DNA of 64,000 nucleotides from Candidatus Poribacteria bacterium (GTDB lineage: Bacteria > Poribacteria > WGA-4E > WGA-3G). Position numbers and translations under genes: made by a program. The stretch spans positions 12,044 through 76,043 of the forward strand of contig PYJA01000004.1 of assembly GCA_003635185.1 (NCBI GenBank), written 5' to 3'. Shown here one piece after another: positions 1 to 64,000 of this stretch. The notes beneath the pieces are model-generated. The model did not search any database. It saw nothing but the letters and a program-made list of their open reading frames with translations, and had not been told where the DNA came from. How positions within the stretch are numbered: the first letter of the stretch is position 1; each line of letters begins with the position of its first letter.

Positions 1-86
1 CTAAATAACCCTAACTTTATAATGATTTAGTTGCAAGTTTAGTTAACCTCTGTTATATTATACCATTTCTGATAATATATCTCTCT

Positions 87-177
87 TTGTCCCATAAACT
101 TTTAGTTTGTGCCACAAACCGCAATCTGGCAGATTGCGGTACAGAAGTGTCCCATTAATTGTAAGTTTTACTATAAA
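87..177 (+). repeat. Dispersed intergenic repeat family A, copy 1 (TTGTCCCA ... CAAAC-hairpin ... CTACAG..GTGTCC ... TTTACTATAA)
   Basis: ttgtcccataaac...gtgccacaaaccgcaatctggcagattgcggtacagaagtgtccc...ttttactataaatgg. The same architecture recurs at 2905-3063, 15350-15446 and 63508-63606. Confidence 0.6.
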
Positions 178-430
178 TGGATACACGGACTTTTACCGAT
201 ATTGAACACCGCCTTAGCAGAACTTGGCGAGATGCCCTATCGGGAAACAGACCCCGCCCCTATGCGTAGTGCTTGTGAAGTATCAACTCAAAGTCAAGAA
301 GGAAAACATTTTTTTCATGATAGCACAGAACGACGCATACAGCGTCCAAAAGACCGACACACTCAAAAGGTATCCTATAAATCATTATAATGTCTTTTAT
401 AGTAAATTTGAAAATGTTAACACACATAGC

Positions 431-453
431 AGGCGCGGTTTGAAACCGCGCCT
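431..453. repeat. GC-rich hairpin of family B (aggcgcggtttgaaaccgcgcct) just downstream of the gdh stop
   Basis: Perfect 9-bp stem around a ttga loop. Related stem-GGTTT..AACC-stem hairpins occur at 33730, 42346, 59215, 62650 and 63689. No U-tract follows on the gene strand, so this is not a classic terminator. Confidence 0.5.
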
Positions 454-463
454 ACAAATGGAA

Positions 464-1879
464 CTATGGAAAAATGCCAAGTTGCATATAGGATTGTGCA
501 ATTTTATGAATAGCATTGATAAAAGCTGCTGTTCTACTATCTACAACATCTTTTCCGTGTTTCAATCGAATTTCGCGAATCTCCTGATACGCGTTTATCA
601 TTGTATCTTGAAGCCCAGAGTTGACCAAATCTGTTTCATCGGCACCGTGCACTGTCTGTCGTTCATCGTCCGAAAATTGGTAGCCAGTTGCTTTTTCAAC
701 GGCACGAAACATTGCATTGTACGTGCTTTCTTCGAATCGTCTGGCAAGCCTACCGAATCCGACGTGCGAAAGATTTCTCAGCCACTCAAAATAGGAAACG
801 GTAACACCTCCTGCGTTTAGATAGGTATCGGGAATAATCAGGGCACCACGTTCTTGGAGGATTTCATCAGCTTTCGTAGTTGTAGGCCCATTCGCGGCTT
901 CACCGATAATACGCGCTTTAATATGCGGCGCGTTCTCTGCTGTCAGCTGGTTTTCTAAGGCAGCAGGAACAAGGATATCACATTCTAATTCTAAACTAAA
1001 GTTCGGATTCTCAATAAATGTTGCGTCAGGATAATTCCGAATTGAACCGTTTTCTTCGCGAAACATGGCTACCTTTTCAAAATCTAATCCCTCCGGGTTA
1101 TAGATAGCACCACCCATCTCGGCGATGCCGATGACTATTGCCTCAGCCTCAGCTAAGTATTTTGCGGCATGATACCCGACGTTGCCAAAGCCTTGAAGGA
1201 CAACGGTTTTTCCCGGGAGTCCGGGGTCGAGTCCAACCTGTTTCATATCATTTTCATAACTACATACCTCTTCTAAGCCAAAAACAACACCCCGTCCAGT
1301 AGCCTCTTTTCGCCCTTGAATTCCGTTCTGCTCGATCGGTTTTCCCGTCACACATGCGATGGCATCAAGCTTGTCTGTAGACATTGTGAGATATGTATCA
1401 AGAATCCACGCCATCTCATTTTCGCTGGTGCCGAAGTCAGGTGCTGGTACATCTACACCGGGGCCGATATAGTTCTTCTGGATCAGTTCATAAGTATAGC
1501 GGCGGGTGATTCGCTCTAATTCACTCTCGGAGTATTCATTTCTATCAAGCTGAATCCCCCCTTTAGCGCCGCCAAACGGTACGTCTACCAGCGCGCATTT
1601 ATAGGTCATCAAGGCGGCAAGTGCCACTATTTCGTCTTCGTTAACGAGTGTGCTGTAGCGGAGACCGCCTTTGGTTGGTAGGTTATGGTGACTATGTTCG
1701 GCGCGCCAGCCATGAATGGTTTGAATTGTACCATCGTCGCGTTTAATCGGAAAGGTAAAATGACAGGAGTTGTTGCAAATTTTTATCTGATCCAAGAGCC
1801 CCTGCGGATATTCTGTAAACCGCGCTGCTTTGTCAAAATTTTGGTTCACTTTTTGGAAAAATGAGAGGTTTTCTGCCAT
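464..1879 (-). CDS. gdh: Glutamate dehydrogenase (Glu/Leu/Phe/Val dehydrogenase family)
   Basis: 471 aa. Catalytic-lysine box PFGGAKGGIQL, dinucleotide fold LQGFGNVGYH, full-length ORF. Confidence 0.9.
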   Translation of the reverse strand: MAENLSFFQKVNQNFDKAARFTEYPQGLLDQIKICNNSCHFTFPIKRDDGTIQTIHGWRAEHSHHNLPTKGGLRYSTLVNEDEIVALAALMTYKCALVDVPFGGAKGGIQLDRNEYSESELERITRRYTYELIQKNYIGPGVDVPAPDFGTSENEMAWILDTYLTMSTDKLDAIACVTGKPIEQNGIQGRKEATGRGVVFGLEEVCSYENDMKQVGLDPGLPGKTVVLQGFGNVGYHAAKYLAEAEAIVIGIAEMGGAIYNPEGLDFEKVAMFREENGSIRNYPDATFIENPNFSLELECDILVPAALENQLTAENAPHIKARIIGEAANGPTTTKADEILQERGALIIPDTYLNAGGVTVSYFEWLRNLSHVGFGRLARRFEESTYNAMFRAVEKATGYQFSDDERQTVHGADETDLVNSGLQDTMINAYQEIREIRLKHGKDVVDSRTAAFINAIHKIAQSYMQLGIFP

Positions 1880-1977
1880 TGTGTCAGCCTTTAGAGCAAT
1901 TAGCGAAATTGTTTGTAACGAGATGCTTCAAGATAAAATTAGGTTAATCTTTCTATATTAAAAGAAAATGAAATGAC

Positions 1978-2838
1978 TTACCGTTGTCTAATATATTTTT
2001 GTAACCTTGCGTCTGCTTGAACTTCTCCAACGTAAATATCACCGTGAGAATCAACCCAAATACCGTGTGGGCAAGCGAGAAATTCACCGGGAACCGTACT
2101 ACCACGCTCACTACCCCATTGGGATACTACCTCTCCATCCAATGTCATGATTGTTACCCGTTGGTCCAGTTCAGCAATATACACCAAGTCGTCTTCGTCA
2201 ATAAAAATTGTGTCTGGTTGCAGAAGATCTCCCCATTCCTCAATGTATTCTCCATCTAACGTGAAAAACTGGATACGGTTGTTACTTCTGTCTGCTACCA
2301 TTACCCGATTGCGAGGATCAACTCGGACACAGTGAGGGAGATCAAATTCGCCGGGCCCCGTTCCGGGTTTCCCCCAAGATTTAATCAGCTCTCCATCGGG
2401 TGAATATTTGTGAATACGTGCGTTGCCGTAGCCGTCACTGATGAACATCTCTCCATCAGGTCCGAGTGCAAAGTCTGTTGGTAGATTGAAAGGTTCACCC
2501 TCTGCACCCGGTTTATCCATTGTACCGAGGGTCATGAGCAGTGCACCCTCCGTTGTGAACTTATGCATAACGTGTGTTTCACGTTCAACACAGTAGATAT
2601 TGTCCTCTGTATCAATGAAAATGCCGTGTGCATCCTTAAGAATGTCATCACCCCAAGAGGTTAGAAAATTGCCATCCCGATCAAAAACAATCATCGGGTG
2701 TTCGCTTCGGCTATAAACATAAACGCGGTCCTGAGAATCAACCGCGACAGCTGGAATCCAGCCAAATTCATAGCCATCGGGTAGTGTCCACCAATCTTTC
2801 TGCACCGTATACTGATGTGTTCCTTGTCCAAAAATCAT
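1978..2838 (-). CDS. NHL-repeat six-bladed beta-propeller protein (peptidyl-alpha-hydroxyglycine alpha-amidating lyase-like)
   Basis: 286 aa with repeated D..G..YV.D/N.RI..F blades (ISDGYGNARIHKY, VADRSNNRIQFF, IYVGEVQADARLQKY). Confidence 0.7.
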   Translation of the reverse strand: MIFGQGTHQYTVQKDWWTLPDGYEFGWIPAVAVDSQDRVYVYSRSEHPMIVFDRDGNFLTSWGDDILKDAHGIFIDTEDNIYCVERETHVMHKFTTEGALLMTLGTMDKPGAEGEPFNLPTDFALGPDGEMFISDGYGNARIHKYSPDGELIKSWGKPGTGPGEFDLPHCVRVDPRNRVMVADRSNNRIQFFTLDGEYIEEWGDLLQPDTIFIDEDDLVYIAELDQRVTIMTLDGEVVSQWGSERGSTVPGEFLACPHGIWVDSHGDIYVGEVQADARLQKYIRQR

Positions 2839-2904
2839 TAGGGTCTCCCTGTTTAAAAGAATTGTGAGTTATTTTAACAGATATATTGGCATATATCAAG
2901 GGAA

Positions 2905-3063
2905 TTTATAGTGAAGTCTATAATTACTTGCACACACTTGTCCCGTCCACATCTTGTTTGCACACTACTGCACAAACTGGCAGTTTATGCTACAGCACAT
3001 TCCAGTCCATTTGTTTAGATTCCACGGATCAAAAGTGTGCATATATTTTGTATTTCACTATAA
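2905..3063 (+). repeat. Dispersed repeat family A, copy 2, bounded by 11-bp inverted repeats tttatagtgaa / ttcactataaa
   Basis: cttgtcccgtcc...tgcacaaactggcagtttatgctacagcacattcc...tatttcactataa. The inverted ACTATAA ends are at 2905-2915 and 3053-3063. Confidence 0.55.
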
Positions 3064-3317
3064 CTGGGTGTGTCCAGTTTTGACATTAACCGTAGGCATC
3101 AATTTAGCGTTCTTCTCTCCTGTCTGAATCACAGATGAGCGCGGATTTCACCAAATCAACGGTCCGAATGCGCGTGGCAGCATGCGCCAAATCAACGGTA
3201 TGAATGCCTGTTGGCATTCCCCGTGTGGCATGCTGCATGATTCCCCGCAAACTCAATAACCCTGCAGAAAAAATCTCAACGTTGATTCTTACTGCCTTGC
3301 ATGCTACAATACAAATT

Positions 3318-3668
3318 ATGAAGATTATTGAAACAAAAGAAGCGTGGATTCATACACACTTCATCGTAGATAGTTATTTCATCACAGAACAGGAACGTAG
3401 ACAGATATCTATCAACGTCGAACCAGAATTGCTACAATTAGGGATACAGTATGGATTGACATACAACATTGCACCGTCTAAACATCGCGCCATCATCATC
3501 TTGGAATGCATCCCGTTTGAGAGTGTCAAATCAATGGTCCGAGAATTGATCAATGAAGAAATAAAAGATTTTCCAGTTCGGCACCCGGAACAGCGGAACG
3601 TTGTCACCAATATCTCAGTTGCCGATCCAGAGACTAACGAACCGGGGAATACAGAGCCTACCTCATAA
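3318..3668 (+). CDS. Hypothetical protein (116 aa from the internal ATG)
   Basis: Open frame only; no recognisable motif. Start placed at MKIIETKEAW because the upstream part overlaps repeat DNA. No clear RBS. Confidence 0.3.
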   Translation: MKIIETKEAWIHTHFIVDSYFITEQERRQISINVEPELLQLGIQYGLTYNIAPSKHRAIIILECIPFESVKSMVRELINEEIKDFPVRHPEQRNVVTNISVADPETNEPGNTEPTS

Positions 3669-4076
3669 GGTTTTGTGAATTAACGCTTAGCAGACATTGC
3701 TCGGTCCAAAGTCATGAAAGTCTTGATTCAGACAATTTAATATCACAGCCCTCAATCAATCTAATACCTCATTAGTTACCTACCTACTGCCCTTCGCTTT
3801 ACAGTAATTAACCGTTTCTATTCCTATCCATGTAATTGGTATAATCCGCGTTTGAGAAGAAAGTTTTTTTACAAAATTCTGCAATTTTTTTATAGGGAGT
3901 GACCGAACACGCCTTTTTCTACGTCTTGAGCAGTAAATATAGAATATTCTTTCAACATGAAATGATGAATATTCTAACGTAGAAAGGGGCTTAGAATCTC
4001 ATCTTTACTTTCAGATTTACTTTCAGATGCTATCTTATTAGATCAGATTGAAAACGGTAATTTTGATGCTGTTGAC

Positions 4077-4568
4077 GTGCTTATCCGCAAGTATGAAAAA
4101 TTGTTACGGACAATCATCCGGAACAAAGTAGGCAATCCTGATACAGCCGATGATGTTTTTAGTGAAACTTGCCTTGCCGTTGTCCGGCGGTTTCGCCGCA
4201 AGGGCACTGCAGACATTAAAAATGCTGAAAAATGGTTGAAGCAGGTTGCTCGCAGCAAATGTGAAGACTATTGGCGAGATGAGCAAAAACGCCAACAGAT
4301 GATCGTAGAGGCTACACATCAACGCGCTGCCGACTTAGAGCAAGAATTGCACAGGGAGCTGCGTTGGAACGAAATCTTTGCGATTCTTGAAGAGATGTCT
4401 CCTATCTATAAAGATGTCATTGAATTGTGGTTGGAGGGCTGGACTTTCGTTGAGATTGGCGCGAAATTAGGTATTTCCGAAAACACAGCGAAGTCTCGGA
4501 AACGAATTTTTGTTGACCGATTACGCAAGCACTTTGGTGTGTCTCCACCGCGCAAAAAACCAAAATAG
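4077..4568 (+). CDS. ECF-type RNA polymerase sigma-70 family factor (5' end uncertain)
   Basis: Region 2 (VFSETCLAVVRRF.., CEDYWRDEQKR) and region 4 HTH (FVEIGAKLGISENTAKSRKRIFVDRLRK). Sigma-like sequence (DAILLDQIENGNFDAVD) continues in frame upstream of the GTG at 4077, back to a stop at 3975, with no ATG/GTG/TTG. Confidence 0.75.
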   Translation: MLIRKYEKLLRTIIRNKVGNPDTADDVFSETCLAVVRRFRRKGTADIKNAEKWLKQVARSKCEDYWRDEQKRQQMIVEATHQRAADLEQELHRELRWNEIFAILEEMSPIYKDVIELWLEGWTFVEIGAKLGISENTAKSRKRIFVDRLRKHFGVSPPRKKPK

Positions 4569-4820
4569 CGGTAAAACCACTTCAACGACGTATTGTTTGT
4601 TTTTGTTTACACAAAAACAGAGATGTGCTAAAGTATAGTACATCTCCTTTGAATACCTATCAATTTTAAGTTGATAGCGGAAAAGTCAACAACATTGAAG
4701 TTGACCTTTCCAAAGAGGGTATGCTCAAATAATGATATTTTAACAATATCATGTGTTAGGCAACATCCTTCTTTCATAACCGAGGGAAAATTGTTAACTC
4801 CCTCAATAAAAAGGAGTATC

Positions 4821-5399
4821 ATGAAACGATTTAATTTTTTCTTAGCAAGCATTTTAATTTTTGCTGTAATGCTACTTGTTGGAAGTGCAATTGCAGCAAC
4901 TGTCTCATACACTTTGAATGCAATTCCTACACTTGGCCCTGTATGGTGGACTAATACCCTGGAGGATGATCCTGCTTGGGGCGATAAGTTTGAGAGATGT
5001 ATGGCTGTAGTCACGGCAGATATCTTGGATGACGATGGAAATGTTGCATGTCACTTCTCACTCAGGATAGAACGCTCCTATAAGGGAAAACATGTATGGA
5101 AAAATGAAAATGAACTAAAGCATGCTGTTCGTTATTCGGGTGCTGCAAGTGCTTGGGCTTGTGGTAACTGGGAAGGGAAAGGAAACGCAGTGGTTAATAT
5201 GCCAGGAAAGGAACCGGCCCATGATGGGAAAAAAGATGGGGCAATCGATATTGGTGGTGACGGGGAACCCGATGGTGTTTACGCATCGGATTCATCTATA
5301 CGTGACGGTTTTCGTCTCGATCGCGAGGCGAAGGTTACCGCCTCTTGTTTTCATGGCGGTATCTCCGCACAAGTCGGAATCCAAATATCAGGTTTCTAA
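4821..5399 (+). CDS. Secreted hypothetical protein
   Basis: ATG at 4821 follows aaaggag. Signal peptide MKRFNFFLASILIFAVMLLVGSAIAA. No family recognised. Confidence 0.55.
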   Translation: MKRFNFFLASILIFAVMLLVGSAIAATVSYTLNAIPTLGPVWWTNTLEDDPAWGDKFERCMAVVTADILDDDGNVACHFSLRIERSYKGKHVWKNENELKHAVRYSGAASAWACGNWEGKGNAVVNMPGKEPAHDGKKDGAIDIGGDGEPDGVYASDSSIRDGFRLDREAKVTASCFHGGISAQVGIQISGF

Positions 5400-5848
5400 T
5401 GCGCCATATATCCATATTCTTGATAACAACCATGGCAGTGTTCATGCTGCTTATCGGTTGTCAACAACAGGATGGGGAACATCAAGAGTCCCCATCCACC
5501 CCATCTAAAAAGGAAACTAAAGTCCAAATCACCGTTGGTGGGAAGGTCTGGGAGATAGATCCGAATCGTGCTTACCAAGCAACTGGCGTTTGGGTTAATC
5601 CAAATCCACGCTCCTTAACCGATGCGGAACAAACCCGGTTAGCAGCGTTGCAACGGGAGCTCAAAACGTTAAAGCTAAAAACTGAACGACTCAGCGACGA
5701 AGCGAGTTATCTGAAAAGACTTGACAAACCGAAGCTCAAGGTGCGTTATAGTTTTGGAATGCCACCACATAGAGCAGACGGGGATGTCATCGATTTGGGG
5801 GAATTTCCGATGGAAATGAGACAGTTTACACCCCTCCAGGAGGAGTAA
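5399..5848 (+). CDS. Putative lipoprotein, hypothetical
   Basis: ATG overlaps the upstream stop (TAATG). Lipobox-like MRHISIFLITTMAVFMLLIGC followed by a coiled-coil-like segment. Confidence 0.5.
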   Translation: MRHISIFLITTMAVFMLLIGCQQQDGEHQESPSTPSKKETKVQITVGGKVWEIDPNRAYQATGVWVNPNPRSLTDAEQTRLAALQRELKTLKLKTERLSDEASYLKRLDKPKLKVRYSFGMPPHRADGDVIDLGEFPMEMRQFTPLQEE

Positions 5849-5850
5849 TC

Positions 5851-6831
5851 ATGAAATCCAGTTTTAAAAATGTCCTCAAAACGATCTGTTTGAGTCTTGT
5901 TCTTCTCTTGCCAGTGGCAACGCACGCCGCTCCCACTGGCGAGATCATCTTCCAACACCCAAAGGATTACAGCGAATTGTGGATTGGTAACGTAAATGAT
6001 GGACGCAGCGCACAACTACTATTCAAATTGCCGCATGATATTACGACGTTCTCTATACAAAGAGATGGCCGCTATATCGTAGCTGTTATTCAGATAAAAG
6101 GCAAAGATGAGTTAGACTCTTTCCATGATGTTTACCTACTTGATAGAAAGAATCCGAATGCAGGGCCAAAAAGACTGACACAAGGAGAATATAGTGAACT
6201 TTATGATGCAGATGTCTCACCGGATGGAGATGTAGTCTTCACAAACCATTCATTCGTTGTGCCTTTGGAACGCGGGCTCTACCTTATTCCAAACACTGAG
6301 ATAGAGAGAAAGGAACCGATCGCTAAACTGTTACTGAAAAATAATCCATTTCAGGTAGACTGGGCACCTAATGGGAAAAAAATCGCTTACAACACAGAAG
6401 CAGGCATTTTTATCTTCGATACTATTACAAAAGAGACTTCACATATTATCAGGGACGATGGTTTCCCTGTTTTCTCACCCAATTCAAAACATCTTGCCTT
6501 CCTCACGAAAACCGAACCCTATAAAATTGGCATTGTTTCCGTTGTGGGACCCCGCAACTTGCGGTACATAGAACCTGAAGAAAATGCTTACATTGAGTTC
6601 CTCACATGGTCAGCTGATGGTGAATACCTTGTTTACGCATCCTACATTGATCGTATTCCCATATTTAGCTATTTTAATTTTGCAGTGCATATTGAAAGTG
6701 GGGTAACTGAGCGAGTATTGGAAACATACGGTGGTTTGTGGGAGTTTGAATGGGCAACCAGGCGGTACGCTCTTGAACCTGAAGGATTACTGACGACGGT
6801 TTGGGGCAAACTGAAAACAAAAAGCAAATAG
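5851..6831 (+). CDS. Secreted PD40/TolB-like beta-propeller repeat protein, paralog 1
   Basis: Signal peptide LLLPVATHAAP. PD40-type repeats VSPDGDVVF, WAPNGKKIAY, FSPNSKHLAF, WSADGEYLVY. GGAGGAG RBS. Confidence 0.7.
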   Translation: MKSSFKNVLKTICLSLVLLLPVATHAAPTGEIIFQHPKDYSELWIGNVNDGRSAQLLFKLPHDITTFSIQRDGRYIVAVIQIKGKDELDSFHDVYLLDRKNPNAGPKRLTQGEYSELYDADVSPDGDVVFTNHSFVVPLERGLYLIPNTEIERKEPIAKLLLKNNPFQVDWAPNGKKIAYNTEAGIFIFDTITKETSHIIRDDGFPVFSPNSKHLAFLTKTEPYKIGIVSVVGPRNLRYIEPEENAYIEFLTWSADGEYLVYASYIDRIPIFSYFNFAVHIESGVTERVLETYGGLWEFEWATRRYALEPEGLLTTVWGKLKTKSK

Positions 6832-6868
6832 AAATGAGACAGTTTACACCTCTCCAGGAGGAGTAATC

Positions 6869-7855
6869 ATGAAATCCAGATTTAAAAAGATCCTCAAAAC
6901 GCTCTGTTTGAGTTTTATGCTTCTCTTGCCAGTGGCAACGCACGCTGCCCCCACTGGCGAGATCATCTTTAAAAACCCAAAGGATTACAGCGAATTATGG
7001 ATCGGCAACGTAAATGATGGGCGCAGCGCACAACCGCTTTTCAGACTGCCGCATGATATTACGACGTTCTCTATACAAAGAGATGGCCGCTATATCGTAG
7101 CTGTTATTCAGATAAAAGGCAAAGATGAGTTAGACTCTTTCCATGATGTTTACCTACTTGATAGAAAGAATCCGAATGCAGGGCCAAAAAGACTGACACA
7201 AGGAGAATATAGTGAAATTTTTGATGCCGATGTCTCACCGGACGGAGATGTGGTCTTCATAAACCATTCATTCGTTATACTTAAGAAGTTCTTAGAAATC
7301 GGCCTCTACCTCATTCCAAATCAGGAGATACAAAAAAAAGAACCGATCGCAGAACTGTTACTGGAAGAAGATCCATATCAGGTGGACTGGGCACCTAATG
7401 GGAAAAAAATCGCCTACAGCACAGACCTCGGTATTTTTATCTTCAACATAACTACAAAAGGGACTTCACACATTATCAAAGACGGTGACTTTCCTGTTTT
7501 CTCACCCAATTCAAAACATCTTGCCTTCCTCACGAAAACCGAACCCTATAAAATTGGCATTGTTTCCGTTGTGGGACATCGCAACTTGCGATACATAGAA
7601 CCCGAAGCAGGTATTTTCATTGATCACCTCACCTGGTCAGCTGATGGTCAGTACCTTGTTTACACAATGTACAATCATTGGGACCCCGCATTCACCAATT
7701 TCGCAGTGCATATTGAAAGTGGGGTGACTGAGCGAGTATTGGAAACGTATTCAAACGGTGGTTTGTTGGCGTTTGAATGGGCAACCAGGGCTTATGCTCT
7801 TGAACCTGAAGGATTATTGACGACGGTTTGGGGAGAAATAAAACAGAGAAAATGA
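6869..7855 (+). CDS. Secreted PD40/TolB-like beta-propeller repeat protein, paralog 2
   Basis: Close to paralog 1 over its whole length, at the DNA level as well. The same 35-bp upstream leader/RBS is duplicated. Confidence 0.7.
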   Translation: MKSRFKKILKTLCLSFMLLLPVATHAAPTGEIIFKNPKDYSELWIGNVNDGRSAQPLFRLPHDITTFSIQRDGRYIVAVIQIKGKDELDSFHDVYLLDRKNPNAGPKRLTQGEYSEIFDADVSPDGDVVFINHSFVILKKFLEIGLYLIPNQEIQKKEPIAELLLEEDPYQVDWAPNGKKIAYSTDLGIFIFNITTKGTSHIIKDGDFPVFSPNSKHLAFLTKTEPYKIGIVSVVGHRNLRYIEPEAGIFIDHLTWSADGQYLVYTMYNHWDPAFTNFAVHIESGVTERVLETYSNGGLLAFEWATRAYALEPEGLLTTVWGEIKQRK

Positions 7856-7905
7856 TCGTGTTTTAAATCGTCATCATTACAGTTCAATATTATTTGGGAA
7901 TAATC

Positions 7906-8911
7906 ATGAAATCCAGTTTTAAAAAGGCACTCAAAACGATCTGTTTGAGTCTTGTTCTTCTCTTGCCAGTGGCAACGCACGCTGCCCCCACTGGCGAGAT
8001 CATCTTCCAACACCCAAAGGATTACAGCGAATTATGGATCGGCAACGTGAATGATGGACAAACTGCACAACCGCTTTTCAGACTGCCGCATGATATTACA
8101 GCTTTCTCTGTCCAAAGAGATGGCCGCTATATCGTAGCTGTTGTTAAGATAAAAGGCAAAGATGAGTTAGACACTTTTCATGATGTTTACCTACTTGACA
8201 GAAAAAATCCGAATGCAGGGGCGAAAAGATTGACACAAGGTGAATATAGTGAACTTTATGATGCAGATGTCTCACCGGATGGAGATGTAGTCTTCACAAA
8301 CCATTCATTCGTTGTACTAAAGCACCCTTTGGAACGCGGGCTCTACCTTATTCCAAACACTGAGATAGAGAGAAAGGAACCGATCGCAGAACTGTTACTG
8401 AAAAATAATCCATTTCAGGTAGACTGGGCACCTAATGGAAAACAAATTGCCTATAGCACAGACGCAGGCATTTTTTCAGACGCAGGCGTTTTTATCTTCA
8501 ATACGACTACAAAAAAGGTTTCACAGATTACCAGAGATGGGGACCTTCCTGTTTTCTCGCCAAATTCAAAACAATTAGCTTTTCGCACCAGAACCGAACC
8601 CTATAAACTTGGTATTGTCTCCGTTGTGGGACCTCGCAACTTGCGATTCATAGAACCTGAAGAAGATTCTTATATTGAATCCCTCACTTGGTCAGCTGAT
8701 GGACGGTACCTCGTTTACACAATGCTCAATGATTGGGACCCCGCATACACCAATTTCGCAGTGCATCTTGAAAGTGGGGTGATTGAGCGAGTTATTGGAA
8801 ACATATTCAAACGGTGGTTTGTGGGCGTTTGAATGGGCAACCAGGCGGTACGCTCTTGAACCTGAAGGATTATTGACAACGGTTTGGGGAGAAATAAAAC
8901 AGAGAAAATGA
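7906..8911 (+). pseudogene. PD40/TolB-like beta-propeller paralog 3, with a frameshift near its 3' end (or a sequencing error)
   Basis: The annotated ORF stops at 8832. The conserved C-terminus (EWATRRYALEPEGLLTTVWGEIKQRK) continues in another frame to the TGA at 8909-8911. There is an extra T at about 8792 relative to copy 2 (gagcgagttattgg versus gagcgagtattgg). Confidence 0.55.
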
Positions 8912-8965
8912 CCGTGTTTTTTACATCAATTTTGTACGGAAGTAGGGTAACGACTACTAAATATT

Positions 8966-9132
8966 CAGGACAGACGCATTCCCCCCTTGATAAGGGGGTT
9001 AGGGGGTTAAAAGGTGCTATTTCAGCGATATAACCCCCTAAATCCCCCTTATCAAGGGGACTTCAAGAGAAAAAGGTGCTATTTCAGCGATATAACCCCC
9101 TAAATCCCCCTTATCAAGGGGACTTCAAGAGA
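8966..9132 (+). repeat. Palindromic repeat family C (ccccttgataaggggg / cccccttatcaagggg arms) with a perfect 62-bp tandem duplication
   Basis: Left arm 8981-9008, right arm about 9031-9058. The 62-bp unit aaaaggtgct...cttcaagaga is present twice (9009-9070, 9071-9132). An inverted full copy lies at 55522-55637 and a partial copy at 34658-34700. Confidence 0.7.
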
Positions 9133-9151
9133 AAATGTGTAAGTTCTGATA

Positions 9152-10504
9152 TTAATGCCCAAGCCCAGGGCCGGTAAGTACTTGCGTCCCGACAGTGCCA
9201 TTGATAATATCGAAAATTGCAGGAAATTCGTCTCGCCACCCATTATTTGCACTTGGGCAGAATTGACGGGCGTTTCCCTCAATAGCTGTTACACCCCGTA
9301 TACGCGCAGCGAGTCCAGCAGAGTGTAAAAACGATGCCCCTGGACATGTCAAATCTTGTACGGCAAGAAACATGCCGTATTCTTGGGCAGCGGCACCCAT
9401 CAGCAACGCCTGTGATTGTCCCTTACACGCTTTAAGCGCAACCCCCGAATATCCTTGATCGCGTGCCAATAATAAGGTTTCAAAGTCGGTAAGTGATTCG
9501 TCAATCACTACAGGTTTTATTTCTGCAGCTTTGTGCATCTTATTTTCGGGGTGTGCCTCAAGGTCACGGTCAGTCGGTTGCTCAATGTACGCAAGCCGTT
9601 CAAACGCTTGTGCTTCCCCTTCCTGAATCCGATTAAGAAATTCCAACAGATATTCTACATCCTGACATGTCTCGTTAAAGTCAGCGGAATAACGCCAAGT
9701 GCTAACACCTCGTTTTGCTTGTGTTTCTGCGGTGATTTTGTCAATTGCAAGAACACGCGCCACGTCCCATTCAAGGTCATTCCCATTCAGTTTTATTTTC
9801 AGATGTGTCAACCCATCAGCAACAATCCATTCTGGTAGTGTCTCTGGTAGTCTGTCATTGAGACGTTCAGTGATATCTGCTTCTGTAAGCGGGTCAAGCG
9901 CGCCAATTAGGTGATAAAGTGGCATGTCAGGCTGCGGATGGCGCGTTGTATACCGATCAAGGTATTTTCCGGCAAATTCACCATCCAAGAAATGCGACAG
10001 ATCAACCGCAATGAAATCAGCGTCTAATCCGTTGTAACTATTGATACCGTTTGCTTTTCCAAACGCATCGTGAATTGCAGCGTCTATCGGACTTGTCGTG
10101 ACAACAGTACAGAGTTTTGGGATCGGCACTGTAAGCTGCATCGTTTGAGACAATTCGTCTGCGATTTGTAGAAATTCGGGTTCCAGCACATCAGAAAGTT
10201 CAAGCGGGTGTGCGCAAAGCGTGCAATCACGTGTTGCATCAACCGCTAATTCAGCGAGATTTATCATGGCAGCAAGGCTTTGGTTGAAAGGCACGTAGCG
10301 CGGCGGAAATGCCCAGACGTTACCAAGCGGCATAGAACCGTTGCCTTTTGCCTCTTTGCCATCAAGCGTCTGCACTTGTATTTGAACGTTGAAAAGAATA
10401 CAGTGGTCTGTTGGCACGCCCCCGAATTTGAGCGGGGTACGGTATTGGTGTTCTTCAAAATTATACTGAACGTCAAGAATGCGGATATCTGTCGGTTTTG
10501 GCAT
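9152..10504 (-). CDS. Enolase-superfamily enzyme (mandelate racemase / muconate lactonizing enzyme-like)
   Basis: 450 aa. KxK (THLKIKLNG), metal ligands in ADFNE / YIEQP / VVIDES, and a late ALKACKGQS lysine, in the order typical of MR/MLE barrels. Confidence 0.65.
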   Translation of the reverse strand: MPKPTDIRILDVQYNFEEHQYRTPLKFGGVPTDHCILFNVQIQVQTLDGKEAKGNGSMPLGNVWAFPPRYVPFNQSLAAMINLAELAVDATRDCTLCAHPLELSDVLEPEFLQIADELSQTMQLTVPIPKLCTVVTTSPIDAAIHDAFGKANGINSYNGLDADFIAVDLSHFLDGEFAGKYLDRYTTRHPQPDMPLYHLIGALDPLTEADITERLNDRLPETLPEWIVADGLTHLKIKLNGNDLEWDVARVLAIDKITAETQAKRGVSTWRYSADFNETCQDVEYLLEFLNRIQEGEAQAFERLAYIEQPTDRDLEAHPENKMHKAAEIKPVVIDESLTDFETLLLARDQGYSGVALKACKGQSQALLMGAAAQEYGMFLAVQDLTCPGASFLHSAGLAARIRGVTAIEGNARQFCPSANNGWRDEFPAIFDIINGTVGTQVLTGPGLGH

Positions 10505-10661
10505 AGTTTCCTTGGGTGAGTGTTATAGTAGGACACGTTTATTATAGAAAGGGTGAATCTTCCGTATCTCTACAGAAATGAACCATCCTCTAAGCGTTTA
10601 AATACCTTTTGCTCAGCGGTCCGTTTTTTCCTGCATCGCTGGAATATTCACCCTCAACTAT

Positions 10662-11834
10662 TTACGTTCCTATTCCTAAATGGTCGTTAATTTCTTTCTG
10701 GTAGCCTTCCAGTTCACAGTTTTCAATTTCGGCAATTGTTACAGGGCGGCCCCAATAGCCAGATTCATAGGCTGCCATGCAGATCGCTTCAGACTTCATC
10801 CCTTCCACAGCGTCCACTTCTGGTTTGCCACCACTGCGGATAGCGTCAGCGAAGTATTTCAACTCAATTGCCACCGTATTACCGATGCCAGCAGGGAAGA
10901 AATATTCCTTTTCATCATCGCTAAGACTATCAGTGAATTCTTTCTGCAAGTCGTCATTGGAAATTGCCTCACCGCCGCGTGGGACTAAACCTCTACCCCA
11001 ATCAAGCGCGCCTTCACTACCGTAAATGACTTTCTGCCCGAAACCGTGAGCAGGAGCAGAACCGACCCATGTCCACTGTGCGGTAACGCCTTGTTCAAAC
11101 TTGATTGTCGCGATCATTGCGTCTTCCACATCAACGGAATAACCGCCTTCACGTGCACCAGCATTATCGTAACGGTAAGGTTCATAAGCTTTATTAATAG
11201 CGTAAACTTCTTCAGCTTCCAAACCGAGGATATATCGCATCAGGTCAGTAAAATGCACACCGCCATCTAATGCCCATCCGCCGCCAGCATCCATCTTGAA
11301 GTTACGCCAACCCCACTTACCTAATGCCTCGCCAACATCAATCCAAAAGAACATACGGGGTTCACCAACGCGTCCTTGTGCGATTACCCAACTACGCGTA
11401 CGTTCCATACGACTCAACCGATAGTTTTCTGCGACAGAAATAATTTTATCGTTGCGTTCCGCTGCTTCCATCATCAGTTTGCACGCACGCATCGTAATGC
11501 CAAACGGCTTTTCTATAATAACATGTTTACCTGCTTCTAATGCTGGTACAGCAAGGATGTGGTGCGCACTATGCAGCGCACAGATGTCAACGCATTCTAA
11601 ATCGGGGTGCTTAGCAAGCATCTCATCAAGTTCCGTATAAACCGCAGGTTTTGTGCCGCCTTGAAACTCATGCGCCTCATTCGCGCGATTCTCTGCCCTA
11701 CCCTTGTCTATATCACACGCAGCGACAATATCAAAATCCCGGAGCTCTTTCGACCACAACTCGCGATATCCACCCATGTGGGCACCGGACATACCACCGC
11801 ATCCGACTAAACCCATTTTAATTCGTTCTGTCAT
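10662..11834 (-). CDS. Gfo/Idh/MocA family NAD(P)-dependent oxidoreductase
   Basis: Rossmann start MGLVGCGGMSGAH and EKPF motif (IIEKPFG). Start moved to the ATG at 11834, which sits 6 nt after GAAGGAGG. Confidence 0.8.
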   Translation of the reverse strand: MTERIKMGLVGCGGMSGAHMGGYRELWSKELRDFDIVAACDIDKGRAENRANEAHEFQGGTKPAVYTELDEMLAKHPDLECVDICALHSAHHILAVPALEAGKHVIIEKPFGITMRACKLMMEAAERNDKIISVAENYRLSRMERTRSWVIAQGRVGEPRMFFWIDVGEALGKWGWRNFKMDAGGGWALDGGVHFTDLMRYILGLEAEEVYAINKAYEPYRYDNAGAREGGYSVDVEDAMIATIKFEQGVTAQWTWVGSAPAHGFGQKVIYGSEGALDWGRGLVPRGGEAISNDDLQKEFTDSLSDDEKEYFFPAGIGNTVAIELKYFADAIRSGGKPEVDAVEGMKSEAICMAAYESGYWGRPVTIAEIENCELEGYQKEINDHLGIGT

Positions 11835-12136
11835 ATCTGCCTCCTTCGGCAATGCTATTACTTTTTTGGAACATGCCTCATAAATGTCAGCAAGTACGAT
11901 ATGCTGTCCTATGAGAATTAATTTTAAAACGGAATTGTATAGGATATATGATTAGATGTCAACATTTTTGTGAATCGGCTAAAGCCATTCAGTTTTCGGT
12001 GCTTAAAATACCATCCTATATCATGTCTCATGGACAGAAGAAACACGTGGGTAACAAATCATGCCGAATGCGCTTTTGGCATTCAGCATGATTAACGAAC
12101 CTACCGTTTGGTTTCTACTGTCTTATGAAAACAGTG

Positions 12137-15040
12137 TTAGAAAGTTTGTGTCAAGCGCGCCATCGCTAAACGTCCAATTTCTGGTGTTCCGACAAATTGC
12201 TGATGTTTACGATCCAGCAGATTTTGGACTGTTAAAGATAGACGTGGTTTGGGCCCGAGTGGAATAGCATAACCAGCGTTTAGATCAAGCGTCCAATACG
12301 ATTCAACTTCACCGACATAAACCCCTGATCGAACGGGGAAGCCTTCCACAAAACGCGCTCGAAGTCCCACGCCCAATCCGAGATCAATGTCAGTGTATTG
12401 AACGGTCGCACCGAACTTATTTTTAGGAGCGTTGAGCGCAATGTCACCGATTCCATCAACATTTTCGAAAAGGTCTTTACTGACAAACGAATAATTTGCC
12501 CCTAAACTCCAACTCGGATTGAGGAAAAAGGTAAAATTCACATCTAATCCGTTCAGTGAAATGTCACCGTAGTTGCGATAGGTTAGCATCACTGCGTTTG
12601 GGTCTGCCGCTTGTTCGGGTGTCACCGAGCCAAACGGAATGTAGGCGGCACCGTTATTCTCCGTTCCGGCAACAAATAACATTACCAATTCCTCAACAGG
12701 CGAACCGTCGCCGTTTCCACCCTGGGTAGGTGCGTCGAACGCGAGGAGTGCCTGGGCAAGTTGTGCGTTTTGCGGATCGGTCAACGCTGCATCAATTTGC
12801 TGACTAAGAGATGCACTCAACGTTGCTGCATCCAGGAAAACATTCGGAGTTTCTACAAACAACGGAGCGATGAAGTTGTTAATTCTGGAGTGATACACAT
12901 CAGCAGAAAAAGCCAATCTATTTAGGAGAATACCTTTGTATCCGACCTCATAGGTCTGCGTGATAGTTGGTTTAAGCGAGGCAACATCATTTACATCTTC
13001 AACATCAACAAAACTTGATGTCTCTGGATCAAGTGAGCGTAAAACATTTTTTACGTCTGTTACTTGCTGCGGGATAATACTGTCAAACCCTGCAGAAAGA
13101 GCCGCTACCATCTCATCCGGAAGTCCTTGTGCGGCTAAACCTGCTTCAAATACGGGCTTAGCTCCACTCATTACAGCACTTCTCGCTACGTTCCACATAA
13201 CATTGGTAAAAAGCGGATCGTTGAGAGGGATGTACGCGCCATCTTCAAGGTTTCCTAATGGTGAAAATGGTGAGCGGAATAGTGGAAGTCCGTTTTCACT
13301 TCTCTTGAAAGTAAACCCGCTTTCCGAAGGAACGCCTTGTGCCCGTACGTCAATATTTGGGCTGAAGCCCAGTGCGGGTTTAAAATTCGCTCCTAACTTA
13401 AATGCATCTGGCGATGAAAGAATATCAAGAAACAGATTTGAAGTTCCTGGCGTATTGAAAGCGCGGTTATAGGTAACCCTCAGATTATGGTCGTCGGTGG
13501 GTTGAAACGCAAGCGCGACCCTGGGAGACAGGACAATATCGTTCAGATGGTTGTGTTTATCCGCTCTACCTGCAGCAAGTAACTTCAGCTGCGGCAGGAT
13601 ATTGGTTTCTGATTGCAAGTAGGCACCTATTTCGTCAATGCTGTCATTTTCTTCATTGATCCCATTAATTGTACCTTCGGTATCAGGGCGAGTAAGCAAG
13701 ACATCCAATCCGTAAGTAAAACGTTGCACATCTCCAATGCCATAACTGTGTTGAATCTGACCTACGTATAGGTTGGAATTGTCTATGGTATGCTGCCCCG
13801 ACCGTAGCACATAAGTTTCCCCAGCATCACTCCGATTCCAAAATGCTTGGGCAAAGAGGTCTTTGTAAATGAAACGTGCTTGGGCGTAACCGTAAGTCCA
13901 GTTTTTGGCTTGTCCGGCACCGATGCCTGTCAATTCAATGCCAGAGGCTTGTGTTAAACCGCTGGCAAGAATCACGGTAGCATCATCACTGGGACTGTAA
14001 TCAACCCTAAATTCTCCGCGAGCATGTGAGGTATCAAATAAAGGTTCCAGTTCACCTTCAAGGTCCTCTTTCGCCCGCCCTTCTTGCCAATCATCACCTC
14101 GTGTATAATTCGCTGTCAATTTATAGCCAATGGTATCATTGATAACACCTGCATGTCGAAGCGAACCAGTGAGTATACTTCGTTCACCGCCACCAACGCT
14201 AACCGTTGTGCCTTGCGAAGTGAACGGGGAACGCGTGAGAATGTGCATCACACCGTTGGCACTATTTGGGCCGTAGAGCGCTGCACCAGGCCCTGATACA
14301 ACTTCAATCTGTTCAATATCTTCGCTTATAGTAGGAATAAGTGTATAAGCGTTGACACGTAGTGACGGAACACTTGCAATCCGATTGTCTACGAGGGACA
14401 AAAGATTGCCTGAAAATACGTTATTAAAACCGCGCACGACAACATACGAAGTGCCAATTCCAGAAGTCACAACATCCACAGCACGTAACGATTTTAAGTG
14501 CTCCGTAACACTCAGCGAGACTCGGTCTTTGATCTCAGAATCATCAAGCAAAGCAACTGATGCTGGAGCTTCAAGGACTTTTTCTTTCCGGCGTGATGCC
14601 GTAACAGAAACCCTTTCAAGTTCTATCACTTCTGAAGTGAGAGCAATTTCTACCGATTTTGTTTGATCGGCAGCAAGCTCAACATTTGTCATAATCTTTT
14701 CTGCGTATCCAGGTGCAGATACGGTTATTGTGTAGACATCCGCAGCTAAGTTATCTAAAGTAATTGTGCCATCTACATCGCTTACACCTGCAGCGTCATC
14801 ATCTGATTTCGGTTGACTGTGGCGCATAATGTGCCCCAACCCATCGTTGCTGCGTTCAATGTAATGTGTAACATCCTCTGATTTAGGTTTAACGGTAATG
14901 GTTAGATTATTTAGTTTATTGCCTGTTTGGGAATCTGTTACTGTAATGTTCAAACTCGCAGCATGCACAGACACTGTAGTGATTCCTAAAACAACAAGTA
15001 AGGTGAAAACTGCTAAACTTACGAATCTCAATCGTTTCAT
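12137..15040 (-). CDS. TonB-dependent outer-membrane receptor with N-terminal carboxypeptidase-regulatory-like domain
   Basis: Signal peptide MKRLRFVSLAVFTLLVVLG..VHA after AAGGAG. Plug motifs (VVRGFNNVF, NRIASVPSLR). Long beta-barrel ending in a terminal F (RLTQTF). Confidence 0.8.
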   Translation of the reverse strand: MKRLRFVSLAVFTLLVVLGITTVSVHAASLNITVTDSQTGNKLNNLTITVKPKSEDVTHYIERSNDGLGHIMRHSQPKSDDDAAGVSDVDGTITLDNLAADVYTITVSAPGYAEKIMTNVELAADQTKSVEIALTSEVIELERVSVTASRRKEKVLEAPASVALLDDSEIKDRVSLSVTEHLKSLRAVDVVTSGIGTSYVVVRGFNNVFSGNLLSLVDNRIASVPSLRVNAYTLIPTISEDIEQIEVVSGPGAALYGPNSANGVMHILTRSPFTSQGTTVSVGGGERSILTGSLRHAGVINDTIGYKLTANYTRGDDWQEGRAKEDLEGELEPLFDTSHARGEFRVDYSPSDDATVILASGLTQASGIELTGIGAGQAKNWTYGYAQARFIYKDLFAQAFWNRSDAGETYVLRSGQHTIDNSNLYVGQIQHSYGIGDVQRFTYGLDVLLTRPDTEGTINGINEENDSIDEIGAYLQSETNILPQLKLLAAGRADKHNHLNDIVLSPRVALAFQPTDDHNLRVTYNRAFNTPGTSNLFLDILSSPDAFKLGANFKPALGFSPNIDVRAQGVPSESGFTFKRSENGLPLFRSPFSPLGNLEDGAYIPLNDPLFTNVMWNVARSAVMSGAKPVFEAGLAAQGLPDEMVAALSAGFDSIIPQQVTDVKNVLRSLDPETSSFVDVEDVNDVASLKPTITQTYEVGYKGILLNRLAFSADVYHSRINNFIAPLFVETPNVFLDAATLSASLSQQIDAALTDPQNAQLAQALLAFDAPTQGGNGDGSPVEELVMLFVAGTENNGAAYIPFGSVTPEQAADPNAVMLTYRNYGDISLNGLDVNFTFFLNPSWSLGANYSFVSKDLFENVDGIGDIALNAPKNKFGATVQYTDIDLGLGVGLRARFVEGFPVRSGVYVGEVESYWTLDLNAGYAIPLGPKPRLSLTVQNLLDRKHQQFVGTPEIGRLAMARLTQTF

Positions 15041-15349
15041 TATATTAACTCCTTTGTTGAGAAACATTGAGGGTTGCTGGCTAATAAATAGCAAATTAAA
15101 ACCAATATTAAGCCAAAATAATTTACAAATTATTTGTATCAAAAAGCACTTTGCTAAAAACAAAGCATTCCGCAATTTATGCCAGTGCTTAAGTATTACA
15201 AACCTAACATGAAAAAGCAACCTTTTTCTATAAAAAATGTTGCTTGCCTGTCTGTGGCAATACTCTTTACAAATTATCTTAACTTAAGTTGCTATCTATA
15301 GACCTGCGAACACCGTTTTTTAGAGAAAATGATCCATTTTTCGCAAGAT

Positions 15350-15446
15350 TCCGTAGCGCAAACTGTTAGTTTGTGCTACGTAGCTGCGCAAACTGACAGA
15401 TTGCGCTACAGCAGTGTCCAAATAATTATAGACTTTACTATAATGA
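15350..15446 (+). repeat. Dispersed repeat family A, copy 3
   Basis: gcgcaaactgttagtttgtgctacgtagctgcgcaaactgacagattgcgctacagcagtgtcc...gactttactataatg. Confidence 0.55.
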
Positions 15447-15536
15447 AATCAAGGACGCGTTTACGCAAATCTGTTGAATATACCATAATCCTAAAGTCTA
15501 ATATAATCACAAAATGTAACTTATTTTCGGAATCTA

Positions 15537-17498
15537 CTATAGTCCGTTATTTTTTATTTTATTCCTATCACCTATAGGGTTAGTTAGGGGTATTAGGTCC
15601 CATACAAGTATCGTTCCGTCTGCACTCCCACTTATAAGAATCTGCCCATCCGGTGTAAACGCGATACTGCTCACATCATCCGTATGTCCTGTTAATGAGT
15701 GCTTGTGTTTTCCGGTGGCAACATCCCAGAGACGAATCCTACGGTCAAAACTCCCACTTGCGAGTGCTTCCCCATCTGGACTAAATGCGACATTGCTAAT
15801 TTCTCCTGTATGTCCTATGAGTGTCCGTTTGTGCGCTCCAGTGGCAACATCCCAAAGACGTATAGTTTTGCCCTTACTCCCACTTGCGAGTGTTTTCCCA
15901 TCCGGACTAAATGCGACACTATTAACCCAAGATGTATGCCCCATAAGTGTGTAGCTGTGTTTTTCAGTGGCAACATCCCAAAGACGTATAGTTTTGTCCT
16001 TACTCCCACTTGCGAGTGTTTTCCCATCCGGACTAAATGCGACACTGCTAATGCCAGATGTGTGTCCTATAAGTGTGTTTTTGTGCACACCTGTGACTGC
16101 TTCCCAAAGATAGATAGTGTTATCAGAACTCCCACTTGCGAGTGTTTTCCCGTCAGGACTAAATGCGATACTGTCAACCCAATCTGTATGACCGGTAAGT
16201 GCGTGTTTATGTTCCCCCGTGACAACATCCCACAAATGAATTTTTTTGTCAAAACTACTACTGACAAGCGTTTTCCCATCCGGACTGAACACGACAGATA
16301 CAAATGATGACATCACCGATGTCTGTTCCTCTATGAGCATCGTTCTGTGTGCGCCTGTGAACGCATCCCAGAGGAGAATTGTATCAGTAAAGAGGCCTCT
16401 GCTTGCGATTGTGCGCCCATTCGGATTGAGGGCAAGAGATATAACCCAACGCGTATGTCCGGTGAGTGTGTGTTTGCGTTTACTCGTTGCAACATCCCAC
16501 ATGATGATAGTATTGTCCCTACTCGTACTAACAAGTGTTTTGCTATCCGAACTGAACGCTACGCTTCTAACCCAATCTGTATGCCCGGTAAGTGTTTCCT
16601 TACGCGCGCCTGTGAACGCATCCCAGAAAATGATGGAATTGTTGAAATCACCACTTACGAGTGTTTTGCCATCCGGACTGAACGCTACGCTATTAATTCG
16701 ATTTCCAGGCTCTACGTGAATATCTTTACGTGTCCCTGTGACTACATCCCAAAAGATGACAGTATTATCCATACTCCCGCTTACGAGTGTTTTGCCATCC
16801 GGACTGAATGTTACACTTGTAACCGGGTGCGTATGTCCAGTAAGTATGTGTTTGCTTTCACCTGTAACAGCATCCCACAAGATAACGGTTTTGTCGTAAC
16901 TTGCACTTGCGAGTGTTTTGCCATCCGGACTGAACGCAACACTTGTGACAGGACCCGTATGATCAGTAAATTCGTGTTTCCTTCTTCCTGTTACAACATC
17001 CCAAAGACAGACAGTAACATTTGTCACTAAATTTTTATAACGCTTACCTTCACTCCCACTTGCGAGTGTTTTGCCATCCGGACTGAACGCAACACTCAAA
17101 ATTGAGGACATATGTCCTGTGAGTGTTTGCTTATGCTCACCTGTCACTATATTCCACACACAAATAGTCTTATCACTACTTCCGCTTACCAATGTGCGTC
17201 CATCCGGACTGAACGCAATACTGTTTACTTCCCTCTGATGCATAGTGAGTAAGTCTACCTCTTGATGAGTCGTCGTATCGTAAAGCCAAATACCAATTGC
17301 ACTTGAGACTGCCAATCGAGAACCATCTGGGGAATATGCGATGTTCCCAGTTATTTCACCTTTACCGAGGCGGATTTTGGCATTTGTAGGTAACCTCCAT
17401 TGCATGTAATCTTGGGCAGGACTGTTGGAGTGAAATAAGGTCAAAAAGAAAAATAGCGTCAAAAAGAGAGAAAAAACGTTCTTTTCATACAAAACCAT
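15537..17498 (-). CDS. Secreted WD40-repeat protein (about 14 blades)
   Basis: N-terminal hydrophobic signal, then about 14 units of FSPDGKTLASGS.D.TI.LWD...H..L.GHT..V.S. The units are also very similar at the DNA level. Confidence 0.85.
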   Translation of the reverse strand: MVLYEKNVFSLFLTLFFFLTLFHSNSPAQDYMQWRLPTNAKIRLGKGEITGNIAYSPDGSRLAVSSAIGIWLYDTTTHQEVDLLTMHQREVNSIAFSPDGRTLVSGSSDKTICVWNIVTGEHKQTLTGHMSSILSVAFSPDGKTLASGSEGKRYKNLVTNVTVCLWDVVTGRRKHEFTDHTGPVTSVAFSPDGKTLASASYDKTVILWDAVTGESKHILTGHTHPVTSVTFSPDGKTLVSGSMDNTVIFWDVVTGTRKDIHVEPGNRINSVAFSPDGKTLVSGDFNNSIIFWDAFTGARKETLTGHTDWVRSVAFSSDSKTLVSTSRDNTIIMWDVATSKRKHTLTGHTRWVISLALNPNGRTIASRGLFTDTILLWDAFTGAHRTMLIEEQTSVMSSFVSVVFSPDGKTLVSSSFDKKIHLWDVVTGEHKHALTGHTDWVDSIAFSPDGKTLASGSSDNTIYLWEAVTGVHKNTLIGHTSGISSVAFSPDGKTLASGSKDKTIRLWDVATEKHSYTLMGHTSWVNSVAFSPDGKTLASGSKGKTIRLWDVATGAHKRTLIGHTGEISNVAFSPDGEALASGSFDRRIRLWDVATGKHKHSLTGHTDDVSSIAFTPDGQILISGSADGTILVWDLIPLTNPIGDRNKIKNNGL

Positions 17499-17536
17499 CC
17501 TCCTTTAAGAAGTTGATGCCTCACGAAAAAAGCAGC

Positions 17537-18466
17537 CTACCCGACTAAATATTTAAAGACAGCAGAGAGGTTGTCATCGGGTGAGTAGAGTTGAGATACA
17601 TTCAATTCGTTTTCAATGAGGATTTGCGGGAGGCGATCGTAAAAAGCGTCCGGTTTTGCCGTTTCAATAATAACATCACCTGCATGATCACCGAAAGTAA
17701 CGCTGAGAATATCCTCAAAAGGTAAGCAGACTTGTGCTAAACGGCGCGGTTCGTCAGCATTCAGGAAGACCTTATGTGGGTGTTCATCGATCAATTCGCG
17801 GATGTCGGAAATTGTGCCTTCTGCCAGAATTCGTCCTTGATGGATGAGCAGGATCGTCTCTGTTACCGCTTCTATTTCATAAAGGATATGGCTTGAGACA
17901 ACCATGCTGATTCCTTGTTGTGCAAGTTCTAATAGCAGATTCATGACATGTCGCCTACCGATCGGGTCGAGTCCGGTAAGTGGTTCATCAAGAAAAAGGA
18001 GTTCTGGTTCATGCACGAGTGCTTGTGCAAGTTTTATACGCTGCCGCATCCCTTTGCTGTAGGAGGCAATCGGTTTATCTTTTGCCGAAAGCATATCCAC
18101 AGTTTCAAGCACCTTAAGGCACCGAGATTCTGCTTCTGTTGTTTCAAATCCACTTAACGTTGCAAAAAAAGTGATGAACTCGAAACCGGTCATAAATTGA
18201 TAGGCTAATTCAATATCTGGGCAATAACCGACACGCTGTGTTAGGAGATAGTTGTTCCAGACAGGTTGATTTAGAACAGTAATGTCTCCCTTGTTCGGTT
18301 TGAGTTGACCAGTCATTAATTTGAGCAGACTCGTTTTACCAGCACCGTTTGGACCAAGTAAACCGGTTATTCCGGGATGAATCGTCAGCGTGACATCATT
18401 CACACCCATCACCTCACCGTACCATTTAGATAGGTTTTCTGTTTGAACAATCGCGGCATCATTCAT
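17537..18466 (-). CDS. ABC transporter ATP-binding protein (ABC-2 / DrrA-like)
   Basis: Walker A GPNGAGKTS, signature YSKGMRQR, Walker B LLFLDEP, H-loop SSH. Confidence 0.85.
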   Translation of the reverse strand: MNDAAIVQTENLSKWYGEVMGVNDVTLTIHPGITGLLGPNGAGKTSLLKLMTGQLKPNKGDITVLNQPVWNNYLLTQRVGYCPDIELAYQFMTGFEFITFFATLSGFETTEAESRCLKVLETVDMLSAKDKPIASYSKGMRQRIKLAQALVHEPELLFLDEPLTGLDPIGRRHVMNLLLELAQQGISMVVSSHILYEIEAVTETILLIHQGRILAEGTISDIRELIDEHPHKVFLNADEPRRLAQVCLPFEDILSVTFGDHAGDVIIETAKPDAFYDRLPQILIENELNVSQLYSPDDNLSAVFKYLVG

Positions 18467-18501
18467 AGTATGAGTTCCTATAATATAAGGGGTTACCGAA
18501 C

Positions 18502-19548
18502 CTATTCCTCACCATGCCACATCTGCGCGCGTGCCATAAAGACGTTGCGATCCTGCGACCATTCTGCGTAGCCGATGTTTCCAGAATCGGTAAGATAGTC
18601 AATCCACCAATTAAGATAGGCGAACAACTCCGCATCAGTGAGTGCTACCGTGAACCCACCATATTCGACTTGCTCATCCAAGGCAGACACAACAAATCCT
18701 CCATCGGATGCTGCGGTAGCATCCCGATTGCCAATCTCACCTCTTGCGATTGCGTCAATTCTACCATCGGCAAGTGCTTCAAGCAATTCCGATTCACCGA
18801 CTTCCGAACCGAGATAGATCACCTGCGGCATTTTCTCTGCAGGCGGATAGAGATGTGTTCTGCCTACCAGATTCGGAGAGACATCGGCAGCGGTAATTCT
18901 GTAAGCTGCTGTTCCATCGGCGACAAATATGCCATGCAGGGTCTCAATGCGCGTTCCCAAAGCGAGAATACCGTTAGCATCAATAAACTTTGTGATTTCG
19001 AGCAAGCGTGCTTCGCCGGTAGTGCCAGCAAGCACCCCGACACGTACATCATGCGTCAAGTCAGTGTAGTGTGAGAGGCGTCGTGCGTCTTCGGGACGAA
19101 CCAGAAGTGATTGGCGAAACTTGATATGTCCTGCAGTGAAAGCAACAAGCGGGGTGCCAGTTGCGTCCTGCCGCCGAGAATCAAGGATCGTGATGCCGCC
19201 TCCGATAATATCATATTCCGGTTCAGCCGCCTTGAGCCAGATACCTGGCCATTCGCCGATTGCCTTCCGAGAAAAAGACAAGCAGGTGTCTGCTATAGAT
19301 TCAAGTGCCGTCAAAATGTCTGCTTCATAGCCGAGATGTGTGTTAAATCCATTGGAAGTCGGATCTGGGTCAGCGCTGTAGCTGACAGGTGCGAAATAGG
19401 CATAGAAGCCGACATTAAGAACGCGTGGTTCCTTATTCCATACTGGTGGATAAGAAGAGTCAGGTGCGTCTATAATTTCATTGACAAGTTTCTCACACCC
19501 CGTTGAAAAAACAAAAAGCACTATCACAATTATAAACAAGACTCTCAT
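18502..19548 (-). CDS. Lipoprotein, type-2 periplasmic solute-binding-protein-like (SBP_bac_3-like)
   Basis: Lipobox VFSTGC. Pattern GYEADIL...YDIIGGGITIL..R...F...VGVLAGTTG...GRIDAIARG resembles amino-acid/polar solute binding proteins. Confidence 0.5.
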   Translation of the reverse strand: MRVLFIIVIVLFVFSTGCEKLVNEIIDAPDSSYPPVWNKEPRVLNVGFYAYFAPVSYSADPDPTSNGFNTHLGYEADILTALESIADTCLSFSRKAIGEWPGIWLKAAEPEYDIIGGGITILDSRRQDATGTPLVAFTAGHIKFRQSLLVRPEDARRLSHYTDLTHDVRVGVLAGTTGEARLLEITKFIDANGILALGTRIETLHGIFVADGTAAYRITAADVSPNLVGRTHLYPPAEKMPQVIYLGSEVGESELLEALADGRIDAIARGEIGNRDATAASDGGFVVSALDEQVEYGGFTVALTDAELFAYLNWWIDYLTDSGNIGYAEWSQDRNVFMARAQMWHGEE

Positions 19549-20486
19549 TGGAATTCTCCTTTTTTGCTTAGATGGATTTTCATGGTTTCTTCAAGGTTTT
19601 GGATACCCGCGGTGGTGCCGATAGCAGTTACGCATGCGGCACCGGTGGCAGATGCCAGTTCAGTTGTTTTTTTAAGATCCCATCCTTTTACCGTTCCTGC
19701 GAGAAAACCTGCTACGTAGGCATCACCAGCACCAGTTGCATCAACAACATTCACAGAATATGCGGGGACAAACAGTTCTTCTTCAGTCGTGGAAACGTAA
19801 CTACCGCGTTCACCCATTTTTATTCCAATAGTGCTGATACCGTAGTTCCTTAAAAATTTGGAGATTTCGCGCAGTTCGGATGTACCTGTGAGATGTTCTG
19901 CCTCGGTCAAACTCGGCAAAAAGATGTCAACAAATGGCAAACACGGTTCCAACGTTTTCAGCCACTTTCCTGTTGCGTCCCATGCGGTATCAAGTGAAGT
20001 CGTTATTCCGAATGATTTTGCTTTTTTGAGGACATTCGCCATGGGTTGTCCATCAAATTTAGGCATGACAAGTGCGCCTGCGATGTGCAGAATTTTAGCA
20101 GTCTTAATAATATCCCAATTGAGAGCATCTTCGTTCAGTTCACCATTCGCACCGATGTAGTGGCAGAAACTCCGTTCACCATCGGAAGCGATCGCCACGA
20201 ATGTAAAAGAGGTATTCGCGGTTGCGTCTCGTTGGATGCCTGCAGTGTCAACTCTGTTTTCTGTAAGGTGTTGCAGCACTAAATCTCCAAAATGGTCGTT
20301 GCCAATTTTACCCATCGCACCAACAGAAACACCAAGCCGTGAAAGTGCAATGGCTGTGTTATTGGCACACCCGCCCGCGTGGATTTCCAATTGATCAAAC
20401 AGTTCTAATTTTCCTTTTTCAGGAAAACGGTCAATAGGTCTTCCGAGCACATCAACAACAAAAATTCCGAGCGATAACACATCCAT
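19545..20486 (-). CDS. PfkB-family carbohydrate kinase
   Basis: N-terminal GGCANN motif and C-terminal DATGAGDAYVAGF anion-hole motif. The stop overlaps the next start (ATGA). Confidence 0.8.
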   Translation of the reverse strand: MDVLSLGIFVVDVLGRPIDRFPEKGKLELFDQLEIHAGGCANNTAIALSRLGVSVGAMGKIGNDHFGDLVLQHLTENRVDTAGIQRDATANTSFTFVAIASDGERSFCHYIGANGELNEDALNWDIIKTAKILHIAGALVMPKFDGQPMANVLKKAKSFGITTSLDTAWDATGKWLKTLEPCLPFVDIFLPSLTEAEHLTGTSELREISKFLRNYGISTIGIKMGERGSYVSTTEEELFVPAYSVNVVDATGAGDAYVAGFLAGTVKGWDLKKTTELASATGAACVTAIGTTAGIQNLEETMKIHLSKKGEFQ

Positions 20487-20547
20487 TTTTTTACCTCTTA
20501 TCTCCTAATGTTGTAGGGCGAGAAATGTTTTATATTTTACTTTACAT

Positions 20548-23500
20548 CTACAAATTTGCGGCTTCAGTATATATGCTTCTTCCCTCTCCATAATAGGATT
20601 CATAAACATGCTGATATACTGCTTTCCATTTTTTCTCAAACAGATCTTGCGTAAAGGTTTCAGGCAGTCCTTGATCAAGAATTGTTTGAACAGTCATTTC
20701 AGTTTGGGCACGCAATTGTTGCTGTTTGCGCCAGTCCAAGACTAAATTCTCCTGTTTGAGTGTTTCAATTAATCCCTTCACAGTAGTTTTTACCTCTTCG
20801 CGCTGAGGAAGGGTTAATTGTATTTCAGGTCGTGTTAGAAGATCGAATACCGCTAATTCTTCCTCTGAAAGTTCCTCGGAATCGGCGCGTTGTTCCTCTT
20901 CACGTATTTCCTCTCTTAATCCAGAAAATTTTCCAAGTAAAGTGTCAACATCAGACGTAGCGTTGTATTCCTCAATCATCTGTTCAAATTTCTCTTGAAG
21001 ATCAATTCGGCTTTTGTTAAGTTGAACCATCTCCTTGAGTTTTCTATTTATAGCACCCTTTAATCTTTCAGCTTGTGTGCGTTTGTGTTCTGTGTCGAAT
21101 TGTTCAGCCAGATGTTCAAAGTCAATTTGGCTTAAGTCAATTTGTTCTGAGTCATAGGTATGTTGACCTGCACTGATGATGTAACCTTCAGGGGCGATTG
21201 AGCGGTCCAATAATTCTTCTACTGCATTTTCGACCTCCGAGATGTCAACGGGTTCACGGAGATTCTTTATTTTCCGAGCGATAGTGTTTATCAGTGAACA
21301 TATCCCGATGAACTCATTCGCTGCAGTGTCGGGTAGAATTGCTTTGAATAATTTATAGATTTTGTTTGCTTGTTCGAGATAGTCATTTTTGGTTTGATCG
21401 TTGACCAGAATAAGATTTACTGCTTCGTCAATTAATTGGATTTGCTGCAGGCTATCAGTCACTTGGATTCTGGAAAAGTCAATTCCAAGGTTACTACAAA
21501 ACTCAGAGATTTCCGCGATTGCTTCTCTAAGCTCCTCAATAAGTTCCGATTTATCTGCAATAGGATTGCTTCCGTTCCCGTTAGATCCTGTAGCATAGAT
21601 AGCAAGTGCCTTTTCAAGGTCACGAAAGATGCCGATGTAGTCAACGATTAACCCGTTGACTTTATCTTCAAACACACGATTGGCTCTTGCAATTGTCTGC
21701 ATCAATGTATGGTTGCGTTGCGGTTTGTCAAGATAGATTGTTGAACATGAAGGGACATCAAAACCTGTGGTCCACATTGCACAGAGGAAAACAATACGGA
21801 AAGGATCATCTGGGTTTTTAAATTTGGTGTCCAAATCTTCTGTGTTCATGCGTTGCCGATGCGGACTTATGTCAACGCCTTTCCTTCTTAGATCATCAAT
21901 TTCGTTTTGTGATTGTGATACCACTACGGCCATATCGGTTTCTTCCATAAATTGAATTAACGCCTTAAGCGGTTTCTCTCTGTCTCTTGTAACGCCACTG
22001 TCCAATTCTGATTTCAGAGATTGAATTTTCTGTCTCCAGTACTTCTGAACTTTGTCGTACATTTTAACTGCTGTGGGTTTGTCAATAGAGATGACCATTG
22101 CCTTCCCCCTATAACCTCTGCCGATAAAATGTGAAACGATGTCTTCTGCCACTTTTTCTAAACGTTCATCCCGCGTAATGAGATGATATTCGCGTGCAAA
22201 CTCACGTTCCAGTCTTGCTTCTTGTGCCTCATCCAATTCCGCTTGCTCAAGAATCTGTTCAATGTCGGTATTTAAATCCTCATTTGTCAATTGCAATCTG
22301 GGAACGCGGTTCTCATAGTAGAGCGGGACGGTTGCTTTATCCTCTACGGATTGCTTGAAATCGTAAACTGACACTTCGTCTCCAAACACTTCACGTGTCT
22401 TTTCTTCACCTGCCATTAGCGGTGTACCTGTAAACGCAATATATGCAGCATTCGGGAGCGCGGTACGCATATTTAACGCTAATGTGTCGTATTGACTACG
22501 GTGTGCTTCATCGGTAATGACAATAATGTCTGATCGATCAGAGAGGACAGGATGCGGTTCATTATCTGCTGTCTGAAATTTATGGATAAGCGTGAAAACA
22601 TAACGGTGATCTTCGCTGAGCAGTTGACGGAGATCTTTGATGTTTTCCGCATGCACATCCTGCTGTGTTAAGACACCGCTGGCACTCGCGAAGGTTTTGT
22701 AAATCTGGTTGTCCAATTCTTTGCGGTCTGTTACGACAACGAATGTCCAGTGACCTTGCATCTTTCTGAGGACTTTCTGTGCAAAGAAGATCATTGAGAC
22801 ACTTTTACCACTCCCTTGCGTATGCCAGAACACACCGAGTTTTCCAAGATTGGATTCGTTTTCCTGCAATGCCTTAATTGCGTTGTTTACGCCCAAGTAT
22901 TGATGATTTTTTGAGACCAGTTTTTTTGTGCTACCATGGTCCTCCTTAAACAGTGTAAAATTTTCAACGATGTCCAATAATCGTTTTGGTTCACAGACAC
23001 CTTGCAATAGTGTTTCCAGTGAGACTCTCTGCTGTTCATCTTCACTTTCAATCCGTTTCCATTCGGTGAAGTGTTCCCATTTGGAAGTGAGGCTACCAAC
23101 GCGGCTCCTTGAACTGTTGGAAACTATAATTAAGGCGTTATACCAGAAAAGGTGAGGGATTGTGTCTTTGTAGTCTCGGAGGTTGTCAATGTAGGCTGCG
23201 TGTAAGTTTTCGTCAATCCGCTTGAATTCCATTAAGACTAAAGGAATTCCGTTGACGAATCCTATCAGGTCTGGCCGTCTGGTATACATGTCACCAGTGA
23301 TCCAGAATTGTGACGCTGCGAAAAAGTCGTTATTTTCTGGATTCTCCCAGTCAATGACTTTAATGACTGAAACAGTTTCTTCTTGCATGTTCGGGTCGGT
23401 GTCAGTTATTTTAACGCCATCTTTCAGAAAATTATAGATTTCCCGATTCGCTTCAACAAGACTCATGACAGCGCGGGATTGCGTTAATTCTTCAATTGCA

Positions 23501-23724
23501 GCACCAATAGCATCTTCAGGTGCATCGGGGTTGAGTCGTTCTAACGCCGCGCGGAGCCTATCGGTTAGCACGACTTCAGATTTTGCTGCTCTGCCAGTTC
23601 GAATTTCGCTGTCGTATTCAAATTCGTTTAAACAATCCTGAGTTTGCCACCCTATTTCTTTGAGCAATGCGATTGCGGGTTGTTCTACAAGTTGATCTTC
23701 ACTGTATGGGTTTTGCATAATCAC
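20548..23724 (-). CDS. hsdR: Type I restriction enzyme R subunit
   Basis: 1058 aa. N-terminal nuclease region, helicase motif I HTQGSGKS, motif II ITDEAHRSQ, long C-terminal coiled-coil tail. Confidence 0.9.
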   Translation of the reverse strand: MIMQNPYSEDQLVEQPAIALLKEIGWQTQDCLNEFEYDSEIRTGRAAKSEVVLTDRLRAALERLNPDAPEDAIGAAIEELTQSRAVMSLVEANREIYNFLKDGVKITDTDPNMQEETVSVIKVIDWENPENNDFFAASQFWITGDMYTRRPDLIGFVNGIPLVLMEFKRIDENLHAAYIDNLRDYKDTIPHLFWYNALIIVSNSSRSRVGSLTSKWEHFTEWKRIESEDEQQRVSLETLLQGVCEPKRLLDIVENFTLFKEDHGSTKKLVSKNHQYLGVNNAIKALQENESNLGKLGVFWHTQGSGKSVSMIFFAQKVLRKMQGHWTFVVVTDRKELDNQIYKTFASASGVLTQQDVHAENIKDLRQLLSEDHRYVFTLIHKFQTADNEPHPVLSDRSDIIVITDEAHRSQYDTLALNMRTALPNAAYIAFTGTPLMAGEEKTREVFGDEVSVYDFKQSVEDKATVPLYYENRVPRLQLTNEDLNTDIEQILEQAELDEAQEARLEREFAREYHLITRDERLEKVAEDIVSHFIGRGYRGKAMVISIDKPTAVKMYDKVQKYWRQKIQSLKSELDSGVTRDREKPLKALIQFMEETDMAVVVSQSQNEIDDLRRKGVDISPHRQRMNTEDLDTKFKNPDDPFRIVFLCAMWTTGFDVPSCSTIYLDKPQRNHTLMQTIARANRVFEDKVNGLIVDYIGIFRDLEKALAIYATGSNGNGSNPIADKSELIEELREAIAEISEFCSNLGIDFSRIQVTDSLQQIQLIDEAVNLILVNDQTKNDYLEQANKIYKLFKAILPDTAANEFIGICSLINTIARKIKNLREPVDISEVENAVEELLDRSIAPEGYIISAGQHTYDSEQIDLSQIDFEHLAEQFDTEHKRTQAERLKGAINRKLKEMVQLNKSRIDLQEKFEQMIEEYNATSDVDTLLGKFSGLREEIREEEQRADSEELSEEELAVFDLLTRPEIQLTLPQREEVKTTVKGLIETLKQENLVLDWRKQQQLRAQTEMTVQTILDQGLPETFTQDLFEKKWKAVYQHVYESYYGEGRSIYTEAANL

Positions 23725-23730
23725 TGGATA

Positions 23731-24099
23731 TCAGTACGGAATATATGTTATCTGATCTCGGAAATCTTCTGGCACACTTGCCAGACATATCAATTCAAGC
23801 GTATCAATGATTTGTTGGTAAGAAACGCGGGGACGTAATAGCAGAATACCTGGAATATGTCTCCCTTTTTTGAGGTGTGCTTGCAAATGGATCGGCATTG
23901 TGCTTCGGTTTGATGAGACAAGAATATATCCCTCACGTTCCAGAAATTTAAGAATTTCCTCATCTTTTGTGCTAATTGGTGGTACACCTTCACTCCCAAT
24001 GACCCGAACCTCAACTTCTGGTTGTCTTCGCTTGAGTCCATCACGGATAACATGTGAGGTATTTTCATCAAGCAGAAAGCGAATTTGGTATTTATTCAT
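23731..24099 (-). CDS. DUF5615-type PIN-like protein (putative toxin)
   Basis: 122 aa starting ..IRFLLDENTSHVIRDGL, typical of DUF5615 proteins that pair with DUF433. Confidence 0.6.
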   Translation of the reverse strand: MNKYQIRFLLDENTSHVIRDGLKRRQPEVEVRVIGSEGVPPISTKDEEILKFLEREGYILVSSNRSTMPIHLQAHLKKGRHIPGILLLRPRVSYQQIIDTLELICLASVPEDFRDQITYIPY

Positions 24100-24101
24100 T
24101 A

Positions 24102-24458
24102 TTACGCTGAATAATATCCTTGCGCTTCAAGCTCCGCTTTAATTTTCATGAGACGCTTGACACCAGGAGACGGGTTTTTTAGCTGCTCCTCATAAGCAGC
24201 CTCTGCATGTTTGATTCCCTCTGCAATATAGGTGTCGATTTTCTTTTTATTCAATAGATAATAGGTAATCGTAACATAAATCTGCTCTAACGTCAGATTT
24301 GGATATAGCCGTTGAATTTCCCTTGGGTCTGCCCCCTTAAGAAATTGCTCAATGACAATTTCAATGCCGACGCGTGTCCCTTTTATCCGAATTGCCGTTG
24401 GGTTGATGAATTCAAACATATCTTCAATTTTCATCATTAATTCCTTTGTCATCAACAA
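24102..24458 (-). CDS. DUF433 domain protein (putative antitoxin)
   Basis: IRIKGTRVGIEIVIEQFLKGADPREIQRLYPNLTLEQIYVTITYY matches the DUF433 core. It lies 2 nt upstream of the DUF5615 gene. Confidence 0.6.
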   Translation of the reverse strand: MLMTKELMMKIEDMFEFINPTAIRIKGTRVGIEIVIEQFLKGADPREIQRLYPNLTLEQIYVTITYYLLNKKKIDTYIAEGIKHAEAAYEEQLKNPSPGVKRLMKIKAELEAQGYYSA

Positions 24459-24556
24459 GATATTGCGGGTTGATTTTGAGCATGGATGTCCTCCTAATTG
24501 CCTTGTTGATATTATACATCTTCACGGTTGTACTTGTCAATTGCTTTCAGAGGGTG

Positions 24557-25768
24557 TTAAATAGTGCTGTCTCTGTCAATGTCAAGTTCGGATACGTCTA
24601 TTTCGCCAGAGATAAGTTTGGGAAGGAAGAGGTCGCGGGTTTGGCGAAGGTTGATGTTTTTCAAACGGAGAGTGTTACAGATATTCACCAAAGGACTTAC
24701 CTTTTGCCGGAAATCATTTAGAAGAGATTCCGTTGGTATGGACACGGGCATGTTGAGGAAGTCATCAGGTTTGACTCTCTGATGACTGGTAGAAGTCCCT
24801 AATGCACGGACAATAAAGTTTTCGGTAAATTCAGGAGACCGAAACAAATTATACAGAAACATACAATTAACTGGTGGTTTGGGTTTTAAAATAAAAAATT
24901 CGGTTGAAGCTATTGCTTTATGTTCTGTGTTTAAGAAGGGAAGCCAGACCCGAGGAATACGTGGATTCAGTTTAGATAAGAGAACTGACCCACCTGTGAC
25001 TAAGTATTTAGCACTTCTAATTGAATCACCATCCTCCAGAGCCGGCATGTGTTCATTATCAAAAGCAGGTATACTGAAATGTGCAAAAATTTCCTCTGGG
25101 AATTTGCTTGGAGTAATTCCATTCCTTACTAAATCTAATATGTCTGAAAATTGGACTACTTCCCATCCCCTGGGTATCGGTCCTAACTCTGACTCTACCT
25201 TCGGCACGTTCTCAGGTCCGGGAAATTGGTGGTGGACGAACCATTCTCGGTAGAGGGTTTGTGCCATGTCTTCAAGGATTTTGATGCGGCGGGTGTTGTT
25301 TTCTATGAGGTTGTCGTAGGTGCTGAGAATGGAAGTAATTTTTTGCTGGATAGGAATAGGGGGAAGAGTCAATTTGATGGTCTTAAGGTTTGTTTGAGAT
25401 AGCTTAGGTTGTGCTGTACCTGTGAGGTAACCTATAATTGCCACGTTAGAAAGAGCATAGTATAAAAAATCTGTTGAAATTGGTGATTTACCCCTAACGA
25501 CATGAGCATGGTTACTTACCCAAAATTTACCATTTACTAAATTTAAAACTGGCTTTCCATCCTGGGTAATAACACTACCATCTTCTGCAATCAATAAATA
25601 TCTGCCATCGAAAATGTAATCATCAACAGAGTCAATTATTCCCGCTGCACCATAATACGGAAATTCTCCCTGTCGTTCACTTCTCTGTCTGGTATTTAAA
25701 GGAATACGTTTGTGATCGTAGAGTTCAATTACCTCACCTAAAGTTGTTTCTGTCCACAAATCAATCAT
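24557..25768 (-). CDS. hsdS: Type I restriction-modification specificity subunit
   Basis: 403 aa with two TRD halves. Each half is followed by a conserved helix (ILSTYDNLIENNTRRIKILEDMAQ; ...LRLKNINLRQTRDLFLPKLISGEI). Confidence 0.85.
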   Translation of the reverse strand: MIDLWTETTLGEVIELYDHKRIPLNTRQRSERQGEFPYYGAAGIIDSVDDYIFDGRYLLIAEDGSVITQDGKPVLNLVNGKFWVSNHAHVVRGKSPISTDFLYYALSNVAIIGYLTGTAQPKLSQTNLKTIKLTLPPIPIQQKITSILSTYDNLIENNTRRIKILEDMAQTLYREWFVHHQFPGPENVPKVESELGPIPRGWEVVQFSDILDLVRNGITPSKFPEEIFAHFSIPAFDNEHMPALEDGDSIRSAKYLVTGGSVLLSKLNPRIPRVWLPFLNTEHKAIASTEFFILKPKPPVNCMFLYNLFRSPEFTENFIVRALGTSTSHQRVKPDDFLNMPVSIPTESLLNDFRQKVSPLVNICNTLRLKNINLRQTRDLFLPKLISGEIDVSELDIDRDSTI

Positions 25769-25785
25769 ACAACACCCTAAAATTA

Positions 25786-26877
25786 TTAGGTATTAACTTC
25801 GATCATGGCTAAGTTTTGCTCCGCTAAGAATTTTTTAAGATCTTCTGTGTATTCTGGCATAAGTTCTATATCTACTATACGGTACAATTCACGGCCAGCT
25901 CGGGAACAAGAAAAACCCTGCAATTTAAACTCCTGAATCGGATCTAAAGGACTAAATATCCAATCCCGCTCTTGATGCCAAAAGGGTTGAGGCATTGGAT
26001 TGCTCAGGTTCTCTATACATAAATTATAGGGATATAAATAAACGTTTTCCATAAAATCAACCAATCCGTACTCAATTAGGTTATCAAGTTGATAATAATT
26101 CAAGCATCCCTCGCTCAAACCCACTTGTCTAAGGTTTCTGCCCAGAGTGAGAACTCTAACATCAATTACATATCCATCAGTTCGATTCTCAAAAGCAATA
26201 GACGTTGAACACAGTTTTTTGAATAAGACAGCGACATCATGGTCCAATTCACTTAAGATTTTCACAGTTCGTGTAGAATATGATCCCGGTTTTCTAATTT
26301 CCCCCGCTAAGACACGACCAAAATGACGCTGCATGTCTTCAGTGCTTACCTGCCGGGCTTCAGTTTCAAAGTTGTTAAGCCAATCATCGTTGATTGTTGT
26401 TTCCTCGTTATTATCTGTTCCCTGATTTGTTGCCTCTGCAGGTCCTTCTTTATTAGGTTCACCAGTGCTTTGATTTGTTTTCTCTGCAGCTATCGCTTTC
26501 TTAAGTTCCTCTGCAGCAATAGCAGAGATTTTATCGAGGTTAACCTGTTCGCGCAATATTTTTTGGCCATATTTGCTTACAGCTATCCGTGCATATTCTG
26601 GGTCAACCTTCATCTGTTGAGCAATTTGGTCTGCATTTTCCCTGATAATCTTAATACGTGCTTCTGACTCTGCTCGTTTTTCGGAGGACCTCCGCTCAAG
26701 AGCTTCAACAGGCACATCGATTAAAGCAGAACAGAGTCGGTCAAAAGCTTTAAATACGTTCCGTCTAATTGGAGCGGGAATGGTTGAATCTAACGCAAGA
26801 TCGGTGACAGCATCAAGAGTGGTGTTTGGTGCTTCTTCGGTTGTTACGGGTAGGTCGGGTTTCGTTTCATCAGACAT
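25786..26877 (-). CDS. Hypothetical protein, DUF2806-like (coiled-coil N-half, globular C-half)
   Basis: The segment DDWLNNFETEARQVSTEDMQRHFGRVLAGEIRKPGSYSTRTVKILSEL resembles, from memory, the DUF2806 core. It lies between hsdS and hsdM. Confidence 0.4.
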   Translation of the reverse strand: MSDETKPDLPVTTEEAPNTTLDAVTDLALDSTIPAPIRRNVFKAFDRLCSALIDVPVEALERRSSEKRAESEARIKIIRENADQIAQQMKVDPEYARIAVSKYGQKILREQVNLDKISAIAAEELKKAIAAEKTNQSTGEPNKEGPAEATNQGTDNNEETTINDDWLNNFETEARQVSTEDMQRHFGRVLAGEIRKPGSYSTRTVKILSELDHDVAVLFKKLCSTSIAFENRTDGYVIDVRVLTLGRNLRQVGLSEGCLNYYQLDNLIEYGLVDFMENVYLYPYNLCIENLSNPMPQPFWHQERDWIFSPLDPIQEFKLQGFSCSRAGRELYRIVDIELMPEYTEDLKKFLAEQNLAMIEVNT

Positions 26878-26935
26878 ACTTATATCCTTTCTCTTGCGCC
26901 GATAACAATCCTTCTTTCAAGCAAATCTGGTTTCA

Positions 26936-27265
26936 CTAAGTCGCAACGACTCGCAGGTGTCCGCCTTTTTCGTTGGAAGGCTTAATATGAATTTCAACGT
27001 CTCGGTTTAGCTTCTTCAGAATCACAAGCAGACGTTCTACTGTAAAATCTTCAAAATCCATCTTCTTCAGACGTTTCACATCATTCAGATCAAGTCCGAA
27101 GCGTTTTGACGCTTTTGCTGGTGTCAGTTTCAGTTCTTTAAGCAGGCAGTGGATTGTATAGGCGAGGTCTACCCTTAACAACTCACGTTCCGCTTCTTCT
27201 TCAGAGAAACCGATGTCTAAAAACACATTGCCAGAACTCTTTGTAAATTTGATTTCTTCAGTCAT
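26936..27265 (-). CDS. XRE-type HTH antitoxin (HigA-like), copy 1
   Basis: MTEEIKFTKSSGNVFLDIGF... Start set by analogy with copy 2. It overlaps the toxin stop by 8 nt. Confidence 0.65.
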   Translation of the reverse strand: MTEEIKFTKSSGNVFLDIGFSEEEAERELLRVDLAYTIHCLLKELKLTPAKASKRFGLDLNDVKRLKKMDFEDFTVERLLVILKKLNRDVEIHIKPSNEKGGHLRVVAT

Positions 27266-27614
27266 TTTTAGTCTCCATTTCATGCGCCATTTTTAATCTC
27301 TGTTTAATCAAATCAATTTCCTTTTTAGGGGTGCGGATACCACGCGTGGATTTCTTTTGGAATGCGTGGAGCACATAAATATTCTCACCCAATTTGACAG
27401 TATAAACTGCGCGATAAGTATTCGTATCGTAACGAGCAGTGATCTGAAATACACCTGAACCTACTCCCCGTAGCGGTTTTGCATTTTCGTCTTTGCCTCC
27501 CATTTGAGCGATACGTAATGCTTCACCTACCGTTGTTTTCGCAGCTTTAGGAAAATTCCGTACTCGCGCATGCGAATCACCAACCCATATTACATCTTTC
27601 ATCGCTTCATTCAA
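27258..27614 (-). CDS. RelE/ParE-superfamily toxin, HigB/Gp49-like, copy 1
   Basis: 118 aa; RAVYTVKLGENIYVLHAFQKKSTRGIRTPKKEIDLIKQRLK is typical of Gp49/HigB-type toxins encoded upstream of an XRE antitoxin. Confidence 0.65.
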   Translation of the reverse strand: MNEAMKDVIWVGDSHARVRNFPKAAKTTVGEALRIAQMGGKDENAKPLRGVGSGVFQITARYDTNTYRAVYTVKLGENIYVLHAFQKKSTRGIRTPKKEIDLIKQRLKMAHEMETKND

Positions 27615-27675
27615 AATTCTACCTGATTCTCTAAAATGTGTTTTTTATGTTTCCAGCGAGGTGTCGGTGATTATC

Positions 27676-27975
27676 TTACACAGGGATATGTTCCACTTCA
27701 ATCTCAAGCCATGAATCCCATTGATGATCAGAGACATAAGTTTTGCCAATTTTTTTTATTTTTTCTATGTACATATCTACTTTTTCTAAATCTGAGTCTT
27801 TTGGATAGGTAACCATTAGTGTAAGTGTTTTTCCATCATCTTTTGGCATATATATATACTTGAATTTTCCATCATAAGGCACCTCCAGAATTGATGAAAA
27901 TGAATTTAATGCAAACGCTAACCATTCTAAACGAGACGGGGTGTAATGCTCTAAACCTGGTGCTTTTTCTGCCAT
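27676..27975 (-). CDS. Hypothetical 99-aa protein
   Basis: Clean ORF between the two HigBA-like modules. No recognisable motif. Confidence 0.4.
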   Translation of the reverse strand: MAEKAPGLEHYTPSRLEWLAFALNSFSSILEVPYDGKFKYIYMPKDDGKTLTLMVTYPKDSDLEKVDMYIEKIKKIGKTYVSDHQWDSWLEIEVEHIPV

Positions 27976-27993
27976 GCTGATCTCCTTTGTTCA

Positions 27994-28401
27994 TTATAGG
28001 TACTTGCTAATTAGCGGGACAATCACAGCAGCGATTGCTACGGTTGTGCCTATAAACCATCTCAATCCTGAGATTCTTTCCTTGATGTCATCTCTAACTA
28101 CTTGAATATCGTTCTCTAAGTCTGTTTTGACTTCTCTGATGTTATTCTCTAAGTCTGTTTTGACTTCTCTGATGTTATTCTCTAAGTCTGTTTTGACTTC
28201 TCTGATGTTATTCTCTAAGTCACTTTTGACTTGCAACAAGTCTGTTCTGACTTGCATAATGTCACCCTTCAGATCTGTTTTGACTTCATTCATCCGATTT
28301 TCAAGGCGAGATTCATTTTTTACGAGCTCTATGCCAGTCCCTTTTTTGTCAGTTGTATGGATTTGTAGGAATTCAAATATTTCGTCTTTGGTATTCACCA
28401 T
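27994..28401 (-). CDS. Tail-anchored coiled-coil protein with 11-aa tandem repeats (DUF1640-like by appearance)
   Basis: ATG at 28401 after AAGGAG. Contains (ENNIREVKTDL)x3 and ends in one C-terminal TM segment, WFIGTTVAIAAVIVPLI. Confidence 0.45.
   Translation of the reverse strand: MVNTKDEIFEFLQIHTTDKKGTGIELVKNESRLENRMNEVKTDLKGDIMQVRTDLLQVKSDLENNIREVKTDLENNIREVKTDLENNIREVKTDLENDIQVVRDDIKERISGLRWFIGTTVAIAAVIVPLISKYL
28113..28211. repeat. Three perfect 33-bp tandem repeats inside the coiled-coil ORF
   Basis: The unit tctctaagtctgttttgacttctctgatgttat occurs at 28113-28145, 28146-28178 and 28179-28211. Degenerate copies lie on both sides. Confidence 0.9.
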
Positions 28402-28502
28402 GACCCACTCCTTATTGGCAGTTGCTTCTTGTATTGAACAAAGTTTATCATAACGGGACACAAAATACCAGAAAATAATAATTTGGATTATGGGAGGATA
28501 GA

Positions 28503-28832
28503 TCACGAAGTCGTAACGACTCGCAGGTGTCCGCCTTCTTCGTTTGAAGGTGTGATGCGAATCTCAACGTTGCGGTTCAACTGATTCAGGATTGTAAAGA
28601 GTTTGTCTATGTTAAAATCGAAATCCCCGTTCTGTATTCGGGACACATCGGATGGATTGAGTCCGAAACGTTCCTCTGCTTTTACTGGCGTGAGTTTGAG
28701 TTCATCAAGTAAGCGATAGATTTTAATGACGAGATCCACTCTTAACTGTTCACGCTCAGCTTCTTCTTTAGAGAAACCGATATCTAAAAACACATTTCCG
28801 GAACTCTTTGTAAATTTAACCTCTTCACTCAT
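28503..28832 (-). CDS. XRE-type HTH antitoxin (HigA-like), copy 2
   Basis: MSEEVKFTKSSGNVFLDIGFSKEEAERE..; clearly paralogous to 26936-27265. Confidence 0.65.
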   Translation of the reverse strand: MSEEVKFTKSSGNVFLDIGFSKEEAEREQLRVDLVIKIYRLLDELKLTPVKAEERFGLNPSDVSRIQNGDFDFNIDKLFTILNQLNRNVEIRITPSNEEGGHLRVVTTS

Positions 28833-29181
28833 TTTTTGCCTCCATTTCCTGCGCCATTTTCAGACGCTGTTTAATCAAATCAATTTCCTTTTTAGGTGTG
28901 CGGATACCACGTGTGGATTTCTTCTGGAATGCGTGAAGTACATAGATACTCTCACCTAACTTAACAGTATAAACAGCACGGTATGTGTTCGTATCGTAAC
29001 GAGCGGTAATTTCCAATACTCCCGAACCTATTCCCCGCAACGGTTTAGCATTCTTGTGTTTAGATCCAGATTGAGCAGCCTGTAATGCTCTACCTACTGT
29101 CGTTCTCGCAGCTTTAGGAAAACTCCGTACTCGCGTATGCGAATCACCAACCCATATTACATCTTTCATTGCTTCATTCAT
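28825..29181 (-). CDS. RelE/ParE-superfamily toxin, HigB/Gp49-like, copy 2
   Basis: 118 aa, near-colinear with 27258-27614 (roughly 85% DNA identity by eye). Confidence 0.65.
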   Translation of the reverse strand: MNEAMKDVIWVGDSHTRVRSFPKAARTTVGRALQAAQSGSKHKNAKPLRGIGSGVLEITARYDTNTYRAVYTVKLGESIYVLHAFQKKSTRGIRTPKKEIDLIKQRLKMAQEMEAKNE

Positions 29182-29199
29182 AATTTGACGCTTTTAATA

Positions 29200-30786
29200 T
29201 TATACCGTATTCTCTAAAATCTTCGCAACATTCTCTGCGATGCGTTCTTCCAATTGGTGTGCCTCTGCGTTTAGGATTTCTAATTCCTCATTGAGTTCAC
29301 CGAACCGTTGCGTAAAGTCAAAATCCTCAGTTTCTTGTGTTGCAACACCGACATAACGTCCGGGGTTCAAACTCCATCCCTGCGCTTCAATTTCTTCCAC
29401 TGTAGCAACTTTGCATAGACCGGGAACATCAACGTATTCTCCATCAGGAAATTTGTTGTTGAGAAGTTCCTCACTGTTGTGTCTGTTTTCAAGGGTTTCG
29501 TCTCGGTAAAGGCGCGCTATGTTTGCCAAGAATTCGAGTTGCATGGGTGTAAACTCACGATGTGCGCGACTGACTTGATGATAGAGATTGCGGGCATCAA
29601 TGAAGAGAACTTTATCGTGTCTGTCGGTATCTTGTTTAGATTTGTCAAAGAACCAGAGGGTACACGGGAGCGTGACTGTATAGAAGAAATTTGATGCGAT
29701 GCTTATCATGACATCTACAACTCGGGATTCAATAATCTGTTTGCGGATTTCCAATTCGGAGGCGCGAGCATCTGCGGCGGAGTTTGCCATCACAAAACCC
29801 GCTTTACCCGTATCGTTCAGCGAGCTCAGAAATAGCTGTATCCAAATATAATTTGCATTATCTACGCGCGGCATGCCGTAAGGGAATCGTGGGTCATCTT
29901 TTATTCGTTCCATATCGACTCTATCAACATTAAAGGGTGGATTCGCCATCACAAAATCGAATTTACCCAAAGACTTATGCGGGTCTTGATAGTAGCTATT
30001 CGCTTGCCTGATGTCTCCTTCGTGTCCATGCACTGCAAGGTTCATCTTGCAGAGTCTGATAGTCTCATTCACCCGTTCAACACCATGAATGCTAATATGC
30101 CCCTGATTACCGTTTTGTGTATGATTCCGAATAAACTCTTCGCTTTGAACGAACATACCACCAGAGCCGCACGCTGGATCAAGGATACGTCCGTGAAATG
30201 GTTGGAGTATTTCAACGATGAGTTTAACGAGAGAAGTTGGCGTAAAGAACTCACCGCCTTTTTGCCCTTCACTCATAGCAAAATTGCCCAGGAAGTATTC
30301 GTAGACCTTACCAAATGCATCGCCTTCAATATCCATCGGAATTTGTTCCATGATACGTAGAAGTTCTATCAGCGTGCTCTTTTCAAGGCGATTGTAGTTT
30401 TTGGGCAAAACCCCTTCTACCTGCTTGTTTGCTGCTTCAATAGCTTTCATTGCATTGGTGATAGCTTGTCCAATGTTATCGCTTTCTGGTAAATTCAGAA
30501 GATGCTGGAATCTTGCTTCTTTTGGCAAATAAAAAGCACCGCGTGCTTGGAATTGTGTTTTTTCATCAATTCGTACCCGCGAACCCGACGGTGTTTCAGA
30601 ATTGAGTTCTTGTTGTACCTGTTTAAATTTATAGTCGGCGTATTTTAAAAAGATAAGTCCTAAGACTGGCGTAGAGTATTCAGAACCTTTGAGACTTGAA
30701 TTGGCTCTTAATTCATCTGCAGCACTCCATAGTTTGTTTTCGATCTGCGTCATGTTGGTATCCACAATCTTACAATATTCCTGCAC
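29200..30786 (-). CDS. hsdM: Type I restriction-modification N6-adenine DNA methyltransferase subunit
   Basis: N-terminal HsdM domain (LWSAADELR), AdoMet motif [12 protein letters not shown], catalytic VMANPPFNV. The start may instead be the ATG at 30753 (MTQIENKLW). Confidence 0.9.
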
Positions 30787-30818
30787 TTTTCGTGCTTAAT
30801 GACAGTTATGATTTGAAG

Positions 30819-32783
30819 TTACATCCCTCTGTCTTTTTCATCAAGATACATAATAACTAACGTTTCATCATTTACGGTAACATTCTCATCTGCTAACATG
30901 AGCGGAACATTTGTAGAAACTTGCTCCAACTGTGAAGTCCATCCCATCAATACCGTACGGATCTGAATTTTGTTAATCGCAAGGGCATTTTCCGGTTTCA
31001 ACAGATATTGTAATAAACCTTCACGCTGTAATATTTGTGCAAACGCTTTTCGAGTTCCATCAAGTTCTTCGTCAGGAGGGACTTTATTTATTGTTTTACT
31101 TGATGTCTCTGATGACCACAAATCACTACTGCCAAGTGTGACTGTTCCTAAGTAGGCTGCTTCTTCACCCGTGATTCTCCATGCGTTCTCAAGTGTTATT
31201 TGAGACTGTTGCGTATCTAACGGGAAAAATGTCTCTTTCACATAGGTGCTGGGGAACCACGGTTCTAAAGAGATTTCTTGCAGTTGAAACGGTGAACCTT
31301 GAAAGAATTGTGGTGGTTTCGCAACACTTTCATTACTTAAAGGGCGAATAAAAGTGTTTTGCACCAGCGCAATTGACGTTTTCGTGCGCGCAGTAGTCCT
31401 AAATGAAATATAACTTTGTAAATGTGCATTTTTCTGTTCTGGGTAGATTGATAATATTGAAAACCGATCTGTCTCTATTTTTTCAGGTAAGACTGCTCGC
31501 GCTATACCAATAGCACCAACAGATACAAAGACAAAAATTACCCCTCCGATCCAATAACTGCGAATTCTTTTTTGTGGTGATCGTCTATGTTTCCCAAAAT
31601 AGAGGAGAAACCCGCCAAAACTGAACAAATATATCGGCAGGACAACAGCCAAAAATTTAATGAGTGGAATCTGTGTAGGCATTTTTGACAAAAACTGCTT
31701 ATGAATCTTGTCTTCATGTTGCCGAAACGGCGCGTACTTGTCAGCAAATAGTCTTGGTGATTTTCCGTGTGTTTTGAGTAGCCAACGCCAAAAGGTTTCC
31801 CCTGCTTTCAAGTCTGAAAATGGTGGTGCGTTGTAATCAAAGGCAAAAGATATAATCTGTCCACTTCCAAAATTTCGTTTCGCAATGTAAATCTGTTCAT
31901 CTGTACCGAGCAAAGTGTGACATTCGGGGTTCGGTTCAAAATGAATATTTTTAAACGAAGAACTCCCTAAGTCCTCTTTATTAGTGGGAGTATTGAGACC
32001 AAATTGTTGTTGTAAGCTAGTCGGCACTTTATTAATTGTCTCTTCACGGACCAATTTGACTGGAAGATATTGCTCAATAAAACTATCCTTCAGGTAACGA
32101 AAGTTCGCACCTCCTGGGACGATAAGTGTCCCGCCACGCTGCACCCATTCTAATAGTGCTATCTGCCGTTGTTTAGAAATCCGCCTCTCAGTGAGTGACA
32201 CCTCGCGAATCACCATCAGATCAACAGCACTGTACCCTATCCATCGCGTTGGCATTGCGTTTGAATTCGGAAGGTATCTGATGTGTGCCTGTGCGTCATC
32301 GTCATCCAATTGTTTCTTATCAATAAATTTTTGTAGTTTATCTCCACTCGGTGCTAATACTAACACAAAATAGTCTTTGTTTTCTATCGGTGCCGTTAGT
32401 GAGAGTTCTTGTGTAGCAATTGGTTCTGAATAGATAATTTCTTTATCATTTCCTCTTGTTCGCACTACTTGAATGAAAAGTTTTATGGCATTTTGGGGAC
32501 AGTAGATATAGAGTTTTTTATGTTTAAGATCCGTTTTACTCAGCTGCAACGGAATAGCATAACGGTGAATAGGTTTATCTGAATATAAATTACGAACTTC
32601 AACAGCAAGTTCTCCGTTAAAAGTGCTGGGTTCATGCTGGCTTCGAACGGTAACATTCAGAGGTGCCCATTTCCCCGCTTTATATCCATTGTTGAAGCCA
32701 AATGTCACATCCTGAATATCTACCGCGCAGAAGGCTGAAGATACCACAAGAAACGATAAGAAAACTGTAACTTTCGTCCCCAT
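30819..32783 (-). CDS. Hypothetical membrane protein (signal peptide, large N-terminal exoplasmic domain, two central TM helices)
   Basis: Start moved to the ATG at 32783 (MGTKVTVFLSFLVVSSAFCAV). TM segments IPLIKFLAVVLPIYLFSFGGFLLYF and YWIGGVIFVFVSVGAIGIA. No family recognised. Confidence 0.5.
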   Translation of the reverse strand: MGTKVTVFLSFLVVSSAFCAVDIQDVTFGFNNGYKAGKWAPLNVTVRSQHEPSTFNGELAVEVRNLYSDKPIHRYAIPLQLSKTDLKHKKLYIYCPQNAIKLFIQVVRTRGNDKEIIYSEPIATQELSLTAPIENKDYFVLVLAPSGDKLQKFIDKKQLDDDDAQAHIRYLPNSNAMPTRWIGYSAVDLMVIREVSLTERRISKQRQIALLEWVQRGGTLIVPGGANFRYLKDSFIEQYLPVKLVREETINKVPTSLQQQFGLNTPTNKEDLGSSSFKNIHFEPNPECHTLLGTDEQIYIAKRNFGSGQIISFAFDYNAPPFSDLKAGETFWRWLLKTHGKSPRLFADKYAPFRQHEDKIHKQFLSKMPTQIPLIKFLAVVLPIYLFSFGGFLLYFGKHRRSPQKRIRSYWIGGVIFVFVSVGAIGIARAVLPEKIETDRFSILSIYPEQKNAHLQSYISFRTTARTKTSIALVQNTFIRPLSNESVAKPPQFFQGSPFQLQEISLEPWFPSTYVKETFFPLDTQQSQITLENAWRITGEEAAYLGTVTLGSSDLWSSETSSKTINKVPPDEELDGTRKAFAQILQREGLLQYLLKPENALAINKIQIRTVLMGWTSQLEQVSTNVPLMLADENVTVNDETLVIMYLDEKDRGM

Positions 32784-32832
32784 TTGCAACTCCAACTCGA
32801 GATAGTTTAGTATAAGAAGTAAAACTTCTGTT

Positions 32833-33678
32833 TTAGATGAGTCGTGCGGGATTTTTTGAGAGTTGTGTTTCCGTTGCTCCATCAAACGCATGGGTGCTGA
32901 AAACCCCGTTTCCCAACATAATCATTGATGCGGCACCGCCTGCTGCTTCAATTTGGTCAACTGTGTTTATCACCCGTGCATCGCTCAGCAAACCACTTTC
33001 CGCAGAAAATTGTTTGGCGACTGCAAAACATGCGGTAAAGAGTTCAGGATTTGATGGAGTATGTGTAAGTCTTTGCAAAGCAGCTAACGCAGTATCCGCA
33101 GCGCGATTGATACGTTTCGTTTGTTCACTGTTTCTAAGTACTTCGCTTGTCTGAATTGGCCCAAAATACCGATAATAGATAGGTTGATCGGGTATCGGCA
33201 ATTTGTCTGCCACTAAAGGTGCCCCTTCCTTCAACTTGACGAGACATCCGCCGTGGTATTGCGAGCAGACATCACCTAATCCTGTCCGATTTTCAACTTC
33301 AGCCACATGCGCGATCATTGCAAGTTCTTCATTTTCTTTTTGTGTCCCTATTAGCTTATTCAATGCGTACGCTGTAGCGAGTGAAGCCGCACCGCTTAAC
33401 CCGAAGCCACAACCCAGTGGAAGTGGGGACGTAAGATTCACTTTTATGCCTGTTGTGTCTATATTTTGGATGAGCCGATCGACTACAGCGCGGACTGTCG
33501 GAAAATTGATGTCCTCTCCGTTGAATAGTACCTGTGTTTGATGATGTTCCGAAACGGAGGTTTGGACACCCTCTGTGATGGTAAAGCCCATGCCGAGAGA
33601 ATGCATCCGTGCGGGATCGGCGTGCGGAATTATTTTAAAGACACACGAAATGTTGCCAGGGGCAAACGCACTCGCCAT
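32833..33678 (-). CDS. GHMP-family kinase (pantoate-kinase-like)
   Basis: The ATG at 33678 follows AAGGAGTG. N-terminus APGNISCVFKI and GHMP motif II PLGCGFGLSGAASLATAYAL. The roughly 281-aa size is typical of archaeal-type pantoate kinases. Confidence 0.55.
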   Translation of the reverse strand: MASAFAPGNISCVFKIIPHADPARMHSLGMGFTITEGVQTSVSEHHQTQVLFNGEDINFPTVRAVVDRLIQNIDTTGIKVNLTSPLPLGCGFGLSGAASLATAYALNKLIGTQKENEELAMIAHVAEVENRTGLGDVCSQYHGGCLVKLKEGAPLVADKLPIPDQPIYYRYFGPIQTSEVLRNSEQTKRINRAADTALAALQRLTHTPSNPELFTACFAVAKQFSAESGLLSDARVINTVDQIEAAGGAASMIMLGNGVFSTHAFDGATETQLSKNPARLI

Positions 33679-33723
33679 ATCACTCCTTTTTTTGATAGTA
33701 AAATCCATAATTACTTGGACACG

Positions 33724-33812
33724 ACGGTAGGTTCGGTTTTCTAACCGAACCTGTGTAAATACGGCAGAATACGCGTGTGGTATTCTGCATTGGTTAGAAA
33801 CCGCACCTACCA
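33724..33812. repeat. About 90-bp imperfect palindrome built from family B hairpin modules
   Basis: The left arm cggtaggttcggttttctaaccgaacc...cagaatac pairs with the right arm gtattctgcattggttagaaaccgcacctaccag. Confidence 0.5.
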
Positions 33813-33898
33813 GGGAGTGTGAAAATATTTTGGATTTCACTATAAGATGAATAACTTTAAACTCCTCTGCGCGCGGACAAAGTGTATCTACGGTAGGA

Positions 33899-34481
33899 TC
33901 AGGGTGTATCCCTCCATTGGACACGTCTATAGATATGACTCAAAGGCAGTTCGCAGCGAATTGAAGCCAGTGGTAGTACATCCGCGAGATCCTGAAATTC
34001 AATAGTCCTCCACTGCGTACCTAACCGAAAATGGCGTTCAACGTTTACTCTCGTCTTGCGAAACAAGGATGTATTCTTGCAAGGACGCGATCTGCTTATA
34101 AGACTCAAATTTCTCCCCTTTGTCATAAGCTGCAGTTGACAGGGAAAGCACCTCTACGACAACAGTTGGGTTGAGGAGCGTATCAAATACATCATCTTCA
34201 AAACGGGGTTCATCACAGACAACGGCAACATCCGGATAAAAGTAAGATGTTATCGGGTTTGCCTTTATACGCATCTTGCCGGTGTAGGCCTCACAATCCC
34301 GATTCACCAATTGGTTGTAAAGTCCATTAAATGTATTTCCTGTGATAAGATTATGTGCGCGACTTGCCCCGTACATCGCGAGTATCTGTCCGCTGAGATA
34401 TTCATTTTTGAAGGGGGCTTTGCGTTCCCACGCGAGGTATTCCTCAGGTGTCAGGTGAGTTTGCACTGCAATAGCTGCCAT
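33899..34481 (-). pseudogene. Uma2-family (DUF820) endonuclease gene with a frameshift
   Basis: The N-terminal 147 aa (LTPEEYLAWE...VVVEVLS.S....D...K...Y.....EYILVSQDE) stop at 34038. The expected C-terminus (VNVERHFRLGTQWRTIEFQDL..LPLASIRCELPLSHIY) continues in another frame to 33899. Confidence 0.6.
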
Positions 34482-34657
34482 GGTATTCTCCTTAACGGAT
34501 GGAAAATTTGTGTCCTTGTGGTTTCAGTTGTTGTTACGTAGCATATCCAAAGTCTGTTCTGGTGTCAACGTAGAAAACTGAAAACGAAACATCTTAGGAA
34601 ACTTGGCCCGTCCTGTTTTTTGCTAAATCCAGATGCAGCTGCTTAACTTTTTAGGAC

Positions 34658-34700
34658 TTAAGCATTTTTCTCGAAGTCCCCTGATAAGGGTTATAGCGGA
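34658..34700 (-). repeat. Truncated copy of palindromic repeat family C
   Basis: aagcatttttctcgaagtcccctgataagggttatagcgg aligns with 55525-55570 (gcattttctcttaaagtcccccttgataaggggg...). Confidence 0.4.
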
Positions 34701-34726
34701 TCCTACAATTAACTTTACTTATGATC

Positions 34727-34829
34727 TGTAGGAGAGAACTCCGATTCCCGACTATTAGTGGTTTCGTCGCGATTCGGAGATCGCTCGGACAGAATATATG
34801 TAAACTTATTTACATAATTTACTATAAAA
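34727..34829 (+). repeat. About 100-bp dispersed repeat family D, copy 1
   Basis: tgtaggagagaactccgattcccgactattagtggtttcgtcgcgattcggagatcgctc...tttactataaaa; a near-identical core lies at 43699-43801. Confidence 0.65.
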
Positions 34830-34899
34830 CACCGAAATAGCAACTTTTTAAGTCCAATTTTCCCTTTTCTGCTCAATTTGTGTAAGTCCTGATTAATGA

Positions 34900-35097
34900 T
34901 CAAATTCGCCTAAGCACCTTTTCATATTCTCTATGTGGACCAATCCAAATTATGTCGTTTCCATCTATTTCACCTAATGCCCGATAATCAACATTTATTC
35001 GAACTGAGTAAATTGGTCGCGTATTGTGGACCTTTTTAAACTGTAAACTCGAATGATTCTGGATCCAATTCTTGTGTTTTCCCTTTTCTATGCTCAT
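34900..35097 (-). pseudogene. RelE/ParE-superfamily toxin remnant (N-terminal region missing or overlapped)
   Basis: The C-terminal 52 aa (NHSSLQFKKVHN..YSVRINVDYRALGEIDGNDIIWIGPHREYEKVL) align with the intact toxin at 45254-45508. The first 30 or so codons would have to overlap the antitoxin ORF in another frame. Confidence 0.45.
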
Positions 35098-35266
35098 CAA
35101 GGGCTTTTTGTCCCAACGTAGCCAAAACTTCTTGTGAATTTGCAAAAAGTTTAGACCAGCGTTTTTCGGATGACAGTTCAGTAAGCAACCATTCAGCCAA
35201 GATGTTTTGTTCTTCAGGTGAAAGTTTTGACGCTTCTGAAAAGGCACGTTTGAGTTGTTTGGTCAT
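35036..35266 (-). CDS. Small antitoxin-like protein
   Basis: 76 aa, immediately upstream of the toxin remnant. AGGAGAA RBS. Confidence 0.45.
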   Translation of the reverse strand: MTKQLKRAFSEASKLSPEEQNILAEWLLTELSSEKRWSKLFANSQEVLATLGQKALDEHRKGKTQELDPESFEFTV

Positions 35267-35319
35267 TATTATATTCTCCTTTTATTTTTTTTACACATCT
35301 GAATTGATAAACCTAATGA

Positions 35320-36867
35320 CTACATATTTCTTCTATTCCGTCGAGGTTTAGGGTTCCTTGGATTGAAGGCATCTTCACCATAATTTCCATTTCCTATTTT
35401 TGCCCTTTGTCCTCTGCCGGTGACTGCACATCTTGTGCCGTCCAAGCGTGGGTCTACGTACCGCTCAAACCATGCGCCCATCTGCCGCCGCATATCGCTT
35501 ATCAATGCTTTCTGTGACTTGTTATCTATCAGGTTTTTTCGCTCTCCAGGGTCCTTTATTAAGTCGTACAATTCATGTGGCCCGTAAGGATAGCGGTGAA
35601 CATATTTCCACTCTTGCGTACAGATCATACGGACAGGGCCATATTCATCAAAAACAACGACACGATCTTGGGCATCGTTTGTTTTTCTGGTAAGCGCGGG
35701 GACAAAACTTCTGCCAGGTGACATATCGTCGTTGGGATCAGGCAAACCGAGATAATCCAGAAGTGTTGGCATAAAATCGTATTGACTCACCATCGCTTCG
35801 CTGACGCGTCCCTCTGGAATTGGACCGGGTTGGCTCATGATAAACGGAACTTTAACCGAATTCTCATACATATTCAGCGGGAACGTGCCGTTGCCTTTGT
35901 GCCAAAATCCGTGATGTCCACAGGAATAACCGTTATCACTACTGAAGACAACAAGCGTGTTTTCACGGATGCCTAACTCATCAAGTCGTTCTAAAATCCT
36001 ACCAACGTTTAGATCAAGTGCTGTTATCGCTGCAAAATAACCTTTCAACGACTCGCGATTGCCCATGTGTTGATTTGTGCCGCGTCCTGCCCACGGGTGC
36101 AATGCCTCCTGTGGACATGTTTTGAAGGGACAATCATCGTAAGAAGCAACGATATCTTTTGGGTGTCCGTTAAAAGGCGTATGTGGGGCGTTATAGTTAA
36201 CGCTAAGATAGAACGGGCCTTCTTTATTTTTCGATATAAAATCTAATGCGTCATCGGTAATCACGTCAGTCAAGTAGCCAGGTTGCCTTTCTACCCGTCC
36301 ATCTCGAATCATGTTAGCGTTGTTGTATCTGCTTCCACCTAAGGGCATAGCGAACCAGTGGCTAAACCCGTGTTGTGGTGTTAGACTATCGCCGAGATGC
36401 CATTTACCACTTAACCCGACAGTGTAGCCATTGTCAGCGAGTACATCGGTATAACAGGTCAGACCTTCAAGATACCGTTCAGCATTGGGAGGCATGCTGC
36501 CGTCACGGCAAAAATCGTGTACGCCGTGTGCTGAAGGGATGCGTCCAGTCATCAGACTTGCTCGTGCCGGTGAACATACAGGCGTAGTGCAGAAAAAATT
36601 GGGAAAACGTGTACCCTCTGAAGCGAGTTGGTCAATAAAAGGTGTGCGAACTTCGTCGTTACCGCAACACCCTGCTGCCCAAGGACCTTGGTCATCTGTC
36701 AAAATAAAAATTACATTTGGCTGGTTCTCCATTTGAGTTCCTCCTGTTTTGTCTGCACCAATAAAGACCGCTGGTGCAAAGGCTGCCGCAACAGTCCCGG
36801 TACCTACATTTTTCAAAAAACGCCGGCGCGAAATATTCTTTCTATGTTCATTTTCTTTAGCTGGCAT
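35320..36867 (-). CDS. Sulfatase (formylglycine-dependent, arylsulfatase A family) with Tat signal
   Basis: Twin-arginine leader SRRRFLKNVGTGTVAAAFA. DDQG metal site, CSPARASLMTGR formylglycine motif, GKWHLG. Confidence 0.85.
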   Translation of the reverse strand: MPAKENEHRKNISRRRFLKNVGTGTVAAAFAPAVFIGADKTGGTQMENQPNVIFILTDDQGPWAAGCCGNDEVRTPFIDQLASEGTRFPNFFCTTPVCSPARASLMTGRIPSAHGVHDFCRDGSMPPNAERYLEGLTCYTDVLADNGYTVGLSGKWHLGDSLTPQHGFSHWFAMPLGGSRYNNANMIRDGRVERQPGYLTDVITDDALDFISKNKEGPFYLSVNYNAPHTPFNGHPKDIVASYDDCPFKTCPQEALHPWAGRGTNQHMGNRESLKGYFAAITALDLNVGRILERLDELGIRENTLVVFSSDNGYSCGHHGFWHKGNGTFPLNMYENSVKVPFIMSQPGPIPEGRVSEAMVSQYDFMPTLLDYLGLPDPNDDMSPGRSFVPALTRKTNDAQDRVVVFDEYGPVRMICTQEWKYVHRYPYGPHELYDLIKDPGERKNLIDNKSQKALISDMRRQMGAWFERYVDPRLDGTRCAVTGRGQRAKIGNGNYGEDAFNPRNPKPRRNRRNM

Positions 36868-37044
36868 GCCATCTTCCTATGGATACTACGAACCTAATTC
36901 ATGTGAAAATTTAACCATGACTTACGCAATTTTGACCCCGTATGCCACTCTGTCCAATGGAGCGTGGTAAAAAACAGTGACGTTTTTGTGGCACAACCTA
37001 ACAGGTTATGCTACAAAAGAACAGCATGCGTAAGTCCTGAATAT

Positions 37045-38448
37045 CTAAACATTTCGGCGAGGTGCAGCGTATCTTGGGTGGAAGGAATCTTCACCGTAAT
37101 TCCCATCACCAATCTTAGCCGCCTGTCCGCCCCCTGTGACCGAACATCTTGCACCATCTAATTCCGGTACCACATACCGCTCAAACCACGCACCCATCTG
37201 TTGTCGCATATCGCTGACAAGTGCGTTGTGTTCCTTTTCATCTATCAGATTATTGCGTTCGCCCGGATCTTTCACCAAGTCATACAGTTCATGCGGACCA
37301 TAAGCATAACGATGCACATATTTCCACTCTTGCGTGCGGATCATGCGGACAGGACCGTATTCATCAAAAACGACGACCTCATCTTGGGCATCATTCGTTT
37401 CTCCATTGAGTGCGGGGACAAAACTTCTACCGGGTGACATATCGTCATTCGGATCGGGTAAACCGAGATAATCCAGAAGTGTCGGCATGAAATCGTATTG
37501 ACTCACCATCGCTTCGCTGACACGTCCTTCTGGAATCCTGCCGGGTTGGCTAATAACAAAGGGAACTTTGACCGAATTCTCATACATATTCAGTGGGAAT
37601 GTGCCGTTGCCTTTGTGCCAAAATCCGTGATGTCCACATGAATAACCGTTATCGCTACTGAAAACGACAAGTGTGTTCTCACGGATACCTAACTCGGCAA
37701 GTCGTTCTAAAATGCGTCCGACATTTAAGTCAAGTGCCGTTATCGCCGCAAAATAGCCTTTTAACGACTCGCGATTGCCCATGTGCGCTGCAGCACCCTG
37801 CACTGCCCACGGATGTAGCGGTTCTTGTGGACAGGTCTTGAACGGGCAATCATCGTAAGAGTCAACAATATCTTGTGGATGCCCTGTAAATGGGGTGTGC
37901 GGCGCATTGTAGTTGACGCTGAGATAGAAAGGACCTTCGCTATTCGCGGAAATGAAATCTAATGCATCGTCTGTAATAACATCGGTGAGGTAGCCGGGTT
38001 GCTGCTCCACTTGTCCATCCCGAATCATATTTGCATTGTTATATTGGCTACCACCGGTGGGTAACGCGAACCAGTGACTGAACCCGTGCTGTGGTGTCAA
38101 ACTATCACCGAGGTGCCACTTGCCACTCAAACCGACGGTGTAATTATTTTCAGCAAGAACATCGGTATAGCAGGTTAAGCCTTCAAGGTACCGTGCAGGG
38201 TCCGGTGGCATGTTTCCATCGCGAATCCAGTCGTGTACCCCGTGCGCTGAAGGGATGCGTCCGGTCATCAGACTCGCGCGTGCTGGAGAGCAGACAGGAC
38301 TCGTGCAGAAAAAATTGGGAAAGCGGGTGCCTTCTGCGGCAAGTTGGTCAATAAAAGGTGTGCGAACCTCATCGTTACCGCAACAACCTGCTGCCCAAGG
38401 GCCTTGGTCGTCTGTTAGCACAAAAATGACATTTGGCTGTTTTTCCAT
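37045..38448 (-). CDS. Sulfatase paralog without a signal peptide
   Basis: Colinear and highly similar to 35320-36867, but it starts at MEKQPNVIFVLTDDQGPW. Same CSPARASLMTGR motif. Confidence 0.85.
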   Translation of the reverse strand: MEKQPNVIFVLTDDQGPWAAGCCGNDEVRTPFIDQLAAEGTRFPNFFCTSPVCSPARASLMTGRIPSAHGVHDWIRDGNMPPDPARYLEGLTCYTDVLAENNYTVGLSGKWHLGDSLTPQHGFSHWFALPTGGSQYNNANMIRDGQVEQQPGYLTDVITDDALDFISANSEGPFYLSVNYNAPHTPFTGHPQDIVDSYDDCPFKTCPQEPLHPWAVQGAAAHMGNRESLKGYFAAITALDLNVGRILERLAELGIRENTLVVFSSDNGYSCGHHGFWHKGNGTFPLNMYENSVKVPFVISQPGRIPEGRVSEAMVSQYDFMPTLLDYLGLPDPNDDMSPGRSFVPALNGETNDAQDEVVVFDEYGPVRMIRTQEWKYVHRYAYGPHELYDLVKDPGERNNLIDEKEHNALVSDMRQQMGAWFERYVVPELDGARCSVTGGGQAAKIGDGNYGEDSFHPRYAAPRRNV

Positions 38449-38503
38449 TTATATTCTCCATTTTAGTTTGTAAATTGATGCTTTGGTCAATATTCTTTTA
38501 CGT

Positions 38504-39188
38504 TTATTCATTTGTTGAGTCATTCACTTTTTGCAATTCTTCAAGGAGACGAACGATGTCTCGGTAGCATTTGTCAAATGAATCTGCTTGTCGTGCTTGT
38601 TCCATGTCAAAGCGTGCTGCGAGTGCGGGTTGGTCGCGCCTTGCACTATACGTCTTACCTCTTTGCATTCGGTGACGTAACCACTCTTTTGCACCACGGA
38701 TCTCCTCTGGGTTGTCCGGGGAATCAATGTCGTTTTTCAACTTTAGTGCTTGTGCCCTGCCTTGCGCACCATAACCGATTGTCCGGGGAATCAATGTCGT
38801 TTTTCAACCCTCTTTGACCACGAAGAGATTCGGCTGCTGCAAGGAACCATGCCTCAAGTTCACGTTTTGCGAGCACAACAGCGATTGGTAAATTGTCACG
38901 GACTTGTGATGCACGATATAATAGTGCCGGACCTAATTGTGCTGGGCAGTCATCATCACTGTCAAGGATAATAAAGATTGCTCCGTTTCCACCAATTCTC
39001 TGGACAGCTAATTCAACTTCATGTTCAAGTTGATCTGGTTGAACAACTTGAGTTCTTTTGACACGGATCGGTCTATGTATGTCAATTACCATTTCTGGAT
39101 AACGTTCCGCTGCAATACGTCGAATCAGGACTGGCACGGCTGCCACTTCGCCTTGTCCTTCAACAATACATCCAATTTTGAGGATCAT
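38504..39188 (-). pseudogene. DUF4276 (Toprim/OLD-like) gene disrupted by a 67-bp insertion
   Basis: N-terminal part: IVEGQGEVAAVP, ILDSDDDCP, RELEAWFLAAAE. The frame breaks after LKNDIDSPDN. The 30-bp repeat ttgtccggggaatcaatgtcgtttttcaac occurs at 38712-38741 and 38779-38808. Removing 67 bp restores ...LKNDIDSPDNPEEIRGAKEWLRH... in frame. Confidence 0.6.
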
Positions 39189-39226
39189 CTACGCTTTTCC
39201 TATGTTCCGTTTTACTTGAATCTTCC

Positions 39227-40426
39227 CTAAAAATTGAATAGACTGAGTTGTTTTGCTTTTTCGGTAGAAGAGACGAATTCCGGGGCAGGTTCCAATTGAT
39301 CTCTACGTAATAGATCGCCTACTGTAAACATCTTGTCATGGACCACCGATCTGCATACATCATCCACGGGTGCGATCACTGTATTACCATCATGTACTTC
39401 TGCAACGAGAATTGAGTCCACATTAAGGCTCTTTTCATCAAGCAAGTCTGGACTGTGAGTGGTGATGATTACTTGTGTGTTGTAGGCAGCGTTCTGAAAT
39501 TCATCAAGCAACGCCCCTACCATTGCAGGATGCATCACTATTTCTGGTTCTTCAATTCCTACAAGTGACACATGCTTGTGCGTATCGTGATTTCCCTGAA
39601 ATAGTGCTACCAGAATTCCCAACAATCGGAGTGTGCCATCAGACATATTGTTTACATGAAATCGCCAAGGGTGTTTGTCTCCTACAACATCCTGTCTGAA
39701 CACTAACATCTCCTTGTCACCAAACTTTTCTACTTCTACACCACGAACACCAGGTACGATTATTGAAAGGTACTCCTGAATATCCTGCTTCACATCGGGT
39801 GGCAATTGAACGAAGACACTTGCAAGGTTGCTTCCATCTCGAATGAGCATGTCACTATGATCAGGCACTTGGAGATCTCGGATTTTATCGGGATTGAGAT
39901 TGTAAAATCCCATCCGTGAAAATGCATCGTAGACTGGACGAAATTCAGGCAAGCCAGAAGCATTCACCAAATAGAGTCGATCAGACGCAGCAGCGGGTGC
40001 AACCTTTACATTTGTATGCGTCACAGTTCCTTTATCAATATGGTAGTATAGATCAGGATGCAGTTTGCACTGTTCTTTTTGAACCTCATAACCGCCTTGT
40101 GAACACGTTCCGATTCGGAAAGCGTAATGTCCCGATGAACCGTCAGGCAAAACGAATTCAAACCTAATACTGAAATGGGTTGGATGTCCGCGAGAACGGC
40201 ACCGGACATCGTTGATACCTCCACGAGCGCGTAAGGCATGGTCAAGCGATGAATTCAACGCATCTGCAACAAGTCGCAGCGCATCAAGAAAGTTACTCTT
40301 ACCTGAACCGTTGCGACCTACAAGGAACGTCAAAGGCTGCAACTGCACATCACATGCGGCGATGCTCTTATAGTTTTTGAGGATAACTCTTTTGATAAAT
40401 GTTGAATCTTTCATCTCAGTATTCAA
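39227..40426 (-). CDS. ABC/SMC-like AAA ATPase (AAA_15/AAA_21-type, OLD/AbiL/PARIS-AriA-like)
   Basis: Walker A GRNGSGKSN at the N-terminus, signature-like DGTLRLLGIL, Walker B LVGIEEPEIVMHP, TTHSPDLLD. Confidence 0.75.
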   Translation of the reverse strand: MNTEMKDSTFIKRVILKNYKSIAACDVQLQPLTFLVGRNGSGKSNFLDALRLVADALNSSLDHALRARGGINDVRCRSRGHPTHFSIRFEFVLPDGSSGHYAFRIGTCSQGGYEVQKEQCKLHPDLYYHIDKGTVTHTNVKVAPAAASDRLYLVNASGLPEFRPVYDAFSRMGFYNLNPDKIRDLQVPDHSDMLIRDGSNLASVFVQLPPDVKQDIQEYLSIIVPGVRGVEVEKFGDKEMLVFRQDVVGDKHPWRFHVNNMSDGTLRLLGILVALFQGNHDTHKHVSLVGIEEPEIVMHPAMVGALLDEFQNAAYNTQVIITTHSPDLLDEKSLNVDSILVAEVHDGNTVIAPVDDVCRSVVHDKMFTVGDLLRRDQLEPAPEFVSSTEKAKQLSLFNF

Positions 40427-40431
40427 TCTCG

Positions 40432-41283
40432 TTATGCTACAGGGAATCCACTACCGACAAGCGGTTCACCATCTTCCACCTCAATTGTTGGCACAAGGAC
40501 GTGCCCCGGAGATTGCGCGTTGTTATAGCAAACACCTTGCGCCATAAAGATCATAACAAACGCGCGACGTTGACGGTCAGTGACATTTGGCGGTGTGCCG
40601 TGCCAGTTTAGGCAGTGGTGGAACATACACTCGCCTGCTTTTAACTCCACTGGAATGCCATGACTGATGTCCAAACTCCGTCTTTCTGACCACGGGTTCG
40701 GGGGTGGTTCGCGACCTTCTTCTTGTGCCTTTGCTATTTCCGCATCAAATGCTGCTTTTGCTTTAACCGAGAACCGTTCATCTTTATGACTTTTCGGCAT
40801 AACGTGCATACAACCGCTATCCACCGTTGCATCGTCTAAAGCAAGCCAACAACTCACAATGTTCGGCGGACTGAGGGGCCAAAAGAAAAAATCGTGATGA
40901 AAACCGAAGTGACCGTTGTCTTGCGGTGGTTTGGAAATAACTTGATCATGCCAGAGTCTGACTTCTGGGGTATCCAATAATGCCCGCGCTGTTCCTGCAA
41001 TTAAGGGATTATGGATAGCTGCCTCATAACTGGCTTCGCGCTTCCACATGTTGACGAATTGGTGGATTGCACGGGGGTGACCTCTGCCTCTATTGAGCTG
41101 CTGCCCTTGACGATCATGTCCGTATTTGAATTCTGGGGATGAATCATCGCCTTCGTTGAGTTCCAATTCGATAATTGTGTCTAACCCGTCGCGCATGGTT
41201 TGGACACCATCGCTACCTAAAACCTTCCCGAATTTGAGGTATCCGTTTTCTTGAAAAAAGTCGACTTGTTCTTGTGTTACCAT
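40432..41283 (-). CDS. Phytanoyl-CoA dioxygenase (PhyH) family Fe(II)/2-oxoglutarate oxygenase
   Basis: MVTQEQVDFFQENGYLKF start after AAGGAGAG. HxD (FHHDF) and a distal H (NWHGTPPN). Confidence 0.7.
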   Translation of the reverse strand: MVTQEQVDFFQENGYLKFGKVLGSDGVQTMRDGLDTIIELELNEGDDSSPEFKYGHDRQGQQLNRGRGHPRAIHQFVNMWKREASYEAAIHNPLIAGTARALLDTPEVRLWHDQVISKPPQDNGHFGFHHDFFFWPLSPPNIVSCWLALDDATVDSGCMHVMPKSHKDERFSVKAKAAFDAEIAKAQEEGREPPPNPWSERRSLDISHGIPVELKAGECMFHHCLNWHGTPPNVTDRQRRAFVMIFMAQGVCYNNAQSPGHVLVPTIEVEDGEPLVGSGFPVA

Positions 41284-41624
41284 TGTGTTTCTCTCCTTAT
41301 TGCTGTACATTCCCGTTACATAAGTATATCACATTTTTTGATTTTGCGTAAGATGCAATATTCGCAATTTTTTATTGACATTTCAACGGATTTAGTGTAC
41401 CCTTTTCATGAAATTCCAACGGGAGTCGTCAATGACTTGAAAACGCGTCTTAAAATTGCTTATAACCCCTAACAGTGTATTGATCTATAGCGCGCTTGTT
41501 TAAAAATTCGCGTTTGATTCAGTGTTTATATGGGTTCAGAGGTAATTTTCAAAATTTTGGTTTTAGAAAATGGCTAAATTTGATCATTTTTGATTTTGGT
41601 AATTTTAGCCCATAATGTGACTGG

Positions 41625-41661
41625 GTTCGGAAAGACTTTCCCGTTTGAAGGGAATTGAAGC
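41625..41661. repeat. Possible orphan CRISPR-like repeat (single copy, speculative)
   Basis: The 37 nt gttcggaaagactttcccgtttgaagggaattgaagc contain an internal hairpin and an ATTGAAGC-type end like many CRISPR repeats. It lies 0.5 kb downstream (on the cas2 strand) of the cas2 relic. No second good copy was found. Confidence 0.2.
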
Positions 41662-41682
41662 GCTGAAATCGGAGGGATACAG

Positions 41683-42180
41683 ATGCGATCTAACATAATA
41701 TCATTGAGTGGCGTGCAGGGGGCAGGCAAGACTACAGTAGCATATCACCTAAGAAAGTTTATACCCGAATCTGTTATTTATGATGGTAAGCGTGAATTTA
41801 AAAGATATCTAAACAAACCAGATAAAAAAGGTCCTGTTATCATATCAGAATATGCATCTTCCATACTTTTTCCGCATGCAAACCTAAATGAGGCAAGTAA
41901 AAACAGGTTTTTGAAATGCGGTCTCATTGACAGGCGATACTTTCAAAAAGGCAAACACTTTTTTCTGGACTTACAGTCTGAGATAACTCAGCATGAAAGA
42001 CTGTTAAAACGACACTACGGAAAAGATAAAGAATACATACAGATAATAGGGAAGGAATACGTTTACAGATCCCAATATCTAAGGATGCTGTTAAACAAAG
42101 GGTATTTTACAAAGGTCATAAGTGTTGACGAAAAGTCAATCGATAAAATTACGCAAGAAATAATGGAGGTAATAGCATAA
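41683..42180 (+). CDS. Small P-loop NTPase / kinase-like hypothetical protein
   Basis: Walker A LSGVQGAGKTT near the N-terminus. GGAGGG RBS. AT-rich ORF. Confidence 0.5.
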   Translation: MRSNIISLSGVQGAGKTTVAYHLRKFIPESVIYDGKREFKRYLNKPDKKGPVIISEYASSILFPHANLNEASKNRFLKCGLIDRRYFQKGKHFFLDLQSEITQHERLLKRHYGKDKEYIQIIGKEYVYRSQYLRMLLNKGYFTKVISVDEKSIDKITQEIMEVIA

Positions 42181-42186
42181 AACACA

Positions 42187-42330
42187 CACCGAATCAGGAT
42201 CTGAAGAATCAATCACACCAATAACAGCCTGCTTGAGTTCTTCAAACTGTGTCTTGTTCAGATGTGCTTCAAATACACTGTATTGGACGCGAATGCCATA
42301 TCCTTTATGGTGACATTTAGAATTAAAGGG
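42187..42330 (-). pseudogene. cas2: Relic of a CRISPR-associated Cas2 gene (central about 48 codons only)
   Basis: The minus-strand translation ..HKGYGIRVQYSVFEAHLNKTQFEELKQAVIGVIDSSDPDSV matches the Cas2 core (G.RVQYSVFEC.L......L......I....DS(V/I)R.Y). There is no start codon. The N-terminal beta1/alpha1 region and the C-terminus are missing. Confidence 0.6.
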
Positions 42331-42461
42331 ACAGTGTCTGCGTTAGTTTCGGTTTTCTGACCGAACTGCTCATAATGTTCAATTAATTCTAAAGTTTACT
42401 ATAAATTTCAGTGGTGATATTAGGTAGGTGAATTAAGGTGCTATTCACACAACCCTATTAT

Positions 42462-43220
42462 CTAAATCGGGAACTGATGGTTACCAGCAGTCAATCCACC
42501 ATCAATGACAAAAACCGCACCTGTTGCAAAACTCGCCTCATCAGATGCAAGGAACAGCGCGGCGTTTGCGATGTCCACGGGTTTTCCGATGCGTCCCAGC
42601 GGATACCATGGCGTGATTTCATCTAATATATTTGGGTTGCGTTCAAGCATCGGTTCCCAGACCTCAGTCTGCACGGTGCCGGGGCAAATACAGTTGATAC
42701 GAATGTTATCTTTACCGTGTGCGACTGCCATAGACCGAGTCAACGCAATTACACCACCCTTTGCAGCAGAATAGGCGTGAATTCCCTGCAACCCAATAAG
42801 ACCGTTGACAGATGCGATGTTGACAATGCTCCCGCCACCACCTTTTTGCATAATCGGTATCACAGCGTTACTACAGTGACTTGGGCCTTGCAGTGCAACT
42901 GATAAGTTTGCTTCCCAGTTGTTGTTTAGGACATCTTTTGTAGAACAGATAGCGTTATTTACCAGGACATCAACTGTTCCGTAGGTGTCCACAGTCCCGT
43001 TTATAAGTTTTTCTGCATCTGCAGTATCAGAGACATCGGCATTGACAAAAAGTGCTTCGCCGCCTGCATCGGTGATAGTGGAAACAGTGGCTGTGCCGAT
43101 GGTATCGTTTACATCATCAACGACAACTTTAGCACCTTCTTCAGCAAACCGAATGGCGATTGCTCTGCCGATACCGCGCCCTGCGCCTGTGACAATGGCT
43201 ATTTTATCTTTTAACCGCAT
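42462..43220 (-). CDS. Short-chain dehydrogenase/reductase (FabG-like)
   Basis: Start at MRLKDKIAIVTGAGRGIGRAIA, NNAI, catalytic YSAAK. Confidence 0.85.
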   Translation of the reverse strand: MRLKDKIAIVTGAGRGIGRAIAIRFAEEGAKVVVDDVNDTIGTATVSTITDAGGEALFVNADVSDTADAEKLINGTVDTYGTVDVLVNNAICSTKDVLNNNWEANLSVALQGPSHCSNAVIPIMQKGGGGSIVNIASVNGLIGLQGIHAYSAAKGGVIALTRSMAVAHGKDNIRINCICPGTVQTEVWEPMLERNPNILDEITPWYPLGRIGKPVDIANAALFLASDEASFATGAVFVIDGGLTAGNHQFPI

Positions 43221-43304
43221 GATGTGTTTTTCGTATTCTTTTTTGTATTTGTATGGTATAATAAATTGCAGATTGAAGCGAGGACTTATGCAATTAAAAT
43301 AGAT

Positions 43305-43661
43305 ATGACCCAACCAATTTTTAACTACGACGAAGCAAGCGATACACTTTACATCTCTTATGCCCCCGGTGAACAAGCAACAGGTATTGAGTTAACACCC
43401 CACATATTGCTCCGGCTCAACAAACAAGAGCGCCGCGCTATTGGGATGACTTTTTTGGAGTATTCTTTGCTTGCTCAAAAAACTGACATGGGACCTCGGA
43501 GTTTTCCACTCACAGGTTTATCCGAATTGTCTGACGATCTGCGAGACATTGTTATAGATGTTCTCCAACGTCCCCCTGTCAGTGATGTGCTTTTGCTCTC
43601 ATCTTACACACCATCAATTTCTGAAACGATTCCGATCATGCTATTGCAAACTGCTTACTAA
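43305..43661 (+). CDS. DUF2283-like small protein
   Basis: NYDEASDTLYISYAPGEQATGIELTPHILLRL is typical of DUF2283 N-termini. Confidence 0.45.
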   Translation: MTQPIFNYDEASDTLYISYAPGEQATGIELTPHILLRLNKQERRAIGMTFLEYSLLAQKTDMGPRSFPLTGLSELSDDLRDIVIDVLQRPPVSDVLLLSSYTPSISETIPIMLLQTAY

Positions 43662-43698
43662 CTATAGTGAACTTGAGAATTAACGAGACATTTTGAAA

Positions 43699-43801
43699 TG
43701 TAGGAGGGAACTCCGATTCCCGACTATCAGTGAGTTCCGTCGCGATTCGGAGATCGCTCCTACAGAAAATGTGTATCTTTATTTTTAAAGTGCACTATAA
43801 A
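43699..43801 (+). repeat. Dispersed repeat family D, copy 2
   Basis: tgtaggagggaactccgattcccgactatcagtgagttccgtcgcgattcggagatcgctcctaca...gtgcactataaa. Confidence 0.65.
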
Positions 43802-43900
43802 TGAAAATTAAGACAATCTCAGGAATCAGAGAATAGAGAAGGACAGCAGCGGGTGGTTGCTGTTTAGTTCAAGGTATGCTTCAATCATGGCACTGACACC

Positions 43901-44917
43901 TTATAATCGCTCCTCCAAAAACGCAATCCCAGGCTCCAAATCAATCTCGTGCTCCCCTTGAAAATGATCCAACACTAACCGATCGCGTTTTCCACATGCG
44001 GTGTATATCTTTTCAAGATGTTCAAACGCTGCTAAAGCATCAGACTCAATAAAGCATCGGTCATCAGAACCGATTTGTGCCATACACGAACGCGGTGCGA
44101 TCAGCCCTGCTACGTCTGCAATATCACCCGCTGCGCGTAGCCCAAACATAAATTGGGAGCCACATGTGTTCCCACGCCCACGGTCCCCTAATGCATCTAT
44201 CAAGGTGCTAAGATAACAGACAATGACAGCCGCCTTAATTCGTCTATCAAAAGCAGAAATATAGGTCGTCATCGTACCGCCAAACGAACATCCCATACAA
44301 CCTAACCGACCACCATCCACTTCAGGACGAGACAGCAGATAGTCCAAGCACCGTTGCCCATCCGAAATGTTGAGTTGGAGCAGCTGATAACCGAAATATC
44401 CGAGTGCGAAATAGGCAGCGTTACACCCATCTCTGCCTGGGCGGCGCACCCATTCATCCCTGTCTTTACGTTCACCGAAGCATCGCCAATCTGGTGCAAG
44501 CGTAACAAACCCGCGTTGTGCAAGTTCCACAGCATACTGTTTCTGATAGTCCTCTACTATACCAACTGCCCCATCTTTTCCGACCCCATGCCCATGCGCG
44601 CAGAGTACCGCTGGTGCAGGATTGTCAGCACTTGCACTATCCGGTATCAAAATGTATGCTGGAATTGACGAAAAAGCATCGGGATTGAAAATAATCTTTT
44701 CACGTGTATATCCATCTTGTTGTATCTGCTCTAAAGTTTCTACTTCTAACGGCACTGGTTCAGGTTTTGGACCTAAGTAACGAGACATGTTACGTCTGAA
44801 TTTCCTACGCCACTCTTGCCACTCCTCTTTGGTTGTGCCATCAAAGTAAAGCGGTGGTGTTGTTTTCAGAAGATGCTCAACGCTCTGTTCTGCTGTCAAA
44901 AATCTCTCTGTTGCCAT
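43901..44917 (-). CDS. Alpha/beta hydrolase (acetyl-xylan-esterase / dienelactone-hydrolase-like)
   Basis: Nucleophile elbow GCSFGG, a preceding HGHG oxyanion region, and a C-terminal GEHE histidine. Confidence 0.6.
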   Translation of the reverse strand: MATERFLTAEQSVEHLLKTTPPLYFDGTTKEEWQEWRRKFRRNMSRYLGPKPEPVPLEVETLEQIQQDGYTREKIIFNPDAFSSIPAYILIPDSASADNPAPAVLCAHGHGVGKDGAVGIVEDYQKQYAVELAQRGFVTLAPDWRCFGERKDRDEWVRRPGRDGCNAAYFALGYFGYQLLQLNISDGQRCLDYLLSRPEVDGGRLGCMGCSFGGTMTTYISAFDRRIKAAVIVCYLSTLIDALGDRGRGNTCGSQFMFGLRAAGDIADVAGLIAPRSCMAQIGSDDRCFIESDALAAFEHLEKIYTACGKRDRLVLDHFQGEHEIDLEPGIAFLEERL

Positions 44918-44979
44918 AAGATGTGTCTCCTATTGTGCTGCGTTTTCATAACGTGCGGGTATTTTAACACGAAAAGGTA

Positions 44980-45008
44980 TTGATGGCAAAGGCAATTTAT
45001 GTTATAAT
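44980..45008 (+). promoter_or_regulatory. Sigma-70-like promoter for the TA pair (TTGATG-17 nt-TATAAT)
   Basis: ttgatg at 44980-44985, a 17-nt spacer, tataat at 45003-45008, 45 nt upstream of the ATG at 45053. Confidence 0.45.
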
Positions 45009-45052
45009 TACGCATAGTCAGTTATGATAAGATAACGAGAGGAGAAAGCACA

Positions 45053-45253
45053 ATGTCACGTCTCGAAAAAATTCAACAAGAGATTCTCGCACTACCTGAG
45101 GCAGAATACAAACAATTGCGACAGTGGTTCAGTGAATTGGATTGGGAAAAATGGGACCAGGAGATTGAAGCAGATTCAAAAGCCGGAAAATTGGATTTTT
45201 TGATTGCAGAAGCTCTTGAAGAAAAAGAAAAAGGAACACTCAAGGACCTTTAG
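45053..45253 (+). CDS. Small antitoxin-like protein
   Basis: 66 aa, acidic. GAGAGGAG RBS. Its stop abuts the toxin start. Confidence 0.5.
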   Translation: MSRLEKIQQEILALPEAEYKQLRQWFSELDWEKWDQEIEADSKAGKLDFLIAEALEEKEKGTLKDL

Positions 45254-45508
45254 GTGCACACAACTACCTCCCGATTCTGGAGATTTTTTCAGCAACTTCC
45301 CGAACCAGTGCAAAGGACTGCAAGACAGAATTTCGAACTTCTCAAAGTTAACCCACGACACCCATCTCTACATTTCAAGAAAGTTGGCAACTATTGGTCT
45401 GCTCGCGTAGGGCAAGATTATAGAGCACTTGCCATTAAAAACGGAAATGATTTCACTTGGGTTTGGATTGGCAAGCATGATGAATATGAGAGGTTAATTA
45501 ATTCCTGA
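45254..45508 (+). CDS. RelE/ParE-superfamily toxin
   Basis: 84 aa; NPRHPSLHFKKV....WSARVGQDYRALA......TWVWIGKHDEYERLI pattern; GTG start. Confidence 0.6.
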   Translation: MHTTTSRFWRFFQQLPEPVQRTARQNFELLKVNPRHPSLHFKKVGNYWSARVGQDYRALAIKNGNDFTWVWIGKHDEYERLINS

Positions 45509-45577
45509 TTCTACCCTCATGCAAAGAGAAAAAATTAAGAAATAAAACAAATTTCCCTCGCATTTGATAAAGATTCC

Positions 45578-47470
45578 CTACCAAGGCTGCTTATACGATG
45601 GCACATTAACAAAACGTTCCATTCCTACCGCTAACGCAATATGCGTATTCGGCGGCAGGTGAACTTGCAGATACGTACCGTTGACAGAAACGGCGTTCTC
45701 ACCGTTACCCTCTTTGGCGCGTACAGTTGTAAAATTGTGTTCACCCATCGCTCCCGCTTGGACAATCACATCACGTGCTTCAGTGGCATTTAGATTAACC
45801 AATTCCAGTTCAGTCGTGTCGGCAGTCAGTTTAGATACCAACACAGCAACATCCGCTGGCAGCCCAGGACGTTTCTCTTGTGGATCAAAGTGCCGTACCC
45901 GTGTCACAAGCAATCCGCCATTATAGTGTGGCAACGGACCACCACATGTGAGTTCAACTAATCCTTCACAAGTAACGGGGTTACGTCTCTGGAAATACGC
46001 GTCTCCGTATCCTGCTGGATCTTCTTCATCATTTTCCATGAAGTTGAGTCGTTGTTGAACTTGCGATAGGTTATGATTGAGGATGGATTCTGGATATTCA
46101 GGAAAATCCCCTCGCATATATGCCAACCATCCACCATCGCGTCCGCCTTGGTCTTTGGTGTGATGCCATGCGTTGATGTCAAATTTCGATCCTGTCTTTT
46201 TAGCAATCTGCACCGCACGACGTTGGTCAGCATCATCCATTGACATTGCCCAAAGGTGTGCCACATCAGATGGATGCATCGGCGCGAATTCAAACCAACC
46301 ATCAATCTGTAATGTAGTGTCATCCTCGTTTTTTATTGGATACTGCATCCACGGACCTGGCGTATAGTTTGCAATTCCAGGATCACCATACTTCTGCGGC
46401 ACATAGAGTTGGTCGTTGTGTTCTATACCGTGCTGTATGAGAACATCAATCTGGGAACGCGGGAAGTCCATATAGGATAAATCTCTGTGAAGGAGTGCAG
46501 CGTTCTGTCCTGCAACACTCACTGCTTGACCAACGCTATGCCAGCCGTGGGGCCAACTCCAACCATAGCGAGAACCATACCACTTACCATCTATATGTTC
46601 ACCGATTACGCCCGAAAGCCCAACGTTATCAGGGACGATTCCACCATTTTCTTCTGTGCGGCTAATCCACGCATCAACATATTCCTGAACCCATGCTTCA
46701 TACTTTTCCTCACCTGTGAACATATAAGCATTGGTAGCAAGAGTCGTTGCTGCGAGATTGCCGACTGCGTCCCCTTTTCCTTGACGTTCATAGACAACCC
46801 GTCCCATCAGATCACGCAATTCATCGCTTTCCAGCATCACATCACGACTTGTGCAGCCCGGCACATCAATAAACGGCAAATTGTAACCCATTGAGGGATA
46901 AAAAGATTCTCTTTCCAGTATCCAAAATGCGGGTCCCTTACTACCGTTCATTACACACTTGATGATTTTGTGTTCGGGGTCGTAATTCTGCGCATCAGGG
47001 TCTTCGTTCATAAAGAATCCTGCGAATCGGACAGCACGTTCAATATTTTTTGTATGTGACGGATCCGCCATGCACAGCATGTAAAACAGATAGTTCCCTT
47101 CGCTTTGGTGAAACCAGTCATATCCCGGTTGATATTCCTTATAGACCATTGGATAGTCGTGCCCAGAGCCGTAGCGCGTCATGTCTATCGTGATAGCTTC
47201 AAATTCGGTTTGCGCATCTACCAAGAACTGCGCATCTCCACCAAGCATGTAGAAAAGGGGCCAGTTATGGAAACTCTCATAGGCATCGTCTAATCCATCA
47301 AAACTTTGAAATTCTGGATGATTCGGCCAGAACAACGTTCCATCTGGACGCGTATATTTCTTCAAAACTTTCGGTGCCGCGTCATTGATTTTGTCAATTA
47401 GTTCACGTTCAAGCACTGCCCACTCTGGCGGTGTTTGGATAGAAGTTTGTGCTTCAATTGTTGGAAACAT
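45578..47470 (-). CDS. Large conserved-looking hypothetical protein (630 aa)
   Basis: The ATG at 47470 follows GGAGGAA. Rich in W/Y/H/D, which could suggest a carbohydrate-active or lyase-like fold, but I recognise no motif. Confidence 0.5.
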   Translation of the reverse strand: MFPTIEAQTSIQTPPEWAVLERELIDKINDAAPKVLKKYTRPDGTLFWPNHPEFQSFDGLDDAYESFHNWPLFYMLGGDAQFLVDAQTEFEAITIDMTRYGSGHDYPMVYKEYQPGYDWFHQSEGNYLFYMLCMADPSHTKNIERAVRFAGFFMNEDPDAQNYDPEHKIIKCVMNGSKGPAFWILERESFYPSMGYNLPFIDVPGCTSRDVMLESDELRDLMGRVVYERQGKGDAVGNLAATTLATNAYMFTGEEKYEAWVQEYVDAWISRTEENGGIVPDNVGLSGVIGEHIDGKWYGSRYGWSWPHGWHSVGQAVSVAGQNAALLHRDLSYMDFPRSQIDVLIQHGIEHNDQLYVPQKYGDPGIANYTPGPWMQYPIKNEDDTTLQIDGWFEFAPMHPSDVAHLWAMSMDDADQRRAVQIAKKTGSKFDINAWHHTKDQGGRDGGWLAYMRGDFPEYPESILNHNLSQVQQRLNFMENDEEDPAGYGDAYFQRRNPVTCEGLVELTCGGPLPHYNGGLLVTRVRHFDPQEKRPGLPADVAVLVSKLTADTTELELVNLNATEARDVIVQAGAMGEHNFTTVRAKEGNGENAVSVNGTYLQVHLPPNTHIALAVGMERFVNVPSYKQPW

Positions 47471-47565
47471 AGTTGATTTCCTCCGTGTTGAATGTTCAGA
47501 ATTCGGTTTGTTGCAGTATAGCACATTTTTGCATTTTTGTGTCCGTTTTGTTTTATAGAAACAAT

Positions 47566-47594
47566 TTGCGATGTGGTGTGTGTTGTGCTATACT
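47566..47594 (+). promoter_or_regulatory. Putative promoter with extended -10 (TTGCGA-17-TGCTATACT) upstream of PIN module 1
   Basis: tgtgctatact at 47584-47594. Its inverted twin agtatagcaca at 47515-47525 faces the divergent gene that starts at 47470. Confidence 0.4.
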
Positions 47595-47695
47595 TATGTA
47601 TGAACTAAGAAATAGAAGACAAAGGACTATAAACTACCTCCTAAATATGATTTTGACGGAGTTTGGATATACGTGTGCAAGCCGATTCAAGACCT

Positions 47696-48163
47696 TTGAA
47701 AATTTATCTTGATACCTGTTGTTTAAGTCGACTTTTTGATCCACTAACCCAAGCGCGGGTTCGTCAAGAAGCCGAGGCTGTCAATCGTATCCTCACTTAT
47801 TGCTTCAGTGGACATTGGTATTGGATTGCGAGCGACGTTTTATTAAATGAAGTCAACCGGACTCCGGACTTAGAAGAACGCACGCAAATTAAAACTTGGC
47901 TAACTTTTGCATACCAGACTGTCCACATTGGAGTAGGCGAAATATCAAGAGGAATCCAACTTGAAGCATTGGGATTTAAGGGGCGAGATGCTTTACATCT
48001 CGCCTGTGCTGAAAGTGGCGAAGTGAATTTCTTTCTCACAACCGATGATCGGCTGCTCAGCAGAGCAAAACGTTATCCAAATCGGCTTCACATTCATGTT
48101 GAGAATCCTTATACATGGTTACGGGAGACAGAGAATGGACATCTTAGAAATGACAGATCTTGA
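47696..48163 (+). CDS. PIN-domain protein (putative toxin), module 1
   Basis: (M)KIYLDTCCLSRLFD, EAEAV, DALHLACAE, LTTDDRL acidic quartet. TTG start chosen by analogy with module 2. Confidence 0.65.
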   Translation: MKIYLDTCCLSRLFDPLTQARVRQEAEAVNRILTYCFSGHWYWIASDVLLNEVNRTPDLEERTQIKTWLTFAYQTVHIGVGEISRGIQLEALGFKGRDALHLACAESGEVNFFLTTDDRLLSRAKRYPNRLHIHVENPYTWLRETENGHLRNDRS

Positions 48164-48608
48164 GATTTATGAACTTGGGACTAAAAAACTTACAGAGCAA
48201 ATGGGTACGACGTATGCCACACAGTTTCTGCAGAAATGCAAACCACGTGACTATGATTACACCGCTGATCGACATAAATGGCTAGCTGACGACCCGGATA
48301 TCCTCACGATGGCAAAGCAGATTCAAGAAGAAAAAGCGTTGCAAGCAAAGGAAGAAAGCGTTAAAGCTGAAAGAATTGCCGCGTGGCGAAGCGGTTTATT
48401 AGAACTCACCGATCTTGAGATCTATGGACTCGGGTTTAAAGTCCTTGCGGAGAGCCTTGGTGCTTACGGGGTGTTGCGGTTCATCACGCAGCATTTCAAA
48501 CATCTCAATAGTGATCAACCTATTGACAAACCACAGCAGTTTCAGTCGGATAGCGATGTTAGTAGTGCCATGCAGACGATGAAAGAGAACAAACTGCCGC
48601 AAGATTAA
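48135..48608 (+). CDS. PIN-associated partner protein (two MTD.EIYELG repeats), module 1
   Basis: MDILEMTDLEIYELGTKKL...LELTDLEIYGLGFKVL. It overlaps the PIN stop by 29 nt and is a paralog of the N-terminus of 49280-50362. Confidence 0.5.
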   Translation: MDILEMTDLEIYELGTKKLTEQMGTTYATQFLQKCKPRDYDYTADRHKWLADDPDILTMAKQIQEEKALQAKEESVKAERIAAWRSGLLELTDLEIYGLGFKVLAESLGAYGVLRFITQHFKHLNSDQPIDKPQQFQSDSDVSSAMQTMKENKLPQD

Positions 48609-48685
48609 ATGAAATACGAGCATTCGGAACACTTCAACATTTATCTTACTAATATGAGAAAACTGTGTATTTTGGCAACGAATAA

Positions 48686-48841
48686 CTTGCAATAATCAAC
48701 GAAGATGTGCTGACGACCCGTGCTATCGAAAAAGACAGCGTTGACCTCATCGTCACATCATCTCCTTACAACGTTGATATAAAATATAACTCAAATGACG
48801 GTGCGCGCTCTTATACGGACTATCTTTTTTGGAATCTATGA
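48686..48841 (+). pseudogene. 5' fragment of an N6/N4 DNA methyltransferase gene
   Basis: The translation LAIINEDVLTTRAIEKDSVDLIVTSSPYNVDIKYNSNDGARSYTDYL carries the motif IV region (DLIVTSSPY) of amino-methyltransferases. It has no start codon and ends at the ATG of the PIN gene (ctATGA). Confidence 0.55.
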
Positions 48842-49293
48842 GAATTTATCTTGATACCTGTTGTTTGAGTCGGCGTTTTGACGATCAGACGCAAACTCGA
48901 ATTCATCAAGAAACTGAAGCAATCAGACAGATACTTGATTATTTTCAAGATGGACATTGGCTTTGGATATCCAGCGATGTTTTAGTTGATGAAATAGAAA
49001 ACAATCCTAATGAAACAAAACGGATTCAAATCAAAAGGTGGCTAATTCACGTTGACCAAGATATTTCTGTTGAAACGAGTGAAATTTCAAGAGGCAGACA
49101 GTTAGAAACGTTGACGTTTCAAGCAATGGATGCATTGCATCTTGCTTGTGCTGAGAGCGGATCGGCAGATGTTTTGTTAACAACAGACGACAGGTTACTC
49201 AATAAGGCGAGAAACGTGCAAACTCAACTTAACATTGAAGTTGATAATCCTCTGGAATGGTTACAGAAGGTAAGAAAAAATGAACATACTTGA
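48838..49293 (+). CDS. PIN-domain protein (putative toxin), module 2
   Basis: MRIYLDTCCLSRRFDD..., DALHLACAESG, LTTDDRLL; paralog of 47696-48163. Confidence 0.65.
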   Translation: MRIYLDTCCLSRRFDDQTQTRIHQETEAIRQILDYFQDGHWLWISSDVLVDEIENNPNETKRIQIKRWLIHVDQDISVETSEISRGRQLETLTFQAMDALHLACAESGSADVLLTTDDRLLNKARNVQTQLNIEVDNPLEWLQKVRKNEHT

Positions 49294-50362
49294 AATGACA
49301 GATAAAGAACTATATGAACTCGGTCAAAAGGCACTTGCGGATAAACTTGGTGCCGATCAGGCCGAGCGGTTTATTCGGCAATGCAAACCGGGTGAGGGTG
49401 ACTACTCCGTTGATCGCCATAAATTGTTAGCAAATCAGGGAGATATTGACACAATTGTAGCGCGTATCCGACGGAGAGAAGTGGAGCGAAAAGAGGAAGA
49501 ACGTAAACGTGCTGAAAGATTCGCTGCGCCTCAAAGCGAAATCCGAAAAATGACGGATATTGAAATTTTTGAAATCGGACTTACAGTTCTTGTTGATAAA
49601 CTTGGAGTCGCTGGATACTGGGGGTTTTTTCAACAGTGTCAAGAGATTAATAGAGGTTATCCTATTGAATACATTCAAAATAAAGAAGATGCCGAAAAAG
49701 AAATTGCACTTTACACGGCAGGCATAACGCTTAATCCGAAAATGGTTGAGAATTATATCAAGCGTGGCAATGCCTATAGTTACATCAGAGAATATGACAA
49801 AGCCATCGCAGATTATAGTGAAGCGATAAAACTCAAACCCAATTATGCTGAAGCTTACAGCAACCGCGCAAAGGTGCACGTCAAAAAAGCCGATTTTGAA
49901 AGAGCAATTGAAGACTATACCAAGGCAATAGAACTCAATCCGCAAGACGTTGATGCGTATTACACGCGCGGTAAACTTTACGTTGAGGGAAATGAATATG
50001 ATAAGGCGATCGCTGACTTTAGCTTGGCAATAAAACTTGACCCTGAGCATGCCGATGCATCTGGTTATCGCGCTACTCTTTATGGTGAACGAGGCAAGTA
50101 TGACAAAGCAATTGAAGGATTCAGTAAGGAAATTGAACTCCGACCCTATGATGCTGAGACTTACGAAGATCGCGGTAGAATTTACGTCAAAATAGGTGAG
50201 TATGACAAAGCAATTGCGGACTTTACTGAGGCGATAAAACTTATCCCAGACTTCACGGATGCTTATTTCGAACGCGCTATGACTTATTTGCGAATGGACA
50301 ATTTGGAGTCCGCAATGCAAGATTTTGACAAGATTTCAGAGTTGAAACAAGAATTTACGTAA
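49280..50362 (+). CDS. PIN-associated partner fused to a C-terminal TPR domain
   Basis: The N-terminal 120 aa are paralogous to 48135-48608. About 6-7 TPR units follow (AIADYSEAIKLKPNYAEAYSNRA...). Confidence 0.65.
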   Translation: MNILEMTDKELYELGQKALADKLGADQAERFIRQCKPGEGDYSVDRHKLLANQGDIDTIVARIRRREVERKEEERKRAERFAAPQSEIRKMTDIEIFEIGLTVLVDKLGVAGYWGFFQQCQEINRGYPIEYIQNKEDAEKEIALYTAGITLNPKMVENYIKRGNAYSYIREYDKAIADYSEAIKLKPNYAEAYSNRAKVHVKKADFERAIEDYTKAIELNPQDVDAYYTRGKLYVEGNEYDKAIADFSLAIKLDPEHADASGYRATLYGERGKYDKAIEGFSKEIELRPYDAETYEDRGRIYVKIGEYDKAIADFTEAIKLIPDFTDAYFERAMTYLRMDNLESAMQDFDKISELKQEFT

Positions 50363-50586
50363 ATCCATTTCGAGTAAACAATGTAACGAGAAACGTAAAG
50401 GAACGTGAGCTCGGTAAAAAGGACATGAAGTTTTTCGTGCCATGAATTTACTCTTACAACCTTGGTAGATAAGATTTCTAATCGCAGCAATTCCCAAAAT
50501 TGCTTATACAGAACTCACGTCAATATCATTTTTGGAAACTCAATAAGGTAATTTGAACTTTATCATGAGATTGAGAACAATTATAT

Positions 50587-51213
50587 ATGGAAAATTCTAA
50601 TGCAAGGACAATTAAAGTACAATGGGATCGACTGTGTGACTTAATCAAAAAACTGGAGTTAGAAATCGCCCAAACTGATTTTCCTATCCCAACACCTCAA
50701 ATGTGCAAACTGCTTATTGTTGGTGAAGACCGTCGCTTTTATAAACATTCTGGGGTTGATCTGTTTGCACTTTGTAGAGCACTTTGGAAAACTTTTTTTT
50801 GTAGAGTTAGACAGGGTGGTTCAACAATAGCCATGCAGTTTGTCAGGACAGTTACAGGTCGTTATGAAAAAACGTGGCGGAGAAAATTTATTGAGATTTT
50901 TTTTGCTGTCCGTTTGACGCGATATATTCCGAAAGATCGATTGCCAATTCTTTACTTATGGGTTGCGTACTACGGTTGGGGAATGAACAATTTTAGGCAG
51001 GCTTGCTCAAGGCTGGAAATTAATCCAAAATCAATTAGTGTTTTTGAAGCTGCTAAACTCGTTGCTCGATTGAAATATCCAGAGCCCCGAGAATGTAGTT
51101 CTGAACATTTAGGGAAAATTGAGCGTAGAGGTCGTCATTTAATAACGTTAGCCGATAACATGAGTGAAAATCTAAAATCTTATCAGGAGATTCAACAAAA
51201 TGAAACCTTTTGA
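50587..51213 (+). CDS. Stand-alone GT51 (peptidoglycan glycosyltransferase / PBP transglycosylase)-like domain protein without a membrane anchor
   Basis: GT51 motifs in order: GEDRRFYKHSGVD, RQGGSTIAMQFVR, RRKFIEIFFAVRL, KDRLPILYLWVAYYGWG, FEAAKLVARLKYPEP. There is no hydrophobic N-terminus, and an in-frame stop lies at 50572-50574. Confidence 0.65.
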   Translation: MENSNARTIKVQWDRLCDLIKKLELEIAQTDFPIPTPQMCKLLIVGEDRRFYKHSGVDLFALCRALWKTFFCRVRQGGSTIAMQFVRTVTGRYEKTWRRKFIEIFFAVRLTRYIPKDRLPILYLWVAYYGWGMNNFRQACSRLEINPKSISVFEAAKLVARLKYPEPRECSSEHLGKIERRGRHLITLADNMSENLKSYQEIQQNETF

Positions 51214-51889
51214 AATTGGAATAGCACTCCGAAAATTGCTTGGTCACTATCCCGATCCAGAATTGTTACTCCAAGTAGCACTTGAAGGTGGCAAAGAAGC
51301 CCAAGGTGCAATTGCAAGACTATGGTTATCTGAAGGAATACCGTCTATTTTTTGCATTTGTCCGGCCATATATGATTCTCTTCGTTGTTGGATTGCAGAG
51401 TGTTTAGAGGTTAAAGCAAAAGAAATTGGTCTGGTAGGAAGTGCTCAGTTGGGCAAATCTCTTGACCCTTGTAAACTCGGTACCCCTTTTATTGATAGGA
51501 GGTCGGACCTTGACTTTTTTATTGTTTCAAGTAATTTATTTGCAAAGTTAAAAGAAGATTTTGAATGTTGGTCAGACGACTTTAAGGGTGGACGATTAAG
51601 TGCATATAATCGTGAAAGGAGATTTTGGAAAAGTAATTTAAAACGAAGCTCAAACAATATCAATAGAGGGTTTATTGATGCAAATACAATTCCTTCCTTT
51701 CCCGAATACCCTACTGCGGAGAAAATACAAAAAATAATGGAACTTTTAATCCTGAGACTGAAAAACACTAAGGATGCTCCAAAACCCCAAAAAGCATCTA
51801 TTCGATGTTATACATCTTGGGATAGTTTTGTGCAACAGAAATCTCTGAACTTAAGACACTTGGCCGAACAGGTGAGAAAACAATTATAA
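51200..51889 (+). CDS. Pol-beta-superfamily nucleotidyltransferase-like protein
   Basis: hG[GS]x(n)D.D pattern: IGLVGSAQLGKSL...RRSDLDFFIVSS. Its start overlaps the upstream stop by 14 nt. Confidence 0.45.
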   Translation: MKPFEIGIALRKLLGHYPDPELLLQVALEGGKEAQGAIARLWLSEGIPSIFCICPAIYDSLRCWIAECLEVKAKEIGLVGSAQLGKSLDPCKLGTPFIDRRSDLDFFIVSSNLFAKLKEDFECWSDDFKGGRLSAYNRERRFWKSNLKRSSNNINRGFIDANTIPSFPEYPTAEKIQKIMELLILRLKNTKDAPKPQKASIRCYTSWDSFVQQKSLNLRHLAEQVRKQL

Positions 51890-51959
51890 AAATAGGGTTT
51901 ACGCAATGAGGTGCATAGTAATCTATTTGTACACCCAATTCACGTTAAAGGAGAAACTT

Positions 51960-52388
51960 ATGGTCTATACATTGACTATCCATCCAGAAATGACGTTCAA
52001 CGAGATAGCAACAGCAATTGCGGACACAATCCCGCATGAAAAAATTATTACAGCTGCAGAAAGTGTATTAGCAGATAAATCCGAACCTTTTAATCCTCTT
52101 AATCGTTCTGGTCCTTGGCGAGCTGCCCTTAACCGCACAGCTGAGGAGCATATTAGGAAAAATGAATTTTTACCTATTAAGACGATTGTAAACATAATGG
52201 TAAATCATTATATTGATTATCATAAAGACCTTTGTCCTCGCGCATCTGTTGGTGCTTTATACTATTTTGTAGACGACTGTGAAATATCTAAGAGTTACCC
52301 TATGTTAATAAGAGAGGTGTCAGACGTACTTTTCGATAGATACTATACACCTGAGAGTGTCGACGCTATCCGAGGGCAAGCTGCATAA
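51960..52388 (+). CDS. Hypothetical 143-aa protein
   Basis: The ATG at 51960 follows AAAGGAGA. No recognisable motif. Confidence 0.45.
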   Translation: MVYTLTIHPEMTFNEIATAIADTIPHEKIITAAESVLADKSEPFNPLNRSGPWRAALNRTAEEHIRKNEFLPIKTIVNIMVNHYIDYHKDLCPRASVGALYYFVDDCEISKSYPMLIREVSDVLFDRYYTPESVDAIRGQAA

Positions 52389-52504
52389 GTCAAGTATCTT
52401 TCCGAAACAATTACGCGCACTGAGACGTTTATTAAGAAGTTACGATTTTCTTTTGTTTTTAAGATATATAGACTTTTCCACCCGAACAAAATTGGGGCAA
52501 TTTC

Positions 52505-53818
52505 ATGTCACCAGACGCTATCCTTGAATGGTTTGATAGAACACCTATTGATAAAGATTGGTCATTCAGCGAATGTAAGCCATCAGATACAGGAAAATGG
52601 ACTCACGGTTACCATCGCTATCCCGCCAAGTTCATTCCACAACTTGTTGAGAAGTTAATGGATACCTACATAGACAATGATACTGCCAGTGTAAACGATC
52701 CGTTTATGGGATGTGGCACAACCATTGTCAGTGCAATATCGCGCGGTTTTCACGCCAGCGGAACGGACATCAATAAAATTGCTTATTTGATGACTGGGGC
52801 AAAAGCAAAAGCGATCTGTCCAGACTATCTTAAGAAAAAAGTTAATGATTTTCTGTTACAGATTTGTCCTCCTGAGATAGAGAGTGAATTGTTTAGTAAA
52901 AATCAGATAGAGCCTTGTATTCCTGAGAAACACTTAGAAAAGATAAACTACTGGTTTACAGAATCAGCACGAGATGAACTTGGGAAAATTTTAGCCGTAA
53001 TTCGTAAAGAAAAAGAATCTGTAATCAAGTCTTTTCTTCTTGTTGCATTTAGTCATGTTCTCAAAACATGTTCAATTTGGAGTCTAAGTAGTACTAAGCC
53101 TTCGCGCGATTTCAATAAACGGTCCACACTTCCCTATGATGCTATCAAAAGACACCTTCTGAAAATGCTAAAGGGAAATTCTCATTTTTACGATGTTGTA
53201 CCTTCTCATGTTAAAGACAATCCTGATAGTTACCTAAAAATTCGAATAGGTTGTGCCAAAGAGCAGCCTGTTCCAGATGATAGTGTTGATCTAATTGTAA
53301 GTTCAAGTCCGTATGTAACAAGCTATGAGTATGCTGATCTACATCAACTCTCAACGCTTTGGTTAGATTTAGCGGGCGACCTCAAAGAGTATAGAAAAGA
53401 GTTTATTGGCACCTCCTATAAGCATTACCAGAATAAGGCATTAAAGAGTCTAATAGCTTCCAAGATTGTTGATGAAATGGAGCAAAAGAATAGAAAAAAA
53501 GCAAAGGAGATTGATGCCTTCTATATTGATATGCAGGAGGTTTTTAACGAGAGTTATAGGATTTTAAAACTAGGTGGTAGGTGTTGTTATGTGATTGGGA
53601 ACACTAAATTACGCGGAGTTGATATTCTTAACGCAGAAGCATTTGCAGACTCCTTGCAGCATTCAGGATTTAAACTTGATCGACTAATTAAACGGGAAAT
53701 ACCTTTGAAAATTCTCCCACAGACAAGGGACGAAAAAACGGGCAGATTTGCAAGTAAGGATAAGGCAGATGCACAAGCATATCCAACGGAGTACATTGTT
53801 ATCGGATTAAAGGAATAG
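52505..53818 (+). CDS. N6-adenine/N4-cytosine DNA methyltransferase (motif I before motif IV)
   Basis: AdoMet motif NDPFMGCGTT (about aa 65) and catalytic motif DLIVSSSPYVTSYEY (about aa 265). Confidence 0.8.
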   Translation: MSPDAILEWFDRTPIDKDWSFSECKPSDTGKWTHGYHRYPAKFIPQLVEKLMDTYIDNDTASVNDPFMGCGTTIVSAISRGFHASGTDINKIAYLMTGAKAKAICPDYLKKKVNDFLLQICPPEIESELFSKNQIEPCIPEKHLEKINYWFTESARDELGKILAVIRKEKESVIKSFLLVAFSHVLKTCSIWSLSSTKPSRDFNKRSTLPYDAIKRHLLKMLKGNSHFYDVVPSHVKDNPDSYLKIRIGCAKEQPVPDDSVDLIVSSSPYVTSYEYADLHQLSTLWLDLAGDLKEYRKEFIGTSYKHYQNKALKSLIASKIVDEMEQKNRKKAKEIDAFYIDMQEVFNESYRILKLGGRCCYVIGNTKLRGVDILNAEAFADSLQHSGFKLDRLIKREIPLKILPQTRDEKTGRFASKDKADAQAYPTEYIVIGLKE

Positions 53819-53824
53819 ACAGTT

Positions 53825-54514
53825 ATGAAGTTTGAAGATTTGAAAGATATGTACAGTGAGACACAATTGGTAGAAGGTGAAGAGGCGTACAGATCAGTTT
53901 CTGAACTTTTGCGAAATGCGAAAGAACAGCATAAACAGGATTTTTTGAGAGATAGACCTGACGGAGACCATGAACAGAGCTGGCGGGCTTTCAAGGGAAA
54001 GAATTTTGAAAAGTTAATCCAACATATTATCACAGAGTCAATTGAAGCACTTGGTATGAGAGTTATAAACGGTAATAAATTAGAGCGGAGCACGAGCCTG
54101 TCTTACGAATTGAGCTTAGTTAAGCGAAATTTAGCTATTGATTATGGGGAATTTGGATTACATTTACCCGATGTTGATATTGTGGTTTATAATCCCGAAA
54201 ACATGAAAGTGATTGCTGTAATTTCCAGCAAAGTCACACTCCGTGAGCGAATTGCCCAGACAGGTTATTGGAAGCTCAAGTTATTAGCGGATAAAACAAC
54301 AGAACACATCAAGGTTTACTTCATTACTCCAGACGAAGATGGTACCTTGACGACTACATATCTTCCCAAAAAAGGACGTGCCATTGTTGAGATTGACCTT
54401 GACGGCACTTATGTACTAACGGAGGCGGATATAGAAGAAAGCGATAAGGTAAAACTATTTGAACATTTCATTGAGGATTTCAAACAACTGATAGAAGACG
54501 ACCATACTTTTTGA
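53825..54514 (+). CDS. Putative restriction endonuclease subunit A (PD-(D/E)xK-like)
   Basis: The candidate nuclease core LPDVDIVVYNP....VIAVISSKVTLRERIAQTGYW lies directly downstream of the methyltransferase. Confidence 0.5.
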   Translation: MKFEDLKDMYSETQLVEGEEAYRSVSELLRNAKEQHKQDFLRDRPDGDHEQSWRAFKGKNFEKLIQHIITESIEALGMRVINGNKLERSTSLSYELSLVKRNLAIDYGEFGLHLPDVDIVVYNPENMKVIAVISSKVTLRERIAQTGYWKLKLLADKTTEHIKVYFITPDEDGTLTTTYLPKKGRAIVEIDLDGTYVLTEADIEESDKVKLFEHFIEDFKQLIEDDHTF

Positions 54515-54534
54515 GTTTGTTAAAGGATAATGCT

Positions 54535-55206
54535 ATGGGCAAGTATAGTTTTGAAGATGTTAAGAAATTGTATTATGAAATGGAACAAATTAAAGGCAAG
54601 GAAGCCTATAGATACGTTTCCGATGTCCTTGAAATGGCGAAGGAACCTCATAGAAGAGATTTCTTGAAACGTAACCCTAAGGGGAATCATCAACAAAGTT
54701 GGAATAATTTTAAAGGAAATTGCTTTGAAAAACTACTTCAGCATATTATCACAAAGTCGGTTGAACCATTTGGGCTAAAAGTAGTTAACGACAAAGAGTT
54801 AAAAAAGAAAAGACTGTCGGAACAATTAGTTGCTGTAAAACGAAACTTAGTTATTGATTATGGCAAATATGGGATGCATTTACCAGATGCAGATATAGTT
54901 ATCTACAATCCCAAGAAATGTAGAGTGATCGCTGTAATTTCATGCAAAACCTCTTTGAGAGAAAGAATTGCTCAAACAGGTTATTGGAAGTTCAAATTTT
55001 GGGAAAATGAAATTACAAAACATATCCAGGTATATCTGGTTACCGCTGATACAGATAATACGTTGACAAAAATAGAACCTTTCAAAAAAGCTCGTGCGAT
55101 TGTTGAAATTGATCTTGACGGTGTTTATGTCTTAACAAAAGAAAACCTTCATGAAAGCGACAAGGTCAAACTTTTTGAGCATTTCATTGAAGATTTTAAG
55201 CAATGA
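54535..55206 (+). CDS. Putative restriction endonuclease subunit B (paralog of A)
   Basis: Roughly 60% identical by eye to 53825-54514 (LPDADIVIYNP....VIAVISCKTSLRERIAQTGYW). The ATG at 54535 follows AAAGGA. Confidence 0.5.
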   Translation: MGKYSFEDVKKLYYEMEQIKGKEAYRYVSDVLEMAKEPHRRDFLKRNPKGNHQQSWNNFKGNCFEKLLQHIITKSVEPFGLKVVNDKELKKKRLSEQLVAVKRNLVIDYGKYGMHLPDADIVIYNPKKCRVIAVISCKTSLRERIAQTGYWKFKFWENEITKHIQVYLVTADTDNTLTKIEPFKKARAIVEIDLDGVYVLTKENLHESDKVKLFEHFIEDFKQ

Positions 55207-55521
55207 ATATGATCCTAAAGATTCAATAGATTAAAGGTTTACACCAACCTTTAACATTGTCTATTTTTTAATCAATCTGTCCAAAAAATAGGCAATTTTA
55301 CCGAACAAACAGCCAAAAACACCCTGTTCCGTTGGCATAAAAATTGCTACACGTGTAAATATACCTCCTTAGGTGAGTCGGAACTGCAATCTCTGAAAAG
55401 CGCAATGAGTAACCGATATGATACGCGTTAGGTTAAAATCCCTGATATTTCTCAACCATTTAGAGACGTAGTTTCCGACTCTTTTTTTACCAAAGAGAAA
55501 CATTCTATATTCAACAGGATG

Positions 55522-55637
55522 GACGCATTTTCTCTTAAAGTCCCCCTTGATAAGGGGGATTTAGGGGGTTAAATAACAGAAATAGCAGCTTTTTAACCCC
55601 CCTACCCCCCTTATCAAGGGGGAATGCGTCTGTCCTG
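55522..55637 (-). repeat. Palindromic repeat family C, full copy in inverted orientation
   Basis: Its reverse complement aligns end to end with 8966-9080 (caggacagacgcattcccc..ccttgataaggggg...cccccttatcaaggggactt.aagagaaaatg). Confidence 0.7.
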
Positions 55638-55641
55638 ATCG

Positions 55642-56961
55642 TCAAGAATCCAAGTGCGTGTCTATCTGCTTGAGAACGTTTTCAAAGTCTGCCTCTAATT
55701 CCAGGGGGGTGTTAAGGTAGCGGGGTTTCGGTTGATCGTCAACATTATGATAAGCCACCTTGAAATCCGGGAATTTGAGTCCGTTAGCAGTAGAAATCAC
55801 AATCACCCGATCATCTTTTTGGATCTGTTTGCGTTCAACCATTTTTATAAGTACGGCTAACGCAACACCTGTGTGGGGGCAGTTGAATAGTCCCGTTCTA
55901 TCCGCTCTGGCAGCTGCGTCAGCCAACTCCTCTTCTGTTGCCTGATCAACAATCCCATCAAACCGCTGTAAGACACGGATCGCACGATGAACAGAAACAG
56001 GATTACCAATTTGGATCGCAGTAGCTTGCGTGGATTGTGCGGTAATTGCGCTAAACTCTTTGAACCCTGTTTGAAAACTGCGATAAAGCGGATTGGCGCG
56101 TTCCGCTTGCGCGCATGCAATGCGCGGCAGCTTATCTATCATACCAAGCTCCAACATCATCAAAAAACCTAAGCCCAGTGCAAAGACGTTGCCAAGGTTA
56201 CCGCCCGGTATAATAATCCAATCAGGCACCTCCCAATCAAACTGCTGCACAATTTCAATGCTAATCGTTTTTTGTCCTTCAACGCGAAGGGAGTTGATAG
56301 AATTAGCAAGATAAAAATCCTTCCGCGCCGCAAGTTTTTGCACGATTTCCATGCATCCATCAAAATCTGTCTCAAGCGAAAGTGTTAATGCACCATTCGC
56401 AATCGGTTGAATAAGTTGCTCGCGCGTCACTTTCTCTTTCGGTAACAGAATGATAGCGGGGATCCCTGCTGCAGAAGCATACGCAGCCAAAGAGGCAGAG
56501 GTATCGCCTGTAGAAGCACACATTACAGCACGGATATTGCCAGATTCAGAAATAATCTGCTTTACCATAGAGACAAGCACGGTCATCCCAAGGTCCTTGA
56601 ATGAACCTGTATGACTGTTTCCACACTGTTTTATCCAAAGATCAGCGAGGCCGAGTTGTTTACCGAAACGTTCTGCCCAAAACAGATTGGTACCACCCTC
56701 ATACATGGAGATGATGTTTGCATTTTCAATATTCGGGCAAACAAACTCCTTTTTACCCCAAACACCGCTTCCGTAAGGATATTCTGTCCGCATATAACGT
56801 TGTTCAAAAAGAGATTTCCAATCTGCTGCGCTGCGTTGTTTCAACACGTCCATGTCATGGCGCACCTCTAACAACCCATTACAATTTCTACAGCGATAGA
56901 TAATTTCTGTGAGTGGATAGGTGCATCCTTTTTCGCACTCAAACCAGGCATTGTAATTCAT
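55642..56961 (-). CDS. thrC: Threonine synthase
   Basis: N-terminal Cys-rich ribbon (CEKGC...CRNCNG) and PLP-lysine motif GSFKDLGMT; 439 aa. Confidence 0.85.
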   Translation of the reverse strand: MNYNAWFECEKGCTYPLTEIIYRCRNCNGLLEVRHDMDVLKQRSAADWKSLFEQRYMRTEYPYGSGVWGKKEFVCPNIENANIISMYEGGTNLFWAERFGKQLGLADLWIKQCGNSHTGSFKDLGMTVLVSMVKQIISESGNIRAVMCASTGDTSASLAAYASAAGIPAIILLPKEKVTREQLIQPIANGALTLSLETDFDGCMEIVQKLAARKDFYLANSINSLRVEGQKTISIEIVQQFDWEVPDWIIIPGGNLGNVFALGLGFLMMLELGMIDKLPRIACAQAERANPLYRSFQTGFKEFSAITAQSTQATAIQIGNPVSVHRAIRVLQRFDGIVDQATEEELADAAARADRTGLFNCPHTGVALAVLIKMVERKQIQKDDRVIVISTANGLKFPDFKVAYHNVDDQPKPRYLNTPLELEADFENVLKQIDTHLDS

Positions 56962-57590
56962 GATTCCATATCTTCCTGAATAGCACCGAGATGTTCCATA
57001 CTGTTTGATGTAGACAAGAGCTGTTCAATCTCTTCAAGAGATGGTAACTCAGACGGGTTTTTCAATCCAAATTGTTGGAGAAAAGTATCGGTAGTCGAAA
57101 AAAGCAAGGAGCGGCCTGTCCCCTCTTTTCTGCCCGACACGCAAACGAGATTTTTCTCGACAAGCGCGTTAATCACACTGTCGCTGTTTACACCGCGAAT
57201 TGCTGATACATCATTGCGTGTAACAGGCTGTTTGTATGCAACAATCGCAAGCGTTTCTAATGCCGATGGTGACAACGTTACACGCACCTGTTGGATATAA
57301 AACTTCCGAATCCATTCCGAAAATTCTGGACGGGTACAAATTTGATAACCGTTCGCGATTTCAACCAGATGAAAACTTCGGTTCATCTGTTGATACTCAT
57401 CACGAAGTTCTGAGAGTACTTTCCGAATTTCTCGAGTATTTATCCCCGGCATTGCGTGCTGAAACTGTTTCACCGAAATCGGTTCGCTCGCAGCAAACAG
57501 AATCGCTTCCAATATCGATTTTATATTCTCTTCTGGTGCCACATCTGGATTGCTCATCAGATGTTCAGTTGTAACATTTTCCAAATCCAT
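56958..57590 (-). CDS. scpB: Segregation and condensation protein B
   Basis: ILEAILFAASEPISVKQ and winged-helix repeats. Start set to MDLENV (ATG 57590) to avoid overlapping scpA. Confidence 0.8.
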   Translation of the reverse strand: MDLENVTTEHLMSNPDVAPEENIKSILEAILFAASEPISVKQFQHAMPGINTREIRKVLSELRDEYQQMNRSFHLVEIANGYQICTRPEFSEWIRKFYIQQVRVTLSPSALETLAIVAYKQPVTRNDVSAIRGVNSDSVINALVEKNLVCVSGRKEGTGRSLLFSTTDTFLQQFGLKNPSELPSLEEIEQLLSTSNSMEHLGAIQEDMES

Positions 57591-57603
57591 TTTCCTATAC
57601 TTT

Positions 57604-58389
57604 CTATGCAGTAGATGTCGTTCCCTCTCTATCAACGACTTTCACAATATATATACTTTCAAATAAACCTGTTTGTACAGTAACGATCTTTCCTATTCGG
57701 ATAAGTTCTAAAACAGCGAGAAATGTGACGATCAGATCAATTTTACCTGAAGAGAGTGGAAATAGACTTTCGAAAAGCAATTGGTCTGCCCCATCTAATT
57801 GGTCCTCAATAAACGCTATTTTGTCCTCAACGGTAATCGTTTCCTCTTCAACTGTCTCGTACTCCTCATCCGGTTCAACCTGAGCAATCCGGTCATTGAT
57901 ATTCTTAAAGGCAGTGAGTAGGTCAAAAAGTGTAGCTTTTATCTCATAAGTCCGTGTTCCATCTAAATCAGCATGTAACTTTGCGCTTCTGTTGTATATT
58001 GAGGTGCGGCGTTCCGCATAAATATCTAAAACTTGTGCTGCTTCTTTGTAACGTTTGTACTCTAAAAGTTGTTGAACAAGTTGCTCTTGGTTACCTATCG
58101 GATGCTCAGAATCTGAGACTACTTGCGGCAGAATGCTTTGGGATTTTATATGCAGCAGTGTTGCCGCCATCACCAAAAAATCGGAGACTATATCTAAATC
58201 TAACCGCTCCATCAGATTTACATATTCCAAATACCGATCCGTAATTTTAGCAATCTGAATATCGTAAATATCCATCTCTTCTCTCTGAATCAGATGGAGA
58301 AGCAGATCAAGTGGGCCCTCAAAACCGTCTAATTTGACAGCGTAAATGGGATGTGTAGAAGGATTAGTAGGTGAAATTTCGGATAACAT
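57604..58389 (-). CDS. scpA: Segregation and condensation protein A
   Basis: VKLDGFEGPLDLLLHLIQREEMDIYDI is the kleisin ScpA N-terminus. Start set to MLSEI (ATG 58389). Confidence 0.8.
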   Translation of the reverse strand: MLSEISPTNPSTHPIYAVKLDGFEGPLDLLLHLIQREEMDIYDIQIAKITDRYLEYVNLMERLDLDIVSDFLVMAATLLHIKSQSILPQVVSDSEHPIGNQEQLVQQLLEYKRYKEAAQVLDIYAERRTSIYNRSAKLHADLDGTRTYEIKATLFDLLTAFKNINDRIAQVEPDEEYETVEEETITVEDKIAFIEDQLDGADQLLFESLFPLSSGKIDLIVTFLAVLELIRIGKIVTVQTGLFESIYIVKVVDREGTTSTA

Positions 58390-58423
58390 TTTAGTTTCAT
58401 TAGAAAGTACGGTCTTTCTTCTA

Positions 58424-59110
58424 TTAACGAACTCCAACGATTTTGGCAATTATATCGCGTATCTCCTGAGTTATTATAGATAAGAATATAAGCGGACTTG
58501 GTATCGGTAATATATAAGGTAAAAAAATCAGACCTATCAGAATTGGCATACCAAAAGGAGCGAGTTTTGAAAACTGGCGCGAGGCACTTTCTGGCAACAA
58601 TCCGTTGACAACACTAAACCCATCTAACGGGAAAAGTGGTAACATGTTAAACACTGCAAGGAACACACTTATGTGAGCAGAAGTTACTAAGAATCTGTAA
58701 ATTGCCAAATGTGTCTCAGAATTATAGGGTTGAAAATCAAGAGTAAGTTCCAATATTCTAATAATACTGAAAATCGCGAAGGTCAATAGGATATTCATAA
58801 ATGGACCCGCCGCAGCAATCAACATAATATCACTTCTCGGATTTTTGAGATTATATGGATTAACCGGCACAGGTTTTGCCCAACCAAAGAATCCGACTCT
58901 CGCGGAGAGTGCCCCAATCAAAGGTAAAAATAGCGTGCCAATAGGATCAATATGCGCCGCTGGATTTAGGGTCATACGTCCCTGATCGCGCGCTGTCGGA
59001 TCACCTAACATATTGGCGGATTTGGCATGCCCCCATTCATGAAAGGTCAACAGAATGATGAACTGTGTTATTATAAGGATTGCTTGATATATTCGTTCTG
59101 GCGAAAACAT
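58424..59110 (-). CDS. Site-2 protease family (peptidase M50) membrane metalloprotease
   Basis: HEWGHA zinc motif, NMLPLFPLDG motif, multiple TM segments. Confidence 0.8.
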   Translation of the reverse strand: MFSPERIYQAILIITQFIILLTFHEWGHAKSANMLGDPTARDQGRMTLNPAAHIDPIGTLFLPLIGALSARVGFFGWAKPVPVNPYNLKNPRSDIMLIAAAGPFMNILLTFAIFSIIRILELTLDFQPYNSETHLAIYRFLVTSAHISVFLAVFNMLPLFPLDGFSVVNGLLPESASRQFSKLAPFGMPILIGLIFLPYILPIPSPLIFLSIITQEIRDIIAKIVGVR

Positions 59111-59186
59111 GTTTATCTATACTTACCTGAGTATTTTGTCCCACAATCTGTATGAAGTTTAAGTTATTAATTCGGTCCTTTTCGGT

Positions 59187-59245
59187 CTGCACGAAACACG
59201 CGTACCCTGCTGCTGGCGAGATTTCCTAACCTCGCCACATTCCCC
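59187..59245 (+). repeat. Family B hairpin with conserved flank (cacgaaacacgcgt..cctgctgctGGCGAGaTTTCCTAACCTCGCC)
   Basis: The same 55-60 bp sequence recurs at 62596-62680. The hairpin alone recurs at 63689-63709. Confidence 0.6.
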
Positions 59246-59336
59246 AATTTATTTTCTAAACTTCATTTAGATTATATCCTGCGTATTTTTGTATCACAAC
59301 CTGTTAGGTTGTGTCCCATTTGGACTTCATTCAACT

Positions 59337-60806
59337 TCACTGACGTATAACAGCTGCCTTAAGTTGCTGAAAGTGTGAATATGCTTCTGATTTAGAGTTA
59401 ATTTTATTATCCAATTGTGCCGCAAACAGCTCCCACAGTATTGATCCAAAATCTTTCCCCGGTTTCTCACCCCACTGAATCAAGTCATCACCTGTGATAA
59501 TAGGTTGTATCTTCCGCATAGTGCAAAGGTAATCTCCAATACTTTTACGTTGTACGTCCGATAAATTGGTATCCGAATATCCTAAAACAAGCGCTTCAAG
59601 CGAAAAAGGTTTTAGCATTTGGTAAATTTTGCTCGGCGCGGTTGTTTCCGTTAAAGAATCCAAGATAGGCAACAATTGGCGATATGCGGTTATTGGTGTC
59701 TGTACTTTATATATAATTTTATTTTCATATACGTAAGTTAATCTGTTTTCGGCATCAACGATGCCCCATTTTCCGTTATGGTCCCAAATAGAAGCATTTT
59801 GAGATAGTTTCAAACCAAGTTTTTCAAAAACGAATCGGACAGTTTTTTTTGAAGGAATTTCTTGATTCAACACTTGCGTTGCACTCGCTATGCGGCGGAG
59901 TTGATGTTCCAATACAAGTCTAAAACAGAGTGCCTCAATCTGATATATCGGCATGCCATGCAAGTTGCCTATCCCGAACAGCGACATCCATCGCACAATA
60001 TTCGGCTGAAAATCTTCTTCAGTAATATGCTCTGATGCCCATGAGATTGCTTGTTGTGCCGTTTGAAAATCAGACGAGAAAGTCCGAGAGATTTTCCAGC
60101 CCGAAAAGATTGCCTGATATACACCCAATTTCGCAAGTTCTTGCACAATCTGTGGCGCGTTGTTTTCAAGTAAGACTCTGTCAATTTCATTCCGTCCCCG
60201 TTCACCGCTAAGGTGCGCTAAAAGTGGGACTGCCTCCTTTATTAACAATATATCAGCATCTGCAATACGAAAATCATAACGTCCTGCATACCTGCAAGCA
60301 CGAAAGATACGGGTTGGATCGTCTATGAAACTTTTGCTGTGAAGAACGCGAACGGTGCCAGTCTTAAGATCGGCAAGACCATCAGTTTTATCAATAACTT
60401 CCCCAAAATTAGCCGCGTCTAACCGCATTGCTAATGCGTTGATAGAAAAATCTCTCCGCTGTAAATCCTCTGTTATCGTGCCACTTTCTACCTTAGGTAA
60501 CGTTCCAGGTTTTTGATACGTTTCACGCCGGGCAGTGACAAAATCTACTTTTGGTTTAGTCGGATCTGCTGGTATAACGGTTGCTGTGCCAAACTGTTCA
60601 TGCACCTGCAGGGAACCCTCCCAACGTTTTTGCATCTCTTTTGCAACCCGAAGCGCATCTCCTTCCACTACAATGTCAATATCAAAAGTGGGTCGTTTTA
60701 GCAGAAGGTCTCTGACTGATCCACCAACAAGATAGGCATGCTTACCACCGACTTCACCGATTTCGTGTAATATGTCTAAAAGCGATTCGGGGATATCAGG
60801 TATCAT
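59337..60806 (-). CDS. CCA-adding enzyme / poly(A) polymerase family nucleotidyltransferase
   Basis: GGSVRDLLLKRPTFDIDIVV head domain and RRDFSINA. Start moved to MIPDIP (ATG 60806) to remove the overlap with the upstream cyclase gene. Confidence 0.75.
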   Translation of the reverse strand: MIPDIPESLLDILHEIGEVGGKHAYLVGGSVRDLLLKRPTFDIDIVVEGDALRVAKEMQKRWEGSLQVHEQFGTATVIPADPTKPKVDFVTARRETYQKPGTLPKVESGTITEDLQRRDFSINALAMRLDAANFGEVIDKTDGLADLKTGTVRVLHSKSFIDDPTRIFRACRYAGRYDFRIADADILLIKEAVPLLAHLSGERGRNEIDRVLLENNAPQIVQELAKLGVYQAIFSGWKISRTFSSDFQTAQQAISWASEHITEEDFQPNIVRWMSLFGIGNLHGMPIYQIEALCFRLVLEHQLRRIASATQVLNQEIPSKKTVRFVFEKLGLKLSQNASIWDHNGKWGIVDAENRLTYVYENKIIYKVQTPITAYRQLLPILDSLTETTAPSKIYQMLKPFSLEALVLGYSDTNLSDVQRKSIGDYLCTMRKIQPIITGDDLIQWGEKPGKDFGSILWELFAAQLDNKINSKSEAYSHFQQLKAAVIRQ

Positions 60807-60868
60807 TTTCTTTTCTGAGGGAGGTTCTTGCGCAAACACTGCTAAAGGATAGCGTCCGTTGCTGCAAT

Positions 60869-61549
60869 TTATACAAACGCGAAAACGCGGGTCGGTGCAC
60901 CAGAACTTCTTGCCAACTTTAACGGCGCAATTACCACATAGAAGTGTGTCGGCAGTTGACTCAAATTGCACAAATCTTCTACATGCGGAATGCCGGCTCC
61001 GAGAAAAACGAGGTGTGCAGGGGGTAAGCCATCATATAACGGAGGATGTCCTTCCACAGCATCAATACTGCATGCATCTGTGCCGATAACCTTAATTCCT
61101 TTTTCAACAAGAAATTCAGCTGCATCTTCACTAAAGCCAATCCATTCACGATTAAAGTTGTCTTGATAGACGAATCTATCCATTCCTGTCCGCATAAAGA
61201 CGATGCTGTCTGGCGGAATCTCTCCGTTTTCTGTTACCCATGCTTCAACATCTTCCGCAGTCACTGCATCATTCGGTTTCTTAATCGCAGAAAAGTCCAT
61301 TAACACCGCATGCCCAGTCAATTTTTCCTTCGGAATTTCTGCTACAGTAAACCCGTCTGGATACATCAAGCAGGAAGCGTCAATATGTGTGGAGCAGTGA
61401 CCAGACATATCAACACGGCTTTCAAAGTAACCATCTTTTTCTAATGTTGCCTGGTCATAAATATGTACAGGATCAATCGGTAATTCTCGCGGGCTATTTT
61501 CATCAACCACGTAAGACAGATCCAGCACGTTTTGAAAATCAAGATGCAT
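60869..61549 (-). CDS. Cyclase-family protein (kynurenine formamidase-like)
   Basis: 226 aa; SGHCSTHIDA resembles the HxGTHxDxP motif of the putative cyclase family. Confidence 0.6.
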   Translation of the reverse strand: MHLDFQNVLDLSYVVDENSPRELPIDPVHIYDQATLEKDGYFESRVDMSGHCSTHIDASCLMYPDGFTVAEIPKEKLTGHAVLMDFSAIKKPNDAVTAEDVEAWVTENGEIPPDSIVFMRTGMDRFVYQDNFNREWIGFSEDAAEFLVEKGIKVIGTDACSIDAVEGHPPLYDGLPPAHLVFLGAGIPHVEDLCNLSQLPTHFYVVIAPLKLARSSGAPTRVFAFV

Positions 61550-61584
61550 TTTGTTCTCTCATTCTTTTTAGCTATTATAGATAT

Positions 61585-61613
61585 AGTATAGCACATTTCG
61601 CATCACAATTCAA
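61585..61613 (-). promoter_or_regulatory. Putative promoter TTGAAT-17-TGCTATACT for the cyclase/CCA operon
   Basis: On the minus strand: ttgaat (61613-61608), a 17-nt spacer, then tgc-tatact (61590-61585), about 35 nt upstream of the ATG at 61549. Confidence 0.45.
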
Positions 61614-61653
61614 GCAGTAAAAACTATGAGTGTGTCCATATTTTGGCATGTGT

Positions 61654-61806
61654 GTCTGAATCGCGGATTACACGGATGACGCGGATGGGAGGTTGGCAAG
61701 ATAAGTTCCTTTTCAAGAGATTTAGGCAAACTTTGAATAGGAGTTTAGGAGTCCCAAACATAATAATCCGCGTCTTCCGCGTCATCCGTGTAATCCGAGA
61801 TTCAGA
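61654..61806. mobile_element. MITE-like element: about 32-bp terminal inverted repeats flanking about 85 bp
   Basis: Left arm gtctgaatcgcggattacacggatgacgcgga; right arm reverse complement gtctgaatctcggattacacggatgacgcgga. A related half-site, tgtctgaatcacagatgagcgcggat, lies at 3121-3146. Confidence 0.5.
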
Positions 61807-61907
61807 CAACATAAAAAGCAAACCTATTGGATATCTATGGGATATCTATTGTTCACCGCATCGGTTTCCTTCCAAATGCTATGCCAGTATCAGATAAAAT
61901 ATAACGT

Positions 61908-62570
61908 ATGAAAAACACAGAAAAACTTACCCCATCAGAACATGATACGCGTACCGAAGAAGATAACAAGCGCACTATCAATCGACTCCTTAACCTATAC
62001 GATACAGTGCTGGATGAATGCACCAGCCTCATGCAAGAACCTGAACCCGAGCAGAACCTCACGTGCGCAGAGAAACTTGATCTGCTCAAGAAACTCACCA
62101 CTGTCGCAGACCCACTCATGCGACGCTGGAATATCACGCATCAAGGATACGACAGCAGCGTGCGCATGGCACAAGACAAGAAAGACAACAGTCCCACGGC
62201 ACAAGCCAAGCCAGACGACAGTCCCACTCCCACGCCACAAGCCAAACCCGCTGAGCAAAACGAGACAAACAAATTTCACCATGTGAGAGAAATAGAACCC
62301 GGTGTGATGGAACTGTGTACTCTATCCCCAGCTGGGGAAGAAGATCAATGCGAAATTGTCAAAGTCCAAGAAATTGAACCCGATGTATTTGAAATAATAG
62401 ACCCTGATCCAAACGGACCCACAACCCTTCACATCACCCAACGTTACCACCCAGACATGTTAGAGATATTGAAAACAATGATGATCCCGTTCCCAGAGGA
62501 AGAAGACGAATCCGAATCGACCGCCTCAGTTGATACGCCAGCTGTCAACCCAAACGCCCCAGATACTTGA
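61908..62570 (+). CDS. Hypothetical acidic, proline-rich protein
   Basis: 220-aa ORF with internal repeats (QAKPDDSPTPTPQAKP; VQEIEPDVFEI / REIEPGVMEL). No family recognised. Confidence 0.4.
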   Translation: MKNTEKLTPSEHDTRTEEDNKRTINRLLNLYDTVLDECTSLMQEPEPEQNLTCAEKLDLLKKLTTVADPLMRRWNITHQGYDSSVRMAQDKKDNSPTAQAKPDDSPTPTPQAKPAEQNETNKFHHVREIEPGVMELCTLSPAGEEDQCEIVKVQEIEPDVFEIIDPDPNGPTTLHITQRYHPDMLEILKTMMIPFPEEEDESESTASVDTPAVNPNAPDT

Positions 62571-62595
62571 TGCCAAAGCAATAGTTAGAACTCAT

Positions 62596-62680
62596 CCGCA
62601 CGAAACACGCGGACCTTGCCCCATTACGAAACACGCGTGTCCTGCTGCTGGCGAGGTTTCCTAACCTCGCCAATGTCCAG
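62596..62680 (+). repeat. Family B hairpin with conserved flank, second copy (flank partly duplicated)
   Basis: cgcacgaaacacgcggacc...tacgaaacacgcgtgtcctgctgctggcgaggtttcctaacctcgcc. Confidence 0.6.
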
Positions 62681-62709
62681 GTAATTGTGGATTGGACTAT
62701 AATACGGTA

Positions 62710-63477
62710 TCATTTTTGAAAGTAGTCTAATACGGTATCATGCAGGATCCCATTCGTTGCTACCAGTGAAGCGGTCTCTTTCGTGATAGCGTTCCCTTGC
62801 ACGTCTGTCACCGTTCCACCCGCTTCTCGTACAATAACGGTGATCGCCGCGATGTCCCAGATACTAATCGCCGCTTCAATCACAGCATCTACTCTACCAG
62901 AAGCGACAAGGTGATACATATAGAAATCGCCAAACCCTCGAGTACGGGACGCATCATTGATAAGGTTGTAAATACCGGGGAAAGTGCCTGTTTCTACAAA
63001 CCATTTCAGTCCACCGTGGCAGACCATTGCATCTGCAGATTGTGAAACATCGGACACTTTAATCGGTTCACCGTTTAGGAATGCACCTTTGCCTACTTCA
63101 GCGTATAGCAGTTCATTTAAAAGCGGAGCATTAGAAACGCCGAGGATAAGTTCTTCATCCTTCATCAGAGCAATCTGTGTACCAAAGATGGGGATTTTCC
63201 GAATGTAATTCTTCGTAGCATCAATCGGATCAACAATCCATAGATACGGTGATGTTCCCACTTGTGTACCATATTCTTCACCCAAAAATCCGTGGTCGGG
63301 AAATACTTGCGTGATGGTTTCGCGGATCGCTTTTTCCGCTTCGGTATCAGCGCGAGTTACCGGAGTTTCATCATCCTTTAGTTCAACATTCAATGCATCG
63401 GTTGTGTAGTATGAAGTGATAATTTCTTCAGCGTTTTTAGCTGCCTCAAGTGCAACATTCAAAAAATGACTTGTCAT
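62710..63477 (-). CDS. Inositol monophosphatase family protein (SuhB/HisN-like)
   Basis: GEE, WIVDPIDATKNY and WDIAA motifs. Confidence 0.85.
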   Translation of the reverse strand: MTSHFLNVALEAAKNAEEIITSYYTTDALNVELKDDETPVTRADTEAEKAIRETITQVFPDHGFLGEEYGTQVGTSPYLWIVDPIDATKNYIRKIPIFGTQIALMKDEELILGVSNAPLLNELLYAEVGKGAFLNGEPIKVSDVSQSADAMVCHGGLKWFVETGTFPGIYNLINDASRTRGFGDFYMYHLVASGRVDAVIEAAISIWDIAAITVIVREAGGTVTDVQGNAITKETASLVATNGILHDTVLDYFQK

Positions 63478-63507
63478 GGATTCTCCTATTCAAACCTAAG
63501 TTGCACC

Positions 63508-63606
63508 TTGTCCCACAGTCTATTAGATTGTGCCTGTGCGGACGCAAACTGACAGTTTGCTCTACAATATTTCACCAATAACGAACTGCTCACTATTATA
63601 GTGAAA
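63508..63606 (+). repeat. Dispersed repeat family A, copy 4
   Basis: ttgtcccacagtctattagattgtgcc...gacgcaaactgacagtttgctctacaat...ctcactattatagtgaaa. Confidence 0.55.
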
Positions 63607-63688
63607 TCTAAAATTACTTTTACAGTTCTTTAGAGGTTTGATGCGTTTGTAGTCGCGCAATTCATTGCGCCTCTTACATTGAACGGTA

Positions 63689-63709
63689 GGCGAGGTTTCC
63701 TAACCTCGC
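63689..63709. repeat. Family B hairpin ggcgaggtttcctaacctcgc
   Basis: Identical stem-loop to those at 62650-62671 and 59215-59236. Confidence 0.6.
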
Positions 63710-63853
63710 TGGCGTAGAGTGTAAAAGTAATTCCAAAATCTACTATTAAAAACGGTGTCTGCATGTCTAAAAACTTATACGGAGCAACTTGGGTATAATA
63801 GATTTTACAATTTATTTTAATAGATTTTACAATTTAATGATACATTTAAACTT

Positions 63854-63882
63854 TTGACTTGTCCCCACATCTATGCTATAGT
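63854..63882 (+). promoter_or_regulatory. Putative promoter TTGACT-17-TGCTATAGT
   Basis: ttgact at 63854-63859, a 17-nt spacer ending in TGC, tatagt at 63877-63882, about 60 nt upstream of the ATG at 63945. Confidence 0.5.
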
Positions 63883-63944
63883 AACATATCCAATAAAGAA
63901 ATCGGGGTACAAACCCCACGTACAGAAGGAGCCAAGACATACTA

Positions 63945-64000
63945 ATGGCAGATATTATTAAAGGCGCTGTTCTCGGTTATGGAGCAGCATTCAATATGGG
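63945..64000 (+). CDS. 5' end of an ORF running off the window (possibly a Gfo/Idh/MocA oxidoreductase)
   Basis: MADIIKGAVLGYGAAFNMG after GAAGGAG. Only 18 codons are visible. Confidence 0.35.
   Translation, partial: MADIIKGAVLGYGAAFNM

Follow-up and report, generated by a model that had tools for sequence, protein, structure and literature searches.

Toxic or defence genes lying between hsd genes, in the same orientation, are known from EcoprrI-PrrC, RloC, DarTG2 (EPEC RRDM island) and other cases of 'guilt-by-embedding', and EcoprrI-PrrC is the precedent for an effector that guards a restriction-modification (R-M) complex. Type I R-M operons have been described as hosts of defence and toxin-antitoxin (TA) genes, with a recombination hotspot in the hsdS-hsdR interval (PMC12255303; bioRxiv 10.1101/2024.01.29.577857). 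Belisama, an experimentally validated single-gene anti-phage system carrying DUF2806, comes from Vibrio chromosomal integron cassettes and works as a single cassette gene, with lysis at high MOI, toxicity on over-expression and protection of the abortive type (bioRxiv 10.1101/2024.07.02.601686).

The window analysed here is a 64,000-nucleotide stretch from Candidatus Poribacteria, a sponge-symbiont-type bacterium, in which a cassette sits inside a type I R-M operon. As in the embedded-defence systems (PMC12255303; bioRxiv 10.1101/2024.01.29.577857), the intervals of this operon behave as recombination hotspots. The cargo, in contrast, consists of two HigBA modules, a DUF2806 gene and a pair of genes, TAcc and p99, rather than an anticodon nuclease (PrrC/RloC) or DarTG; two cargo bays are used, the hsdM-hsdS bay is bracketed by diverged TA alleles, and an RptR-like first gene is absent. 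Carriage of defence genes inside type I R-M operons is a known habit, of which this cargo set and its shuffled slot are a new form. The explanation that we favour, with moderate confidence, is a type I R-M cargo bay holding HigBA, a Belisama-like DUF2806 protein and TAcc-p99 as a passenger. Hsd would be the first line of defence, restricting unmodified DNA. A defence role is supported for the DUF2806 protein and is unproven for the TAcc-p99 pair.

Operon skeleton and the two HigBA modules

The minus-strand gene order is hsdM, HigB/XRE (copy B), TAcc, p99, HigB/XRE (copy A), DUF2806, hsdS, DUF433/DUF5615 and hsdR (Table 1). The three hsd genes are intact, and hsdM is 88-95% identical to that of the related loci L001-L006. 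As an earlier note on this DNA had stated, all the cassette genes lie on the same strand as hsdM and hsdS, with short gaps or overlaps. A promoter scan placed a perfect TTGACA-18-TATAAT site (24540-24511) with the DUF433-DUF5615 pair, and relatives carry other small genes in this second bay instead. The motif type that overlaps the hsdM stop codon was seen again at an hsdM 3' fragment of L008; in the consensus scan, promoter-like and terminator-like matches across the region were not above chance overall. As part of the favoured explanation, and with the same moderate confidence, we regard the skeleton hsdM - XRE (with or without HigB) - variable cargo - DUF2806 - hsdS - variable cargo - hsdR as typical of one Poribacteria lineage.

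Table 1. Features of the operon, in window coordinates.
Feature	Position	Strand	Description
hsdM	29200..30786	-	Type I R-M methyltransferase subunit, first gene of the operon; Pfam HsdM_N E 9e-25, N6_Mtase E 3e-86
Promoter-like TTGCGA-18-TATAAT	29199..29228	-	Overlaps hsdM stop, upstream of HigB_B; consensus scan
HigB_B	28825..29181	-	Gp49/RelE-fold toxin, hsdM-proximal TA copy; Pfam Gp49 E 8e-22, full-length match
XRE_B	28503..28832	-	HTH_37 antitoxin or regulator; Pfam HTH_37 E 4e-14; 8-nt overlap with HigB_B
Cassette 5' end	28402..28475	-	Promoter-like region and ribosome-binding site; -35 degenerate in window (CTGGTA)
TAcc	27994..28401	-	136 codons from ATG 28401; 135-aa tail-anchored protein with hendecad (11-residue) repeats
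33-nt tandem repeat	28112..28232		3.7 copies, 97% matches (TRF); encodes DLENNIREVKT units of TAcc
p99	27676..27975	-	99-aa leaderless member of unannotated domain family (PYTPSRLEWLA...WDSWLEI)
HigB_A	27258..27614	-	Gp49 toxin, hsdS-proximal TA copy; Pfam Gp49 E 4e-21
XRE_A	26936..27283	-	HTH_37 antitoxin or regulator; Pfam HTH_37 E 2e-14
DUF2806 gene	25786..26877	-	363 aa; PF10987 E 2.5e-24, 86.8 bits against cut-off 24.5
hsdS	24557..25768	-	Specificity subunit; Methylase_S E 4.5e-29; PADLOC Specificity_I E 8e-75
Second cargo bay (hsdS-hsdR)	23731..24458	-	DUF433 and DUF5615 (PIN-like) pair; Pfam E 3e-9 / 8e-7
hsdR	20548..23724	-	Restriction/translocase subunit; HSDR_N, SWI2_SNF2, ResIII, T1R_D3-like, T1RH-like_C

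Direct repeats of about 680 bp, as described in the earlier note, do exist, but their identity, put there at about 85%, is 78.9% over 679 aligned columns, 143 of which differ; the homology stops near the gene boundaries. Each repeat codes for a Gp49/HigB-like toxin and an XRE protein, Gp49 and HTH_37 being matched in both. The arrangement is that of HigBA type II TA systems, toxin-first with an 8-nt overlap and with matches over nearly whole profiles in both copies; unlike the usual case, two diverged copies stand in direct orientation, 1.57 kb apart, within one operon. HigB_A starts at a TTG, or at an ATG 12 nt downstream, and 27265 is the probable homologous start of XRE_A. Between copies, HigB is 84% and XRE 74% identical, and dN/dS is 0.15 and 0.23, respectively, which is purifying selection. 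Both copies are intact, toxin-first modules of ancient divergence.

The A and B forms are allelic types found separately in relatives, with no recent duplication. B-type XRE alleles (77-88% amino acid identity to XRE_B) follow hsdM in L088, L091, L093 and L008, and follow p99 in L001, L002 and L008; A-type alleles are present in L005 and L008, and the HigB beside hsdS in L008 has 87% amino acid identity to HigB_A. Assemblies of metagenomic origin can join strain variants, and the duplication might be a chimeric join of that kind. This is barely conceivable, since the copies are just 79% identical and both under purifying selection. Each has its own flanks, and L008, an independent assembly, has a B-type XRE after hsdM together with an A-type HigBA before hsdS; a remnant of XRE_A beside the cassette in L001 and L004 also shows an ancestral junction between cassette and HigBA_A.

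In relatives HigB is often lost and an orphan XRE remains, which suggests an extra regulatory or recombinational role for XRE. As a ribosome-dependent mRNA interferase with an autoregulating XRE antitoxin, the HigBA modules would lend the locus stability and may control genes downstream of them, while their repeated, conserved sequence could supply homology for cassette exchange.

The DUF2806 gene beside hsdS

The 363-aa gene does lie next to hsdS, which starts 17 nt downstream; the coiled-coil N-half attributed to its product amounts to long helices (residues 64-136) predicted at low confidence, ahead of a DUF2806 C-domain. The domain, also that of Belisama, scores above the Pfam gathering threshold, and its distant homologues are solitary genes on mobile elements, as Belisama is. 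The likeness rests on this shared domain; in the window protein the N-terminal half, about 150 residues, is predicted to be helical, and its gene, unlike Belisama, is fixed beside hsdS in a Poribacteria operon. TIGR03899 scored 71 bits, below its cut-off of 156.

For the six closest homologues (58-68% identity), all seven sampled loci have the gene immediately ahead of hsdS in hsd operons of Poribacteria. The adjacency recurs in L088, L090, L091-L093, L094/95, L096 and L097, with stop and start abutting in translational-coupling-like overlaps in four of these loci, and the operons occupy different chromosomal sites; the sample comprises one lineage and loci retrieved with DUF2806 as query. Of the eight operons in the unbiased set, retrieved through p99, two have an intact DUF2806 (the window and L001); in the other six it is lost or decayed, with remnants in L003 and L005. 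None of 48 distant homologues had hsd neighbours; these are solitary genes, found close to integrases, T4SS and ArdC genes, on conjugative plasmids and in a few phages, and full-length homologues at 35-48% identity likewise lie on mobile elements without hsd genes. Within this operon family, the place of the DUF2806 gene next to hsdS is stable.

The earlier proposal of an R-M-associated backup effector is supported by the domain shared with Belisama and by the seven close loci, and the gene stands as a candidate for that role. The DUF2806 protein may be a Belisama-like abortive-infection effector acting on its own account and not via Hsd; the reason for proposing this independence is that, elsewhere, full-length homologues are found as lone genes on mobile elements. 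On a PrrC-type scheme, the HsdM/S complex would instead bind the DUF2806 protein physically and so hold it inactive, and a phage anti-restriction protein that disables the R-M enzyme would release it. The conserved position abutting hsdS, the coupling-like overlaps in four loci and the EcoprrI-PrrC precedent fit such a guard. So does the comparison with the closest relative, L001, in which DUF2806 (53-57% amino acid identity in two alignments) and hsdS (42-56%) are the most divergent genes, against 93% for hsdM, suggesting their joint exchange. We nevertheless consider a guard very unlikely: homologues of full length occur without any hsd, Belisama functions as a single cassette gene, and DUF2806 has gone or decayed in six of eight p99-containing operons. 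Moreover, PrrC has ABC-ATPase and nuclease domains, whereas Pfam and a further profile search detected neither in the DUF2806 protein, and its fold gave no match in the PDB.

The TAcc-p99 pair

The tail anchor proposed for TAcc holds: the sole hydrophobic stretch is one C-terminal transmembrane helix (residues 113-131 of 135; Kyte-Doolittle 1.98, maximum below 0 elsewhere). The repeats described as perfect do have a period of 33 and include exact 65-nt copies, with 97% matches over all 3.7 copies, and homologues differ widely in their number of units. An array of hendecad repeats with a transmembrane helix at its C-terminal end recalls DUF1640/CCDC90-like and LEA/apolipoprotein-like 11-mer proteins; in contrast to these, TAcc meets no family threshold (Pfam matches were sub-threshold only: Apolipoprotein 8e-8, CCDC90-like 4e-3), was found in Poribacteria only and invariably has a p99-type gene as its partner. 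Outside the window, tblastn placed TAcc immediately upstream of p99 at 31 of 35 Poribacteria loci (L001-L035); at least four of these 31 copies carry a truncation or a frameshift.

No Pfam model matches p99. Its AF2 model (pLDDT 87.7) has an alpha-beta-beta-alpha-beta fold, for which PDB and BFVD gave no match. The domain family is large (a word search gave 29 clusters, a profile search 577 representatives) and mostly secreted, with fusions to proteases, LRR or DUF1080, which points to a generic binding domain.

The homology block common to the window and L001-L003 runs from 28475 to ~27640, and the cassette is a self-contained unit whose conserved block begins at a promoter-like -35 element. 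Under a strict pattern, 12 of 27 loci have TTGCAx-N17-(TG)TAxAxT at a constant distance, with near-matches in others by eye. TAcc-p99 is a Poribacteria-specific module with its own promoter-like motif in many relatives.

A slowly evolving paralogue (dN/dS 0.07) lies in a sucC-pgk-proS-(pair)-sucD cluster, and many copies sit among housekeeping genes (LigA, UbiD/PolA, PBP1a, CcsA, GH32); at more than half of the loci, in a census biased by the search patterns used, the neighbours are housekeeping genes only. At about one-third, an accessory pair lies just downstream of a methyltransferase of one of three unrelated types and in the same orientation as it: hsdM (window, L001-L006, L008), an N6_N4_Mtase+Mrr_cat fusion (L009, L025, L026, L030, L031, L105), or HSDR_N_2+N6_Mtase/Eco57I with an S-like gene (L012). 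Small circular contigs carry the pair by ParA/RHH and type II R-M genes (L104) or by transposases (L107). In hsd operons, the accessory pairs have dN/dS of 0.5-0.84, with all eight ORFs intact, against 0.04-0.09 for hsdM.

The earlier view of the pair as defence effectors was not established, as the family is Poribacteria-wide, with a low-dN/dS paralogue, housekeeping neighbours and a mostly secreted p99 family; the idea, though weakened, is kept because of the rapid evolution of accessory copies, their presence on small circular contigs and their repeated placement by methyltransferases. The pair in the window would be one of the accessory, rapidly evolving paralogues of a membrane-associated module of Poribacteria.

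Accessory pairs might alternatively be a new R-M- or methyltransferase-associated module, neo-functionalised from the sucC..sucD paralogue, the hsd-operon copy cooperating with R-M as a membrane-anchored backup or abortive effector, or as a regulator. Position and orientation after three unrelated methyltransferase types agree with this, as do the copies on circular contigs, the fast but intact ORFs set against both the sucCD-locus paralogue and hsdM, and the promoter-like motif of many copies; the p99 tree is incongruent with that of the methyltransferases, which means that the association has more than one origin. We hold this reading to be unlikely. Because Poribacteria genomes contain many R-M genes, chance should place some copies next to one, and the census bias and prevalence of purely housekeeping neighbours also count against it, as does the secreted character of p99-domain relatives. 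TAcc is truncated or absent at several loci, where sequencing errors are possible; PADLOC gave no match for p99 and weak coiled-coil-type matches only for TAcc, and no viral p99 was found. Most likely, the TAcc-p99 copy is a passenger of a recombination hotspot. Two features are left unexplained by a passenger: the recurrence downstream of three unrelated methyltransferase types, and the intactness of accessory pairs at dN/dS of 0.5-0.84.

Turnover of cargo between hsdM and hsdS

The hsdM-hsdS interval is a variable cargo bay, with breakpoints in relatives at XRE/HigBA and hsdM 3' fragments. Between hsdM and DUF2806, relatives carry two SDRs, a 2'-5' RNA ligase, a binding protein, DUF433/DUF5615, TnpB, BrnT or an IS. 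Alleles without the inner segment, for which the earlier note had called, exist as related hsd operons lacking the TAcc-p99 pair altogether, and in relatives the cassette is accompanied by an XRE of A-type only or of B-type only. The last 65 nt of XRE_A are kept beside the cassette in L001 and L004 (95-98% identity), so a junction between cassette and HigBA_A existed in an ancestor. In L001 and L008 the cassette lies between duplicate pieces of the hsdM 3' end. Against L002-L006, dS is lower for the cassette (0.26-0.39) than for the flanking hsdM (0.61-0.94), which implies later exchange of the cassette. Recombination with breakpoints in XRE/HigBA and the hsdM 3' end has moved TAcc-p99 in and out of hsd operons; the suggestion that the repeats mediate gain and loss is indirectly supported by the single-type relatives, the 65-nt remnants, the hsdM duplicates and the pair-less operons.

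As in integron cassettes, hsdS shufflons and defence-island hotspots, cargo modules are exchanged while the flanks stay conserved, and whole cassettes distinguish one relative from another. Unlike in cassette-exchange systems, integrase, attC-like site, invertase and tRNA genes are absent here, and exchange appears to use ordinary homology in XRE/HigBA and hsdM sequences.

The interval might also be a selfish junkyard that tolerates insertions, its cargo persisting by addiction or hitch-hiking with no contribution to defence or R-M. IS elements, TnpB genes, remnants and duplicated hsdM and hsdS fragments in related operons would be expected of such a site, as would the frequent loss of HigB that leaves an orphan XRE and the presence of metabolic genes (SDRs, binding protein) in the bay. 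We think it rather doubtful: anti-phage activity has been demonstrated for a DUF2806-domain protein, and the window cargo genes are all intact and under purifying selection (dN/dS 0.15-0.34 for HigB, XRE and DUF2806). The adjacency of DUF2806 and hsdS, furthermore, outlasts the turnover of the other cargo.

Gene content of the hsd operon

The operon genes between 20.5 and 30.8 kb all lie on the minus strand. The hsdM–hsdS interval, or cargo bay, holds two HigBA modules (copy B proximal to hsdM, copy A to hsdS), a cassette of two genes, TAcc and p99, and a DUF2806 gene. Domain profiles identified the HsdM, HsdS and HsdR domains of a type I R-M system, all three being present. By domain content the locus is such a system, with predicted restriction and methylation activity.

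Genes of the hsd operon and its cargo, with the best supporting matches
Gene	Position	Strand	Matches or description
hsdM	30786..29200	-	N6_Mtase E 3e-86; HsdM_N E 9e-25
HigB_B	29181..28825	-	Gp49 E 8e-22
XRE_B	28832..28503	-	HTH_37 E about 1e-14
TAcc	ATG 28401..27994	-	tail-anchored coiled-coil gene
p99	27975..27676	-	99-aa gene
HigB_A	27614..27258	-	Gp49 E 4e-21
XRE_A	27283 or 27265..26936	-	HTH_37 E about 1e-14
DUF2806 gene, 363 aa	26877..25786	-	PF10987 E 2.5e-24
hsdS	25768..24557	-	Methylase_S E 4.5e-29; PADLOC Specificity_I E 8e-75, residues 5-398
DUF433/DUF5615 (PIN-like) pair, hsdS-hsdR interval	24458..23731	-	Pfam domains
hsdR	23724..20548	-	HSDR_N E 2e-45; SWI2_SNF2 E 3.5e-76; ResIII; T1RH-like_C

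PrrC is an established case of a toxic or defence gene embedded in a type I R-M operon, and PrrC and RloC anticodon nucleases combine an N-terminal ABC-type ATPase with a C-terminal anticodon-nuclease domain. The window cargo differs in having neither: no cargo protein gave an ATPase or PrrC-type match in Pfam, PADLOC or NCBIfam, indicating that none belongs to these families. DarTG2 has been described between hsdS and hsdR, where a hotspot of recombination has been suggested (PMC12255303), and 'guilt-by-embedding', the search for defence genes inside R-M operons, is known practice (bioRxiv 10.1101/2024.01.29.577857) and now a route to new immune systems. New here are the DUF2806 gene fixed beside hsdS, a bay flanked by diverged toxin–antitoxin alleles, and the TAcc-p99 family itself.

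Hsd operons close to that of the window are found at no fewer than four places in the chromosome, marked by PfkB/GHMP-kinase, SurA-like/LptD-like, LptF/G and GH32 genes (comparison of window 19545–20486 and 30819–33924 with loci L001, 586–5745, L096 and L097), which indicates that the whole operon is mobile or has been relocated repeatedly. A tRNA scan found no tRNA gene, so this is not a tRNA-linked island, and Rfam gave zero matches on 20–36 kb. The combined promoter and terminator scan returned counts not above those of shuffled controls, and no minus-strand terminator was detected inside the cassette. A perfect TTGACA-18-TATAAT (24540–24511) precedes the DUF433 and DUF5615 pair; in relatives the hsdS–hsdR interval carries other small genes, including an AAA_15 ATPase with a 180-aa protein, PIN_3 and UPF0175. 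A few kb from the operon lie a Uma2-family gene (34038–34481, minus strand) and a ParE-like toxin gene (34900–35247, minus strand) with an overlapping 76-aa upstream partner (35036–35266).

The DUF2806 gene next to hsdS

The 363-aa protein scored 86.8 bits against PF10987 (gathering score 24.5), residues 149–347 covering profile positions 25–220 of 221; in NCBIfam, TIGR03899 remained below its cut-off. The AF2 model had a pLDDT of 66 (about 85 in the C-domain), and its predicted fold had no PDB match. Belisama, an anti-phage system that consists of one gene and comes from Vibrio cholerae integron cassettes, has DUF2806 as its sole recognisable domain; it causes unrecoverable culture lysis at high MOI, is toxic when over-expressed and, according to its authors, has remote similarity to Abi-alpha (bioRxiv 10.1101/2024.07.02.601686). 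Through the Pfam domain named in that preprint, the window protein is a candidate Belisama-type defence protein.

Homologues of the protein form more than 700 clusters, of which the best 120 are all at least 52% identical to it. Six close homologues (58–68% identity) led to seven loci, all seven with the order hsdM-[variable genes]-DUF2806-hsdS-[variable genes]-hsdR, an adjacency that depends on the query since the loci were recovered with DUF2806. In four of the seven the DUF2806 stop abuts the hsdS start. Chromosomal flanks differ among them (LptF/G, GH32, others), and so does the cargo: two SDRs, a 2'-5' RNA ligase, a binding protein, DUF433/DUF5615, TnpB, BrnT and IS elements. The interval might be read as a purely selfish junkyard. 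We give this reading some weight but think it unlikely; the DUF2806 gene itself has a dN/dS of 0.19–0.34. Of eight operons found via p99, two have the gene intact (the window and L001), two have only a remnant (L003, L005) and four lack it.

Near the 48 distant full-length metagenome homologues (24–48% identity), tblastn and lineage HMMs detected no hsd genes, with the proviso that these HMMs were built from close relatives and a very divergent hsdS could escape them. Neighbours of these 48 loci include six integrases, a T4SS coupling protein and ArdC. DUF2806 genes also occur on about 300 conjugative enterobacterial plasmids, in two phages, and on an Acaryochloris plasmid adjoining HicAB and a NACHT gene; the viral contigs searched yielded one weak locus only. 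The contrast between hsd-less distant homologues and the seven hsdS-adjoining loci indicates that the gene is autonomous in general and a fixed hsdS partner in this lineage. The association with R-M operons suspected in the earlier note thus holds for the loci of the close homologues (7/7) and was not seen for the 48 distant ones. A PrrC-like guard role for the DUF2806 protein would fit its place beside hsdS, but given the hsd-less homologues we regard it as quite improbable. The locus puts a Belisama-type gene, and with it candidate defence content, at a fixed position next to hsdS in an uncultured sponge-symbiont phylum.

One homologue, P0076 (L094/L095), is attributed by NCBI to a Gammaproteobacteria MAG; the hsdM on its contig is 76% identical (DNA) to that of the window and the operon layout is alike. 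It is probably a mis-binned Poribacteria contig.

HigBA alleles and exchange of the cargo

In both HigBA copies a Gp49 toxin gene lies 5' of an HTH_37 antitoxin gene with an 8-nt overlap, and the Gp49 match spans profile positions 4–90 of 90. At the sequence level both have the features of type II toxin–antitoxin modules, with toxicity and neutralisation predicted. The copies are 78.9% identical over 679 aligned columns (HigB 84%, XRE 74%), less than the roughly 85% estimated by eye earlier. Between-copy dN/dS was 0.15 for HigB and 0.23 for XRE, indicating that both have stayed functional since they parted long ago. Copies of this kind would not be expected from a collapsed or duplicated assembly, and an assembly artefact, one of the refuting cases named in the earlier note, is extremely improbable.

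XRE alleles of relatives fall into two types. B-type alleles (77–88% amino acid identity to XRE_B, about 66% to XRE_A) lie directly 3' of hsdM in L088, L091, L093 and L008, and 3' of p99 in L001, L002 and L008. A-type alleles (at least 84% to XRE_A) are found 3' of p99 in L005 and, with HigB, directly before hsdS in L008. The window has both types, one on either side of the TAcc-p99 cassette. XRE is often present without HigB in relatives; HTH_37 genes lacking the toxin gene lie beside hsdM or the cassette in L001, L002, L005, L090, L091 and L093, and could be orphan antitoxins or operon regulators. In every allele (window and L001–L094) the 3'-terminal ~60 nt of XRE are conserved at the nucleotide level far above the rest of the gene (window 26937–27001 and 28508–28570). 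Together with the retention of XRE without HigB, this suggests that XRE may also act as a regulator or a preferred crossover site, the conserved end perhaps being the crossover site or a regulatory element.

DNA comparison placed the cassette limits at 28475 and about 27640, from a −35-like element to ~35 nt beyond the p99 stop. Directly after the cassette, L001 and L004 retain 65 nt of the XRE_A 3' end (95–98% identity) with a clean deletion junction, so these loci derive from a window-like cassette–HigBA_A arrangement. In L001 there is in addition a 202-nt duplicate of the hsdM 3' end, with a B-type XRE after it. The order in L008 is hsdM 3' fragment, cassette, XRE_B, a 324-aa reverse-strand ORF, an hsdS fragment and a complete hsd operon. 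Alleles without the inner segment, which the earlier note had proposed looking for, were found: in the seven operons recovered via DUF2806 the TAcc-p99 pair is absent and one XRE or HigBA remains. Against L002–L006, dS was 0.26–0.39 for the cassette and 0.61–0.94 for the flanking hsdM, indicating that the cassette was exchanged later.

Taken together, the XRE types, the remnants, the pair-less operons and the dS values support gain, loss and shuffling of cargo through homologous recombination within the XRE/HigBA and hsdM sequences, much as had been guessed from the direct repeats. Repeat and tRNA scans revealed no recombinase, att-like site or tRNA gene involved in the exchange. Transposon-like cassette ends were rejected: the one inverted repeat present is weak (40 nt, 70%), and the sequence showed no target duplication.

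The whole is probably a composite, recombination-shuffled defence locus; gene identities, selection, synteny and breakpoints were observed, and every activity we infer. Hsd restriction would be the first line of defence and an autonomous Belisama-type DUF2806 effector the second. The HigBA modules would stabilise the locus, perhaps regulate it, and provide homology for cassette exchange, in keeping with the movement of cargo through repeated toxin–antitoxin sequences that the comparison of relatives suggests. The TAcc-p99 copy would be a passenger of the recombination hotspot.

The TAcc-p99 pair

TAcc (135 aa) contains a 33-nt repeat (3.7 copies, 97% matches, 28112–28232) and a single hydrophobic segment, residues 113–131. 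The number of hendecad units varies widely among loci; L005, L006, L011 and L018 carry truncated or frameshifted versions of the gene, and none was detected in L016, L019 and L028. PADLOC-DB v2 gave nothing significant, the partial coiled-coil matches to LeoA, ZorA and others having E values of 1e-5 or weaker; NCBIfam and PHROG scans of TAcc likewise yielded nothing beyond coiled-coil noise. Assignment as DUF1640/CCDC90-like was rejected (PF07798 17.5 bits, cut-off 33.5).

The p99 protein had no match in Pfam, PADLOC-DB v2, NCBIfam or PHROG. A word-based search returned 29 clusters, and a profile search of 1.84 billion representatives gave 577 matches at E <= 1e-3. By sequence, p99 is a leaderless member of a much larger domain family without a Pfam model, with the motif PYTPSRLEWLA..LN...WDSWLKV (window 27676–27975; proteins P0257–P0403). 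In most members listed the domain begins after ~25–35 N-terminal residues, with signal peptides in those inspected. Some carry two to four tandem copies, and fusions to a trypsin-like protease, LRR, DUF1080 and a DUF4190 membrane protein occur. AF2 modelled p99 with confidence (pLDDT 87.7) as an alpha-beta-beta-alpha-beta fold. Foldseek found nothing significant in PDB or BFVD (best PDB E 0.01, OsmC and SAM-synthetase fragments), the profile search of PDB sequences was empty, and no p99 was found in viral contigs.

A scan of species-representative genomes gave 39 p99 loci (36 Candidatus Poribacteria, two Nitrospirota, one Nitrososphaerales), counts biased by the pattern used, Y[TI]PSR[LI]EWL, which missed a paralogue with YSPSRLEWF. 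The paralogous pair comprises a TAcc of 106 aa and a p99-like protein of 95 aa, the latter sharing 39% identity with the window p99, and is located within sucC-pgk-proS-[pair]-sucD-panB (L099–L102, 5001–5628). P0199 of this locus was by itself found on 17 contigs; P0195 is on a 5.9-Mb contig, the size also listed for P0155, a TAcc cluster nearer to the window's TAcc. The sucCD-locus pair looks like a core copy. Its p99-like gene has a dN/dS of 0.07, compared with 0.50–0.84 for p99 in hsd operons (window versus L002–L008; 0.15 versus L001), about 0.1–0.8 in other accessory contexts, 0.04–0.09 for hsdM and 0.02–0.04 for UbiD. All eight hsd-embedded p99 ORFs are intact. TAcc-p99 thus looks like a membrane-associated module specific to this lineage, in which one copy is core-like and several accessory ones are mobile and evolve fast.

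The pair lies in hsd operons in the window and seven loci, which form one clade in the p99 tree. Elsewhere it is directly downstream of an N6_N4_Mtase+Mrr_cat fusion (L009, L025, L026, L030, L031, L105; several syntenic settings), or of HSDR_N_2+N6_Mtase/Eco57I plus an S-like gene (L012). In L104 (67,195-nt contig) it adjoins ParA/RHH genes and an MvaI_BcnI and N6_N4_Mtase type II R-M system; in L107 (30,853-nt contig) p99 adjoins DDE transposases and no TAcc gene was called. Names ending in 'c' suggest that these two contigs are circular, and they are probably Poribacteria plasmids. Remaining loci have housekeeping neighbours such as LigA, UbiD/PolA, PBP1a, CcsA and GH32.

The fusion methyltransferase is missing in close relatives (L027, L028, L033, L035, L018), a presence/absence suggestive of either a hotspot for insertion or a functional link. 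Its identity is 60–64% between L025 and L009 and 41% between L025 and L031, whereas p99 is 45% and 54% identical, respectively. The trees are discordant, the adjacency therefore arose repeatedly, and a methyltransferase–TAcc–p99 trio moving as one unit was rejected.

A role of the accessory pair as an R-M-associated module in its own right is favoured by the methyltransferase adjacency, the mobility of accessory copies and their high dN/dS. However, a housekeeping paralogue and secreted relatives of the p99 domain exist, and we consider the proposal doubtful. Slightly more tentative still is a joint reading, in which diverged HigBA/XRE would be portable homology arms between R-M operons and the accessory pair an unrecognised methyltransferase- or R-M-linked two-gene module. 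A membrane-anchored hendecad coiled-coil protein and its small alpha/beta partner would then have been neo-functionalised in Poribacteria from the housekeeping paralogue, spread by plasmids and inserted 3' of R-M methyltransferases, there to serve in backup defence, exclusion or control.

A functional tie to R-M would make the pair an R-M accessory module of a new kind; failing that, the locus is still a clear example of a housekeeping-type module captured by a defence hotspot. Both uncharacterised families, the tail-anchored 11-mer-repeat protein and the large Pfam-less domain family, are worth testing, their accessory copies being mobile, fast-evolving and recurrent beside methyltransferases.

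Of the 35 non-window Poribacteria loci L001–L035, 31 have a TAcc-type gene ~20 nt upstream of p99 by tblastn. A strict TTGCAx-N17-(TG)TAxAxT pattern occurs in 12 of 27 loci, at constant spacing from the start codon, with near-matches elsewhere by eye; the −35 element of the window cassette is degenerate.

Follow-up and report, generated by a model that had tools for sequence, protein, structure and literature searches.

A self-contained, horizontally mobile cassette of two genes, at times fused into one, lies in a 64,000-nt stretch of Candidatus Poribacteria DNA (contig PYJA01000004.1), here referred to as the window. Judged on sequence, the first gene product, ORF1, is a genuine GT51 domain with its active-site residues intact. 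The second, ORF2, is the obligate partner of this anchorless GT51: their genes are found together, evolve together and in some cases have fused. As a mobile unit of 1.3-1.5 kb, the cassette enters different sites, which are often rich in defence genes or mobile genetic elements (MGE); it appears to be undescribed to date.

Limits and mobility of the cassette

The limits of the cassette are given by an empty orthologous site in a related genome, L164, which delimits a 1,542-bp insertion with a cargo of ORF1 and ORF2 only (Table 1). By blastn synteny, the left arm (window 49273-50402) corresponds to L164 3865-4992 and the right arm (window 51946-55199) to L164 4986-8242, both at 82-89% identity. 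An imperfect direct repeat flanks the insertion, and junction alignment finds a single copy, ACATAAAGGAG, in the empty site. The right copy overlaps the ribosome-binding site (RBS) of the next gene, ORF3.

Table 1. Coordinates of the cassette and its parts within the window
Feature	Position	Strand	Evidence
Insertion with ORF1 and ORF2	50404..51945	.	blastn synteny vs L164 and junction alignment
ORF1, anchorless GT51 domain protein, 208 aa	50587..51213	+	Pfam, PDB profile, conservation, no TM
ORF2, obligate partner, 229 aa, new family	51200..51889	+	adjacency, AF2 model, residue conservation
ORF1 stop / ORF2 start overlap, 14 nt; AGGAG at 51185-51189	51200..51213	+	sequence reading
Left copy, imperfect direct repeat flanking the insertion, ACGTAAAGGAA	50393..50403	.	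junction alignment vs empty site
Right copy, imperfect direct repeat, ACGTTAAAGGAG	51942..51953	.	sequence and junction alignment

The earlier note had extended the feature to 52388, as a trio of GT51, NTase and a third ORF. This third ORF is a real gene, but its start is 51960 instead of 51906, giving a protein of 142 aa as in all ORF3 homologues. None of 70 cassette loci carries a homologue, and in related genomes ORF3 accompanies restriction-modification (R-M) genes at loci without the GT51 pair. ORF3 belongs to the downstream R-M unit, outside the cassette; the feature therefore ends at the ORF2 stop, 51889 (insertion end 51945). The 14-nt overlap of the first two ORFs was confirmed, with the AGGAG located 10 nt 5′ of the ORF2 ATG. 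The AT-richness noted by eye was borne out but is modest, with a GC content of 37.8% in the cassette vs 42.9% in the window (5th percentile among same-size windows). A promoter and terminator scan gave no signal exceeding shuffled controls.

In other Poribacteria the cassette alone is shared and the flanks are unrelated. By blastn, the L001 and L002 loci share only the cassette with the window, and their homology ends at 50582/50522 on the left and 51880/51893 on the right. An inverted repeat spanning the two termini of the insertion (50402-50415 and 51933-51946, 11/14 nt) was set aside as possibly due to chance, since the L001 and L002 copies do not have it.

As described earlier, the window has PIN genes upstream of the cassette and type II-like R-M genes downstream; the latter are a type II methyltransferase (MTase) and two BsaWI-like restriction endonucleases (REases). 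The upstream methyltransferase relic also proposed could not be recovered, with no MTase Pfam match and no [DNS]PP[YFWH] in any frame of 43000-50600. A plasmid-borne copy lies in an island with Septu-like AAA+HNH, TIR, PLD, DUF4365 and IS21, and the Yersinia copy has an integrase directly upstream. Neighbours across loci include type I R-M, GmrSD, Mrr, Schlafen/AlbA_2, DUF4276 and transposases. Their content is heterogeneous (149 neighbours, 134 Pfam families), and enrichment in defence islands was judged qualitatively. Some copies stand alone in a housekeeping setting, with genes such as lnt, prfB or lysS around them. No family in PADLOC-DB v2.0.0 matches ORF1, ORF2 or ORF3 at E<=0.1, and literature searches did not find the GT51 and partner pair described. 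The earlier view of a feature in mobile or defence-type surroundings that is unlike described defence systems is borne out.

The GT51 protein

ORF1 matches Pfam Transgly (PF00912) at E=4.7e-28, with 98.2 bits vs a 27-bit cutoff, over profile positions 24-171 of 178. Against PDB profiles the match is to the Aquifex PBP1a GT domain (E ~1e-19), where residues 39-184 align to 2oqo/3nb6 and E47 and E103 align as the catalytic Glu pair. The motifs quoted from the letters alone are thus present: all five GT51 motifs are found, including EDxxF, RKxxE and GGSTIxxQ (here GGSTIAMQ). The residues E47, D48, Q84, R87, R99, K100 and E103 are kept in 116/116 relatives, as are the motif residues G77, S79 and T80. 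Four tyrosines of ORF1, Y123, Y128, Y129 and Y164, are invariant too and would be candidate sites for NMPylation. The lysozyme-like GT51 fold of the family was judged on the relative P0282, a natural fusion with 51% identity to ORF1; its modelled GT51 half matches 3nb6 with TM 0.72, rmsd 2.8 A and probability 1.0.

An in-frame TGA at 50572-50574, 12 nt 5′ of the ORF1 ATG, excludes a missed anchor. The TM prediction suggested earlier was run with Kyte-Doolittle windows; the highest 19-aa window reaches 0.97 and ORF1 therefore has no TM segment. The N-terminal signal-anchor of canonical MtgA and class A PBPs is accordingly lacking, and a hydrophobic segment is absent in 106/120 relatives. The N-terminal helix carried by ~12% of relatives, such as the 232-aa P0078, is flanked by 0 K/R on the N side and by +2 to +6 over 15 residues on the C side (>=+3 in 12/13), so that the positive-inside rule predicts the GT51 domain to be inside. 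In natural fusions, the GT51 and ORF2 domains share one chain with no TM segment between. Both ORF1 and ORF2 would thus be cytoplasmic and work at the membrane's inner face. This predicted location draws on the missing anchor, the charge bias of the subclade, the TM-free fusions and the conserved cysteines C40, C63 and C140, which are invariant or nearly so.

GT51 enzymes are known as extracytoplasmic polymerases and antibiotic targets. Similar to MtgA and the class A PBP GT domains (2OQO/3NB6 of Aquifex PBP1a, 3VMT of S. aureus MtgA), the ORF1 family has the same fold and five motifs; the two catalytic Glu are retained, and so are the Lys/Arg residues by which the lipid pyrophosphate is bound. 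The family differs from these enzymes in the absence of an N-in/C-out anchor and, where a helix is present, in charges that predict the opposite topology. It also has a family-specific N-terminal amphipathic helix with a YLW-AYYGW / LKYPEP signature, the conserved cysteines, and an obligate partner gene or fusion. Unlike core-genome MtgA and PBP genes, the cassette is mobile and patchy. The jaw segment differs too: in the alignment to Aquifex PBP1a it reads TITGRYE against NLFLTRE, with lower hydrophobicity than membrane GT51s show; the substrate could be one that is not embedded in the membrane. An anchorless, catalytically intact-looking GT51 family that is predicted to face the cytoplasm departs from the textbook extracytoplasmic rule.

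The partner protein

ORF2 is present in 61/70 loci seeded with the GT51 gene, and the GT51 gene is upstream in 79/79 loci seeded with ORF2. The nine GT51 loci without ORF2 contain no divergent ORF2 by HMM (E>0.5). Anchorless GT51 genes that lack ORF2, and have other putative partners, occur at L017, L060, L066 and L068. Across loci only the GT51 and ORF2 gene clusters recur and a third gene is never conserved. The junctions overlap or abut in most homologous loci (56 loci with coordinates), and loci that are similar in one gene tend to be similar in the other (pairwise identities, r=0.66). Natural fusion proteins occur in at least five clusters. The coupling suspected earlier is therefore real, holding across many phyla, and the outcomes named as refuting it, namely a PBP fragment, no conserved neighbour or a pairing unique to this contig, clearly failed to appear in the co-occurrence search. 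A 521-aa ‘fusion’ in locus L026 was rejected as an artefact, a long open frame in DNA of high GC whose N-terminal half is off the GT51 frame; the genuine fusions came from representative clusters. An AF2 model of the fusion P0282 was examined for a fixed interface; its domains are confident, but a pTM of 0.58 and a disordered linker leave the interdomain geometry undefined.

The ORF2 family comprises 1,302 clusters at 50% identity. The cassette is spread patchily over >10 phyla, with a homologue in Yersinia intermedia. Searches of phage and plasmid databases found no phage record, one plasmid and 2 IMG/VR contigs. In having a pair of small genes that overlap and run in one direction, and in being mobile and patchily distributed, the cassette has the generic layout of type II/VII toxin-antitoxin (TA) modules.

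ORF2 appears to be an enzyme-like member of a new family, with invariant residues arranged as the motifs of pol-beta NTases. The VGSAQLG...SDLDFF motif read earlier is present and invariant across the family: G80, S81, G85, S102, D103 and D105 are kept in 205-206 of 206 relatives, and D160, within an RGFID motif, in 184/206. E45, R62 and R202 are also listed as invariant. The AF2 model is confident (pLDDT 96.1, pTM 0.90) and places the motifs on successive strands, with VG80S81 after E76-79, D103-L-D105-F on E104-109 and F-I-D160 on E158-160. This is the pol-beta NTase arrangement of hG[GS], [DE]h[DE]h and h[DE]h on strands 1, 2 and 3.

Profile searches gave nothing significant. There is no NCBIfam or PADLOC match to ORF2, nor a Pfam match to the window protein even at E<=10. 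Of all Pfam families, only NTP_transf_2 is matched repeatedly, in 3/31 relatives and with a best E of 0.057. With hhalign, the family aligned to MNT-type NTases (an alignment built from PDB segments) at a probability of 7% and P=0.005 over 30 columns, and only the GS..G..SDLD block aligns to MntA/HI0073-type NTases. The family HMM gave 0 matches to PDB sequences, Pfam profiles link ORF2 neither to DUF1814/AbiEii nor to another NTase family, and Foldseek searches of PDB and BFVD with two independent confident models of the family returned neither an NTase nor any other fold. The proposal of a pol-beta NTase is thus backed by the motif trio but not by a significant HMM match or by similarity to solved NTase folds. 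The invariant residues, the strand order of the motifs, NTP_transf_2 in more than one member and the hhalign motif block speak for an enzyme. The NTase label, taken solely from the invariant motifs and their modelled strand order, may be wrong, since the fold is unmatched and no HMM is significant. A confident model with no detectable PDB neighbour makes ORF2 a candidate for a new or strongly derived fold.

Proposed function and competing explanations

On the likeliest reading, given slightly less than an even chance, the cassette would be a conflict module that acts from within the cytoplasm on lipid-linked wall precursors. Approaching from the ‘wrong’ side, the GT51 domain would engage precursors linked to undecaprenyl pyrophosphate, either lipid II or lipid I; it would polymerise or sequester these and so shut down wall synthesis. 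ORF2 would control or cooperate with the GT51 protein, most plausibly by nucleotidylylation of the protein or its substrate. Through this blocking of precursors and control by ORF2, the cassette would behave as a module of the abortive-infection/defence or addiction type and not as a housekeeping wall enzyme. Its toxicity, defence role and use of lipid II are all inferred.

The conflict context is favoured by the empty site in L164, the low GC, the spread over >10 phyla, the plasmid island, the integrase, the defence neighbours and the PIN and R-M flanks. Points against it are that ORF2 is unmatched in solved or viral predicted structures and in HMMs, the undefined interdomain geometry of the fusion model, the less hydrophobic jaw, the lone copies in housekeeping sets, the heterogeneous neighbours and the lack of a PADLOC match. 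Loci in which one partner has decayed beside an intact other are also rare and symmetric, and so give no addiction signature, in counts that are confounded by a coverage threshold and by errors of assembly.

It is possible, if rather doubtful, that the cassette represents a new abortive-infection or addiction class with an inward-turned GT51 effector and an NTase-like partner of unseen fold. Once triggered, the cytoplasm-facing GT51 would polymerise or trap inner-leaflet lipid II; undecaprenyl phosphate would thereby be depleted and wall synthesis would collapse. The partner, with NTase-like chemistry, would restrain the GT51 or sense the invader. Should the cassette prove to be a conflict module, the defence and TA repertoire would gain a new effector logic in which wall precursors on a lipid carrier are sabotaged from within, and the cassette could provide a genetically encoded tool to perturb lipid II pools.

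Zeta/PezT toxins of epsilon-zeta TA systems, including the fused EzeT, are UDP-GlcNAc 3′-kinases which poison MurA and cause autolysis. They offer a precedent for a mobile toxin that kills or arrests cells from the cytoplasm through a corrupted supply of peptidoglycan precursors, and for a fused toxin-regulator form. Unlike these P-loop kinases, the cassette encodes a GT51 with no Zeta_toxin match, and its proposed target is a lipid-linked precursor. Such precursors are also the lethal target of colicin M, an imported periplasmic phosphoesterase; its fold is unrelated, whereas the cassette enzyme is a biosynthetic-type polymerase predicted on the cytoplasmic side. In the MNT-HEPN (type VII TA) system, MntA neutralises its partner by adenylylation. 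The cassette resembles MntA-HepT in having two overlapping genes and one small protein with GS...DxD NTase motifs. It differs in lacking a HEPN partner, in the downstream position of the NTase-like gene (order reversed) and in ORF2 itself, which is twice the MNT size with no significant HMM or fold similarity to MNTs. AbiE and MenAT, with DUF1814 NTase toxins, are likewise mobile two-gene modules with one NTase-type active site, but ORF2 has no DUF1814 similarity and the upstream gene encodes an enzyme instead of a COG5340/HTH antitoxin.

An accessory metabolic or envelope enzyme pair, a two-step cytoplasmic pathway carried on mobile DNA with no conflict role, is unlikely. ORF2 might then make or use a nucleotide-activated sugar or muropeptide for transfer by the GT51-like protein, or the pair might serve precursor processing or wall recycling. 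Such a pathway would agree with the enzyme-like invariant residues in both proteins, fusions typical of consecutive enzymes, the copies beside lnt, prfB and lysS, a jaw suited to a soluble substrate and the absence of addiction asymmetry in the confounded decay counts. It is at odds with the patchy cross-phylum distribution, the presence/absence polymorphism between close genomes, the copies found next to an integrase, in a plasmid or within defence islands, the absence of conserved metabolic neighbours among loci and the full retention of the lipid-pyrophosphate-binding residues of canonical GT51. A reversal of roles is improbable; ORF2 would then be a toxin of NTase type comparable to AbiEii/MenT, which nucleotidylate tRNA, and the GT51-like protein its antitoxin or a sensor of disturbed wall-precursor pools. 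A protein serving just as antitoxin or binding scaffold would not be expected to conserve the GT51 catalytic residues at 100%, ORF2 has no detectable DUF1814/AbiEii or NTase-family relation, and loci L031 and L134 have a broken GT51 yet an intact ORF2. In favour of the reversal stand the antitoxin-then-toxin order, which is the commonest TA layout, the strictly invariant catalytic-type residues of ORF2 and the established existence of NTase toxins (AbiE, MenAT).

Variable contexts, horizontal transfer and the gene order with overlapping junctions would also suit an interbacterial effector-immunity pair, in which the GT51-like protein is delivered to competitors and ORF2 is a cytoplasmic immunity protein. 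This is very improbable: no recurrent secretion-system genes, PAAR/Rhs/VgrG or other delivery domains occur nearby, one-polypeptide fusions would be self-defeating, and the invariant residues of ORF2 are of catalytic type and not just a binding surface. RefSeq labels one ORF1 homologue a ‘biosynthetic peptidoglycan transglycosylase’ and JGI annotation calls ORF1 relatives PBPs. These names would fit an ordinary wall gene or relic, either a mis-started MtgA-type transglycosylase or a PBP fragment beside an unrelated hypothetical gene. That explanation retains almost no probability and is effectively refuted by the in-frame stop ahead of the ATG, by NCBIfam scores far under every MtgA/PBP cutoff (mono_pep_trsgly, 53 vs 183 bits), by hundreds of full-length relatives of ~200 aa with the same architecture, by the strict conservation of the partner gene and by the behaviour of the cassette as an indel at the L164 site.

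ORF1 and the stand-alone GT51 family

ORF1 is a member of a large family of stand-alone GT51 proteins of ~200 aa. The Pfam Transgly/GT51 model matches it over profile positions 24-171 of 178 (E=4.7e-28; 98 bits, cutoff 27), and both catalytic glutamates (E47, E103) are kept in 116/116 relatives, in agreement with the GT51 identity proposed in the earlier note. In a protein search it had 393 relatives, almost all of them 197-232 aa long. In the 116-relative alignment E47, D48, G77, S79, T80, Q84, R87, R99, K100 and E103 are 100% conserved; these are all the residues that define GT51 catalysis and lipid-pyrophosphate binding. The family profile aligns with the Aquifex PBP1a GT domain (2oqo/3nb6) over residues 39-184 (E ~1e-19), and the model of one family member can be superposed on 3nb6 with TM 0.72 and rmsd 2.8 A. 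Judged by its sequence, ORF1 is a selected, intact enzyme. An N-terminal amphipathic helix and conserved C40, C63 and C140 are specific to the family, the ‘jaw’ of which is less hydrophobic than that of membrane GT51s.

The reported lack of a hydrophobic N-terminal segment was borne out, the top 19-aa hydropathy window reaching 0.97, and the in-frame stop said to exclude a missed anchor is a TGA at 50572-50574, 12 nt before the ATG. A TM-like segment is absent in 106/120 ORF1 relatives. A subclade of ~232 aa carries a single N-terminal TM-like helix. Its helix is preceded by an acidic flank with no Lys/Arg, while the 15 residues that follow are Arg-rich (+2 to +6; +3 or more in 12/13). Under the positive-inside rule, this bias predicts an N-out/C-in orientation, which would hold the GT51 domain at the cytoplasmic side of the membrane, opposite to its placement in MtgA and the PBPs. 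The subclade includes proteins P0058, P0061, P0072, P0077, P0078 and P0098 and loci L007 and L008; its pairing with ORF2 is kept.

Features of the cassette and its neighbourhood (window positions)
Feature	Position	Strand	Description
ParE-like TA pair	45053-45508		66-aa protein, then abutting 84-aa ParE-like toxin (PF24732, E=2e-7)
Tandem PIN modules	47603-49272 and 47663-50362		Two PIN-domain genes, each followed by an overlapping partner
Insertion	50404-51945		1,542 bp; ORF1 and ORF2 only; from L164 empty-site synteny
ORF1	50587-51213	+	208 aa; Pfam Transgly/GT51 match
ORF2	51200-51889	+	229 aa; no Pfam, NCBIfam or PADLOC match
ORF3/R-M unit	51960-55206		ORF3 (142 aa), type II N6/N4 MTase, two tandem BsaWI-like REase paralogues

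The partner gene ORF2

ORF2 is an obligate, enzyme-like partner of the GT51 gene. Its start lies inside ORF1, giving the 14-nt overlap already described, with AGGAG 10 nt upstream. Across 70 GT51-seeded loci (one genome per species, >10 phyla) an ORF2 homologue lies directly downstream in 61, and clustering of all ORFs left the two genes as the sole recurring ones. Conversely, the GT51 gene is directly upstream in 79/79 ORF2-seeded loci with enough upstream sequence, drawn from metagenomes and genomes. The pair is thus not unique to this contig. Junctions are mostly overlapping, and pairwise identities of the two genes correlate (r=0.66). An exhaustive profile search placed ORF2 in a family of 1,302 clusters at 50% identity. 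True fusions of 428-634 aa, with GT51 N-terminal and the ORF2 domain C-terminal, are found in P0209, P0282, P0291, P0319 and P0286. A fusion protein model (pTM 0.58) gave no fixed arrangement of the two domains. P0286 (634 aa) also has a TM-like segment at its N-terminus and, at the C-terminus, ~180 additional residues that match no Pfam family. An apparent fusion in locus L026 was rejected as an ORF-calling artefact.

No ORF2-like gene was found in nine more divergent anchorless GT51 loci, which have other neighbours (L017, L054, L058, L060, L064, L066, L067 and L068 lack ORF2). Since the GT51 genes there have other adjacent or fused partners, without Pfam match, partner swapping is suggested. 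Alternative partners of ~200 aa occur in Acinetobacter haemolyticus, Moraxellaceae and Anditalea; L017 has a 356-aa downstream gene.

The NTase signature attributed to ORF2 holds at the level of motifs. G80-S81, G85, S102-D103-x-D105, E45, P48, R62 and R202 are near-absolutely conserved in the family, and RGFID strongly so (D160 in 184/206). In the AF2 model, which is very confident (pLDDT 96.1, pTM 0.90), GS comes immediately after strand 76-79, and strands 104-109 and 158-160 carry DLDF and FID respectively. The classification of Kuchta et al. reportedly defines pol-beta NTases by hG[GS], [DE]h[DE]h and h[DE]h, an order matched by these motifs on successive strands. The fold, however, was not recovered. 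Foldseek gave no match for the model against PDB and BFVD (best E 0.8-1.3, TM <0.2) or for the C-terminal half of the fusion model, and the family HMM had 0 matches to PDB sequences. NTP_transf_2 was the sole Pfam hit, in 3/31 members at E 0.057 or worse, and hhalign against MntA/HI0073-type NTases aligned the motif block alone (7% probability). Because every independent fold test failed, ORF2 is treated as a protein with NTase-like motifs, its fold unconfirmed by Foldseek, HMM or hhalign; we lean modestly towards a derived NTase.

Proposed function and alternatives

A genuine and unusual feature, the cassette is strongly conserved; the function proposed for it is putative. Both proteins would act at the cytoplasmic face, where the GT51 protein may engage Und-PP-linked precursors from inside. 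ORF2 would regulate or cooperate with it, possibly by nucleotidylylation, by analogy with MntA-HepT. The cassette may serve in conflict, through abortive infection or addiction. Among the loci, decay of either gene beside an intact partner was rare and symmetric, a pattern confounded by the coverage threshold and by assembly errors. The proposed functional analogue is the zeta/PezT toxins, which poison wall-precursor supply.

An ordinary MtgA or PBP relic is effectively excluded. The 100% conserved catalytic residues, the ~200-aa family and the superposition on 3nb6 led to rejection of ORF1 as a PBP fragment, and it falls far under every cutoff of the NCBIfam MtgA/PBP models (mono_pep_trsgly, 53 bits vs 183 required). 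Three other rivals were weighed: a two-step pair of accessory enzymes, an effector-immunity pair, and an ORF2 that is itself an NTase toxin. Beside these rivals, a role in conflict at the cytoplasmic face is the reading proposed here. Neither protein matches PADLOC (2023), and full-text literature searches found no description of the pair, which RefSeq names ‘biosynthetic peptidoglycan transglycosylase’ and ‘hypothetical protein’. Judged against both sources, the system resembles nothing described that we could find.

Mobility, neighbours and distribution

The two genes form a discrete, mobile cassette. Nucleotide synteny with L164, a related genome with an empty site, is continuous over 49273-50402 and 51946-55199 (82-89% identity), and the break delimits the insertion. 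An imperfect direct repeat flanks it (ACGTAAAGGAA / ACGTTAAAGGAG), present as a single copy in L164. Two further Poribacteria loci share the cassette alone, with unrelated flanks: L001 over 50582-51880 (88% identity) and L002 over 50522-51893 (81%). The AT-richness estimated by eye was confirmed by computation, at 37.8% GC for the cassette vs 42.9% for the window (5th percentile of same-size windows); the island at 47.7-55.2 kb has 38.8%. Imperfect inverted repeats (50402-50415 / 51933-51946, 11/14 nt) lie exactly at both insertion ends, and the left end also has a 17-nt stem (50403-50419 / 50504-50520, 82% complementary), which precedes ORF1. These may be chance or local, as they are absent from the L001 and L002 copies.

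ORF3, previously taken as the third member of a trio, lies outside the cassette and its insertion. Related genomes carry it immediately before the same MTase and BsaWI-like genes and have no GT51 pair there. ORF3 has no match in Pfam, NCBIfam or PADLOC; no member of its small family (11 clusters) exceeds 142 aa, and this length sets the start at 51960. The type II-like R-M noted on this side is an MTase with two REase paralogues. The four-gene unit also occurs in L164; in L165 the REases are broken into 87-117 aa fragments, and ORF3 and the MTase persist. Upstream, the PIN modules were found as described, and the methyltransferase relic placed beside them was looked for and not found. The stretch 47603-49272 (first PIN module and second PIN gene) is a second insertion relative to L164. 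The PIN partners share an N-terminal repeat (MxILEMTDxExYELG...), the second being fused to a TPR array, and PIN2 weakly matches the PADLOC candidate PDC-M11A. The ParE-like pair, at the margin of this variable region, is probably a type II TA module.

Elsewhere, the cassette lies in a defence island of an Aliarcobacter plasmid (with IS21, DUF4365, PLD, TIR, DUF4917 and AAA+HNH), in Yersinia intermedia immediately after a phage-type integrase, or alone among housekeeping genes. Among 149 flanking genes, type I R-M, GmrSD, Mrr, Schlafen/AlbA_2, DUF4276, UvrD and transposases recur; the remainder is heterogeneous. Phage collections contain essentially no copies of the cassette. The spread of its closest relatives over many phyla at 50-87% identity suggests cross-phylum exchange. 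These are MAGs of Poribacteria, Nitrospirales, Acidobacteriota, Latescibacterota, Binatia, Gemmatimonadota and Paracoccaceae, and homologues also occur in Yersinia, Aliarcobacter, Alcanivorax and Cohnella. Several isolate names among the relatives (such as ‘SB0665_bin’, ‘APA_bin’ and ‘RHO1_bin’) resemble, on our reading, sponge-metagenome labels.
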